Below, in pieces: positions 1-64,000 of a stretch of DNA of 64,000 nucleotides (position 1 is the stretch's first letter; every line of letters starts with the position of its first letter). A model generated the notes under the pieces. It made no database searches and had not been told where the DNA came from. It was given only the letters and a program-made list of their open reading frames with translations. The position numbers and the translations under genes are program-made. Origin of the DNA: Octopus sinensis (taxonomy: Eukaryota); NCBI RefSeq assembly GCF_006345805.1, contig NC_043007.1, positions 74,586,001 to 74,650,000 on the forward strand, given 5' to 3'.

Positions 1-214
1 AAGATCAAATATATTCGTGGAAAAATTAAAATCAAATGACATAAAAATAATGCATCTATCCTAGTTTATCATTGATCCAGGATAATGTTGTACGCTCATT
101 GTGAGCAGTGTTTACGGGTTATCAAACAGCCAAAGATTCTCCTTTGAGAGCAAAAGCGTACCCCAGCAGTTATCCACAAGACTCAGGACAGCTTAGGGTC
201 TTGGAACAAAATCT

Positions 215-654
215 GGATCTTTTCGGTTTGAACGGCAGTTTTTAACATAATTTCTAGGTAACTAAAAAATTTTAAACTTCGTATACTGGTAGATTGTGTT
301 TATAAAACATCTTTTTCTCTTGGCTTTATTGAGAAAAGTCTATAGTTTGTAAGATATTTGTTTTTTTTTTCTTCAATTTCTGCAATTTCAACCAATCACT
401 GACGTCTATTTAGGTAAAAAAAACATTCTGTGCCGTATGAATATGTCCCTCGTTTAAGAAACAGATTGGGTTTATTTACATTTGTGAAGAAAAAAAGATA
501 CCCTTTCCCCCACCCCTAACCCTAATCCTAACCCTAACTAACCCTAACCCCAAAACAGATTGAAATGCAATAGATCGATACTAGGGTCATAATTATGGGT
601 GACAATTTCATATGACACCGCTAGAAAAAACTGCCGTTCAAACCGAAAAGATCC
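215..654. mobile_element. Non-autonomous TIR element (MITE-like) with an internal (TAACCC)n-like tract
   Basis: ~30-bp terminal inverted repeats GGATCTTTTCGGTTTGAACGGCAGTTTTT (from 215) / AAAAACTGCCGTTCAAACCGAAAAGATCC (to 654); CCCTAA-like repeats at ~514-550; second, partial inverted copy at 62814-63070. Confidence 0.8.
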
Positions 655-1669
655 CAAAATCTATTTCCCCAGACATTCTATTATTTACTGAATCATTTAA
701 AACACTGTGTTTTTTTTTTTTGGAGAACGAAACACCCGTGATAAATGAGGATAGGCATACTAACTTTACTAACTGTACTGATGTTGGAATGAGTAAAGAA
801 AACATTAACTTCAACGGGATTTGAATTCAAAAGACGGCGGGGAATATGATGTAATGTATATAGTCTTTTTTTCTCTACGCTACTAACAAAAACCACAGTT
901 TTTTATGAATCTGATATTAGACTATACACACTAAATAATTATTATATAGCTATAAGAGTGTAGATAATGGATCATATACATCCTATTTGCTATCTATGAT
1001 CCAAATTAAACAAATCAAACAACAGCTTCACTGTCTTTATAAATTTTCAGCATAAAATTTTAAATTTATCTAATTCTATATTGAAATTAAATGTACAATA
1101 TAAATATTTACATACGCATGTAGAGAGATAGATAAATATAAAGAATAGTAAAAGCTTGAATATTAAAAAAAATGTTATCAAAGTAAGCAAGTATTTGGCA
1201 TCGTGTACACATTTGCATCAAAACTGATAATCTCACTGCTAACATGAACTCCTCCTCTTTAAGAGGTTTAACATGTTGGGAGAGGCGAACGGATGAGGTT
1301 TAATCTTTATAATCTCTTTTGCTCGTGTCCTTATTTGTATTTATATTAAGATTAAATATTTACTCAATGCTTATATCAAAGGCAGATCAAAGATTAAATG
1401 TTAATGACCTTTTGGGTTGACTAACGATCAGAAAGAACCGCGTGTTTCAGTGACTCGTGACATGACGAGAGCAGCTTTTCAGGTGGCGGTGAATGAAGTG
1501 TTTCATCTGATGTTTTTACACAGCATTCGCCAGTGAGAAAAAGATGCGTGTGAAATATATATATATATATATATATAATAATAATAAATATTAGGGAATG
1601 AATCCAAAATTACAGGGAAAAATCAGATTTAGGGTTAAATCCAATTTTATAGTAAAATATTATATAATA

Positions 1670-1892
1670 TAATTCGAGACAAAACCACTATTTTAAAACC
1701 AAACAAGGAAAGACTTAATCAATACATAAAATTTTAATATAAATTAAATAAAATAAATAATAAAATAAATAAAATAAATAAAATAAATAAAAATAAATAA
1801 AATAAATAATTTATATTATTAAAATTTTATGTATTGATTAAGTCTTTCCTTGTTTGGTTTTAAAATAGTGGTTTTGTCTCGAATTATATTAT
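1670..1892. repeat. ~70-bp inverted repeat flanking an (AAAAT)n tract, next to (TA)n
   Basis: AATTCGAGACAAAACCACTATTTTAAAACCAAACAAGGAAAGACTTAATCAATACATAAAATTTTAATA and its reverse complement at ~1817-1890. Confidence 0.8.
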
Positions 1893-1899
1893 ATATATA

Positions 1900-2071
<172 letters not shown>

Positions 2072-2984
2072 GGATACAGGACATCAAAAAACGTTGAATA
2101 CAATGAGAAACGAAAGCATAAAAACAAAAACATAGAAATCGAACTGTTTTTTGAACAACGAAAAAACAAACAGAGAAACGAGACATTCAACATAAAGAAC
2201 ATTCCCCTTCATCAGTTGTCCCTGTTTCATCTACTCCGCGTTACGAAGGTAAGGACAATACGCAACTTCGTCGAAACAGTCCTTCTCGCAAAGCAAATTA
2301 AATAAAATTTGGGATTTTTTGCGGAGGGTGAAAGTGGTAACAGGAACAGGACAGTAAGAACAAGACTGTAAAAACAAACGGTAGGGGTTGTTAAGCCAAG
2401 ACGATAGAAGAATTATTATGAACGCAAGGAGGACGAGTCCATTTCTTTCCTAAAGGAAATGGACAGAAAGATAGATTCCCTTTCGTCACGTGTCAGCGAC
2501 GAGAGAGTCAAGGAGGAAGAATGAGAAAGAAGGAACGGTGAAGAGGAGAGAAGTATGGGAAGGGTTGGAGAGAAAACTAATAGAAAAATTATAGAAGCCC
2601 TACTTTGCTAAATGATTCAAAATATTAAATGAAAATTGTATGTTATCCATAGAATTCAGGTTGGAAGTCTTCCTGAATAGATTGTTCAGTTGAGCTTCGT
2701 CACATCTAGTGTTTCAGGGTCGATCTAGTTGCTATTCGTGATTTTACGACGTATATTCATGAAATGTGTAACCCAATTATGATTGCTTTGAAACGAGAAT
2801 GAACAATCAACTTTGCATCAGTTTAAAGCTTGAATGCCCATCATCAACGCCACAGTAGCAATCTCTCGAATCTGACGCTTTTTCAGTTTTGCTATCAAAC
2901 TCAGAAAAACCACAAATTTTCGCTTTAAATACTCTCCGAGTTCTCAATGCAACGCATAATTTTTTTCTTTTGATTACGCTTATA

Positions 2985-3350
2985 TAGGCGTAGGAGTGGC
3001 TGTGTGGTAAGTAGCTTGCTTACCAACCACATGGTTGCGGGTTCAGTCCCACTGCGTGTCACCTTGGGCAAGTGTCTTCTACTATAGCCTCGGGCCGACC
3101 AAAGCCTTGTGAGTGGATTTGGTAGACGGAAACTGAAAGAAGCCCGTCGTATATATGTATATGTACATGCATGTGTATGTGTGTGTATGCTTGTGTGTCT
3201 GTGTTTGTCCCCCCAACATCGCTTGACAACCGATAGAATAAGTACTAGGCTTACAAAGAATAAGTCCAGGGTTCGATTCGTTCGACTAAAGGCGGTGCTC
3301 CAGCATGGCTACTGTCAAATGACTGAAACAAGTAAAAGAGTAAAAGAGTA
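2985..3350 (+). mobile_element. tRNA-derived SINE family B (internal microsatellite, GTAAAAGA tail), internally deleted copy
   Basis: Head TAGGCGTAGGAGTGGCTGTGTGGTAAG with B-box-like GGTTCAGTCCC; tail GACTGAAACAAGTAAAAGAG; deletion joined at ACCGAT microhomology relative to the 6685 copy. Confidence 0.85.
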
Positions 3351-3884
3351 AACAGATTATGAATTCGCCAATTCCAAATTGTTTGGCTGAACAACTATTT
3401 CGTGTTTCTTCATAATTTTTTTTTTTAATATTTGAAGTTTTTCACCAACTTTAAAAAAGCGACGAAGCATTCACGTATATATAATATTGTGGTAATCCGT
3501 GCACAGAAGATTACACATTAATTATGCAGAAAAATGAGTGTGTAATCAGTTAACTGTATTTCCAAACCGGACAGCGTATGTTAAAAAGCACATGATCGCA
3601 GGATCAGTGTTATTCAGTCGACCAGTGTTCCCCAGTCTTTCTTTACTCGCATTTTCTTCGCCTCTCTTGATTCAATTCTCACTGTTGTGCCTTACGAGCA
3701 TTGTTCATCACCGCAACGCACCAAATTCCGTTTATAATTTAAGAAGTACTTGACATTATACAGTTGTAACACTTGTATCAAAACGCACTATAGCACATAT
3801 TTTACGAAGGAATTTAGAAACACGACTATTGTTATATAGATCGTAGGAAAAACTCCGTATTTGGCATATAACTTTATACACATT

Positions 3885-4370
3885 TTACTCTTTTACTTGT
3901 TTCAGTCATTTGACTGTGGCCATGCTGGAGCACCGCCTTTAGTCGAGAAAATCGATCCCAGGACTTATTCTTTGTAAGCCTAGTACTTATTCTATCAGTC
4001 TCTTTTGCTGAACCGCTAAATTACGTAGAAGTAAACACACCAGCATCGGTTGTCAAGCGAAGTTGGGGGACAACACAGACAAACAAACATACACACACAC
4101 ACACACTCATACATACATACACACATACATACATATATACACACATACATACATACACACACACATACATACATACATACATACATACATACATACATAC
4201 ATACATACATACATACATGCATGCATACATGCATATATCCACTCACAAGGCTTTGGTCGGCCCGAGGCTATAGTAGAAGACACTTGCCCAAGGTGCCACA
4301 CAATAGGACTGAACCCAGAACCATGTGGTTCGTAAGAAAGCTACTTACCACACAGCCACTCCTATGCCTT
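3885..4370 (-). mobile_element. SINE family B, full length
   Basis: Reverse complement of the family B head and tail with an expanded (TACA)n middle. Confidence 0.85.
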
Positions 4371-4737
4371 TGACGAAGAAATTTAAAAATAGTGTTATTA
4401 ATATATAGTTAGTTAAGAAAACTCTGTATCTAGGGAATACCGTTATACATATTTTATGAAGAAAGTTAGGAATACGGTTATTAGTATATGGACTCCAGAA
4501 AATACCTTTGTGCATTATACGAAGATGGTTGTGTACAGCGATTTGTATATTTGTGTTCGAGTCTGCCGGAACGTATTAAGAATAGATATGAAAGTAATCG
4601 TCTAGATTCTCGCAGTTCATTGTGCAAATATCGATTCATTATCTGTTAGAAGATATCAACATGGATCACCAAAGAGTTTATTCACTGAAATTATAAACAA
4701 GGCTATCGGCTCTTCTCAGATTCGTTAGTCGGGGTGC

Positions 4738-4783
4738 TTCTGGCTGATGAAACACAGCATGTCGAAACATCGATATCCTAGGA
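4738..4783 (+). ncRNA. Degenerate type-I hammerhead ribozyme motif
   Basis: TTCTGG-CTGATGA-A-ACA(CAGCA)TGT-C-GAAA-CATCGATA-TC-CTAGGA; stem I 6 bp with 2 G-U pairs; two G>A changes from a canonical fold. Confidence 0.5.
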
Positions 4784-5399
4784 TCACTTACACGAACGAA
4801 CTGATTGTATTATGAACGCATAATCGGCGTAAAGGAGGAGCTGTTATCATGTGATGAATAAATGCAACAGCGATTACCATATTTGCGTTCAAATCTACCG
4901 GAACGTATTAAAAATAGATATGTAGGTTATCTTGTGCGCATGTGTGTGTGTGTGAGTGATATACATTACATAAACATATACATGCATACATGCAAACACA
5001 CACACACATGCACACATATACATACGTAGTTAAGATCTCATATGACTATAGTCGGTTTTACGTGGATTTCCTACACTTATTTTTTTATATCTTCTGTTAT
5101 ATCGCAATACTACACAGTGGCTGTGTGAGCTACGAAATCCCCGTCGCCACTGTTATGTCGCACGTTCGGATGACCGCTACTCTCTACCACTCTTCTCGAC
5201 GTCTAGACTTCTCCCTGTATATCTACGTATTGGGCTAGTCTACTTCATCGTCTGGGGGCGTCGACACAACATCTTCTCAAATGAACTATGGCACCTATCC
5301 AAATAGTTATATTTACGGTCACACTTCTTTTATTGAAGAATATACAGTCCACATTTTCAATGTATTGAGTCCTCTATTTTGAGTTGCTGTCTACTTGAT

Positions 5400-6400
5400 T
5401 CTTATTCGAGAATTACAGTACATTAGAAATAACGAAGGGAGCTAGATTAGAAGTTTGAGAAAACACTTGATGCGCTAGGATAGTTTAGGAGGAAGTTTCA
5501 AATAGATCAACATGCGTGACTTATCATCACTCGAAACAGAAATGGTTTTCAAGTAGATGGAACTGTTTATAATGTCAACAAGAAACTTTCAGGAAGACCG
5601 CGGACATCGAGGAGTCCCACAAAGGAAGAAAGGGTATTAGAAACGTATAGCCAAAATTCAAGAAAATTTATGCGGCAAATGATTCATGAGATAGAGATTT
5701 TGAAATTAAGAGTATTTTGCAATTTGAAATATTGTCATTGAAAAGTTACATTCCAAGAATTGTTTGTACTTCAAATGAAAATAATCGGGAACGAAGAGTG
5801 TAGTTTTGCGAGTGGCATTTGGCAGAATGTGCACGATTGCGCCTATTGAAGATTTGAGAATCCACATATTACTAAGGAATATCTTGTTAATTTACCAGGC
5901 GTTAAAGTATGGTGCAGTCAAAAGGATTAATTGGACCATTAATTTTTTTACTGTACTTTGAGTGGTTCTATTTACTTGAACTCGCCAAGTACTAGGGAGG
6001 ATTTTAGAGATGTGGATGTTTATTTCCAACAAGATGAGCGTCCTAACATTACCACAGTAATGTAAGGGCTTACCTTGTTGAGAAAAATGCTTCCCCTGGA
6101 TGAGGAGGTTCATTAGAATATTCTCTGCATTCACCAGACATCATACCACCAGGCATTTTTATGGCGATACATAAAAGACAAAATTTACAAAACACAACCG
6201 ACGACAGCCATCAAATTGATGGCCGCCATTGAAAGAAAATGCTCACAAATACGGAAAGAAATATTTCTTGATGTTTGCGATTGCATTATTTTGCATTATC
6301 AGTTGTGCCCAGACCAGAATGGTCATCGGTTTGAAAGGAGGCATTTATAAAATAATATAATTCTTGTGTAGATTCTAGTAAATTTTGAAAATGAAATGTA
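5400..6400 (+). mobile_element. Decayed Tc1/mariner-superfamily transposase relic
   Basis: Frameshifted peptides ...SGRPRTS, VKVWC...IGP, FQQDE, SPDI.P..FLW.YIKDKIY. Confidence 0.6.
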
Positions 6401-6431
6401 TTTTAATAAATACTAACTTTATAATCCATTT

Positions 6432-6625
6432 AAGGCGACGAGCTGGTAGAATCGTTTGCACACCGAGAGAAATGCTTAGCGGCATTTCGTCTGCCGTTAC
6501 GTTCTGAGTTCAAATTCCGCAGAGATCGATTAAATAGGTACCGGTTACGCACTGAGGTTGATGTAATCGACTTAATCCCTTTGTCTGTCCCCTCTATGTT
6601 TATCCCCCTATGAGCAATAAATAAA
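6432..6625 (+). mobile_element. SINE family A (CORE-like), single unit
   Basis: GGCGACGAGCTGGTAGAATCG head, GAGTTCAAATTCC B-box, CCCC...AATAAA tail. Confidence 0.8.
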
Positions 6626-6684
6626 TAAATACGTGTATTCATCTTTGGGAGGACGCCCTATGTATATATATATATATATATATA

Positions 6685-7092
6685 GGCACAGGAGTGGCTG
6701 TGTGGTAAGTAGCTTGCTAACCAACCACATGGTTCCGGGTTCAGTTCCACTGCGTGGCATCTTGGGCAAGTGTCTTCTGCTATGGCTCCGGGCCGACCAA
6801 TGCCTTGTGAGTGGATTTGGTAGACGGAAACTGAAAGAAGCCTGTCGTATATATGTATATATATATATGTGTGTGTTTGTTTGTGTGGCTGTGTTTGTCC
6901 CCCTAGCATTGCTTGACAACCGATGCTGGTGTGTTTACGTCCCCGTCACTTAGCGGTTCGGCAAAAGAGACCGATAGAATAAGTACTGGGCTTACAAAAA
7001 GAATAAGTCCCGGGGTCGATTTGCTCGACTAAAGGCGGTGCTCCAGCATGGCCGCAGTCAAATGACTGAAACAAGTAAAAGAGTAAAAGAGT
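6685..7092 (+). mobile_element. SINE family B, full length
   Basis: Complete head-microsatellite-tail structure ending GTAAAAGAGTAAAAGAG. Confidence 0.9.
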
Positions 7093-7299
7093 AATATATA
7101 TTTAGCATTATAGTAGATTCACCATGCTAAATACCTCCAGTCAGACTCTAATAACTTTGTAACTGAAGCCAATTCGAGCGATGATCAGCACAGCTTTTGT
7201 TGTACCTTAATTCGATGTAAATCATAAAAGTTACAATTGGTGTATCGTAATCATTATAAAGTAATTACAGGAAACGTCATGTCACTAATATTAACTCGT

Positions 7300-7550
7300 G
7301 TGAAGGCGGCGAGCTGACAGAATCGTTAATGCGGGGGTGGAGTTGGGGGTGGAGGGGAAAATGCTTAACGGCATTTTGTCCGCCTTTACGTTCTGAGTTC
7401 AAATGCCACCGGGGTCGACTTTGCCCTTCATCCTCTCGGAGTCATTAAAATAAATACCAGTTGAATACTGGGGGTCGATGTAATCGACTAACCGACTCTA
7501 ACCCTCCTCCGAAACTGCTGGCCTTGTGCCAAAATTTGAAACCAATATTA
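7300..7550 (+). mobile_element. SINE family A variant
   Basis: GGCGGCGAGCTGACAGAATCG head; GGGTCGACTTTGCCCTTCATCC core; TTGTGCCAAAATTTGAAACC tail. Confidence 0.75.
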
Positions 7551-7729
7551 GCTCGTTTGTTCTTATCGTTTAATACCAATTCATACCTGATCGTCAAAAA
7601 CCTAGAGTCAAAAGCGTTTCATTTGTTATCAAGCTGTCTTTAGGATTTTAGGTATAAATGCATCGTGGAGTACATTATCGAAAATGTACTTATAAATACT
7701 TATTTGCTTCTGAATTTTAAAAAATTTTG

Positions 7730-8490
7730 AATGTGTCAAAAGATAAAGCATTGTTTATTTAAGAGGATAAAATGCGATGAAAGAATATTAGACATTACTT
7801 AAATGAAAATGTAAATGCGAAAGGTCAATCTGTTTCAGGCCTCAAGACTCGGATTAACAAGACGGGTAAAACACGAGTGAAAATGTGATAGGTCAGCGAA
7901 TTTCGTTTAAAAAAGAAAGAGATAAGGTATAAACCAAGAAAGAACAGAAATAGAGAAAGAAGCGAATGAGATTTAGAGAGGAAAGTACTTAAGATTCAAG
8001 CAGTTTAGAAAATACCAGAATATATTAAGAGAGCAGTATGTCAAGTGTTTTCATTCATTACTGAACGGGCATAGCTGAAAACAGGAACTGTGTGGAACTA
8101 CCTCTATTGTATTCTTGATTCTTTTATTCTGAATTACAATCAAGGATATTAAAATGTTGGCTGATTCAAACAGGATAAAATACGCGGGTACTGGTTATGA
8201 AGATGAAGTGGAACCTGACAAAAGGGATCACATGATTATGAAATATAAATATATGGTATTTAAGATGGTTATGATTTCAATTTATATTTCTCTGATACTT
8301 GGTACTGCCGTCTTTTTAATGGTTTATTATGTATTTTTGTGGCGTCCTGTCAGGGGTAATTACAGTTCCCATCATATCTACATCGATCATCAGAAACCTG
8401 TTTACCATTCGGAATGAAGCATTTCAGAGGTAACATAATCATTTATCTGCTTTTTACTGTTGTAGAGTGTCCCAGCATCGGTTATGTGAA
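7730..8490 (+). repeat. Duplicated segment (paired with ~14405-15150) carrying the InaF-motif ORF
   Basis: Near-identical from ATGTGTCAAAAGATAAAG through CAGCATCGGTTATGT in both copies. Confidence 0.9.
8154..8417 (+). CDS. inaF-like: InaF-motif single-pass membrane micro-protein, copy 1 (87 aa)
   Basis: KMVMISIYISLILGTAVFLMVYYVFLWRP has the ungapped InaF-motif spacing (Y...A..L..YY...W.P); AAAATG start context; ORF preserved in the paralog. Confidence 0.8.
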   Translation: MLADSNRIKYAGTGYEDEVEPDKRDHMIMKYKYMVFKMVMISIYISLILGTAVFLMVYYVFLWRPVRGNYSSHHIYIDHQKPVYHSE

Positions 8491-9399
8491 ATTGTAAAGA
8501 ATTTTTATGCTATGGTGAAAAGAAGGGTGCTCTAAATTTAACTTCAGATCAAGTTGAAAATAATCAATCCCATACAACCATATATGACTTAGAGGTAATT
8601 GATCTCGTGTTTTCGAGAACATTGGCAATATTCAAATTTCTTCTTTGAGCTAGTTGCAGGTTTAAACTTAACATCCTTGATGGCATTTGCTTTCAAGCGA
8701 ACATGTACAACTGTTTTTACAATACCTGTATCGCTCTAAGGTACTGAGTTTATGATGAATTTAAAATTTTAGATATGAATCAAAATTTTTTTAGAAACAT
8801 AAAATAATCAGATCAAATATGAGCGTATATATAATATTATACGCATGGATATTTATGACTTCACCTTAAAATCACTGAAGACTTCAAAAAGAACCAAAAG
8901 TTGACAACTTAATGCATTAAACAATTATGCAAATTGTGTGTATGTGTGTGTGGGGGCGGTATTTACAAATTTGTGATATACATACAAATAGCAATCAATA
9001 TTAGCTTATTTGGAAACATTCATAACTCATTTTTTCCACACATATAAACCTGCACAAAATACGTACAACTCAATCTAAACTAAACTACACCTAATCTAAA
9101 CTGAAACCAAATTTTGTCTGTCTAAATCCATTGATGATTGTAAAGGTGTTGTACAGACATGGTCGTTTCATGAGCTGTAAGCTAAATGTTTGCTTGAAAG
9201 TTGCCCCTTTTGGAATGCTATTCCAAGACATCAGTTGTCAGGAGTACTCACTCCACATTTCACATTTTGTGATGGAGTATCTTCAGTCTCAACTGGTCAA
9301 TATTGGCGTCATCTGTGCATGATTCATTAAAGTTCGGCCTGCAGACAAACTACACAACAATCTCCCTTTCTCGTAATATAACGATTTCAAATTTTGGCA

Positions 9400-9580
9400 A
9401 AAGACCAGCAATTTTGGGGAAGAAGGGGTTAAATCGATTATTTCGACCCCAGCGCTCGTCTCCGAAAGAGTGAAAGATAAAGTTGACTTCTGCGGAATTT
9501 GAACTCACAACGTAAAGACGGACGAAATGCTGCTGAGTATTTTTCCCGGCGTGCTAACGATTCTGCCCGCTCGCCACCTT
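9400..9580 (-). mobile_element. SINE family A variant
   Basis: Reverse-complement head (CGCTCGCCACC) and TTCGACCCC core. Confidence 0.7.
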
Positions 9581-9659
9581 TCTTAGTTCTAATATGACAT
9601 GGAATGTTAGCAGCAGCTATGAAAATTCTTTGATAAGATTTGGACATTTGTTGTTGATC

Positions 9660-9900
9660 CTCAAAGTTTTACTTTAAACTTAAAAGTCAAAGGGTTTTCT
9701 CATCCATAAACGCATGAAAGAGAGCAATTGCTCTGCATGTTGTGTCTTCTAAGCTGTAGCGTAGCTTGGAAATTAGGCGAGGAAATGGTCCTTCCCGAAC
9801 GACGCTTTTATGGAGGTGGTACTTTTGGGTCTGTGAGACCCGGAAAGGGGGCAAAAGTCGAAAGGGCTGCCTCTGATAGCACACACCCTAGTAATACCAA
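9660..9900 (-). mobile_element. RTE-like LINE reverse transcriptase relic
   Basis: Frameshifted similarity to GFR.GRST.D.IF.LRQL.EK...L..AF.D..KAFD. Confidence 0.4.
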
Positions 9901-11189
9901 TGCTCATAAGCTAACGATTTTGCCAGCACGCCATCTTACGTCTAAGAAATATTAATCAATAATGCGGTATACACTATAGAGGCAGCATTTAATTGAAATA
10001 GCCATATGATACATCGATGGCTACTTTACTTAAATATTGCTTCAATTGAGGATACTGGATTATTAATCAGTCATGCAGCTGTTCGCAACATCAGTGATTG
10101 TCTTATTCATTTTTCCTTTCGCCCGATCATGTAACTGGTTGCGAGTACACGCCATTGAAAAAGCCTAAGTGAGCTGAAATGCATGTGGAGCGCTTACTGT
10201 CCGCTGCTGGGACAAATTTTCTCCTCTGATACTTGTGTTTTCAGCACAGCATGTTAAATAAGAGTTGTTATCTCAGGACATACTGCAGTAACTGGCCTGT
10301 CAACGTGATATATACATTAAGTAGGATGTATATAGATGGGTATTTTAATTAATCAACAACTATCTCTGGGCAGGTGTTTAAGGCAATGTGCCCCTCAGTG
10401 TTCCAGGTAGCGTGTCACTCAAAGTTGCAGGCAGTGTGTCACTCAGTACTCTACTCTAAATAATAATAAGCTGACAAGCATTGGGTACTAATGAATTCTT
10501 CATTTCCTGTCATTGATTTTCTCAGGGTTCATAATGTGACATGATGTAGGAGTTGAGAAACGTCTCAGGAGAGAGTACCGGGTTGGGATGAGAAGAAAGT
10601 TAATGGCATCGACTTGTGTTCAGATAGAACTATCAAGTCAAACTAGGGGTTGAAGTCATAATTTAGCTTTGATATACACTTGTTAACAATTCAAATATGC
10701 TCGAGGCATATTCAAACCCGTAAGAAAATCATTCATTACATTTTGTCAACGGAGAAGAATTCTCCATGTCAGTTCGGAGCGCCCTCTACTCAGATTAATG
10801 AATGTGTGCATTTAGGAGAAGTTATCTCCTCTTCAAGAGCGCTCCAAACTGAATGGTCCGAACTCATTTATACCTATTTGGCCGCAGTGAGAATTTTCGT
10901 CATGACAAAATATAGTGAACAGCTTTCAGACGTGTTCGAATATGTCTCAAACATATTTAACCTAAGTAACAAGTCTATATTTGTGTACATCATTTCTTAG
11001 CCCTTCTAATCCGTATCTTACCTTTCAATATGATATTGAAAATTAAACTCTAGCATCAATTTGGGATGAAAATAAGATTTTGTATTTTGGCACTTACCAT
11101 AAACATCATTAATAAATTTCAATAAAATTTACCAAGTTACGTCATAAAACTGCTTCTGCATGTTTATTCAAGCCAATTATTTCTGTTTG

Positions 11190-11400
11190 CTTGTGATTAT
11201 TAGGATTCTGCAAAACACACACACACACGCACACACACATACGACAAGCTTCTTTCAGCTTCCGTCGACCAAATCCACTCACAGGGCTTTGGTCGGCTCG
11301 GGGATATAGTAGAAGACAGCTGTCCGAGGTGCTAAGTTCAGTGGGACTGAACCCAGAATTTGTGGTTGGGAAGCAAGCTTCTTGCCACACAGCCACATAC
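11190..11400 (-). mobile_element. SINE family B, 5' half
   Basis: GCTTCTTTCAGCTTCCGTCGACCAAATCCACTCACA...CACACAGCCAC. Confidence 0.75.
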
Positions 11401-11429
11401 ATATTTATACATATACGTGTATGCAAATG

Positions 11430-11466
<37 letters not shown>

Positions 11467-11468
11467 TG

Positions 11469-11560
11469 GTCTTGCAACTCGAATTTCATGCTACTGCAAT
11501 CTTCAAGAGGAACCCTGAAGATCGCGGTTTCACCTGGAGGTCGCAGTGGCGTGAAACTCG
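11469..11560. ncRNA. Back-to-back hammerhead-like motifs between microsatellites
   Basis: Minus: TTGAAGA-T-TGC(AGTA)GCA-T-GAAA-TTCGAG-TT; plus: CTGAAGA...CTGGAGG-T-CGC(AGTG)GCG-T-GAAA-CTCG, truncated by (GC)n. Confidence 0.4.
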
Positions 11561-11889
11561 CGCGCGCGCGCGCGCGCGCGCGTGTGTGTGTGTGTGGTGT
11601 GTATGTGGTGTGTGTATGTAAATATATATACTTACATGCGGACATACATACATACACGGACAAAAACATACGTATAGGTATATACTAGTTTATATGTGCC
11701 CTCCAAAATAGCATTTAAAAAAAAAAACTGAAATTGATATTTAATAAATGCATTGTCATAACACGTATTCAATATATTTAATATACACTTATTAAAACAC
11801 ACCATGCATTACTTAGGCTCGATCAATGTTTATTCACCGAAATATTTTGTTAATAATCAACCAATGTAGAAAGGGTTTCTATACGCATT

Positions 11890-12935
11890 ATCATTCCAGA
11901 AGTTTTGAGACTTTCTCAGAAGCGACATTTATTAATTTCAAAGAAGTACAAAACTCTTGTTGTAGCGTTCCAGCCACTTCATGAAGACCCCGCGGGAGTC
12001 CTCTACAGTGAAGGTATCCAGGACTCTTGTCACAGCCACCTACGTATTCTCAATGTCTTCAAAATGACTGCCCCCGAGGTTCTCCTTCAACTCGAGGAAC
12101 AACCAAAAGTCACTGAGAGAAAATCTGGAGTGTAGTGAAATTGAAAGATGCCCATCTCTGTCAAGTAGTTGGTTACAGGCGGCGAGCTGGCAGAAACGTT
12201 AGCACGCCGGGCGAAATGCTTAGCGGTATTTCGTCTGCATTACGTTGTGAGTTCAAATTCCGCCGAGGTCGACTTTGCCTTTCATCCTTTCGGGGTCGAT
12301 AAATTAAGTACCAGTTACGCACTGGGGTCAATGGAATCGACTTAATACCTATGTCTGTCCTTGTTTGTCCCCTCTGTGTTTAGCCCCTTGTGGGTAATAA
12401 AGAAATAGGTATTTCGTCTGCGTTACGTTGTGAGTTCAAATTCCGCCGAGGTCGACTTTGCTTTTCATCCTTTCGGGGTCGATAAATTAAGTACCAGTTA
12501 CGCACTGGGGTCGATGTAATCGACTTATTACCTATGTCTGTCCTTGTGTGTCCCCTCTGTGTTTAGCCCCTTGTGGGTAATAAAGAAATAGGTTACTAGG
12601 ATGGAATTATTGACTGATGCATTGTTCTAGTGCAGCTGCTCAGGTCTTTTGCGACGAAATTTCTTCCTGAACGCATTCAACACCACTACAAAGTACTTTT
12701 TGTTGATCATCTGATCAAAGGGAACCCAGTAGATTTAGATGATTTCCTTTACTAAGGAAAAAGGGAATCATCATGAGCTTTCCGGAGGACTTGCTTTGCT
12801 TGGCCTCTTATGTCTGTGAAAAACGATGCTCAGCTCCTACAAGTTAATCTATAAGCAATTTAGAGTATTTCACATGCTTTTGTAGCGTTTTTGCCTAGCT
12901 TAACACAAAACTTAAATGCATAACGACCTTTCAAA
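11890..12935 (-). mobile_element. Internally deleted mariner element interrupted by a SINE A dimer
   Basis: N-terminal RYAFKFCVKLGKNATK (12860-12935) and C-terminal VTNYLTEMGI plus a frameshifted PD...FW.F..L-like segment (11900-12175). Confidence 0.7.
12177..12592 (+). mobile_element. SINE family A dimer (head + 2 x ~182-bp units)
   Basis: TATTTCGTCTG at 12228 and 12410; short GGTTAC flanking duplication. Confidence 0.9.
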
Positions 12936-12940
12936 TTGTC

Positions 12941-12984
<44 letters not shown>

Positions 12985-13489
12985 ATATATATGCGAGACA
13001 ATCCATCACTGGAACTGTGAAAATCAGTAAAACTTTCCAGAAGTTTATCATTTAAATATATATCAGCATGTCAAGATATGCAACTATATGCATGAGAATG
13101 CATACATAATTCTTACACACACACATACATGCATGTATGGATGCATGCGTGCATGCATACATACATACATACATACATACATACATACATACATACATAC
13201 ATACATACATACATACATACATACATACCCTGTTGTTGATATTAGAAACCGGTTCTTTCTCTATTGGCAAGAACTCTTAAAATAAACTGAATAATGACGA
13301 AGAGCTGATTGTATCTCAGAGTATGACTATCGTCCTGTGTGACCATAATTCTGAAGGTATTGAGATCATTGCTAGGCATTGTTTTTTGACCATGTCTGGT
13401 GTTCACAGTGATATCCATCCTCACATTTTAGAACACGAGAAGTTTCTGCAAGGCATCAATCATAGACCTTATTAGTCTAAAGGTATAAG

Positions 13490-14067
13490 GTGGCGAGCTG
13501 GCAGAAACGTTAGCACGCCGGACGAAATGCTTAGCGGTATTTCGTCTGCGTTACGTTGTGAGTTCAAATTCCGCCGAGGTCGACTTTGCCTTTCATCCTT
13601 TCGGGGTCGATAAATTAAGTACCAGTTACGCATTGGGGTCGATGTAATCGACTTAATACCTATGTCTGTCCTTGTTTGTCCCCTCTGTGTTTAGCCCCTT
13701 GTGGGTAATAAAGAAATAGGTATTTCGTCTGCCGCTACGTTCTGAGTTCAAATTCCGTCGACGTCGACTTTGCCTTTCATCCTTTCGGAGTCGATTAAAT
13801 AAGTACCAGTTATGCACTGGAATCGATATAATCGACTTAATCCGTTTGTCTGTCCTTGTTTGTCCTCTCTGTGTTTAGCCCCTTGTGGGTAGTAAAGAAA
13901 TAGGTATTTCGTCTGTCTTTACGTTCTGAGTTCAAATTCCGCCGAGGTCGACTTTGCATTTCATCCTCTCGGGGTCGATAGATTAAGTACCAGTTGCGTA
14001 CTTGGGTCGATCTAATCGATTGGCTCCCTCCCACAAAATTTCGGGCCTTGTGCCTAGAGTAGAAAAG
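13490..14067 (+). mobile_element. SINE family A multimer (3 full units plus variant tail) with 16-bp TSD
   Basis: ATTAGTCTAAAGGTAT (13471-13486) / ATTAGCCTAAAAGTAT (14068-14083). Confidence 0.9.
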
Positions 14068-14190
14068 ATTAGCCTAAAAGTATGCAAATTAATTTCTCAT
14101 CTTGCTTTTCAAGAATAAAAGTGTCGTTCATACTGTTCCGCTGGAGTTCTGTCAGTAGTAACGATTAACGGCTGCATTGGTTTACCTTAC

Positions 14191-14354
14191 CCAGGTAATA
14201 CGTAAACTATTCACGTCATTTTTATGAGCATGGAGCACCCACTGAATATCAAGGATAATTCCTTCCCTGAGAGTTCGAATATTTGTGTGACGCAGCTGTA
14301 CCAGCTGTTGCTCAACCCTCATGGAAGGAATCTGAAGAAACTTTGGCTTTTCAC
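14191..14354 (-). CDS. Putative internal coding exon of an unidentified gene (GEKPKFLQ...HAHKNDVNSLRITW)
   Basis: 164-nt stop-free segment bounded by TTCTATCAG| acceptor and TGG|GTAAGG donor; non-repetitive; no family recognised. Confidence 0.35.
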
Positions 14355-14818
14355 CTGATAGAACCAAACAATAAACTTACTTTTGGATGTTAAAGTCGGC
14401 ATTTGTATGTGTCAAAAGATAAAGTATTGTTTATTTAAGAGGATAAAATGCGATGAAAAAATATTATATATTAAATAAAAGGTGTAAATGTGAAAGGTCA
14501 ATCTGTTTCAGGCCTCAAGACTCGGATTAACAAGACGGGTAAAACACGAGTGAAAATGTGATAGGTCAGTGAATTTCGTTTAAAAAACGAAAGAGATGAC
14601 GTATAAACCAAGAAAGAACAGAAATAAAGAAAGAAGCGAATGAGATTTAGAGGGGAAAGTACTTAAGATTCAAGCAGTTTAAAATCTATGAGAATATATT
14701 AAGAGTGTCCAGTATTTTATTCATTACTGAACGGACATAGCTGAAACAGGAGCCGTGTGGAATTATTTCTTGCGTATTCTCTATTCTATTATTCCGAATT
14801 ACAAGGAAGGATATTAAA

Positions 14819-15082
14819 ATGTCGACTTATACAAACCGGATAAAATACGCGGGCACTGGTTATGAAGATGAAGTGGAACCTGACAAAAGGGATCATATGA
14901 TTATGAAATATAAATATTTGGCATTTAAGATGGTTATGATTTCAATTTATGTTTCTCTGATATTTGGTACTGCCGTCTTTTTAATGGCTTATTATATATT
15001 CTTGTGGCATCCTGTAAGGGGTAATTACAGTTCCCATCACATCTACATCGATCATCAGAAACCTATTTACCATTCGGAATGA
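14819..15082 (+). CDS. inaF-like: InaF-motif single-pass membrane micro-protein, copy 2 (87 aa)
   Basis: KMVMISIYVSLIFGTAVFLMAYYIFLWHP; same length as copy 1, with mostly conservative substitutions. Confidence 0.8.
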   Translation: MSTYTNRIKYAGTGYEDEVEPDKRDHMIMKYKYLAFKMVMISIYVSLIFGTAVFLMAYYIFLWHPVRGNYSSHHIYIDHQKPIYHSE

Positions 15083-15522
15083 AGCATTTCAGAGGTAACA
15101 CAATTATTTATCTGCTTTTACTGTTGTAGAGTGTCCCAGCATCGGTTATGTAAAATAGATAAAAAAAAAAGTTTACGTTTCAGTACCACATGAAAGGTAA
15201 GGATCTACTAGTAGACAATATATGGAAATTTGTTTAGAGACACGTTATCCTGAATCCGCGAAAGTGACAACGATTCTGTTGATGGTTCAATCTGAACATA
15301 TTTCAATCCATTTGCTATCAAATAACGATCCAAATAGCGATCTACAATTGTATTTATAAAGGTTTTATTTCTATAATGTATTGCATTAATGAAATCAATG
15401 TAAATCGTTTAACTTCGGTTATTTTAGAAATAATTCAGAAATTATTTAGAGGTAATTTTCAGATACTTAGTAACCAAGGAAAGAAGTCATAAAACAGAAT
15501 ATCAAGCAAATTTTATGTAATA

Positions 15523-15544
15523 TCTATATATATAAAACTGAGAA

Positions 15545-15575
<31 letters not shown>

Positions 15576-15750
15576 GCCTATCTGTATGTGTGCATCACTA
15601 AAACTCGAGAACCATCCAACCGATTTCATTCAAATTTTACACATGCACTACTTAGGGTCCATGGAGTGTTGTAGGCCAAAATATTTTCATCTTCTTGCCT
15701 AATTACGAGCCCAGAGCAATCTCTTACATTGTTTTGGTATTACATGTCTA
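15523..15750 (+). mobile_element. Helitron-like non-autonomous element, 5' part
   Basis: A|TCTATATATATAAAACTG start followed by (TG)n, same 5' pattern as the 57716 element. Confidence 0.4.
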
Positions 15751-15938
15751 AAGTGAAACAATAACATCTCTATTGTAATGTGAGATAATTGTTTCATTTT
15801 AAACAGTTTCTCTATTAATAGTGAAACTATATATATATATATATATATATATACATACAAACATACATACATACATACATACATACATACATACATACAT
15901 ACATACATGTATACAAAAATTCCTTAAACATACATACA

Positions 15939-15972
<34 letters not shown>

Positions 15973-16024
15973 CATACATACATACATATATACATACATA
16001 CATACATACATAAGGACCACACGA

Positions 16025-16440
16025 GTTGATATATATGAAAAAAAGTCAAGGTAGAAAATACTAAAATAATTTTATAAAAAAACATTTCAGTACCGGTTTC
16101 AGTCATTGAGACTTTTTCAACTGTAACTATGGAAAACAATTAAATTTTGGAAAAATGAAAAGAAAAGTATTTAAAAGAATATTTGTATAGTATTCAAATA
16201 CAAGGGGCATTTTCTTTGTTTCTTCCTGTCTCAGTCTCTCCTGTTTACTCTATGTAGAGGGAGAATGTGCTGCCGTATTTTTCTAGAACCTTATGACAAA
16301 GACTAATTTCTAGATATCCCATGACTAAGTTAGCAAAGGAGGGGGCCATTCTCGTACCCATCGCAGTCCCCGATTAATGTCGATAGAAATTGTCTTTGAA
16401 GACGAAGTAGTTATTTTCCAGGATGAATTATAGCCCTTCT
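16025..16440 (-). mobile_element. Internally deleted Penelope-like copy (same family as 40190-43175)
   Basis: 16270-16440 matches the RT region at ~42010-42180 (GGCCATTC.TGTACCCATCGCAGTCCCCGATT); 16030-16200 matches the 3' end at ~40190-40350. Confidence 0.8.
16088..16123 (-). ncRNA. Minimal type-I hammerhead ribozyme, U3-A8 core variant
   Basis: CAG-TTGAAAA-AGTC(TCAAT)GACT-GAAA-CCGG-TA-CTG. Confidence 0.7.
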
Positions 16441-16448
16441 ATCATGCA

Positions 16449-16622
16449 TTCTTCTTCTTCTTCTTCTTCTTCTTCTTCTTCTTCTTCTTCTTCTTCTTCT
16501 TCTTCTTCTTCTTCTTCTTCTTCTTCTTCTTCTTCTTCTTCTTCTTCTTCTTCTTTCTTCTTCTTCTTCTTCTTCTTCTTCTTCTTCTTCTTCTTTCTTC
16601 TTCTTCTTCTTCTTCTTCTTCT
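16449..16622. repeat. (TTC)n microsatellite
   Basis: Direct inspection. Confidence 0.95.
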
Positions 16623-18299
16623 TTAAGGAGATAATTAAATGCATTCAATAGTTTTATAAAATATTGAAAATGTTTAAAAAATTATGGTGCACATATAGAT
16701 GAACTAATATCAGTTAACTTCCAAACGTTTGTTAAGCAATTACACGAATGATTGTACCTGAATTTTATTTTCTCTTTACAATTGAGCAAATGGATGTTTC
16801 GTGCCAGAAAATTTTACATCAAAATTTAGCCTTTCTGTGTAAGGTGATGGGTAAGGAGAATTGTTAGGGGAAACGTAAGCTAATCTTAAATGAGATTTTT
16901 AACTGTCTGAATCCATACATGATTGCAAGTATCGTGTACAGATATCATCGGTACATGAACTGTAATGTAAGCTTGAAAGATGCTCCTTTTGAGATGTTGA
17001 TCCAAGACATCGACTATTGGGAATATTCTCATCAGTTCCTTGGCCTTATGGCACAACCTTTTCATTATTAGATGGTTGATATATGCAAAATACTTTGGAG
17101 TACAGTCTGCAGACAAGCAATATCTCGACTTCTCTCAGCAGTAACGGTATACCCTATGAGATGCTAGCACCAAATATGGATTCTTACACAAGGCATAAAA
17201 ATATGATGTATGACGTATAAAAGGGAGCCAGTGTTATGCAAAGTGTTTCTCCTTAGGCAGAGCCAATGCGATTGAGGGAGATCATTGTGATTTCTTTTTA
17301 CAGTTTTTAATGATATTCAGGTTTCCTGTTTATGGATTTGCTGTGATGAAGTGGTGGAAATTACGCAAAATTTACGCTTTACCATCTGTCTCTAGTGCGA
17401 AACATTCAAACGGATGGATATCGCACAGCACAAAACAGGAGTAACTGAAGACGAATTATTATAAACCTCCTCATTATTGCATTGTTGTTCATTTTGCATC
17501 ATTGGATTGTTGACTCATTGATGTAATATTGACAGATTTATCATTTTTGAACTGTGCTTCCATAGTTTTTATTGGAAATTATGAAAACAGCTTCTTATCC
17601 GAATTAAAAAAAAAGTTGTGCCAGGTTTCTAGGTCTTGATACTATAATAGACACATTTTATATATAATCTCTTTGCTTCTCCTTAATGTACCTTTCATTG
17701 TCATTGTGAGATACTGATTTTGGACAATATCTGTGGTTGCTACCATTTTCAAATGATGTTGAATTCTTTTTGGGGGGAATAAATTTTCATGAGATATTCA
17801 TCAAAATCTTGTCTTTGACATTTGTCTCAGGTAGAGCGTACTTCAGTACTTCACTATCAATAATAATAAACTAAGCACTGGAAGGTATAAAGAAGCTCAT
17901 GGCGGAATATTTCCTCCTAATATATTCAGGCCAGACCATTAGTTCAAACGTATGATGCAGTTAAATATTGTCATTTTCCGCAAAAATATTTTCTCGTGGT
18001 AACCTAAACTAACCCCACACCCTTACTGGACAGATCATCGGTCACTCGGACTTGGCCGTTACTTTTAAAATAGCACCAAAAAGTAAACTTTAGCATCAAT
18101 TTGAAATGGAAAGGAAATTTTAAGAATTTCGTTTCCCCATTATGAAAACCCTTACTAAATTTCAATAAAAGTTACTCAAGTTGTGTTCTACACTAACATC
18201 TGTATCAATATTTAAGTCAATTAATCCTCTTTTAGATAATTAGGGTCCTAACCATGTTGAAACACACACCTACACACACATGATGGCTGCCCCCTCGTT

Positions 18300-18780
18300 A
18301 TCGAGTATGGCCATTGCACTAAGCTGTTATTGCACTGTTATTGGTGCTGTGATCGAATGTGACTTTTTAGCCTAGCTAAAGATCTACAATGTCTTGTACA
18401 GAATTGGCAGCTAAAACTTTTTACCGGCAGTGGCCAGCTGTACTTGTAACTGGGCTTCATGTACCTACACACACATACACACGTCCATACATACATGAGA
18501 TGGTTGCAACTCGATTTTGAGCAATGCCATCGAGTGATTGTTCTCTTAAAGCAGCACGGATGTGGCTTTTCCGTCCTGTTAAAGACTGACACTTTTTCTA
18601 CAGAAGTTGCAACGATGAGCGTCCCTTGCAACAGGTGTTTAGAGAGCTTACCACCCACGCTGACACACGCCTTCATTCCATCATATAATTTTTCATTGGG
18701 TGATTTGCTCTTTTAGGCTACGGTGAGGCATAGTATACAGCTCATAATAGAGACATTAAAATATCAAGCGATGCCTGAAG
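18300..18780 (-). mobile_element. RTE-like LINE 3' relic
   Basis: KLYDG......VGG.. and C-terminal C..C.R.CRSLARLKSHIR zinc-finger-like end. Confidence 0.5.
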
Positions 18781-19464
18781 CTTTTTTAAAGTGAGGAAAA
18801 GTCATGTACAGGGCCAACCCTAATATCTAAACAACGTATCTATTTGACCACAAACAAGAACTATACATCACTGGATGCTGACAGAGCCACAAGTGTTACA
18901 TCGGAGTTTTCCTTCTAGAGAAATGTCTAAAAAGACTAGGGGTTCCTCACCTCAAGCTATTGGATGCCCGCTTACTCTACCGAGTTCATCTGATGATTGA
19001 TTCGTTTTGGTTTTCTTCTTGTAGGGTGTCCAACGAAATCCACCCTCTTTACTAAGCAGGCTTGGTAGAGTTTCTGGTTTAGTCACTGATGGCTCGGCTG
19101 TGCAACACATTGTACTAGGTTACATGTTGCCAGTAGCACTAAAAGTAATCTTACATCACAACACACACACACACACACACACACACCACACACACACACA
19201 ATTCATACATACATACATACATACATACATGCATACGTAAATACATACATGCTTGCATACATACATACATACATACATACATACATACATACATACATAC
19301 ATACACACACACAAACACACACACATACACTCACACACATTGTACAATGCCGAGCTTACATATTAATGCAGACATGTACACATAATTTCTTCCATACTGT
19401 AATTAATACTACATGAAAAGGGTCACGAAACGGCTGTAATCTTATGGGAGTCATGTGACTATAA

Positions 19465-21719
19465 CACTGGTCAACAAAATGAAACTTCTTTTGATCATCA
19501 GAGTTGCTGATTGACTTTTCGGGGTTAATTTTTGATGCTGATTACGAATCTGAAGTCCGATTTCCTTTATCAGGTCACATTTTCATGTTAATGATACCTG
19601 CTGTTTTCACTTATAGGATACGTAAAGCATGTTTATATAAAGTATATGGAATACGAGATACAATAATTTCATGGCTTTTTATTGTACAACATTAAAATTA
19701 TTGTGTACAAATAAGTTAGAATACACTCAAACTTAAAAACAACTTTAAATCTTTAGGATTTGGACTTTCTATGGTGTTTTGCCTCAGGTTCATCGCTGTA
19801 TAACATCCAACAGTAGCCAGCTAACATTCCTGCATTCTAAAATCATTGATATCGTTGTTCCATCGATGCAATATCTTGATGAAAGCGTTCCCCTTGCTCG
19901 TCAGACACTGTTCCAAGGTTCTCTGCAAAAAAGTCCAGATGTGAATCAAAGAAATGGACTTTTAGTGACATCCGACAGCCCATTGCAGCGTAGGAGTCTA
20001 GAAGACATTTCACTCCGTTTCTAAACTCTAGAGATCTCCTGTTGCCTAGGAAATTTTGACAGAGCCATTTGAAGGATTCCCAGGCTTTAAGTTCAATCTC
20101 ATCCAGTGCTGTGAGGAAGTGGTTGTCCTTCAGGAGTTCTTTTATCTGCGAACCTATGAATATGCCCTCCTTCAGTTTTGCCTCGGTGATATTTGGAAAT
20201 TTGACCATCACATATTCAAAACCTTTTAAGCTTTTCCTGGCAAGTGTCTTCACGAATTGTTTCATGAGGCCAAGCTTTATGTGAAGAGGGAGAAGAATAT
20301 TCTTCTAAGTTTAAAAGTAGCTTACTCTGGACGCTAGAAACTCCCGGCTCATATGATTTTCGCAAAGGCCACCCTAATTGTACATAGTGCTTGTCAGCTG
20401 CACGACTGTTCCATAGGCATAAAAAGCAACAATGTTTTGTGAACCCAGATTGCATTCCCATCAACATTCCAATCATCTTCAAGTCTCCACATATTTTCCA
20501 GCTGTAGTTTGTATACTTTATGGCATTGAGGAGTACTTGCATGTTTTCATAGCACTCCTTCATGTGCACTGAATGTCATGTGGAAATGGATGGTTTCTTA
20601 TTGTGTAGTAGTACTGCCTTCAGGCCTCTCTTAGATGAATCAATGAATAAGCGCCATTCAGCTGGAACATGCTCTTGGAACAAACAGCGAAATAACTCAT
20701 CAGTGTTATTACTGAAACAAAGTGGTCCATCAACAGAGAAGCATGAACTCACATCCCTATTTCTCTTCCTGAAATGAGTAATACAAACATCTTTCTTAAG
20801 CAGACACTTTTCTTGTAGGCGAGATGTTAATAGTTCAGCTTTATCCTTCGACAATGACAAGTCTCTAACTAAATCATTTAAGTTTCCTTGAGAAAATTTC
20901 TGTGGTACGTCTTGATTTTCAATCATGAAATCTGCATCCACTTCAGTGTCTTCAACAGTAGTAGTATTTTCTTCAGGAAATACATCTTCGTCAGACATTT
21001 TCTGTTGTTATTGGAACAGGAAGATCATCGTTGTTCTGTGGTACTGGTCTTCTTGCTGATTCCAAGTTGGGATACACAATCTTATGCTTGGTCTTTACAG
21101 TAAACCCATATACATTAACGTTGTAGAAATAACAGTCCATGAAATGATCCTTTGGCTCTCTCCATATCATAGGTATTGCAAACGGCATTGCTCCCTTCCT
21201 CTTATTTAGCCAATCCCTTAGTCCATTTGAACAAGCTGAGCAGATGATGTGCGGGGCCCAACTCTTATCTTGATCTCCAAGAGAGCAGGCTAAGTATAAC
21301 TGGTAAATCTTCTTGATTTCCCTTGTGCTAGGACTCTGCTGAGCTTTGGTGGTAAATGAACCACAGACATGACAAAATATATCAGGTCTGTTCTTGCAAT
21401 GCCTTGACATCCTGAGTAGAATTTGATGATGATGATGACTTGACACCTTAAACAGAAAGTAAAATTTATGAAAAGAAAAGATTATGAAAACATAAAATTA
21501 CAAAATGAATACAAATAGTTATAAAACAGAAGTCAGAATTTACCTGTATAAGACGTTTACGTTTAGCGATACTGCTGATGGGAGTTATATACCTCTCTTA
21601 TCTCATCAGAAAAACTGTGCCTGATAGAAGGAAACCGATTACATTTTTGAAATCTGCAAACAAAACTACATATAAAACACCATATAATATCCCTGATGAA
21701 AATTAGCTGTTGACCAGTG
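19465..21719 (-). mobile_element. Full-length decayed Chapaev-like (CMC superfamily) DNA transposon
   Basis: TIRs CACTGGTCAACA / TGTTGACCAGTG with imperfect subterminal repeats; TAA/CAA flanks; frameshifted transposase with N-terminal C..C motifs, WRLFIDSSK, PLHIKLG and SDEQGERFHQDI motifs (family name from recalled motifs). Confidence 0.75.
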
Positions 21720-22299
21720 CAATGTATATTTACCTTACATATATGTATATACGTAGGTACGTACATACATGCACACAGACATATACATACACATAGGGAT
21801 TAACAAAATCAGAAAGAACACGCTAATCACAAGATTACGGATATAAGCTGTCAATGCTGCTGTCAAAATATGTTTATGAGCTTCAGTCAGAGCTGGTTTG
21901 CCATCATTTTGGGAAACGATTTTGAAAAGTTCTTCCGCAAGAAACATTTTAGTCATTTTTACACAAATAATTCGAAAGTTAAAAGAAAACAAAATTGAAA
22001 AACAAATACGCACACAGATGTATTGCATGCGCGCATGTGTGTGTGTGTGTGTGGTGTGTGTGTGTGTATAACGTTTCTGTGAATTGAGAGGGAATTCACT
22101 AAAAGTCAAATTTGAATGAAACGGAAAATAATCAACGTAGTTTAATTAGTTAATTATAACAACGAAAGAAAATGTAGCAACGTTTTCTTTCTTGAAATTA
22201 AATTTCAAACAGAAAATAGATCTTTGGGTTTACCGTGTAAACTGGCTTCTATGGTCTACAAAATTTTTATGTCATTATAATAAAAATAAATAAATGCGC

Positions 22300-22460
22300 C
22301 CTCTTAAAGCCTAGCCAGGCTCATGGGCCCGGTTTCCTGGGTTCAATGGCGTATGTGTTCCCCAGCTGGACGAGACGCCAGTCCATCGCAGCGTTACTCA
22401 TTTATGCCAGCTGAGCGGACTGGAGCAACGTGAAATGAAGTGTTTTGCTCAAGAACACAA
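22300..22460 (-). mobile_element. SINE fragment with a V-domain-like motif
   Basis: CTGCGATGGACTGGCGTCTCGTCCAG on the minus strand; related relic at ~57330-57460. Confidence 0.45.
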
Positions 22461-22759
22461 GTCTGTGATAATTAATAAAACTAAAAATGTGATTTGTGAA
22501 AGTAGTTAAATTGCCCCATTTTTACTTTTAGTGCTTTCCGCGCGTTTCCTTCGAGGTCAATCAGTCATCGCTTATGGACATTCATCAATACACTTATGAG
22601 TCAATTGGCAATTTAACAACACCAAGTACAAACTAAGAAGGAGCTACATGCATTTTCGATATAGCATGCCTTTCATCAGTATTTTTATGGGATGAGAAAT
22701 TACGTCACTATGGTCGAACAAATGCTGTACTTATTTTTTTACATTTGTGTGACATGGGG

Positions 22760-23240
22760 AAAAAAGCATAATTCATCTACCTTGAGGGTCCCCTCATAGC
22801 ATCGAGTCTTTCCATCCGGGATATATCCGTAGGAACCCTACCCGCTTAACCTCTGGCCAGAACCTAATGGCATTTCCTTCAACTCATGCGTCCATCACAT
22901 TCGTCTCGAGTGACAGCCCCAAAGTAAAAGAGGCCAACGCTAGTCATCAATCCGTTCAAATGACCTCACTATCTCTCTCCTCACCTTCTGGCAAGGCTCT
23001 TCCGCTGTTCACAAGACGTTACTAACCCTATACTTCCGGCCCATCTCAGTCCTGTAATCTGAGATGTCAGAACATTGTTGATTTATAGCATAGACCACAT
23101 CTTTATAACTTGCAAATTTTAACCATCGCAGGTCGGATCGTCACCACGCATTTAGTACCCCTACCAATTTTCAGCTCGATCCTAACACGTCTAGTGCCAT
23201 TGAATCCTTACCAAAGCCAAAGTGTGCAAGTTTTTTTCTT
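22760..23240 (-). mobile_element. RTE-like LINE relic
   Basis: GC-richer decayed segment resembling the RTE post-RT region; no intact ORF. Confidence 0.35.
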
Positions 23241-24099
23241 CTTTTATATAGGTAGAAACGTTGTTTCCTTGGTTCTTCCCTCAAACAAATCAACTCATTC
23301 AATTTTCAATGGTTTTGACAACTTTTCAATGCACCGAGATTAATGATTTTAATTTATTTTTGATTTAATAAGAAATTAGTAAATGGACGTGCATTACATG
23401 ACTAGTATAACTGGTGTACACAATACTCACTCACACACAAACACACACACACGCACACACACACACACATACACACAAACACATGTATAAGCGCTCGCGT
23501 GTGTGTTTGTGTTGTTTTGTTTTCCTTATTCATTGAACAACTAAAACCTTTAAATTTTACTGAGGCCTTAATTGTCGTAAACATGTGTTGCATATGAATT
23601 ATGGAGTTACGTTCCTTTTCTTTCTCAAAAAATCCAAGCTTATCCATACGCTGCTCCACACAAGTTAGCACATATCTTGCTGCTCCAGTAATAATAAATA
23701 TAATGCTGAATGTGTTTTCAAACACTTCGCCAATAGTCCGTCCATGTCTTTGTAGCTGCACAAACAGCCAGCGCTATATTGGATGAGATCTCGCGGCAGC
23801 CATTGCTATCTCCAAGACTGGAGCGAGACCTCACCTGCATCCATTTGCCATGTGTGAGATCACAACGAGGTTCGCGATGGAGAAAACTATATGAACGGGA
23901 ACCCGATTCAGACCAACCTCTTTTGGCGCCATTACACAGTAGCATTGGCTGAACATCAACACCGGCAGAGCTTTCTGCCTGTCTATCTCCAGTGGCTATG
24001 CGCCCACTCTGTCGGAGCTTAAAATGGTAGCTGAGAGCAGCACACTTCACCTTACCTGTAAATAAACCAGTTGTAAATAGCAGTGGTACTTGAAGTCTT

Positions 24100-24420
24100 T
24101 TCTCTTCGCCTGCCAAAAGCCTGAACAACATAGAGAACAAGATGAATGATGGAAGGAGATGATATTCCTTTCCCGTGTTATTGACAGTAAAGGAACAGCT
24201 GACTATCACAATGAAACATACTTTTATTGTGCAGAATCATAGTCAAACGCCTTCTTATAATGTAGCCATGCAATCAGCAGACTTTGGTAGTGATACTTCG
24301 CTTCCTTAAGGATAGTTTCGTTAATAAGAAACAGTTCGGAACAGATCATATGCCACCACAATGCGTACTTAACACTGATTCTGGAGGAAAACATTCAAGC
24401 AGTAGATTCAAGTATTCTAT
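24100..24420 (-). mobile_element. R4/Dong-like RT relic
   Basis: LINETILKEAKYHYQSLLIAWLHYKKAFD resembles RT motif LINK.IL......L..AW.DYKKAFD. Confidence 0.5.
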
Positions 24421-25083
24421 GCGCCTGTAATTTTCGGCCACAAGCGTCTCTTAATTTTTATTTACGGGTGTCGTGCGTATAACTATCAGTTGGTCTGCCA
24501 GATCGAGTTCACCGCTCATTGTTCTTTTGATTCGGTTGACGAAGGTTGTCAGATTTACCCCCGGATGATTTTTCCGTCCGGTAATTTTGCAACAACCATC
24601 GGGAGAGTTTCACTGATGATATATATCTTGGAAAAGACTTTTGCGTAATACTTGCTCTGTCGCTCATTTAACTACATTGCATCAACATTGTATTGTTTGT
24701 GTTAATTCCAAATCTCAGGAGAAAACGATCACGGATCATTCTGGTGACGGGATTTTAGAATTTCAGATCATATTTTATGCTGAGATGCATCGCTTATGGA
24801 TTTAATGTAAACTTGCGATTGATAGGTCTATGTTCTAGGAATTTCTAACGATTACGAAATATCTCGCCACCGCTCGTTATTCACGTTTAAGTGCAATTAT
24901 CTTCGTTCCCATAGAGCTAAGATATCGAACCGTAAAGTCGCTGCTGGTGGTTTCTGAATTTATTATTTATTTCGCAGTTAATAATAGTGTCTGATTAGAC
25001 AACATTTTCCCTCAGTCTGTCTCCCTTTTTTAGAGAGAGGTCATCTATTTTGGTGGTATTTTCTCGTTACAGTTAATTATAGT

Positions 25084-25100
25084 TACTGCCATCTGCTGGC
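25084..25100 (-). promoter_or_regulatory. CTCF-like binding motif
   Basis: GCCAGCAGATGGCAGTA matches CCASYAGRKGGCRSY at every position. Confidence 0.45.
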
Positions 25101-25703
25101 GAATAGTAATTGCTACACAGTACAGTAAGACATTCGGTGTCCTCAGTCTGTGCTGGATGTTCTTTTACAATTTTAGTGATCACGGATAACAGCAAGTTGA
25201 TAGGTTTCCTATCATAATCGTTCTTTTATATAGTTGTTTGATGAAACAAATGGCGAAGTTTTGCTTCAATTTTGCTGTTAGCTGGATATCCGAGATATTC
25301 TTCACTCTTTTCTGTTCATAAGCAGCTACCGCTTACCTCTTTAACAACAGTAATCTTGTCTTAGTATTGTTGTTTTTATTGTTGTCGCATCAGTCGGTTC
25401 ACGTACTTCTCAGGAGAGAATCTACTATCGGTTTGTTGCTCTTAAAAGCTAACTTGTATCTGTTTGGCACCAAAATCTGAGTAGCAGGGGTATTTTACAC
25501 CCCTGTACTTCATCTTTTTCAGGCAACCGACCGAGGGATCTTCTCTAGACTTACTTTGTAGAATTTACACAGATCTTGATTGAATTCAAAAGTCCATTGA
25601 ATTTTTTTCTTAGGGTTTCCGTGACCTACTTTAGGTGGTTCCGATTTCTTTATTGCCAAAATGTATAGAGTAACTTATTGCTGTTTCGGCCCAGTCGTTT
25701 GTC

Positions 25704-26129
25704 ATGTATGTATGTATGTATGTATGTATGTATGTATGTATGTATGTATGTATGTATGTATGTATGTATATATGTATGCTTGTACGTACGTACATATGTA
25801 TGTTTGTACATATTTCTGTGCATGTATGTACATGTGTATGTATGTATGTATGTATGTATGTATGCACGTACGTATGTGTGTGTATGCATGTATGTATGTA
25901 CGTATGTATACTTGTACGTACATATGTATGTGTATGTATGTATGCTTGTACGTACGTACATATGTGTGTATGTATATATGTACGTATGTATGCTTGTACG
26001 TACGTACATATGTATGTATGTACATATTTCTGTGCATGTATGTGCATGTGTATATATGTATGTATTGCGTGTGTGTGTATGTATGCATGCATTTATGTAT
26101 GTATGTATGTATGCATGTATGTATGTATG

Positions 26130-26163
<34 letters not shown>

Positions 26164-26180
26164 TGTATGCATGCATGTAT
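25704..26180. repeat. (TATG)n microsatellite with higher-order variant units
   Basis: Recurrent ATGCTTGTACGTACGTACATATG and TACATATTTCTGTGCATG blocks. Confidence 0.9.
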
Positions 26181-26703
26181 ATATGGAAGATGGATGGCTA
26201 AGCGAATGAATGAATGAATAAATAAATGATTGAACGGATTGACGGATTGTAGCAAATGCAGATATTTTGCAGAACGTCATTGTCTTCTGCCCTTTGGTAG
26301 ATATCCATTGTTTGTTTTTTCTTTCCTTCAGAAAACTGCAGATTACACTTGCATACTCCAGTTTTGGTTTTGGGTTGTGTCGGTTTTGTTAGCCATTCGT
26401 CTTTTGTCCGTGTGCGATTTCACCAAAACGATTAAATTTGCAATAACTCAAGCAGCAACTCGACATCCATTGTTGATAACGCATTCACCAATTTAGATGC
26501 TCAACTCTATCATAGTATATATATATTATCCTTTGTAATTTATCAAATATCCACCGGAGACATCATGTACAGGAATTAAAAAGAATATCATATAAAATAT
26601 TACGTGCAATCCAAATTTTGTAAACATAGAAATTTAGTTATTAACCAACGCTTGATTTAAATACGTCTGAGAAAAGAAATAAAGTCGGTGGGCTTGCAGC
26701 TTG

Positions 26704-28160
26704 GCACCTAGAGAGGCAAGTCCATGCCGTCCAACAGCGTTGTTGGGCGCTGGACGGACGGACCGGTAAAGTTGCTTGGGGTTTGATTCGGATCAGACTT
26801 CCAGGTGGTTAAGAATTGGGACGAGGTGACGAACAGAGTAGCCAGTCTCACCCAGAAATGGGATGCGAGGAAGCTATCACTGAAAGGTCGGGCAGAGGTG
26901 GCGAATGCGTACATCGCATCCATCATCTACTACCGCCTGACCATCGTGCCTAGCTCCCGTTCGCGCTTCGCCAAGTTGGAGCGCCTCCTCTTCAAATTCT
27001 TGTGGAAGGGCAGGTTCTGTTGGTGAAGCAGTCCATCTGCTGCCAGTACCCTCTACGTGGAGGGCTGGGCATACCGTGGCTAATACTGCATAGACATGCG
27101 CTGAGGCTGCGGCATCTCCAGATATTCTGCCTAAACGGTGAACAGGTGTGGTTGCCGTTTGTCAAATATCCTTTCCCCAGCTCGTCTTCTTGATTGACCT
27201 GCAGTCCTGGGTCAAGAAGAGACTCATACAGAGTGACTGGCATCTGGAATGTTGCCAGGCACTCACTGCGCTCTACCAGGCGGGAAAATTGGCCAGTGGA
27301 ACATCCACTCTTGAGTTCTATAGAGGATTAGCGGTGGGAAAGTGTGATGACGCACTCGGAGAGGTACTAAGAGTCGACGAAGTTCAACTGACCAGACTGA
27401 ACTTTCGAGCCTGGGACGATGGATAACTTCTAGAAATCCCTCGCTTGGCAGTGCTACGGGAAGGCTCTGCTGGTTCGAGATAAACCCTACAAGCACAGAA
27501 GTGCTGTCAAACGGACCTACCCGAGATGCGCGCAGAGCAACGAAGCCGTTCTTCACGCACTCGTCCAGTATCCATGCTCTACTGACTTGTGGAGTTATGT
27601 CGCACAGTTGTTGTTGCGTGTAGGACGGATCCAGCTATCCGCCGAGTCTATAATGAAGATTGGCCCGCCGCCTTCATTTGGCCAGGAAGAGAAAGCAATT
27701 TTCCTGTCTGGTAGCAGTAGCGAAAGATGTTGTATGATAGAGCAGTTTGAAAGGGCTGAAGACAGACACTTTTCTCTTCGGCCAATCCCTCGTCAACTTT
27801 TTAAAATTTCACTTGGAAAAAAAGATGAGGGTGGGGAGAGAGTACTGAAAGGTGGGTGAATGTAGCGAAAATGGCACATGTAAATGGACCTGCTCTAAAA
27901 ATGCACCTGTAGGTTGGTGAATTTGAGGAGGAGAGGTGTACTCTTCTCGAGTACCCTCGAAGTTTCAGGTGGTTCAGAATTGGTGTGGTACCTGAGCTAA
28001 CCTTGTGTGGTTATCCCTCCTATTGGGGAAATCTCATTGTTATATCTTTTTTGTTTAATGTTTATTGTTATTGTTTTCCTAATTGCTTACTCGTTGTTTT
28101 GTGTAAAAAAAACTCACTGTCCCTGTCTACTGTATTGTCCCCTATATGTCGGCCTTTAAA
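26704..28160 (+). mobile_element. 5'-truncated Tx1/L1-clade LINE (ORF2 C-terminus + 3'UTR), frameshifted
   Basis: KLLGVWFG, RKLSLKGRAEVAN, FKFLWKG, GGLG.P and TCPRC....E...HAL zinc-knuckle motifs. Confidence 0.8.
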
Positions 28161-28380
28161 AAATATTCATACAAATACATAACAAAAACACCAGGACTAA
28201 CAAATATATATATAACATACAGAAAATATCACTACTAGGCACCACATACATCTTACGCAAAACACTTTCAATACAGTAACCATCAGAGCATCACAACAAA
28301 CCACAGCACATACCCAAGGCACACAGAGCTGCGCTCGGTAGTGAAGTGAAAGCACGTTATAGAAATAAGACTATTGAATA
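28157..28380 (+). mobile_element. R4/Dong-like 3' end (family 2), tail running into (AAC/AAT)n
   Basis: Inverted homolog of 29737-29960. Confidence 0.75.
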
Positions 28381-28431
28381 ACAACAACAACAACAATAAT
28401 AATAATTATAATTATAATTATTATTATTATA

Positions 28432-28477
<46 letters not shown>

Positions 28478-28500
28478 TATTATTATTATTATTATTATTA

Positions 28501-29655
28501 TTCTATGTTTGACTTTTGCTTTATATTCGTACAAGTTGGCTCCAAGTCTCACCCAGAGACCTCAAGAGACAACAGGGTTGGAAGTTCATGTTGTTGTTAT
28601 GCCTAGTGTGCCATATATTTGGGGGGTGGGGATGTTGTACTAATGAATGTCTAAAAAAAAAAGTTTTTTTTTTTTTTTTTTAAACCGAAAATTATGTTTG
28701 TTTTAAACCTTGAGATTACATAGAGAGTATTTTGCGTAGGATATGAGCAGTTCCCATGAGCACTATCTTTTGAACTTCTGCCATTTTTGGGTTTCCTGGT
28801 ATCTGAGTTAGGTAGCTATCAGCCCCTTTTGCTATCATTCCCAGGGCACCTATGACAACAGGTATTGTTTTAGTCTTCAGCTTCCACATTTTGCTGATTT
28901 CTATTTCAAGATCTTTATATTTGCTTAGTTTTTGGTAGGTCTTGACAGATACGTTTATATCGATTGGGACAGTCATATCAATGAGGAGGCATGTTCTTTG
29001 TTTGAAGTCTTTCAATATGATGTCTGGCCTATTTGCATCTATCTTCCTGTCAGTTTGAATGGTGAAGTTCCAGAGGAGTGAGATGTGGTCATTTTCAAGC
29101 ACTGGGGGTGGTTTGTGTTCCCACCAGTTTTTTTCATGGGGCAAATCCAGGTTTTTACAGATTACCCAGTGAATATATTGTGCAGCTCTATCGTGCCTGT
29201 TGAGATACTCTGTAGGCGCTAGAAGACTGCACTTGGAGACCACATGGTCAATGGTTTCATTTTGTTGCTTGCATACACGACACGTTGGACTGCTTCTGAT
29301 CTTTAATATGTTGGCCTGGTAGTTTCTTGTTGGTAGGCATTGATCTTGAGCTGCTATGATAAACCCCTCTGTTTCAGATTTTAAGCCAGAGGCCATTAGC
29401 CATTGATGGGTCAGGGCTTTGTCGATATCTGCATTATTCGCTCTCTTTGGGTATTTGCCATAGAGAGGTTTTTCTTGCCATTTATTATTCAGAATATCTA
29501 AGGCCGCAGTTTTGGCACGGGTTTTCATGCGCCTAGCTTTTTCTGTGCTTGTTTCTTGTATATCTATCTCTAATTCCGAAATTGGTTGTATTCGGAATTC
29601 ACTTAGATATTCCTTTGCCTGTTTTGTGACTGAGTATGATGCTTTCTTGTTTTCA

Positions 29656-29658
<3 letters not shown>
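28501..29658 (-). mobile_element. R4/Dong-clade RLE retrotransposon 3' fragment (family 1), copy 1; 270-aa ORF 28716-29528
   Basis: CCHC knuckle (CRVC...ETIDHVVSKC), RHD, NRPDI..KD and KY.DL restriction-like endonuclease motifs; both ends abut (TTA)n. Confidence 0.9.
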
Positions 29659-29736
<78 letters not shown>

Positions 29737-29740
<4 letters not shown>

Positions 29741-30150
29741 TAGTTTTATTTTTATAGCATGCTTTCACTTCATTATCGAGTGCATCTCTGTGTGCCTTGG
29801 GTATGTGTTGTGATGCTTTGATGGTTACTGTATTGAAATTGTTTTGTGTCGGATGTGTGCAGTGCCCAGTAGTGCAACATTTTCTGTATGTTATATATAT
29901 TTGTAAGTCCTGGTGTTTTTGTTATGTATTTGTCTGAATATTTTTTTATCATACCTAATGCGCCTACTATGATAGGAATCGTTTCTGTTTTTAGATTCCA
30001 CATTCGAGTCACTTCTATTTCCAGGTCTTTGTATTTTGAAAGTTTCTCGATTTCTTTAAGAGACACGTTGTCATCTGCTGGTATCGATACATCAATTAGA
30101 AAGCATTTTTTTCTTCATGATCTCTGACAACTATATCTGGCCTATTGGCC
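29737..30150 (-). mobile_element. R4/Dong-like short 3' fragment (family 2), copy 1
   Basis: EKLSKYKDLEIEVTRMW...PIIVGALG; flanked by (TTA)n. Confidence 0.85.
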
Positions 30151-30159
30151 TTAATTTCT

Positions 30160-30160
30160 C

Positions 30161-30243
<83 letters not shown>

Positions 30244-30247
30244 CGTT

Positions 30248-30320
<73 letters not shown>

Positions 30321-30324
30321 CGTT

Positions 30325-30358
<34 letters not shown>

Positions 30359-30452
30359 TATTATTATTATTATATTATTATTATTATTATCGTTAGTATT
30401 ATTATTATTATTATTATTATATTATTATTATTATTAATTATTATTATTATTA

Positions 30453-30487
<35 letters not shown>

Positions 30488-30505
30488 TATTATTATTATT
30501 ATTAT
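30160..30505. repeat. (TTA)n with TCGTTAGTA interruptions
   Basis: Same interrupted pattern again at 32160-32665. Confidence 0.9.
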
Positions 30506-31662
30506 TCTATGTTTGACTTTTGCTTTATATTCGTACAAGTTGGCTCCAAGTCTCACCCAGAGACCTCAAGAGACAACAGGGTTGGAAGTTCATGTTGTTG
30601 TTATGCCTAGTGTGCCATATATTTGGGGGGTGGGGATGTTGTACTAATGAATGTCTAAAAAAAAAAGTTTTTTTTTTTTTTTTTTAAACCGAAAATTATG
30701 TTTGTTTTAAACCTTGAGATTACATAGAGAGTATTTTGCGTAGGATATGAGCAGTTCCCATGAGCACTATCTTTTGAACTTCTGCCATTTTTGGGTTTCC
30801 TGGTATCTGAGTTAGGTAGCTATCAGCCCCTTTTGCTATCATTCCCAGGGCACCTATGACAACAGGTATTGTTTTAGTCTTCAGCTTCCACATTTTGCTG
30901 ATTTCTATTTCAAGATCTTTATATTTGCTTAGTTTTTGGTAGGTCTTGACAGATACGTTTATATCGATTGGGACAGTCATATCAATGAGGAGGCATGTTC
31001 TTTGTTTGAAGTCTTTCAATATGATGTCTGGCCTATTTGCATCTATCTTCCTGTCAGTTTGAATGGTGAAGTTCCAGAGGAGTGAGATGTGGTCATTTTC
31101 AAGCACTGGGGGTGGTTTGTGTTCCCACCAGTTTTTTTCATGGGGCAAATCCAGGTTTTTACAGATTACCCAGTGAATATATTGTGCAGCTCTATCGTGC
31201 CTGTTGAGATACTCTGTAGGCGCTAGAAGACTGCACTTGGAGACCACATGGTCAATGGTTTCATTTTGTTGCTTGCATACACGACACGTTGGACTGCTTC
31301 TGATCTTTAATATGTTGGCCTGGTAGTTTCTTGTTGGTAGGCATTGATCTTGAGCTGCTATGATAAACCCCTCTGTTTCAGATTTTAAGCCAGAGGCCAT
31401 TAGCCATTGATGGGTCAGGGCTTTGTCGATATCTGCATTATTCGCTCTCTTTGGGTATTTGCCATAGAGAGGTTTTTCTTGCCATTTATTATTCAGAATA
31501 TCTAAGGCCGCAGTTTTGGCACGGGTTTTCATGCGCCTAGCTTTTTCTGTGCTTGTTTCTTGTATATCTATCTCTAATTCCGAAATTGGTTGTATTCGGA
31601 ATTCACTTAGATATTCCTTTGCCTGTTTTGTGACTGAGTATGATGCTTTCTTGTTTTCATGT
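30505..31662 (-). mobile_element. R4/Dong-clade fragment (family 1), copy 2; ORF 30720-31532
   Basis: Translation identical to copy 1; offset 2004 bp. Confidence 0.9.
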
Positions 31663-31664
31663 TA

Positions 31665-31736
<72 letters not shown>

Positions 31737-31740
<4 letters not shown>

Positions 31741-32150
31741 TAGTTTTATTTTTATAGCATGCTTTCACTTCATTATCGAGTGCATCTCTGTGTGCCTTGG
31801 GTATGTGTTGTGATGCTTTGATGGTTACTGTATTGAAATTGTTTTGTGTCGGATGTGTGCAGTGCCCAGTAGTGCAACATTTTCTGTATGTTATATATAT
31901 TTGTAAGTCCTGGTGTTTTTGTTATGTATTTGTCTGAATATTTTTTTATCATACCTAATGCGCCTACTATGATAGGAATCGTTTCTGTTTTTAGATTCCA
32001 CATTCGAGTCACTTCTATTTCCAGGTCTTTGTATTTTGAAAGTTTCTCGATTTCTTTAAGAGACACGTTGTCATCTGCTGGTATCGATACATCAATTAGA
32101 AAGCATTTTTTTCTTCATGATCTCTGACAACTATATCTGGCCTATTGGCC
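31737..32150 (-). mobile_element. R4/Dong-like short fragment (family 2), copy 2
   Basis: Translation identical to 29773-30066. Confidence 0.85.
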
Positions 32151-32160
32151 TTAATTTCTC

Positions 32161-32227
<67 letters not shown>

Positions 32228-32323
32228 TATTATTATTATTATTATTATTAATTATTATTATTATTATTATTATATTATTATTATTATTATATTATTATTA
32301 TTATTATTATTATTATTATCGTT

Positions 32324-32381
<58 letters not shown>

Positions 32382-32394
32382 TATTATTATCGTT

Positions 32395-32453
<59 letters not shown>

Positions 32454-32457
32454 CGTT

Positions 32458-32522
<65 letters not shown>

Positions 32523-32526
32523 CGTT

Positions 32527-32585
<59 letters not shown>

Positions 32586-32613
32586 CGTTAGTATTATTTT
32601 ATTATTATTATTA

Positions 32614-32649
<36 letters not shown>

Positions 32650-33824
32650 CGTTAGTATTATTATACTGTAAAAGGAACTATCATAACAATGGACCGGTGA
32701 CAGTTACCAGTACCAGCTGATCTAAGGCTATAGCTAAGATACTTTTGTGATGTTTTGTAAAGTGCTGCTACATTGCTTTAAATATTACATGTTTTAATGC
32801 ACTAAAATATGTACTTATGAAATGGGGTGCATAATATGCCTGCAAATTCTTTTATGCCATCAGATACCGTAAAAACGCTTGAGCTAATTTTGAAGCAAAA
32901 CAAATAATGAAAAAATAAATGGAGACATACATAATCGCAACACTTTTTTTTTTTGATGATTTCAAATTTTTTTATTAATTTTTCTTTTGCTTTTCTTTTA
33001 CAGATTTTGTCAAAAACTTTGCGGAAACAAACCATCACAGCATGCTCGCACTTCAGCATTCTAACATCAGGACTGGAAAAATTGTAGGAATATTAACAGT
33101 TGTAGGAAATCTCAGCATTATACTTACTACACAGATCATTTCGGTGTTGTGAAATAACTGTACAAATCAATAGTAACTAGGACATGGTGAGCTCCAGTGA
33201 GTCGAATTCATAAAATGGTTTCGCATCCTTGTTTCGCTATTTCACTTCACTAATATTGCTGAAACTCTTATTAAAGGCTTCAATGCCATACAATTCCTTA
33301 TTCTTTACCAATGAGTTTGTGGCCATTTATTTAAATAAAAATGTTCACAGCATCCACCAAGATATAGCTAGACAATATACTGCCATAAACCTCTCAGAAC
33401 ATCACATAGACTTTATCTCAAAGAATAGTTAAAATCTCAAAGAATAGTTAAATTTCCTTAACAACTGACAAAAAAATTGGTAAAGAATATCGCGTTCTTC
33501 AGTGTAAACTAATTCTTGTTATGTTTTCTTTGAGTGCTCCCAAAACCAGATCCAAAGTACAATAATGAATTTTTCCTTCGTAAAAATATTTCTAAAATCA
33601 TGACTCGCACCACTCAAGTTTAATAAAAATGGTTACATCACTTATAAAAATGGTGTTTCGGTTTTCATTTTTATATTTCCATTATATGTCTGTTATATAT
33701 CTATTATATGTCCATTATATGTTTATTCCATTAGCAATTATATAAAGCTGAGTCTTGAACACAAATGATGCACCTAAAAAAGTTTTATTCATTCAGTTTT
33801 AATTTTTTTAGATTTGTAATAAAA

Positions 33825-33990
33825 ATCGTGGCTGTGTGGTTAAGAAACTCTGCAATCACACGGTTTCGGGTTCAGTTCCATTGTGCGGCACATTTAAAAA
33901 AGTGTCTTCTAATATAGCCTTGGGCCAACAAATGCCCTTGTGAGTGAATTTGTATGGAAGCTCATCTCATATATGTATATATGTATTTAT
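33825..33990 (+). mobile_element. SINE family B head
   Basis: GTGGCTGTGTGGTTAAG...GGGTTCAGTTCC. Confidence 0.65.
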
Positions 33991-34324
33991 GATTTTTCTT
34001 TGAGTTTAATTTAAGTTCTTGAGAGAATCCAAGCTAGTTGCTATAACAAAGCAACACAACCTTTGGAGTTATCAGAGTTCCCAGTGTTTGTAAATATGTG
34101 GTTGAGTTGGCGTGTTGGTTGAACTGTTGATGCATACAGCCAAGTGTGTGCTTCTATACACATAAGAATCTCACATGGAGAATTTCTGGAATGTCTTACA
34201 AATCTTCACCGTGCCACTAATAGATTGGATTTGTAGTATCCGCATCAGTTTTATTTTTGTTCTTTTTCTGTGAAATCAAGTATTTCTAGGTTTTCCAGAG
34301 ATTAGTTTCATGGTCATTGCTACT

Positions 34325-34365
34325 CCAGACTGATGATGAGCAATGGCTCTGAAACTAGTCTCTAG
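34325..34365 (+). ncRNA. Minimal type-I hammerhead ribozyme with canonical core and GUC site
   Basis: AGA-CTGATGA-T-GAGC(AATG)GCTC-T-GAAA-CTAG-TC-TCT. Confidence 0.7.
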
Positions 34366-34671
34366 CTGCTGGCTTTCCTGGGTGGAGGTGCTTATCTCCA
34401 CTTTGCAAACATAAGGGCACAGGAAATGTGTCAAGTCCAACAGGCAACGGTGTTTCCTGGGGCTAAATAACAGTAGAATTCTTCCCTTTTATGGGACTGT
34501 CACATTAAGTTGACAACATGCTATCATATTGACACAGTACATTTAACAATATGTAAGTTTTTATTTTTATCCATGGACGATATCAACTGAAATCAACAAG
34601 TTTTCAAATAATATTGAATCGCTGTCAGATATATTATATGACGAGCAACAAAAATGCTCTGCGACGAGCGG

Positions 34672-34693
34672 AATAATAATAATAATAATAATA

Positions 34694-34735
<42 letters not shown>

Positions 34736-34747
34736 TAATAATAATAG

Positions 34748-34794
<47 letters not shown>

Positions 34795-34799
34795 AGTGG

Positions 34800-34867
<68 letters not shown>

Positions 34868-34915
34868 GTGGTGGTGATGATGATGGTGGTGATTATGATG
34901 ATGATTATGATGATT
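34672..34915. repeat. Compound (AAT)n(GAT)n(GGT)n microsatellite
   Basis: Direct inspection. Confidence 0.9.
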
Positions 34916-35129
34916 TCGGTTATTTGCCACCAGGATGAGGAGACATATACAAACACTGACATAAAGTGTAGGGAGTTGCATATGATGGAATGATAAAAAG
35001 AAAAAAGGAAGAAACTATACATGGTATACATAAGAAAAAGGTAGGTGTATATAGTATACGACACTAGATGACGAGGAGGGAAATGATAGTGATGGGGGTC
35101 CTCCTGAATCAGGGGGACCTCTAGAGATA

Positions 35130-35520
35130 ATCAAGGAACCCCACCATCCAATATCACCCTGAATACCAAGGACAAGTGCCCTCTCCAAATCCTTTCTTCC
35201 GACTCACAGGCCTACACTGAAAGTGGTACCATCCACTCTTGCCATTTTCGCAATTTTCACCCACCTTTTCATAAATTCTCTGGAGGATAGCACCTCCCTT
35301 TCCACCCTTACTTTCCTTTTCAAGTGAAACTTGAAAAAAATCGATGGGTGCTTTACCAAAGAGGAATGTTTCTGTCCTGGTTCCTTTCAGCCTCCTTCCT
35401 CCAACAGATAACCTCTTTCGCCACAGCCACCGACAAAGGAAAACTGCCTTGCTTCTCCGATTAAAGGAGGGCGGCGGGGCAATTATAATTGTGGACAATT
35501 ATAATTGTGCTGACAAACGG
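35130..35520 (+). mobile_element. Old Penelope-like N-terminal/RT-proximal relic
   Basis: KEGGGAIIIVD resembles the PLE ADKG.AIVIMD motif. Confidence 0.35.
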
Positions 35521-35990
35521 ATCCGTCCCACATGCGACACCAGCTGTTCAACATAACCCTACATGTCAGCAATGGCCAGACACTGAACGAGTGTCTGGTG
35601 TACCCTTATCAGACGGGTACTCATGATAGGTACAGTGGGCTTCGTATATTTGTACCCCAGTGTTACTTTAAAGGCATGTGCTTTTCTCTCACTCAACAAC
35701 AACAACAACAAAAATAATAATCTTTTGTACTATAGGTATGCTACCTGAAATCTACCTAGTAGTAGTCCTTTCTGATATAGGCACAAGGCCTGAAATTTTG
35801 GGGCGGGAATTAGTGGATTGCATCGACCCCGAAAGGAGGAAAGGCAAATACGACCTCAGCAAAATGATGATGATGATGGTAGTGGGCAGGGTCGTTGCAG
35901 AGACGACCTTAGGGGTTAACATCATTATCAGTCATATCGACGACGACAACAACATCATCAAAAACATAAACAAAGGCAACATCAACAGCA

Positions 35991-36247
35991 GGAGGCGCAA
36001 TGGCCCAATGGTTAGGGCAGCGGACTCGCGGTTTCGATTCCCAGACCAGGCGTTGTGTGTGTTTATTGAGCGAAAGCACCTAAAGCTCCACGAGGCTCCG
36101 GCAGGGGGTGGTGGCGACCCCTGTTGTACTCTCTCGCTCCAACTTTCTCTCACTCTTTCTTCCTGTTTCTTGTCCCCGACTTCCTACGCGGGTTCTTGAG
36201 ACGCGATCTTGCGAGTTCTGAGACGAAGACCGCTTCGCTCAACAAAC
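35991..36247 (+). mobile_element. tRNA-derived SINE family C, truncated, with 13-bp TSD
   Basis: GGAGGCGCAATGGCCCAATGGTTAGGGCAGCGG head; AACATCAACAGCA on both sides. Confidence 0.8.
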
Positions 36248-36362
36248 AAACATCAACAGCAACAATAATAACATAATTAGGCCTCCATAGCGCACATATG
36301 GTTGTGATGCATGTGCCTGGTGTACCCTTATCAAATGGGTAGTCATGATGGGTATGTTTGGC

Positions 36363-37516
36363 AGCATAGCTTCAGATTTCTGCCCCACCGACATTGGATG
36401 ATCGTAACTTTAAGAAAAATGGATATTTTTTAATGAAATTTTCTACGAATATGTGTTATATCATGTAGATTCCGAATATACAAAAGTTTTGAGGAAAGTG
36501 CTTTAGGAGGGGTGAGATGGGGAATTTCGAAATTTTACCGGAGTCCAATTCGTCTTAACTTTCAAGAAAATGGATATTTTTTGATGAAATTCTCTACAAA
36601 TATACCTCGGACTATGTAGATTCCGAGAACATAGGAATTTTGCGGGGAAAACAATTGGTGGGGGGGGGGGGAGAGTTATTTTTGAGAACTCGTAAGTGTT
36701 TCGAAATAAGTCATCCAAATTTGTTTCATTTTCTCCATTTTATACGTTTGCGCATCCGTAGATTTCTACTGAAGCAGCAAACAGACAAATGAAACCCTCA
36801 CCAGAAAACTCGTTATGCTAAAAATAACGGCTAACGGTCTGGTACACAGAAATACGTTATTAAGACGACTTATCTGGTGCATACGATTCTTTTTTTCAAT
36901 TAAAATTCCCAGGTAAACGTTTCTAATAGAAGGGCAGAAGACACCAGAAGCAAAAATAAGGAATATACACGCACAGTTAAATATAGAAGTGTAAAGTATA
37001 ATTTGTTACATAATCTCTATAATAAACATGATATTGAATGGAATAATTCCCGCTTGAACTTATTTTAATTGTGTGTGTGGTGTGTGTGTGTGTGTGTGTG
37101 TGTGTGTGGTAGAAATCTACGGATGCACAAACGCATAAAACGGAGAAAATGAAACAAATATGGACGATTTATTCCGAAACACACCCGAGTGGAGAACGGT
37201 TCTAAAAAAATCCCCAATTGTTTTTCCCCAAAATTCCTATGTCCTCGGAATCTACATAGTCTGAGGTATATTTGTAGAGAATTTCATCAAAAAATATCCA
37301 TTTACTTGAAAGTTAATACGAATTGAAGTGGACTCCGTTGAATTTTCCGAAATCCACCCCCTCGTAAAGCACCCCCCCCCACAAAAAAAACAAAAATTTA
37401 TATATTCGGAATCTACATGATAAAACACATATTCACAGAAAATCTCATAAAAAAATATCCATTTTTCTGAAAGTTATGATCATCCAAAGTCGGGGTCAGA
37501 AATCTGTGGTTATGCC
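36363..37516. mobile_element. Foldback-type element with ~400-bp modular TIRs
   Basis: 36363-36770 and 37109-37516 are inverted homologs, each with two ~150-bp sub-repeats (AAAATGGATATTTTT...TGTAGATTCCGA). Confidence 0.8.
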
Positions 37517-37588
37517 TATTTGATGGCATTTTCAAGGCATGCACTGCTCTGTCACTCAATGATGACGACGATGATGATGATGATGATG

Positions 37589-37640
<52 letters not shown>

Positions 37641-37721
37641 TGATAATAATAATAAATACCCTGATGCAATACCAGGCCGTGGCACTCATGGCTTCTGATC
37701 TTAACTGATTGGAAGTATTAT

Positions 37722-38273
37722 AAATGCCCTAATGCAATACCAGACAGTGGCTCTCGTGACTTCTGGTCTTAACTAATTCGAAGTGTTATCATGTATATTG
37801 TTTTGTCTTGGTATAAAAGATGGGCTACAGCAAATATTCTGCTCAATACCACAGATTTGCTTGTCAGTTGTTTAACCAGTTGAGCATGTCCCTTAGTGGC
37901 TGACGATATGTGCATCTCTGATCATGAGCAGAAGTAGTGAGAAAGCATCATGGCCATGTGTTGAAAGGAATTCTTAGAGGTTTGGATAATTCACCTTTGG
38001 AAACATGGGTGGTTCGTTCAACATCCTTAAACAATCCGTATTCAGGGACCTTTTGAGCGAGATGTGCTACTCGTCCAGAAGAAAATTCTAACTGGGCCCC
38101 ACCTGCTAGGTTATGTGCTGTTTATCTTGATATGAGATCACCATGTCGCGCACACATGGTTGTGATGCACGTGCCTGGTGTATCCTTATCAGACGGGTAG
38201 TCATGATGGGTATACTGAGCTTCGTATATTTTACCCCAGTGTCACTTTGATGGCATGCACTGCTCTCTCACTC
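37722..38273 (+). mobile_element. ~560-bp non-coding element embedded in (AAT)n, copy A
   Basis: AAATGCCCT.ATGCA.TACCAG start, CTCTCTCACTCA end; tandem copy B and partial copies nearby. Confidence 0.8.
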
Positions 38274-38280
38274 AGTGATG

Positions 38281-38349
<69 letters not shown>

Positions 38350-38353
<4 letters not shown>

Positions 38354-38908
38354 GCCCTGATGCAGTACCAGGCAGTGGCTCTCATGGCTTCTGATCTTAA
38401 CTGATTGGAAGTGTTATCATGTACATTGTTTTGTCTTGGTATAAAAGATGGGCTACAGCAAATATTCTGCTCAATACCACAGATTTGCTTGTCAGTTGTT
38501 TGGCCTTAACCAGTTGAGCATGTCCCTTAGTGGCTGACGATATGTGCATCTCTGATCACGAGCAGAAGTAGTGGGGGAGCATCATGGTCATGTGTTGAGA
38601 GGGATTCTTTGGGGTTTGAATAATTCACCTCTGGAAACATAGGTGTTTCGTTCAACATCCTAAAGCAACCCTTATTCAGGGACCTTTTGAGCAGGATGGG
38701 CTACTCAACCTGAAGAAAATTCTAACTGGGCCCCACCTGCAAGGTCATGTGCTGTTTATCTTGATATGAGATCACTATGTCGCGCACATATGGTTGTGAT
38801 GCATGTGCCTAGTGTACCTTTATCAGACGGGTAGTCATGATGGGTATATTGGGCTTCGTATATTTTACCCCAGTGTCACTTTGATGGCATGAACTGCTCT
38901 CTCACTCA
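38350..38908 (+). mobile_element. ~560-bp (AAT)n-embedded element, copy B
   Basis: Homologous to 37722-38273, ends CACTCAATAATAAT. Confidence 0.8.
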
Positions 38909-38987
38909 ATAATAATAATAATAATAATAATAATATTAGTGGACAAGTTCGTTGCAGAGACGACCTTCGGAGTTAACATCATCAGCC

Positions 38988-39025
<38 letters not shown>

Positions 39026-39749
39026 AACAACAACAACAACAACATCAAAAACATCAACAGCAAAGATAACAAGATAATCAGGCCTCCATAGCCTTCGTTA
39101 AACAGACCCTTTCTAACATCCTGTGATGTGAGTGCTCACCATCACCCTGCCAAGACTATCCCATTCGAGGCAAGCCATAAAATAATACAGGCACTGGCAC
39201 AACTGTATTGAAGTAAAAAGGAAAATAATCTCTGAAAGAATTGAAACGTAGATAAAAAATGGAACTCAGACAATTTTTCAGGGGAGAAAACTTGAGTTCA
39301 ACTTATGTTACCTCCCTTGATGTTAACGGCCTGTCATTCATGTCACTATCTTAACCATTAATTTGTTTTTATAGGTAAATCAATAATCAGAAAGTTCATT
39401 GAGTACTAAATACTGGCCGTATATAATTGGTAATTATTTTACCAATAGGAAAAATGAAGGCTCAATTCGGTGCTGACAGAACTTGTAGACAGAAACCGAA
39501 TAGGGAAAGGAAGTTATTCTTAATTCCGGGTTTATTTTACTCTAATTGTTGTACTCTGCTGGAAAAGGATTGGGCAATTCTCCGGTTTACCGTTAAATAG
39601 TTTATTTTTATTTATTTATTTAAAAAAAATTTAAGTTCACAAAATGTATAGATTGCTATTATACAGTCATATACACTCAGATATACAAATTCACACATAC
39701 ATGCACACACATATGTATATATGCACATATAAAAAACAATATATATATA

Positions 39750-39980
39750 CACTTTTTACTTGTTTCAGTCATTTGACTGTGGCCATGCTGGAGCACTGCC
39801 TTTAGTCAAGCAAATCGACCCCAGGACTTATTCTTTGTACTTATTCTATCGGTCTCTTTTGCCAAACAGCTAAGTTACGGGGGACGTAAACCCACCAGCA
39901 CCGGTTGTCAAGCGATGTTGTGGGAACAAACACAGACACACAAACACACACAGACACATACACATACACACAGACACACA

Positions 39981-40036
<56 letters not shown>

Positions 40037-40170
40037 TGTATACGACGGGTTTCTTTCAGTTTCCATCTACCAAATCCACTTACAAGTCTTTGGTCGGCCC
40101 GAGGCTATATTAGAAGACACTTGCCTAAGGTGCCACGCAGTGGGACTGAACCCAGATTCATGTGGTTTGT
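39750..40170 (-). mobile_element. SINE family B
   Basis: Tail TTACTTGTTTCAGTC, (CA)n middle, head truncated at (TA)n. Confidence 0.85.
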
Positions 40171-40243
40171 AAATATATATATATATATATGAAAAAACAA
40201 GTCAAAAATAGAAAATGCTAAGATGATTTTATAGTGAATCTTT

Positions 40244-40281
40244 CAGTACCGGTTTCGGTCATTTTGAGACCTTTTCAACTG
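40244..40281 (-). ncRNA. Minimal type-I hammerhead ribozyme, U3-A8 variant, sense in the PLE 3' end
   Basis: CAG-TTGAAAA-GGTC(TCAAAAT)GACC-GAAA-CCGG-TA-CTG. Confidence 0.75.
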
Positions 40282-40624
40282 TAACGATTATATAATTAAA
40301 TTTAGAAAAATTAGAAGAAAAGTTTTTTTAAAAGAATATTTCTGTAGTAGTGTTCAGATATAAGTAGCATTCTGCCTTTCTCTGACTCCCTTGTTTGCAC
40401 TTGTGTGTTCGAGGTCGTTTTGAGTTCTTGGTAGGATAGGTGAAGAATAATGAGGCTGATGTGGAGAGGGGGTGGGGGAATCTGGGAATGCCTTAATGGT
40501 CGTATTTTGAATGGTCAGTGGCTGACAGTAGTCGCAGTTCAATTCAGGAATTGCTTATGGAATTTGCGTAGGCGTTATACTGAAAAACATTAGTGACAAG
40601 GTTAAGGGGTGGAAGGTGGAGAAG

Positions 40625-40795
40625 TAGAAGAAGAAGAAGATGACGATGTTGATGATGATGATGATGATGATGATGAAGAAGAAGAAGAAGGAGAAGGAGA
40701 AGATGGTGGTGATGATGGTGGTGATGATGATGACGACGATGATGATGATAATGATGATGATGAAGAAGAAGAGGAAGAAGAAGAAGAAGAAAAAA
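40625..40795. repeat. Compound (GAA)/(GAT)/(GGT) microsatellite in the PLE 3' region
   Basis: Direct inspection. Confidence 0.85.
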
Positions 40796-43189
40796 ACAGA
40801 GAAGGGAGAATATGATTGGGTGTAAGTATAGCTGTGATGGGGCTGATTAGTAATGGATTCTATGGAGTGTAATATTTGTGTGTGTATATATTTCTTTTAT
40901 TCTAAAGTTGAGGTATATTAATTGTTTGTCGTAGACCCGTTAAGAAGTGGCTTGTATTTTGTAATAAAGAGATTTTCTTTACTTATTCGTTGTCTCGAGG
41001 TTGTATCGTCCCTAAATTGGTAGGGGGGGAAAATTCTGAAGTTTGGTGTTTTTTTGTTGGCGCAAGTATCTATGTGTTGGCTAAAAGCTATTTTTCTGTT
41101 TTGGGGAATTTTTATCTGGGATCTGTGCAGGGCCATTCGTTTACGCAAACCATTTTTTGTTTGGCCTATGTACTGCTCTTGACACCCGGAGCAGGTTAGT
41201 GAGTATATTAGGTTCTCCGAAGCACATGTGAAGTTGCTTTTCACTGTAAACCGTTGTCCCTGTTTGAAGGAGAACTCTGATCCCTCAATTAGATAGTCGC
41301 ATATCCCGCAATTGGGTCTACCACATTTTTTTACTGTCGGCTTCTGTGTTGAAGAGTGAATTCGGGCTTGTGTAAGGAGACTTTTCATGGATCTAGGCTG
41401 TCTTTTGCTTTTATGATCGTGTGTGTTTGGAGGATTGTGTTCATTCTGTGGTCTTTTTTTAGGAGGGGTATGTTGTGGAGGATGGTGTCGAAGGCTTCGT
41501 TATTGAGAGGGTTGTGTGTGGAGATGTATGGTAAGGCTTTTGGTTGTAAGTTTTTCTTTGATTTGGGATGTCTCAGTTCCTTGATGTTAAGTTGAATGCA
41601 CTTGTCAATAAGTGAAGGTGGATAGTTCCTGGTGATAAGGGTATCTTTTAGTTCTTGTAGTCGTGTGTCTCTGGTGTTTGCGTTAGAGACTATAGTGCAT
41701 ATCCTTTTTGCTAGATTGAAGGAGATATTCATCCTGGTGTGTCTGGGGTGGCATGAATGAATGGAAGATATTGCTTAGAGTCTGTAGGCTTATAGTATAT
41801 GTCTGTTTCTATTATATTATTAGCTTTCTTAATGAGGATATCGAGGAAGGGGAGTTGTTGTTGGCTATATTCCATCGTGAATTGGATGTTTACGTCCAGT
41901 CCGTTTAAAATTTTCTGGAATTCTATGAGTTTTTCTATATTTTTATGCCAAAGGATGAAACAGTCATCTAGATATCTCTTCCAGTTGTTTTCTATGTAGA
42001 TGGAGAAAGGGCTGCCATATCTTTCTAGAACCTTACGATACAGACTGATCTCTAGGTATCCTATGACTAGGTTGGCAAAGGAGGGGGCCATTCGTGTACC
42101 CATCGCAGTCCCCGATTTTTGTCGGTAGAAGTTGTCATTGAAGGCGAAGAAGTTATTTTCCAGGATGAATTTAACCCCTTCCATCACAAATTCTTTTTTG
42201 ATGCGGTGTGGTAGTTCGTTGGCGTGATTCTCTAGCCAGAATTGGATTGCCTCTAGTCCTAGGTTGTGGGGGATATTGGAGTAGAGGTTGACTACATCGA
42301 AGGATACCAGTATGGTGTTTTTGTTTATAGTATTCGGTAGGTGATTGAGCATATCTAAGTCGTCCCTTATATAGCTTTTGACATGCTTGAGGAGTGGTTT
42401 TAACAGGGTGTCTAAAAAGTTACTGAGGCGGTGGGTTTCGCATGCGGGACCTGCTATTATGGGTCTCAATTTGAGGTCATTAGGATTAGGGACTTTAATT
42501 ATTTTGTCTGTAGCTATCTTGCATGCGTTGCTTATTTTTTCACTTTTGTGGATCTTAGGTATACCGTAGAATTGGCTAGTTTTACTTGTGAAATTGGTCA
42601 TATAATCATATTCTTTTTCGGTGAGCCCTGCTTTGTATGGGTTTAATATGGATTTTAGTTCCCTCATTATTTTTTGTTGACTGTAGTTTTGTGCTTTTCA
42701 TAGTATGTTGTGTCTTCCAGCATAGAAAGTACCAAAGTTATGTAAAATATCGTATCCATTAAGACAACAGCACTCCCTTTATCGGCCTCTTTGATTGTTA
42801 TTGTTTTATCTTGTTTTAATTTGTTCAACTCAGCCCATTCTTTTTTGCTGAAGTTTGGTTTGTGTTTTTGTTTGTGCATATGTTGATATGGGTAATTAGA
42901 TATGTGGTCACAGAAATCATCAAGTGTTTTGTTCTTACCTTTCGAGGGGGTGTAGTTACTCATATTTCTGGCTAACGATTCGTCCTCGTTGTATTTATCG
43001 TATAGCTCCTCAGTAAGTCTTAATTTTCTGCAGAATTCTGCGATGTCTTCTTTCATTTCGTTGTAGTTGGGGTGTTGTGGGGTGGGTATAAACTTGAGTC
43101 CTTTGGAAAGTATGTTAATTTGGTTTGCTGTTAGTTCCTTGTGAGTTAGATTGATAATTTTATTACTTTTGATTCCTCCTGCTTGTTTG

Positions 43190-43232
<43 letters not shown>

Positions 43233-43240
43233 TATATATA

Positions 43241-44780
43241 TTATATAAAAGGGCTTAGTAAAATAAATTACTTTGCCGCATACTGAACTCATTAGAAATA
43301 GCAGCCAAAAAACTTTTTTAAAGCTATTTCTAATACTTAAAGAAAATCTCTCTCATATAGTGTTTGCTAATTCAACTCACACAAGTTTGGGGGTAAGGAC
43401 ATCGAAAAATCAAATGCTAAGTTATTCGAGAACGTACGTTTCAAGATTAGTCAAAACAACATTTCTATCATCGGCTCAAAATTCCTTGGTTTGGATTTGG
43501 AAACACTGAAAATAAGAACATACCCTTTCGAGATCTGCTTCCAACTAACAGTGCCAACAAATTCAAATAAGCAAGCGAAGAGTTCTGTTCTCCCCTTTCC
43601 ACCAGCGTGGGTTAAAATCATCAAACACTATGCTTATTTCGGTAAAATCCGAAGCATTATTAGAGGGAGATTAATTATAATTTCAACAATTGAGGGCAAA
43701 TTAATTAATCATTAATCAATTTCACCAAGTGTTCAGTATGCAAAGGGAACCATTCAAGGCGAATTCAATTATTACATTATATAAAAGGGCTTAGTAAAAT
43801 AAATTACTTTGCCGCATACTGAACTCATTAGAAATAGCAGCCAAAAAACTTTTTTAAAGCTATTTCTAATACTTAAAGAAATCTCTCTCATATATAGTGT
43901 TGCTTAATTCAACTCACAAAAGTTTGGGGGTAAGGACATCGAAAAATCAAATGCTCAAGGTTATTCGAGAACGTACGTTTCAAGATTAGTCAAAACAACA
44001 TTTCTATCATCGGCTCAGAAATTCCTTGGTTTGGATTTGGAAACACTGAAAATAAGAACATACCCTTTCGAAGATCTGCTTCCAACTAACAGTGCCAACA
44101 AATTCAAATAAGCAAGCGAAGAGTCTCTGTTCTCCCCTTTCCACCAGCGGGGTTAAAATCATCAAACACTATGCTTATTTCGGTAAAATCCGAAGCATTA
44201 ATTGATTAATGATTAATTATTTGCCCCCAATTGTTGAAATTATAATTAATCTCCCTCTAATTAATGCTTCGGATTTTACCGAAATAAGCATAGTGTTTGA
44301 TTGATTTTAACCCACGCTGGTGGAAAGGGGAGAACAGAGACTCTTCGCTTGCTTATTTGAATTTGTTGGCACTGTTAGTTGGAAGCAGATCTTCGAAAGG
44401 GTATGTTCTTATTTCAGTGTTTTCCAAATCCAAACCAAGGAATTTCTGAGCCGATGATAGAAATGTTGTTTTGACTAATCTTGAAACGTACGTTCTCGAA
44501 TACCTTAGCATTTGATTTTTCGATGTCCTTACCCCAACTTTTGTGAGTTGAATTAAGCAAACACTATATATGAGAGAGATTTTCTTTAAGTATTAGAAAT
44601 AGCTTTAAAAAGTTTTTTGGCTGCTATTTCTAATGAGTTCAGTATGCGGCAAAGTAATTTATTTTACTAAGCCCTTTTATATAATGTAATAATTTGAATT
44701 CGCCTTGAATGGTCCCTTGCATACTGAACACTTGGTGAAATTGATTAATGATTAATAATTTTGCCCTCAATTGTTGAAAT
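43241..44780. repeat. ~535-bp unit: two direct copies plus one inverted copy (large palindrome)
   Basis: 43241-43775, 43777-44200 (truncated) and inverted 44205-44780; copies differ mainly by 1-2-nt indels. Confidence 0.9.
44448..44497 (+). ncRNA. Hammerhead-like motif (U4C core) in the 535-bp unit; minus-strand copies at 43428-43477 and 43967-44016
   Basis: GAG-CCGATGA-T-AGA(17 nt)TCT-T-GAAA-CGTACG-TT-CTC. Confidence 0.45.
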
Positions 44781-44830
44781 TATATATATATATATATATA
44801 TATGTATGTTTGTATGCATGTATGTATGTA

Positions 44831-44861
<31 letters not shown>

Positions 44862-44904
44862 ATGTATGTATGTATGTATGTATGTATGTATGTATGTATG
44901 TATA

Positions 44905-45420
44905 TAGGATTGGCTGTGTGGTAAGCAGCTTGCTTACAAACCACATGAATCCGGGTTCAGTCCCACTGCGTGGCACCTTAGGCAAGTGTCTTCTACTATA
45001 GCCTCGGGCCGACCAAAGCCTTATGAGTGGATTTCGTAGACAGAAACTGAAAGAAGCCCGTCGTATATATGTATGTGTGTGGTTGTGTGTGTGTGTATGT
45101 GTGTGTGGTGTGTGTGTGTGTGTGTTTGTGTGTCTGTGTTTGTCCCCACAACATCGCTTGACAACCGGTGCTGGTGTGTTTACGTCCCCATAACTTAGAG
45201 GTTTTATTGTTTCAGTCATTTCACTGCGGCCATGCTGGAGCACCACTTTTAGCCGAACAAATCGCCCCTAGAACTTATTCTTTTGTAAGCCTATTATTTA
45301 TTCTATCGGTCTCTTTTGCCGATGTTGGCGTTTTCACGGGACGTAAACACGTCAACATCGGTTGTCAAACGATGGTGGGGGGAACAAACACAGACACATA
45401 AACACACACGTATATACACA

Positions 45421-45483
<63 letters not shown>

Positions 45484-46015
45484 TATACTACGGGCTTCTT
45501 TCAGTTTCCGTCTACCAAATCTATTCACAAGATTTTGATCGACCCAAAGTGCCACGTAGTGGGACTGAACCCAGAACTATGTGGTTGGGAAGCAAGCTTC
45601 TTACCACGCAGCCACTCCTATTCACTGTATCTTTAATCTTTCACTTGTTTTAGTCGTTTGACTGCGGCCGTACTGGGGTACCACCTTAAGGGTGTCAGTC
45701 GAACAGCTTGACTCTAGGAATTATTTTTAAGCCTAGTGCTCATTCTATCGGTCTCTTTTGCCGAATCACTATTTTACGGGGACGTAAACACTCCAACACC
45801 AGTTGTCAAGGGAGACAAACACAGATACAGAAACATAGATATATACATATACACGACGGGCATCTTTCAGTTTCCGTCTAACAAGTCCACTCACAAGGCT
45901 TTGGTCGACTTTGTAACTGGATTTGATAGGTATAATAAATATTTATAAGACACTAGCCCAAAGTGCCACTCAGTGGGACTGAACCCAGAACCATGTCATT
46001 GGGAAGCAAGCTTCT
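44905..46015. mobile_element. Cluster of three SINE B copies (one +, two -)
   Basis: Head at ~44905 (+); inverted copies ~45205-45620 and ~45630-46015. Confidence 0.8.
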
Positions 46016-46470
46016 TATTTCTTTATTGCCCACAAGGGGCTAAACATAGAGAGGACAAAAAAGGACAGACAAAGAGATTAAGTCGATTAGATCGACCCCA
46101 GTGCGTAACTGGTACTTAATTTAATCGACCCCGAAAGGATGAAAGGCAAAGTCGACCTCAATGGAATTGGAACTCGGAACGTAACGGTGGACGAAATACC
46201 TATTTCTTTACTACCCACAAGGGACTAAATACAGAGGAGACAAAGACAGAGAGACGGATTAAGTCGATTATATTGACCCCAGTGCGTAACTGATACTTAA
46301 TTTAATCGATCCCGAAAGGATGAAAGGCAAAGTTGACCTCGGCGGAATTTGAACTTTACAACCCACAAGGGGCTAAACACAGAGAAGACAAACAAGGACA
46401 GACAAACGGATTAAGTCTATTATATCGACCCAGGTGCGTAACTGGTACTTAATTTATCGACCCCGACAAA
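46015..46470 (-). mobile_element. SINE family A multimer
   Basis: Three inverted units (CCACAAGGGG.CTAAACA...ATCGACCCCG). Confidence 0.85.
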
Positions 46471-46933
46471 TGAAAATAGCAAATATAATTCCTTCAAGGA
46501 TTATTGGTCTGTATAAAGAAGTTACAAATTGGATTGTTGCTTCTGTTCTTGTAAAAATAAAGATTAAGGTGCTAGATCTACGTTCAGGTAATTCACCATT
46601 TTTTTTACTTACAATACCAAAATAATTTTACGTAGTCTTGGTTTTCCATACATTCTATGAATAAAGAGAAAAGTTTGTATGTAAAGTTTAAATCGTTGGT
46701 GCAACTATAATGCTCTGGTGATTTGATGAGCTAGCTTTCTTTATTTGCATTGATTTGCGACTATACAGTTGTACTGAATAATGCATAACATGCATAATAA
46801 CGCAGACATGCAAACAATTTACTATGCACTGAAATTATTATTACACAAAGAAGGCTGCGAAACTACCGTAACTCTAAGCGTGCCAAATGATTAAATAAAT
46901 ATATTCACTTCTCATACCTCCTGGCTTCTTATG

Positions 46934-47018
<85 letters not shown>

Positions 47019-47029
47019 ATATATATATG

Positions 47030-48230
47030 TAAGCAAACCTACCAATCATTGCCCAAAGTAATGAATTAAAAGACATAATCACGGATCGAGCTATGGTGCT
47101 TAGTAAAAGACAGCCTAAAAACTTGAAAACATTACTAACAAAGGCAAAATTTGACCTCAGCAACAAAGACCAAACATTCACGGTATCTAAATGCAATGAT
47201 AGCCGATGTGGCACATGCCAATTCATAACATACCGGTCAATATATAAACACAAAAACCGGGAAAATATTCACAAACGCGAATATGAACTGCAAAAGCAGA
47301 AATTTAATTTACTGCATCAAATGCCCAAATGGTGAAGAAATATATGTAGGGCAGACGGGAACGCACTATTAGAACGCTCACGTGTACACCGGCAACAGAT
47401 TAGAGACCTAGAGGTCCGTCAGATACCTTTGAGTAACCACCTAGCAACATGTGGCCGGAAAATGTATATAATATTTCCGTTCTACAAATTACACAGCCCA
47501 AGTGAATCGATCGAGAGGAGAATCAGAGAAAAGAATTTTATTGATAAATTCGAACCCAAGCTAAATAAGCAATAATAATAATACTTAGAGGTATTACTTC
47601 CACTGCTACGACCATGACCACTAACAACAACAACAATACTAAAGGTGATCAAGATGAAGATAGCAGGAAAATTATCTTATTTAGGGTTAAAAGTTCTATT
47701 GCCACCACCATCACCACTAGCAACAATAATTAAGGTGCTGACAATGATGATGATGACAATTGAAATATAAAAATATAAAAATCTCTGACAAAGGATATTT
47801 ACAACATTTCTAAAAATAACCCAACAATTGCTGCTTCGGCCAGGGTCAAGATACATGACTCTTGACATGTCCAACAAAGCGTGATGCCTAAACCAATCAG
47901 CTCAACCAACCAACCAATCAGCTTAAGTAATTGAGTGATACTACACACTGATTGGTCAGAATACAGTTTGCAAAACGTAGCACTCTGGAGCCTACCCAGC
48001 TGTATTTATAGCACAGAATCAATCATCTTGCTATAGTCAAAAATTGTGAAGCATGACTGTCAACACTACTACATGAACCCGAAGATTGATGCAGAATTCA
48101 TGCATGAAAGTACTAGTTCAATCAGAATGAACATTTAACATTCTACTATTTCATTTTATTTTATTCAATTATAATATATTATCTTATAATATATCATTAT
48201 AAGATTGTAAATAAAACGTGAAAATCAGAC
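47030..48230 (+). mobile_element. 5'-truncated Penelope-like element (GIY-YIG + 3' region), second family
   Basis: KRQPKNLKTLL, KCNDSRCGTC, NLIYCIKCP...YVGQTG, REKNFIDKFEPKLN (frameshifted); flanked by (TA)n. Confidence 0.8.
48074..48120 (+). ncRNA. Hammerhead-like motif (U4C core) at the PLE 3' end
   Basis: TGAAC-CCGAAGA-TTG-ATGCA(GAATTCA)TGCAT-GAAA-GTAC-TA-GTTCA. Confidence 0.5.
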
Positions 48231-48249
48231 AAGGTTGGAATTCTTTTTA

Positions 48250-48295
<46 letters not shown>

Positions 48296-48303
<8 letters not shown>

Positions 48304-48428
48304 GAAGTAAATATATGGCACAACGAAGTACCGATATTTACTGGGGAAAATAGCGAACGTAATAATACGTCGCTAACGTATAGCTTCACCGTGTACTTCG
48401 TTGTGCCATATATTTACTTCTATGTATA
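48296..48428. repeat. ~36-bp perfect inverted repeat, ~61-bp spacer, within (TA)n
   Basis: TACATAGAAGTAAATATATGGCACAACGAAGTAC / reverse complement. Confidence 0.85.
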
Positions 48429-48488
48429 ATTTTCCCTCACGGGCTATTCTTTACTGGAAAGCAATACTCTCGTATTGCCTTACTATTT

Positions 48489-48586
<98 letters not shown>

Positions 48587-48734
48587 TAATAAGAGTAAAT
48601 AATAGCTTTATGGTTTTTTAAAAAACCAACAATTATTTACTGGTAGATTTCGGCATGTAAATATAACCATTAACGGTAGGAACTTCTGTGAAAGTTCAAT
48701 ATATATTTTGTATATAATAAAAAATATTAAAAAA

Positions 48735-48873
48735 AAGGCAGGCAACAGGTTGCTAAGCCACATACCGAAAAAATTAGAAATAGCAGTCAAAGACTGTTGT
48801 TTTTGAAAATAGAAAATAGAAATAAACAATCTTTGACTGCTATTCTAATTTTTTCGCAACCTGTTACCTGCCT

Positions 48874-48880
<7 letters not shown>
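48735..48880. repeat. Imperfect fold-back next to (TA)n
   Basis: AAGGCAGGCAACAGGTTGC...GAAAAAATTAGAAATAGCAGTCAAAGA and its inverse. Confidence 0.7.
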
Positions 48881-48966
<86 letters not shown>

Positions 48967-48983
48967 GAGATGCAGCACGGATT

Positions 48984-49033
48984 TTTGTCAGTGAAGAGGT
49001 CGCGGATTTTAGCGACGAAAATATTTTGACGAA
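48984..49033 (+). ncRNA. Hammerhead-like motif with G3 core
   Basis: TTTGTCA-GTGAAGA-G-GTCGC(GGATTTTA)GCGAC-GAAA-ATAT-TT-TGACGAA. Confidence 0.55.
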
Positions 49034-49164
49034 TTAAACTTAATGTTGAAGTGAATCGAACGGTTTTCTTAAATGCTTACAAACACCTTCCACTCTGCAA
49101 TTGTTTGTTTCAGCACCCGATCTCAGATCAAATCACTTGCTATGCGAGTACATCTCCGTAATAT

Positions 49165-49195
<31 letters not shown>

Positions 49196-49209
49196 GATGA
49201 TATAATTGA

Positions 49210-49410
49210 ATTAACGTTTCTAATTTTGGCACAAGACCGGCAATTCTGAGGACAGGGAGAAGCCAGTTAGTGCTCATCTTCGACTGCTGCTTCATTTTAT
49301 CGACCCCAAAAGGATGAAAGGTAAGGTCGACCATGACCAAATTTGAGCCGGAAAAAATGCCGCTAAGTATTTGATCCGAGTGCTAACGATTCCTCTTGCT
49401 CGTCGCCTTA
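49210..49410 (-). mobile_element. Old SINE family A copy
   Basis: ATCGACCCCAAAAGGATGAAAGG core and TGCTAACGATTC head. Confidence 0.65.
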
Positions 49411-49734
49411 TCATTATTAGATTGGTGAACTGGCAGAATGATTTAAATCTATAAATGAAATACAACGAACACAAAAATAATGCTTCAGTTGTTTTTATAA
49501 GCTGAAGCATTTGTTACAGCTTTTAATTGTTTTTTTTTTTTTTAATATTAGCAATAATTGACAACCATTTATTCTACGGACGTTCATGTTAGAAACATCC
49601 ACCCTTAAACTTGTATCTTTCTATATTTTCCCTTCCTTGATAGATTCATCAACCTTTGAAGTGTAGAAAATGTCAGCGATATAGACCCCGGAAAACAATC
49701 TCAATAAGTACTAAAGGTATAGCTCTTCGAATAG

Positions 49735-50220
49735 CTAAAATTTGAGTTTCCTGACGGGTGTTTCTTCCGCTTTAGAATCTTTCACAGAATCTTTTCGGTT
49801 ATTTATTGCCTTTTCCTGTTTTAAAAAATGCACAACTTTCGAATCAAGCACATTCATTTTTGATACCTTTATCTGTTTTGCGATTGTCTTCGCATTTAGA
49901 AGGCGATCAGTAAAGTCTCGGTAATATATGTCAACCCGCGGGTCCGTTTCATGCAGTCTGGGATTTTTACTCTTCTTTTTAGCATATTCATGAGCACAAC
50001 CTCGAATAAAATGTCGGAAGTTATTAATAAGGAAATAGGGTTTATTTCTCTCTTTATATAATGGGAATATACAAGCATCTGCGATTTTTACAACGCCTTT
50101 CGGTAGACACTCTTTCACCATTTTTTCACATGTTTTAGAATTCATTCGCGTTTCTTCTTCAAAGTCCCTTGCACCTGCAAGTTTAGCGAACGCTTGAAAA
50201 ACGTCATCCAAATTCGCCAT
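49735..50220 (-). CDS. TPPP: TPPP/p25-alpha paralog with eroded C-terminus (161 aa from MANLDD)
   Basis: First ~115 aa colinear with the 61043-61579 protein; AAAATG context matches the paralog, so the track's 50391 start (TTG) is probably not used. Confidence 0.8.
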   Translation of the reverse strand: MANLDDVFQAFAKLAGARDFEEETRMNSKTCEKMVKECLPKGVVKIADACIFPLYKERNKPYFLINNFRHFIRGCAHEYAKKKSKNPRLHETDPRVDIYYRDFTDRLLNAKTIAKQIKVSKMNVLDSKVVHFLKQEKAINNRKDSVKDSKAEETPVRKLKF

Positions 50221-50261
50221 TTTGAGGGCTTCGGATGTAAAGTTACGAAAGTTAAGGTGGT

Positions 50262-50432
50262 CTGTATCGTTACGCTGATTCTTGTTTTTGTTCTGCAATT
50301 GAGAACGATGCTTGTCTTTTAAAACAAGCGAATGGCTTCTATTGATGACGTATGCATCACGATTCATGCCTGACCAATATTTTTCAAGCAAATTTTCGTT
50401 TTCATCATAAAAAATGTCTCGATGTCATAATA
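50262..50432 (-). promoter_or_regulatory. Conserved upstream region of TPPP copy 1 with CRE-like TGACGTA
   Basis: TATCGTTACGCTGA, TTCTATTGATGACGTA, TTCATCATAAAA and ATGTCATAAT blocks shared with 61620-61762. Confidence 0.5.
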
Positions 50433-50504
50433 TAAATAAACTCCATTTCAAAATGAATAAATGAAATAAAATTAAACTAAAATTAATTATACAATTACTC
50501 TCTC

Positions 50505-50768
50505 TCTCTTTACTCTTACTCTTTTACTTGTTTCAGTCATTTGCCTGCGGCCATGCTGGAGCACCGCCTTTAATCGAGCAACACGACCCCGGGACTTATT
50601 CTTTGTAAGCCCAGTACTTATTCTATCGGTCACTTTTGCCGAACCGCTAAGTGACGGGGACATAAAACACAGCATCGGTTGTCAAGCAATGCTAGGGGGA
50701 CAAACAAGACTCACAAACATACACGCAAACACACACACACACACACACGCGCACGCACACACATACAC

Positions 50769-50820
<52 letters not shown>

Positions 50821-50955
50821 AATATATACGACGGGCTTCTTTCAGTTCCGTCTACCAAATCCACTCACAAGAATTTGGTCGGCCGAGGCTATAGTAGACT
50901 GAACCCGGAACCATGTGGTTGGTAAGCAAGCCACTTACCACACAACCACTCCTGC
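50505..50955 (-). mobile_element. SINE family B
   Basis: Full inverted head and tail. Confidence 0.85.
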
Positions 50956-50957
50956 AA

Positions 50958-51004
<47 letters not shown>

Positions 51005-51421
51005 AAATTTAAAAATAAAAAACAAGAACACTCAAACCGAATGTTTTCTTTAGAACATTATGCTAATTTATCTAATCAGGATTCAGCCTGTGAGTGTCTC
51101 TGATGTCATTATTTGAGCAAATCAATTCGAATGGCAACATCTTTAGAACTTAAAATGGCGATCAAGTTTTTCCACAAAAGTCGCTTTGACACTGAAGAAA
51201 ATTCCAGAAGGCGGTGCCACAGCATGACCACTGCTCCCGAGATGAAGCTAGTAAAAGAGTAGAAAGATATATATGTATAGCAGTAAAAGTAGCATATAGG
51301 ACACTTCTCACGATCTTCAGGTGTCAAAGATTAAAACTTGGAAATACGGTGTAATTGGTATATGCATGCTATTACAAATTACACACACATGCACACGCAC
51401 ACACACATATATATGTAATGT

Positions 51422-51459
<38 letters not shown>

Positions 51460-51799
51460 TGTAAGAAAGAAAGAGAGAGAGGTGGAGAAAGTATTTTGTA
51501 AGATACTTAGGTAGATAAATAGATTACAGGTGGCTTGTTAGGACTTGTTAGTGCTATTGGTAACATAGAATCCAATTTGTTGCATGGTTGAGTCATCAGT
51601 GACTAACCCAGCCCCCCTTCCCCAGTAGGCCTTCCTTGTGAGTGGGGTTGCTAGAAACCCAGTAGGACTAAAAACAAGACCAGTCAAACAAAAGAGCGGA
51701 TGAATTTTGCGAAGGAGCAACGACTATCTATTTATAGCACGGAAACCTCAGAAATTAGGGGTTGGTGTTAGCGTGCTGGAAGACCAATGGGAGTGAGAC

Positions 51800-52250
51800 A
51801 GTTCTTTTATTTTGTTGAAGCGTGTCCCTAGGAGACGGTTACTCTGATATAAAATGGGATATGCAGGGAATGGCATTTGACATTATGGGGACCTTTTGCT
51901 TGCGCTCGAGATCAGGCGCCCCAACATTCTTCAGTCTATTACTTTACTCATCACAGGGATTCTACATCATTACTTTCCCTTCAGTAAACGGCCATAATGG
52001 GATTCCACCGAAGGATCTCCGGAGAAACAGTTACTCGACAGGCTGCCGAGCTCTGAGAACAGGGAGTCTCTCTCCAAGTCAAACCGCCACATTTCCAAAT
52101 TGAGAGATCACAGGTCTACTACTACGGACATCTGATTAGAATGTCATCGGAAAGAATCGCATGAAGGGGTCATCAAGCCAAGCCAGCCGGTAGAAGACCA
52201 AAGAATCCATTCGGAAAGTCTAATGACAGTAGCACCTGACTGGAACCTAT
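51800..52250 (+). mobile_element. RTE-like LINE 3' relic
   Basis: YYGHLIRMSSERIA resembles the RTE W.GHV.RM...R motif. Confidence 0.45.
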
Positions 52251-52564
52251 GGAGGAGGTGTTTGTGGATTTTAACTCCATAACCCTCCCAGGAATCGTAG
52301 GCAGAGATTACTGGATAGATAAATATGCATTCATTTTCCCGAACGAAAAATGTTTAACAAGGGACACAACTCCAACATAAATATTTAAGAATTATTTCCC
52401 TTGCATATATGCAGATTATTGATTTTTAAAATAGTTTTATGGTAATTAGTGAACAATAGCTGTGACTGTTACAAGTTTTAATCATTGGAAATCATTGTTT
52501 TAAGGTTTTCTTGCTGAAGTTTGCCCTATTAAAAGGGTGAATAATAATTCATACGAGAAAATAA

Positions 52565-52979
52565 GGCGGCGAGCTGGCAGAATCGTTAGCACGCCGGGCG
52601 AAATGCTTAGCAGTATTTCGTCTGCCGTTACGTTCTGAGCTCAAATTCCGCCGAGGTCGACTTTGCCTTTCATCCTTTCGGGGTCGATAAATTAAGTACC
52701 AGTTACGCACTGAGGTCGATGTAATCGACTTAATCCATTTGTCTGTCCGTGTTTATCCTCACTGTGTTTAGCCCCTGTGTGGGTAGTAAAGAAATAAGCA
52801 TTTCGTCTGCCGTTACGTTCTGAGCTCAAATTCCGCCAAGGTCAACTTTGCCTTTCATCCTTTCGGGGTCGATAAATTAAGTACCAGTTACGTACTGGGG
52901 TCGATCTAATCGAATTAATCCCTTTGTCTGTCCTTGTTTGTCCCAATTATGTTTAACCCCTTGTGGGTAGTAAAGAAAT
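52565..52979 (+). mobile_element. SINE family A dimer with 21-bp TSD
   Basis: ATAATAATTCATACGAGAAAA at 52541-52561 and 52980-53000. Confidence 0.9.
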
Positions 52980-53619
52980 ATAATAATTCATACGAGAAAA
53001 CGGCAATGTCCCACTGAGCCATTGACCGCTTCTTATTGTCTAAACACCATTTTCTCCGCTTATTTATGCTAATAGGGGTCAGGAGAGATTCAACGATTGC
53101 GACCAACTCCTGGTATCCAATACAATGGGGCTCACAACGAACAGCTTTTGTTAACACATGTCTGGCTCTACCGTTACTCTTCCTGCGGGAGTTCGATGGA
53201 TTTTAGATACGATACGTTTTACTATTAAGCGATCTTTCTGTGTGAACTTTTTCCTTCCATCCAGAATTACGCTCGCTAGAACTGGTTTGACCTTGATTTT
53301 GGAAAGCCAACATGATTCTAGAGACTGTAACGTTTCGAAATATTAAGCAATTCAGCAGTTTTAGTGACTAGACATCTAGCCATCTGCGTTCCAGCAAATT
53401 ATCCTCTTTAGAAATCATATAGGTCACGCATTTTAGCGCATTTAAATATAAATAGCTGCAAAAACAAAACAAAAAGAGGTTATATCATGGAGTATAAAGC
53501 ATGCATAATGCATATGGACTCATCTATACAGACTAAAATGGTTCTTCTAAATCTGTCAAATTGCCAATAGAAAGAAATGATTAAATATATTGTGGTGCTT
53601 CCATTATTTTGCCAACTCT

Positions 53620-54280
53620 CTGTATACATACATACATACATACATACACACATACATACATACATACATACATACATACATACATACATACATACATACA
53701 TACATACATACATACATACATACATACATACATACATACATACATGCAAGTATAAGTGTGTATATATAATACGATGTATATAATATTTATGTATGTATAC
53801 ATACATACATACATACATACATACATACATACATACATACATACATACATGCAAGTATAAGTGTGTATATATAATACAATGTATATAATATTTATGTATG
53901 TATATATACGTACATACATACCATACATACATACATACATACATACATACATGCATGTGTAAGTGTGTATATATAATACAATGTATATAATATTTATGTA
54001 TGTATATATACGTACATACATACATACATACATACATGCAAGTATAAGTGTGTATATATAATACAATGTATATAATATTTATGTATACATACATACATAC
54101 ATACATACATACATACATGCAAGTATAAGTGTGTATATATAATACAATGTATATAATATTTATGTATGCATATATACGTACATACATACATACATACATA
54201 CATACATACATACATACATACATACATGCAAGTATAAGTGTGTATATATAATATAATGTATATGATATTTATGTATGTAT
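53620..54280. repeat. Minisatellite of ~80-110-bp units built on (TACA)n
   Basis: GCAAGTATAAGTGTGTATATATAATAC block recurs about 6 times. Confidence 0.9.
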
Positions 54281-54559
54281 ATATGCAAAGGTAGATGTGT
54301 GCTCGCGCATGCGCTTGTGCAACAGGAACGAAACATATCGATATTTCGATATTGAATGCAACTCAAATGGGCTTTGGCTAATGGGAATAACAAACATCGT
54401 CGAAAAGTGTCGAAGTAAACCAGTCGTGGACAGCTGTATGGGTCCAGTCGATACTACCGAATGCATATAATAAAGATATTACGAATAAAAAGTATAAAAG
54501 CTAAAAATGGAGAACGCTTTCAATAGTTATAAATTAACCCAGCGAAAATGTACAGCGTG

Positions 54560-54745
54560 CTTATTACACAGGCAGGTACATATGGAATAAACTGCCTGCG
54601 TCAGTTGTTGACTGCCATGACACTGCATCCTTTAAGGCCCTCATGCTTTTCGAAATCCGTCGAAACTACACCTGATTATATATGCACTTTAGATGAGTTG
54701 TAGTGCACCTGAGCACTGTACACAATGTTTATTATTATTATTATT
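54560..54745 (+). mobile_element. CR1/L2-like LINE 3' end relic
   Basis: WNKLPASVVDCHDTASFK motif followed by an (ATT)n tail. Confidence 0.45.
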
Positions 54746-55029
54746 TAAAATGTTTTAAGGCCAATTAGATAGATTCGTTCAAACTGGGCCCCGCGCCAAG
54801 AGGAGGCCTCGTGCACACGCTCGAACGGAGGACGCCTATGATGGATTTTTAATATATCATTGTGGCTAATGGTGGAACCTCAAGCCCTCAACTCTTTTTT
54901 GGTTGGGACTGGCATACTGCACGAATCAAGAAACACCTATCTTCAGCTTTGCTGAGTAGAAGGCCCCACTGACAATCCTCTAATTGGGCTCGGCACTTGC
55001 TAGCGCCGGCCCGGTAGTTTTTTCTCATT

Positions 55030-55230
55030 CTTTTTACTTGTTTCAGTTATTTTACTGTGGCCATGCTGGAGCACCGCCTTGACCCACAGGACTTATTTCT
55101 TAAGCCTAGTACTTATTCTATAAGTTTCTCTTACCGAACCGCTAAGTTACGGGGACGCAAACACACCAAAACCGGTTGTCAAGCGGTGATGGTGAGGGGA
55201 ACACACATACACACACACACACGGAGTTTC
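55030..55230 (-). mobile_element. SINE family B, 3' half
   Basis: TTACTTGTTTCAG...GCCATGCTGGAGCACCGCC. Confidence 0.7.
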
Positions 55231-55395
55231 TGTGTTAACGATACGATGATTACAGCACTTCTTCAGCTGTCGCAAGTTTGTTGCTTTTCGTACCATCTAT
55301 CACAAAGTGCTTAAGTGCACCGGACATGCGACAGCTGAAGGGCAGAAATCATCACACACACACAAGCACAGACAGACAGATAGATACAGACACAC

Positions 55396-55439
<44 letters not shown>

Positions 55440-55539
55440 TATCATGTGATCGATCAGACAATCGGATGTTGTTATACATCGCTGATCACAATGCGCTTTG
55501 CATCGTTTTAGCTTTAGAATGCTGTTGCCCCACTGGCTA

Positions 55540-55735
55540 CGCATGCAGGCCAATTAATCCTCCTGATCGTAAGGCTACTCCGTCGGAGGGTTACTCGCTT
55601 ACAGCTGAGCAGACTGGCGCAAAGCGAAAGGAAGTTTTATGACCAAGAAAACAATGCGTAGCCGAGCTGGGAATCGAAACCACGATCCTAAGATCGCGAG
55701 TGCAACCCGCTTAACCACTTGCCCACGCGCCTTCA
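55540..55735 (-). mobile_element. tRNA-derived SINE (further family)
   Basis: Minus-strand head GAAGGCGCGTGGGCAAGTGGTTAAG...GGTTTCGATTCCC. Confidence 0.6.
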
Positions 55736-55931
55736 CATATGTAGATATATAAACACACATGGTTAAAAAGGTGGTGAAGTGACAGAATCATTTATTCCGA
55801 CGCTTTACGTTCTCTCCACACTCCTCACAACTTCGTACGTGTGTGTGTGTGTGTGTATATATATGTGTGTGTGTGTGTGTAATATATATATATATATACA
55901 CACACACATATATATATGAATATATTCATAC

Positions 55932-56158
55932 GGGCGGCGAGCTGGTAGAATCGTTAGCACACCGGACGAAATGCTTAGCGGTATCTCGCCTGCCGTTACG
56001 TTCTGAGTTCAAATTCCGCTGAGGTCGACTTTGCCTTTCATCCTTTCGGGGTCGATAAATTAAGTACCAGTTACGCACTGGGGTCGATGTAATCGACTTA
56101 ATCCGTTTATGTGTCCTTGTTTGTCCCCTCTGTGTTTAGCCCCTTGTGGGTAGTAAAA
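55932..56158 (+). mobile_element. SINE family A monomer
   Basis: Complete head plus one unit. Confidence 0.85.
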
Positions 56159-56389
56159 TTGTGCATAAAGCATATATATAAAGTGCTTTAGTAATCATCG
56201 TATTCTAATTTCTTTCACTTTTCAATTAATTGCAGATGAGCAACTTATCTTTCGATACAGACACAACACAAACTATCCTTTCAGGTTTTTGGGATAAAGT
56301 TTTCAGGAATAATCCAATAGGTTTACTATTAATTCCGTTAAATATTCACGGGTCCCGCTAGTTACTATTTCTTTTTTTTCTTTTTTTTC

Positions 56390-56604
56390 TTTTTACTTGT
56401 TTCAGTCATTTGACTGCGGCCATGCTGGAGCACCGCCTTTAGTCGAGCAAATCGACCCCAAGACTTATTCTTTGTAAGCCTAGTACTTATTCTATCGGTC
56501 ACTTTTGCCGATCCGCTAAGTTACGGGGACATAAACACACCAACATCGGTTGACAAATGCAGACGCATAAGCATTTACACACACAACAACACACACACAT
56601 ACAT

Positions 56605-56670
<66 letters not shown>

Positions 56671-56830
56671 TATATACGACGGGCTTCTTTCAGTTTCCGT
56701 CTACCAAATTCACTCACAAGGCTTTGGTCGGCCCGAGGCTATAGTAGAAGACACTTGCCCAAGGTGCCACGCAGTGGGACTGAACCCAGAACCATGTGGT
56801 TGGTAAGCAAGCCACTTACCACACAGTCAC
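56390..56830 (-). mobile_element. SINE family B, full length
   Basis: Inverted head and tail with a (TA)/(CA) middle. Confidence 0.85.
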
Positions 56831-57715
56831 TTCTGTGGCTGTGTTTGGTAAACGATAAGTTCATTATTCATTCGCAAGAATAGTATTCACAGTAACTTTG
56901 AAGTTTCGACCAGCTAAGCCATTCCATATGGTATTAAAAGAAGCGTGAATCCAAAGTAAATCGTAAATGCTCAAGAAAGCTGCTCTGTAATGCCGGCAGC
57001 ATTTCGAAAATATTTCATTGCTAAACAGTTCAATTTTATACTGCGTATATATATCTGCGTATTTATTTGGTACCCAGATATCGTATTATTTTTTTCATAA
57101 AAGCCATATCTTCCAATCTTAACTAGAATTATTTCTTGTTCTAATCTAATCTGAAAAACAAACGGCAAAAGCTGATAAACGACTGATATCATATTTTCCT
57201 CATCATCGCGTGTGACTGTTTCACATCTTTTAACCTTTTAGTTTTCCGTGTATTAAACAGTGAAATCACGTTGTCCAGTAGTTTGAGAATCGTGCTTACA
57301 ATCAATATGTCATCAGTTTGATTCTCGGATCGAGTGGTGCGTTGTATATTTGAACAAAGCATTTCATTTCATTTTACGGTGCACCAAAGCATTGGTTTGA
57401 AAATATGTACCAGCAGTTAATGGAGAATAACCGTGCGACGGACTGGCATCTCGTTCAGGAGACTGTAACAATATAAATGCCCTCTCCGCATTATCTTTCT
57501 TGAATTTGCAGGAACATGCTTGGCGTAAACCTGTTTGCACGGACCATTCTTGCAATATACACTCACTTTCTAACAAAATTGCTGGGAGGCAGCACTTCCC
57601 TCTCGGCCAGCAGCGAGATGATCTTCAAAATGGACTCAACTGATAGCCGGATCCGTCCTATGCGCAACGGCAGGTGTTGGTGGTGAGGACGGTGATGGCG
57701 GTCATACCTGCGTCA

Positions 57716-58106
57716 TCTCTCTCTATATAAAGCTGCAGTTGTCTGTGTATGGCAGGTTTGGTAGCCTTCAACTAACACTATCTCCTACGAGACCCTGCGG
57801 CGCAAGTTGAGCAAAATTGAGAATATGATAGAAGAAGGCTTGCTCTTCCTTCTGTAGAAGAAAAAATTCAAATCGGACCATGTTAACACCAAAAATTATT
57901 TACATAATAAAGGTGCTTTTTTTTCTATGAAAATCCCTATTTTTAACGATTTTTTTACTGCTGTGTCGTCATTTTTCGGTGTATTTCAACAAAAAATGTT
58001 CACTTAAAGAGAATAACAAGCTACATGAGGCAACATTTTTACTTTTCAAAAATTCCAAATCTAAAGAGTCGAAACAAACTCGAGCAACGCCGGGCAATAC
58101 TGCTAG
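57716..58106 (+). mobile_element. Non-autonomous Helitron-like element
   Basis: A|TC 5' end, GC-rich subterminal GAGCAACGCCGGGC and CTAG|T 3' end, no TSD. Confidence 0.65.
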
Positions 58107-58479
58107 TTTTTAGATATACCTTGCACATCGCTGCTGCTTCTGTTGGTTGTTATTGTTGCTGCTACTGCTGATGCTGCTTCCTGTGCATCGTTTTTCGACC
58201 ACATCTGCTAGCGGCAAGAAAACAATGCCATAGCAGCCATTCGAACAGCCATTGCTTCCCTCGATTCGGGAAGCCATATTGATATTTTTGATTTGAAATA
58301 TGAAATTCTCGCAAAACCAGCTCGCCCCGCTTGGAGCGAGTTGGGCTATTTTGTTAAAGAGTTCAACACAATTTGTAATACCAACTAATAAACGAACAAA
58401 TTTTAAAGAAAACTTACGAGGCCAGAACACACGCTCTCTTGCTACGGACAAAGACGAGCCAAAATAAATAAATAAATAA

Positions 58480-58660
58480 AATCCCTTAAAATTTGAAATT
58501 GCAAGAATTTGGAATACGAAAAGTGTGTGCTTATAAAAGGTTGTGCCTATAATATTGGGTACATTAAGAACTGTAAGCAATGATATAGACAAATGTTGAA
58601 AGAAATTGGAATAGAATGTCATGTGAAGCTAGAATGTCCTGTAGAGCTAGTGGCGGTGGA
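58480..58660 (+). mobile_element. RLE retrotransposon C-terminal relic; similar relic at 59195-59460
   Basis: KVVPIILGTL.TV and IDVAFPFD...LWKMKVK frameshifted peptides. Confidence 0.45.
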
Positions 58661-58676
58661 CAAGATGCACCACATG

Positions 58677-59178
58677 CGGCGAGAAACGTTAGCACGCCGG
58701 GCGAAATGCTTTGTGGTATTTCGTCTGGCGCAACGTTGTGAGTTCAAATTCCGCTGAGGTCGACTTTGGCGAGCTGGCAGAAACGTTAGCGTGCCGGGCG
58801 AAATGCTTAGCGGTATTTCATCTGGCGCAACGTTGTGAGTTCAAATTCCGCCGAGGTCGATTTGCCTTTCATCCTTTCGGGGTCGATAAATTAAGCACCA
58901 GTTACGCACTGGGGTCGATGTAATCGACTTAATACCTATGTCTGTCCTTGTTTGTCCCCTCTGTGTTTAGCCCCTTGTGGGTAGTAAAGAAATAGGTATT
59001 TCGTCTGCCGCTACGTCCTGAGTTCAAATTCCGCCGAGGTTGACTTTGCCTTTCATCCTTTTGGGGTTGATGAAACAAGTACCAGTTACGCACTGAGGTC
59101 GATATAATCGACTTAATCCCTTTTGTCTGCCCTTGTTTGTCCCCTCTATGTTTAGCCCCTTGTGGGCAATAAAGAAAT
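58677..59178 (+). mobile_element. SINE family A composite (duplicated head + 2 units) with 15-bp TSD
   Basis: AAGATGCACCACATG at 58662-58676 and 59179-59193. Confidence 0.9.
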
Positions 59179-59477
59179 AAGATGCACCACATGTGCTATA
59201 TAGTTGATGTTGCGTTCCCCTTTGACCCACAAATAGTCAAGAAGGAAGTCGAAATAATAGATATATGCAATCCTTTTATGCACGAAATAGCCCCGCTATG
59301 GAAAATGAAGGTGAAGACAATGCCAACTTTTGCTGGTCCCTTGGGGACAGTATCTGTAGGCATCAAAATAAATATAAAGGAAATCGGAATAGAATGACTA
59401 GTAGAACTGTTACAAAATGTTTTTCTCCTTTGACGGCCAAAATAATCAGGAAAGTATTAGATAGCTGAAAAGATGGA

Positions 59478-59857
59478 TGGAAGCACTCCGTCGGTTACGA
59501 CGACGAGGGTTCCGGTTGACCGATCAACGGAACAGCCTGCTCGTGAAATTAACGTGTAAGTGGCTGAGCACTCCACAGACACGTGTACCCTTAACGTAGT
59601 TCTCGGGGATATTCAGCGTGACACAGAGAGTGACAAGGTCGGCCCTTTGAAATACAGGTACAACGGAAACAGGAAGTAAGAGTGAGAGAAAGTTGTGGTG
59701 AAAGAGTACAGCAGGGATCACCACCATCCCTGCCGGAGCCTCGTGGAGCTTTAGGTGTTTTTCGCTCAATAAATACTCACAACGCCCGGTCTGGAAATCG
59801 AAACCGCGATCCTACGACCGCGAGTCCGCTGCCCTAACCACTGGGCCATTGCGCCTC
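59478..59857 (-). mobile_element. SINE family C, full length (~380 bp)
   Basis: Minus-strand head GGAGGCGCAATGGCCCAGTGGTTAGGGCAGCGGACTCG; same family as 35991. Confidence 0.85.
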
Positions 59858-59966
59858 CACAGCTGAAAAGAACAGATAACATGGTACCGTAGGTTGCAGG
59901 CAGTAAGCTCGCTACGCATGCAAGACTCCAGGAATTCCAACAAAATCTGAGTTAATAATAATAATG

Positions 59967-60000
<34 letters not shown>

Positions 60001-60009
60001 TAATAATTC

Positions 60010-60495
60010 TTTCTACTACAGGCACAAGGCTTGGATTTTTGTGGGGTGGGGGGTGGGGGACAATATATCACAGCGACCCCAGGACTTGACTGGTACTTAA
60101 TTTATCGACCCACAGAGGAAGAAAGGTAAAGTCGACCTCGGTGGAATTTGAACTCAGCACGTAGCAACAGATGAAATACCTATTTCTTTATTGCACACAA
60201 GGAGACAAACAAGGATAGACAAACGGATTAAGTCGATTATGTCGACTCCAGTGTGTAACTGGTACTTATTTAATCGTCCCCGAAAGGATGAAAGGCAAAG
60301 TCGACCTCGGCGGAATTTGAACTCAGAACGTAACGGCAGACGGAATACCTATTTCTTTACTACCCACAAGTCGATTATGTCGACTCCAGTGTGTAACTGG
60401 TACTTATTTAATCGACCCCGAAAGGATAAACGGCAGACGAAATACCGCTAAGCATTTCGTCCGGCGTGCTAACGTTTCTACCAGCTCGCCGCCTT
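60010..60495 (-). mobile_element. SINE family A multimer in (AAT)n
   Basis: Head CAGCTCGCCGCC at ~60482-60493, several inverted units. Confidence 0.8.
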
Positions 60496-60743
60496 AATAA
60501 TAATAGCAATGGTCTCAAGTTTTGCCACAAGGGCAGACATTTTTGTGGGAGGGGAGTTTCGGTTACATCACTAGGGCATAATTTATCGACTCCGAAAGAA
60601 TGAAAGTCAAAGTTGACCTCGACAACAACAACAAAAAATAACCTATAAATGAAGTACAATGAACACAAAAATAAATGCTCAAGTAGTTTTTATCATTTCG
60701 AACATTTTACAAGTATTTTTATTTGTCGTGGCAAACATTTGTT

Positions 60744-60826
<83 letters not shown>

Positions 60827-61042
60827 TAATATATATATATATATATATAGACATATAAATAATATATATATATATATATATGTTCACTTTAGAAACATAG
60901 CCTTCTAGCTTGTATTTTTCTATAATTTCCTTGATAGATGCATCAACTTACGGAAAATATTAAAATGTCAGCGATTTAGACGCAAGAAAAACATTTTCTA
61001 TGATCATTGATTATGTTGATCGCCGTCAACTCTACGACGCAA

Positions 61043-61579
61043 TCATGCTTTTACTTTATCATACGTCCCTTCGCCTTTATAGGCACCCACGTAACCACTG
61101 TTGTCTACCATCTCTTTTCGGCCAGTCATTCCCTTGCCTTTGCCTTCCTCATCAAAACGCTCTTTGTGTGTTCCAGTGTAACCAGCCACATCCGTAAGAC
61201 CGGCGACATTGCCAGTTTTTGATATTTTTACTTCTTTGACGTTTGGTCTCCCTTTTTTTAGCATTTCGACAAAGTCTTCGTAATATTTGTCCACCTGCGG
61301 GTCCCCTTCTGGCAGTTTGGGATTTTTTGACTTGTTCTTGGCATATTCATGTGCACAACCACGTATAAATAGGTGGAAGTTATTTATAAGGAGGAACTGT
61401 TTACCTTTCTCTTTGTATTTTGGGAATATAGAGGCATCTGCAATTGTTACAACTTCTTTTGGTAGACAGTCTTTCACCATTTTTGCACAAGCTTTAGAAT
61501 TCATTTGTTTTTCATCTTCAGGAGTCTTTGCACCTGCAAGCTTAGTGAACGCTCGAAAAACCTCATCTAATTCCGACAT
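61043..61579 (-). CDS. TPPP: Tubulin polymerization-promoting protein (TPPP/p25-alpha family), full length, intronless, 178 aa
   Basis: F..F...MNSK...KMVKDC, LTD..GYTGTHKERFD..GKGKG..GR and GYVGAYKGEGTYDK family motifs. Confidence 0.92.
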   Translation of the reverse strand: MSELDEVFRAFTKLAGAKTPEDEKQMNSKACAKMVKDCLPKEVVTIADASIFPKYKEKGKQFLLINNFHLFIRGCAHEYAKNKSKNPKLPEGDPQVDKYYEDFVEMLKKGRPNVKEVKISKTGNVAGLTDVAGYTGTHKERFDEEGKGKGMTGRKEMVDNSGYVGAYKGEGTYDKVKA

Positions 61580-61619
61580 TTTAGAAGTAAAGTAAATGAG
61601 CTCCGAATGTCACTGCGTC

Positions 61620-61762
61620 TATATCGTTACGCTGACTTTTTCTTTCTGTTCTAAAAGTGAGAACAGGGCTTGCTTTTACAAACAAATGTTTCTATTGATG
61701 ACGTAAAGAGCGTTTTCTAAAACACACGCCTTCATCATAAAAGAGCTTGCTATGTCATAATG
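61620..61762 (-). promoter_or_regulatory. Conserved upstream region of TPPP copy 2 with CRE/ATF-like TGACGTAA
   Basis: Blocks shared with 50262-50432 and with the inverted relic at ~62545-62665. Confidence 0.5.
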
Positions 61763-61887
61763 AATATCTCGTTAATATTTCAAATGAATCTCATTTAAGC
61801 CAAATTTTATACATCTGTAGGTAAAATTGGCGTACCCCAGAAGAAACTAAATATTTGTGCTAATCTTTTCAGCTGAATGATCTACCC

Positions 61888-62242
61888 AAGGGGTTCTCAA
61901 CCATATTTTTTTAATCTATGAACCCTTTTGATTACTATTTTATTCTGGTGGACTACCATCACCATTTGATGTTTAAAAACTAGTTTTATAGAAACTTCTT
62001 CCAAATTCCCTATTTTGTTACTTTTTTTCGCACATAACTTGCGTAGGCTGAACTGTGTAAAATGTTATAGAAAGAAACGTAGTTGTTTCTTGTAATATAT
62101 ACCAATATATACATTTAAAGCAAAATTTTTTCAGAGGCCCTTAAAATGTTATGATCCTCAATTTACTATTTTGTTGCGTGGACCTCGCAAAATCTTATAT
62201 GGACGCTCAGGGGACCAGATGAACCCCGGTTGAGAACCACAG
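61888..62242. mobile_element. hAT-type MITE
   Basis: TIRs .AGGGGTTCTCAAC / GTTGAGAACCAC.G; 8-bp TSD ATCTACCC / ATCTACTC. Confidence 0.75.
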
Positions 62243-62544
62243 ATCTACTCAATTTCTAATTTAGGCACGAGGTCAGCAATTTTGATGGGAGGTGAATTAG
62301 TTGATACCATCGACCAATACTTAAGCATATCGAGCCCCGAGAAAGGGAAAGTAAAATTTATCTCGACAAAATTTGAACTCGGAATTTAAAGAAGCGGAAG
62401 AATAACTCAAAATCATTTCCCCTTACATTTTTAATCAACCAGTGTCGGATTAACCTAAAAATAAGAGCAGAATATGCTGGGGTCTGCATTTTCAAGGGGA
62501 TCTCACTAAATACTTTATTACTATAGTTCTTAATCTCTTTGCCT

Positions 62545-62665
62545 TGTATCGTGATGCTTACGTCATCAATAGAAATATTCGTTTGTTTGTAAAACAGAAA
62601 GGAAAAGTCAGCGTAGCAATATAGACGTTGTGACATTCGTAACTCATTTACTTTACCTCTAAATT
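62545..62665 (+). pseudogene. Inverted relic of a TPPP promoter/5'UTR (third copy, no CDS)
   Basis: ATCGTGATGCTTACGTCATCAATAGAA...AGTCAGCGTAGCAATATAGACG...CTCATTTACTTTACCTCTAAA matches the reverse complement of the TPPP upstream regions. Confidence 0.75.
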
Positions 62666-62813
62666 TTTATGAACAACAGGGTATTTAAGGTCGATCCTCC
62701 CACGTGCCACACTTCCCAGATCCGTCTTTATGTTCGTCTTTACGTTCTGAGTTCAAATTCAGCCGAGTTGACATTGCCTTTCATTCTTTCAGAGTCGATG
62801 AAATGAAGTACCA

Positions 62814-63070
62814 GATCTTTTCGGTTTGAACGGCAGTTTTTTCTAGCGGTGTCATATGAAATTGTCACCCATAATTATGACCCTAGTATCGATCTATTGC
62901 ATTTCAATCTGCTTTAGGGTTAGGGTTAGTTAGGGTTAGGGGTGGGGGAAGGGTATCTTTTTTTCTTCACAAATGTAAATAAACCCAATCTGTTTCTTAA
63001 ACGAGGGACATCTTCATACGGCACAGAATGTTTTTTTTACCTCAATAGACGTCATTGATTGGTTGAAATA
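62814..63070. mobile_element. Partial inverted copy of the 215-654 element, inserted in a SINE A fragment
   Basis: GATCTTTTCGGTTTGAACGGCAG TIR and TTAGGG-like tract. Confidence 0.8.
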
Positions 63071-63386
63071 TTAATTAAAGAAATATTAATTAAAGAAATT
63101 TCCAATGATTACATTTAATAACGATGTTAAAATGGGCGGATGCTAATTAATCTACTTGTCATTCTATTTTTCTATTCCGATTCATTAAACTGAGTTTAAT
63201 GAATTGAGTTTAATTATTAATTCTAACATAAATATGAGTCTTTGAATGAATCTGATTTATTGTTTAACATAAATCAAATCAGGATTTTTTAAAACAGGCG
63301 AGAAATATTTTGCGTGAAGTTTCTTCGTCAACTTTATAAAACAACAACACAAATAACAAGCGTAAATTAATTTATTATCGCAACGG

Positions 63387-63975
63387 AGGCAGCGAGCTGG
63401 CAGAATCGTTAGCACGCCGGGCAAAATGCTTAGTGGTATTTCGTCTGCCGTTACGTTCTGAGTTCAAATTCCGCCGAGGTCGACTTTGCCTTTCATTAAA
63501 TAAGTACCAGTTACACACTGGAGTCGATATAATCGACTTAATCCGTTTGTCTGTCCTTGTTTGTCCTCTCTGTGTTTGGCCTATTGTGGGTAGTAAAGAA
63601 ATAGGTATTTCGTCTGCCGTTACGTTCTGGGTTCAAATTCCGCCGAGGTCGACTTTGCCTTTCATCCTTTCGGGGTCGATAAATTAAGTACCAGTTACGC
63701 ACTGGAATCGATGTAATCGGCTTAATCCCTTTGTCTGTCCTTGTTTGTCCTCTCTGTGTTTAGCCCCTTGTGGGTAGTAAAGAAATAGATATTTCGTCTG
63801 CCGTTACGTTCTGGGTTCAAATTCCACCGAGGTCGACTTTGCCTTTCATCCTTTCGGGGTCGATAAATTAAGTACCAGTTACGCACTGGAATCGATCTAA
63901 TCGGCTTAATCCCTTTGTCTGTCCTTGTTTGTCCCTCCTTTATGTTTAGCCCCTTGTGGGTAGTAAAGAAATAAG
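63387..63975 (+). mobile_element. SINE family A trimer
   Basis: Units start at ~63437, 63606 and 63790. Confidence 0.9.
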
Positions 63976-64000
63976 AATCGTTAGAGCGTCGGAGAAAAAT

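Follow-up and report, generated by a model that had tools for sequence, protein, structure and literature searches.

Tandem genes for divergent InaF-type micro-proteins in Octopus sinensis

Results

Organization of the locus

Analysis of a 64,000-nucleotide stretch of the Octopus sinensis genome (NC_043007.1, positions 74,586,001 to 74,650,000; hereafter the window) reveals two intact open reading frames, ORF A and ORF B, each encoding an 87-residue protein with a single membrane helix (Table 1). This agrees with the first-pass annotation, which had described two such ORFs 6.7 kb apart; the distance from start to start is 6665 bp. The two proteins differ at 12 of 87 residues (positions 2-5, 34, 35, 45, 49, 57, 60, 64 and 83), where roughly a dozen had been announced, and are aligned by BLASTP with 74/83 identities (E 4e-59). 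An in-frame stop lies 7 codons 5' of the ATG of ORF A, the stop-to-stop ORF starting at 8133. Only one hydrophobic segment is present (Kyte-Doolittle peak 2.44, residues 39-57), and the AlphaFold2 model consists of a single helix spanning residues 23-71, with pLDDT > 88 across residues 31-60. From the positive-inside rule and the analogy with INAFM2/ROME, the N-terminus is predicted to be cytoplasmic and the C-terminus to lie outside.

Table 1. Position of the features of the locus within the window
Feature	Position	Strand	Basis
Duplicated unit, copy A (conserved upstream block, ORF and 84 bp of 3' flank)	7726..8501	+	Alignment to copy B
Conserved non-coding block 5' of ORF A; candidate promoter, 5' UTR or enhancer	7726..8050	+	Divergence comparison
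ORF A, divergent InaF-motif micro-protein (type 1), 87 aa	8154-8417	+	ATG start, TGA stop
Membrane helix with InaF-like motif (…YYVFLWRP), ORF A codons 35-65	8256..8348	+	PF15018, hydropathy, AF2
Conserved tail VRGNYSSHHIYIDHQKPVYHSE, ORF A codons 66-87	8349..8414	+	Family alignments, hhalign
Spacer between copies, 5.9 kb	8502..14401	.	Part SINE-like repeats/microsatellites, remainder unique within the window
Duplicated unit, copy B	14402..15166	+	Alignment to copy A
ORF B, divergent InaF-motif micro-protein (type 1), 87 aa	14819-15082	+	ATG start, TGA stop
Membrane helix with InaF-like motif (…YYIFLWHP), ORF B codons 36-65	14924..15013	+	PF15018

Both ORFs are embedded in a duplicated unit of ~776 bp, bearing out the ~760 bp first proposed. 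Its two copies are 90.4% identical across 778 columns (BLASTN, E = 0), and the similarity ends abruptly at both edges. Within the 64-kb window neither a third copy nor other paralogue types were detected by BLASTN, by TBLASTN with all paralogues or by a family HMM run on all six-frame ORFs of at least 25 aa. In the spacer, 1733 of 5900 bp have further copies in the window (9423-9580, 11039-11462, 12174-12593 and 13485-14071). A duplication that once took in more flank was considered and rejected, the SINE copies 5' of both units being far more diverged than the unit itself; the match between 9089-9232 and 16873-17011 (145 bp, 72%), considered as an old duplicated flank, was likewise rejected and resembles independent repeats.

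The upstream block diverges by 0.053-0.091 between A and B and by 0.076-0.097 between A and L001, a contig from another octopus (see below), as compared with up to 0.13 (A-B) and 0.27-0.30 (versus L001) at synonymous sites of the ORF, and up to 0.15-0.16 in the stretch 8051-8153 directly 5' of the ATG. No Rfam match indicative of a structured RNA was obtained for the block in a scan of 6000-17500. It is also without similarity to the paralogue loci, to which DNA similarity is kept only in the part coding for helix and tail. Between A and B, the 264 coding bp are free of indels, while 512 bp of flank contain 7 indel events (~3.6 coding indels expected, P(0) roughly 0.03).

Relationship to the InaF-motif family

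The definition of the InaF motif was taken from a review and the ROME paper, and the corresponding Pfam profile is PF15018 (InaF-motif, 35 positions, gathering cut-off 21.8 bits). Against it, residues 35-65 of copy A match positions 3-33 with 16.7 bits (E 0.007) and residues 36-65 of copy B match positions 4-33 with 16.5 bits (E 0.009), so that by the operational rule of Pfam the window proteins are not called InaF-motif members; the type-1 orthologue of Octopus bimaculoides gives no PF15018 match. YukC, an unrelated model, scores about equally on the window proteins, but it matches only 2 of 9 family members, whereas PF15018 is matched in the same register by 8 of the 9.

An exhaustive HMM search with a profile built for these proteins (type 1) found only 6 proteins, a small cephalopod/mollusc family, with E values from 1e-15 to 2e-5. 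Of these, P0003 (E 1e-15) reaches 24.3 bits on PF15018 and P0006 (E 2e-5) 35.2 bits; P0011, P0012, P0013 and ORFs 2 and 4 of Argonauta score 23.3-27.1 bits, also above the cut-off. In the Logan proteins P0004, P0005 and P0007-P0010, a long stretch at the C-terminus was discarded as a gene-caller artefact in which TGA is read as Trp, the true lengths being 85-93 aa. Comparison by hhalign of the type-1 profile with seven relatives passing the cut-off gives a probability of 99.7% and an E value of 3.4e-26 over 56 columns (residues 32-87), and the motif is located in the sole membrane helix of a small protein. Because of this transitive and profile-profile homology to relatives above the cut-off, the window pair is placed in the InaF family, in which it belongs to type 1, the branch of a cephalopod/mollusc subfamily that has diverged furthest. 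The InaF label given at first therefore stands by homology and fails by the Pfam rule.

The subfamily is characterized by a conserved His/Tyr-rich tail that follows the membrane helix, PVRGNYSxHHIYxGHxxPxFHPE-stop. The criterion retained for its members is a helix ending in YYxFxWxP followed by [VI]RG[NK]YSxHH[IV][YF]x[GD]HxxxxxH[PS]x and a stop within 0-2 codons; both window copies conform to it. Thirteen positions are invariant in a 9-sequence alignment (Y44, G50, L55, Y59, F61, W63, P65, G68, N69, Y70, S71, P82 and H85), and a second, larger family alignment comprises 14 sequences. No mention of the tail was found in the INAF and INAFM2 literature examined.

Argonauta hians carries four intact same-strand family ORFs (61-91 aa) in tandem within 16 kb, of which one is annotated, and O. 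bimaculoides has three annotated members. Its type-1 orthologue, A0A0L8FQV9, is an 'Uncharacterized protein' without Pfam domain in UniProt; it lacks one Tyr of the YY pair and is 93% identical to B and 87% to A. The type-2 and type-3 paralogues (A0A0L8FRJ6, A0A0L8FQP3 and Ahia01_001250700) and a 93-aa cuttlefish homologue share with type 1 the helix/tail architecture and the stop position, with 44-60% identity in the C-terminal 55 residues. These proteins score above the Pfam cut-off. Their N-terminus is basic and rich in Pro and Ser (…PRRKSS…KLAG…), whereas that of type 1, NRIKYAGTGYEDEVEPDKRDH, is acidic and of unrelated sequence; the type-1 helix is also the more divergent one (GTAVFLM vs GLAFFLG). 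A further relative is probably from a bivalve, the origin of ERR3431203 being deduced from its accession, which adjoins that of a Mytilus coruscus run. The lineage-specific expansion initially suggested is borne out only in part: the family itself is an old tandem cluster, wider than a recent expansion in octopus, with four members in Argonauta, three in O. bimaculoides and a homologue in cuttlefish.

Age of the duplication

Contig L001 (from runs SRR118693xx, as is L005) carries a single type-1 copy, 86% identical to the copy A unit. It joins the upstream flank of A to the downstream flank of B, of which 15270-15532 and 16634-17033 are retained, and the 5.9-kb spacer is absent. A retrocopy origin was rejected because A keeps the ancestral upstream flank and B the ancestral downstream flank; moreover, the unit carries ~430 bp 5' of the ORF and A is without poly(A) tail. 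L001 was also considered as a hybrid of A and B produced by recombination (NAHR), which is unsupported, A-like and B-like sites being interleaved without a 5'/3' switch. In a three-way comparison, 25-33 changes are private to each window copy and 43 to L001. Judged from its ~9% divergence, the duplication is old, roughly of the age of the split from the L001 species. The ~776-bp unit would have been duplicated in tandem at about the time when the lineages separated, and the spacer would have been filled in simultaneously or later.

Coding constraint

Comparison with L001 yields dN/dS ratios of 0.26 (A) and 0.20 (B), with a significant synonymous excess (p = 0.0035 and 0.0006, respectively) and 14 of the 24-25 coding differences at third codon positions; for other family members the ratio is 0.19 (Sepia) and 0.23 (type 2). 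These substitution patterns show purifying selection on the type-1 ORFs between species. The first-pass annotation had named dN/dS as a check, with values near 1 speaking against it: the ratio with the other octopus lies clearly under 1, but between the two copies the point estimate of 0.45, although below 1, does not differ significantly from it (p = 0.11), and therefore one of the two window copies could be drifting. All 12 replacements between A and B are conservative and fall at variable columns, all family-invariant residues being kept. The type-1 gene of the other octopus has a 1-bp deletion, which recurs in the contigs of several runs and leaves a product ending short of the helix; type 1 may be dispensable in an octopus with such a frameshifted single copy.

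Expression

The cuttlefish homologue is represented by a contig of ~1.8 kb found in 67 Logan sample blocks, which include Sepia esculenta larval RNA-seq and a run listed as Sepia pharaonis transcriptome. The cuttlefish homologues are transcribed, the RNA coming from larvae or whole animals. An exact-sequence look-up in a collection of 15 billion proteins returned neither window protein, and in the assembly collection no exact match was found for the two window proteins or the O. bimaculoides orthologue. The claim that such genes are missed by annotation is half right: the O. bimaculoides orthologue does have a UniProt entry, A0A0L8FQV9, yet the claim holds for the window products, absent from the protein collection, and for Argonauta, where a single ORF of the array is annotated.

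Discussion

Taken together, the locus is best explained, with somewhat better than even confidence, by tandem paralogous genes for InaF-type micro-proteins, each preceded by a conserved ~430-bp block of its own, whose products are proposed partners of TRPC channels. The helix would pack on the transmembrane periphery of a TRPC-type channel, as suggested by Drosophila INAF-B/C only, and the micro-protein would stabilize or chaperone the channel protein post-translationally. The obvious candidate partner would be alpha-TRPC, enriched in the eyes of cuttlefish and octopus embryos (PMC13402157). The paralogues might serve different channels, tissues or stages, as do the fly's four INAF proteins, encoded together at inaF. 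An auxiliary role towards TRP in octopus photoreceptors is a proposal drawn purely from Drosophila, and no link between inaF and cephalopods was found in the literature searched.

Several observations would also fit real InaF-family micro-proteins whose partner is not a phototransduction TRP: another TRP or a membrane or signalling protein in a non-visual tissue could be bound, and the tail, predicted to be external, could give the subfamily a function of its own. The cuttlefish transcripts come from whole larvae or animals and not from eyes specifically, the conserved tail is neither part of the 35-residue Pfam motif nor mentioned in the INAF/INAFM2 literature examined, and type 1 differs from the other paralogues in having an N-terminal region of unrelated sequence. 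Cephalopod photoreceptors, on the other hand, are rhabdomeric, and an eye-enriched alpha-TRPC exists in these animals. Precedent is found on both sides, since the vertebrate homologue ROME/INAFM2 is a beta-catenin-binding regulator of Wnt signalling that also reduces Ca2+ responses (PMC13012068), so that an InaF motif is no guarantee of a TRP role, whereas TRP association in Drosophila is the one function of the motif to have been defined by genetics (PMC13012068, PMC3433705). We regard such a partner as a serious but rather doubtful alternative. That one or both copies are decaying relics, which have stayed intact by accident and are either unexpressed or made redundant by the type-2/type-3 paralogues, seems unlikely. 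Such decay would account for the A-B ratio not significantly below 1, the frameshifted gene of the other octopus, the motif Tyr lost in O. bimaculoides and the absence of both products from the protein collection; moreover, as estimated from the counts, with ~10 substitutions in each copy an 87-codon ORF would stay open by chance in ~60% of cases. It is at odds with the confinement of indels to the flanks, the conservative replacements off the invariant columns, the interspecies ratios with their significant synonymous excess, and an upstream block better conserved than synonymous sites in both copies.

Haplotypic duplications are known to cause spurious gene-family expansions (PMC10548655), and the pair might accordingly be two haplotypes of one locus placed in series by the assembly. 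This is very improbable given the ~9% divergence with 7 indels, the unrelated sequence between the copies, their differing flanks and a number of private changes per copy which, set beside that of another species, is far above allelic divergence. Chance similarity of hydrophobic helices, the ORFs then forming an unrelated orphan family, is suggested by the sub-threshold Pfam match and the comparable YukC score, but is effectively refuted by the 56-column homology to seven proteins passing the cut-off and by the same-register PF15018 matches in nearly all members, of which YukC recognizes only two.

Beyond the pair of tandem InaF-type genes described here, a broader but tentative reading, which we hold to be possible and not probable, is that octopods, perhaps molluscs generally, possess a conserved tandem InaF-type array, an independent analogue of fly inaF with an undescribed external His/Tyr-rich tail, whose members are perhaps partitioned among TRPC channels or tissues and of which the window type-1 gene would be the fastest-evolving, lineage-variable member, duplicated here, frameshifted in another octopus and short of a motif Tyr in O. 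bimaculoides. If true, the array would provide tractable candidate auxiliary subunits for cephalopod phototransduction or for sensory channels of skin and suckers, most of them invisible to current annotation. In flies, TRP channels of rhabdomeric photoreceptors depend on small partner proteins; cephalopods keep a constrained multi-copy InaF-type set with an extra conserved tail, as seen at this locus and in the four-gene Argonauta array. Its members, mostly unannotated or 'uncharacterized', are concrete candidates to be placed beside the eye-enriched alpha-TRPC. Micro-proteins this small escape Pfam cut-offs and gene callers; the window pair are new, divergent members of an already known family, and nothing known is overturned.

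Comparison with known InaF systems

INAF-type TRP subunits were defined by fly genetics and biochemistry, through TRP association and mutual stabilization (PMC3433705, PMC13012068). The 81-aa INAF-B spans the membrane once, binds TRP and is required for TRP protein, not mRNA (PMC3433705). Like INAF-B and INAF-C, the octopus proteins are small (87 aa), single-pass and carry the motif in and at the end of the helix, and like the fly inaF complex locus (INAF-A to INAF-D) the octopod cluster places several paralogous micro-proteins side by side. Unlike Drosophila INAF, the window copies match the Pfam model only weakly, below threshold, and carry their tail beyond the Pfam motif, which stops at WxP; whereas the fly proteins share a transcript, each octopod paralogue has an ORF to itself, at distances of 2.5-7 kb, and each of the two window copies has a conserved upstream block of its own. 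TRP binding is established for INAF-B and is a proposal for the octopus pair. Vertebrate INAFM2 (ROME) and INAFM1 share with the octopus pair the InaF-motif membrane helix and a single-exon gene. INAFM2 has a short N-terminus inside the cell and its C-terminus outside (PMC13012068), the orientation predicted from charge for the octopus pair. It differs from the latter in its length of 153 aa and its 97-residue disordered, glycosylated ectodomain, in place of which the octopus proteins have a highly conserved tail of 22 residues, and the roles described for ROME concern Wnt/beta-catenin signalling and metastasis (PMC13012068).

Structure of the duplicated unit

The first-pass annotation had described a tandem pair of intact 87-residue ORFs, differing at about a dozen residues, within a duplication of approximately 760 bp, and this description holds at sequence level. 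The products of the two ORFs, A and B, show 74/83 identities by BLASTP (E 4e-59) and differ at 12 of 87 positions over their full length; the edges of the duplicated block are sharp, similarity between the copies stopping abruptly on either side of a unit made up of the ORF with about 430 bp 5' of its ATG and 84 bp 3' of its stop codon. No further copy was detected in the 64-kb window by BLASTN or TBLASTN, nor when all paralogues identified subsequently served as TBLASTN queries, and a 14-member family HMM searched against all six-frame ORFs of the window recovered only A and B. The 84-bp stretches following the stop codons are 8–12% diverged, both between the copies and relative to another octopus. 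They contain AG/GTAAC 12 nt past the stop and TTGTAG 36 nt beyond, and may be part of a 3' UTR, mark a very small intron-like feature or have arisen by chance.

Coordinates of the features in the window and of the Argonauta hians array
Feature	Position	Strand	Description
ORF A	8154-8417	+	87 codons, ATG start
ORF B	14819-15082	+	87 codons, ATG start
Duplicated block	7726-8501 vs 14402-15166	+	90.4% identity over 778 aligned columns
Upstream block	7726-8050
Post-stop stretches	8418-8501, 15083-15166
SINE-like repeat copies	12177-12604, 13488-14039, 9456-9580 (-), 6433-6627, 7359-7541
Four abutting ORFs	19843-21446	-	140, 117, 140, 151 aa
Identical ORF pair	28716-29528, 30720-31532	-	270 aa each, 2004 bp apart; zf-RVT 27.1 bits (cut-off 27.5)
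Consecutive ORFs	40918-43056	-	RVT_1 (35.5 bits), then GIY-YIG nuclease domain (23 bits)
Diverged p25-alpha ORF	49735-50391	-	218 aa; 20.3 bits (cut-off 22.6)
p25-alpha/TPPP-family ORF	61043-61579	-	178 aa, intact; PF05517, 106.7 bits, full-length match
Argonauta ORFs 1-4 (L012, BAAFZT010000086.1 8690871-8711146)	296-490, 7455-7688, 10001-10276, 16173-16448	same strand

Assignment to the InaF-motif family

The assignment of the pair to the InaF-motif proteins, also made in the first-pass annotation, falls below threshold in the direct test and stands by the indirect one. The Pfam model PF15018 (InaF-motif, "TRP-interacting helix") aligns residues 35–65 of A with 16.7 bits and residues 36–65 of B with 16.5 bits, spanning profile positions 3–33 of 35; both scores lie under the cut-off of 21.8 bits, which is a miss under Pfam's own rule, and YukC, an unrelated Pfam model, scores the window proteins about as high. 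When 1.84 billion representative proteins were searched exhaustively by HMMER with a profile of type 1 (A, B and the O. bimaculoides protein A0A0L8FQV9, P0001), only 6 proteins were returned, and two additional word-indexed profile searches gave 3 more relatives. Seven family members pass the PF15018 cut-off: P0006 from an ENA contig (35.2 bits), P0013 (27.1), ORF 4 (24.5) and ORF 2 (23.3) of Argonauta hians, the O. bimaculoides proteins A0A0L8FQP3 (P0012, 24.8) and A0A0L8FRJ6 (P0011, 23.9), and P0003 from Logan contig L005 (24.3). Within a 9-member alignment, PF15018 is matched in the same register by 8/9 sequences and YukC by only 2/9, and when the type-1 alignment is compared profile to profile with the seven passing proteins, the probability of homology is 99.7% (E 3.4e-26) across 56 columns. 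The shared register and the homology to passing relatives clearly, if indirectly, indicate that the window proteins are divergent homologues within a clade of InaF-motif proteins.

Members of this subfamily are 61–93 residues long and, except for the short Argonauta ORF 1, have in common a helix ending in YYxFxWxP followed by a conserved tail, [VI]RG[NK]YSxHH[IV][YF]x[GD]HxxPx[FY]H[PS][EN], with the stop codon 0–2 codons later. The 35-residue Pfam motif does not include this tail, and no mention of the tail was found in the searched literature on INAF and INAFM2 (PMC13012068, PMC3433705). For several Logan-derived proteins, long C-termini were rejected as a gene-caller artefact in which TGA is translated as Trp; the products called on contigs L009, L010, L011 and L013-L022 have 131–169 residues for a real length of 85–93, and the entry "translates_to_query: no" in the protein collection marks such cases. 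In a distance tree type 1 forms a long branch, sister to the octopod paralogues of types 2 and 3 together with the cuttlefish and ERR3431203 sequences, and its N-terminus, NRIKYAGTGYEDEVEPDKRDH, is not related to those of the other members, which are basic and Pro/Ser-rich. In the 86-residue A0A0L8FQV9 only one Tyr of the YY pair is left (…LMAYIFLW…), and a PF15018 scan of this protein gives no InaF match whatsoever; the missing residue could reflect a genuine in-frame deletion or else a mistake in assembly or annotation.

Origin of the pair and selective constraint

Contig L001, from another octopus, contains one unit, whose upstream flank runs into the private upstream sequence of A (back to 7521) and whose downstream flank matches the private downstream sequence of B (15270–15532, 16634–17033). 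Since a single copy joins these two flanks, the ancestral state was one unit, from which the pair in the window arose by tandem duplication, with a 5.9-kb spacer composed partly of SINE-like repeats and microsatellites. A haplotig artefact is ruled out by the approximately 9% divergence, the indels and the differing flanks. Private changes in the three-way alignment (33 in A, 25 in B, 43 in L001) place the duplication at nearly the age of the split from the L001 species; B differs from the O. bimaculoides protein at 6 positions and from A at 12, and the duplication may even predate the O. bimaculoides split, with A evolving faster. The upstream block is less diverged (0.05–0.10) than synonymous sites (0.13–0.30) and so probably holds regulatory or UTR sequence; an Rfam scan of it gave no match.

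Selection on the ORFs was gauged by comparison with L001 (runs SRR11869384/90/91) and of the copies with each other. Against L001, dN/dS by the Nei-Gojobori method comes to 0.26 (A) and 0.20 (B), 14 of 24–25 differences fall at third codon positions, and the synonymous excess is significant (p = 0.0035 and 0.0006, respectively). The A–B value of dN/dS is 0.45, or 0.29 once the variable first five codons are left out, and is not significantly below 1 (p = 0.11). The copies show no indel in 264 coding bp vs 7 events in 512 flanking bp (about 3.6 expected in the ORF, P(0) ~0.03), and their replacements are all conservative (M/L, V/A, I/V, L/F, R/H), none at invariant columns. Other family members are likewise constrained: a pair of Sepia sequences gives an omega of 0.19, and the Octopus–Argonauta comparison of type 2 gives 0.23. 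On the other hand, the type-1 copy of L001 has lost 1 bp (AAGATGGTT to AAGATGTT), so that its reading frame stops short of the helix, and this deletion is present in contigs of several runs (L001/L002/L003, SRR11869391/90/84, positions ~619–881); in samples with this truncated copy the type-2 paralogue is intact (L005-L008). Because of this frameshift and the Tyr missing in O. bimaculoides, type 1 seems to vary between lineages and to be under the least constraint in the family.

Other features of the window

The two p25-alpha ORFs, about 11 kb apart on the same strand, one of them much more diverged, may be another old tandem duplicate. RVT_1 followed by GIY-YIG is the pairing that typifies Penelope-like retroelements. 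In strongly AT-skewed surroundings, the 3' part of a retroelement seems to have been repeated in tandem very recently, giving the two 270-residue ORFs. The four abutting ORFs look like one longer coding region split by frameshifts, possibly a decayed transposase or domesticated-element gene; a Pfam scan of 19846–20265 (140 aa) and 20994–21446 (151 aa) gave no match. A SINE-like repeat of about 180 bp, of GGTTCAAATTCCGCCGAGGTCGA-type sequence, occurs in many copies, some head-to-tail with a period of about 184 bp, at which Rfam reports no family at threshold.

Topology, expression and possible function

The window proteins have a single hydrophobic stretch (residues 39–57, Kyte-Doolittle maximum 2.44), and the AlphaFold2 model, built from an 8-sequence alignment, consists of one long helix (residues 23–71; pLDDT > 88 across residues 31–60) with disordered tails on both ends. 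Since 5 Lys/Arg are found in the 15 residues preceding the helix vs 1–2 in the 15 following, the positive-inside rule would put the N-terminus in the cytoplasm and the 22-residue tail outside, an orientation identical to that of vertebrate INAFM2/ROME (PMC13012068). The family is transcribed in decapodiforms: the cuttlefish homologue lies on a contig of about 1.8 kb, near-identical (99.7–100%) across the ten contigs compared, 67 sample blocks index its protein, among them Sepia esculenta larval RNA-seq (SRR19578100, SRR19578107, SRR31864758, SRR31864759; PMC11917092), and a 97%-identical contig occurs in SRR3011300, whose listing describes a whole-animal transcriptome of Sepia pharaonis (PMC5541922).

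Drosophila INAF-B, an 81-residue single-pass protein, co-localises with TRP and binds it, and without INAF-B the TRP protein falls to 5–10% while its mRNA is unchanged (PMC3433705). Cephalopods have alpha- and beta-TRPC, the former strongly eye-enriched in embryonic Sepia officinalis and Octopus maya (PMC13402157). By homology, our best guess is that the helix of the octopus micro-proteins would bind a TRPC channel and that the bound micro-protein would stabilise it. A partner other than a TRP channel is a serious rival, because the vertebrate InaF homologue has non-TRP roles as well (PMC13012068).

The PF15018 family is already known, and two O. bimaculoides paralogues bear the domain in precomputed annotations; our literature search found no paper connecting inaF with cephalopods. 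What is new here is the placing of the type-1 branch in this family, the branch's duplication in this genome, the conserved subfamily tail and the octopod tandem array. The latter is seen in Argonauta hians, where 20 kb of sequence around Ahia01_001250700 holds four intact family ORFs in tandem and only the third is annotated (Ahia01_001250700, 1/4); the three UniProt entries of O. bimaculoides have neighbouring accessions and presumably lie on one scaffold. At the DNA level, the window unit resembles the paralogue loci only in that half of the ORF which encodes helix and tail, the pattern expected for old paralogues under protein-level constraint. Such a row of InaF micro-protein genes is reminiscent of inaF in the fly, a locus encoding INAF-A to INAF-D (PMC13012068).
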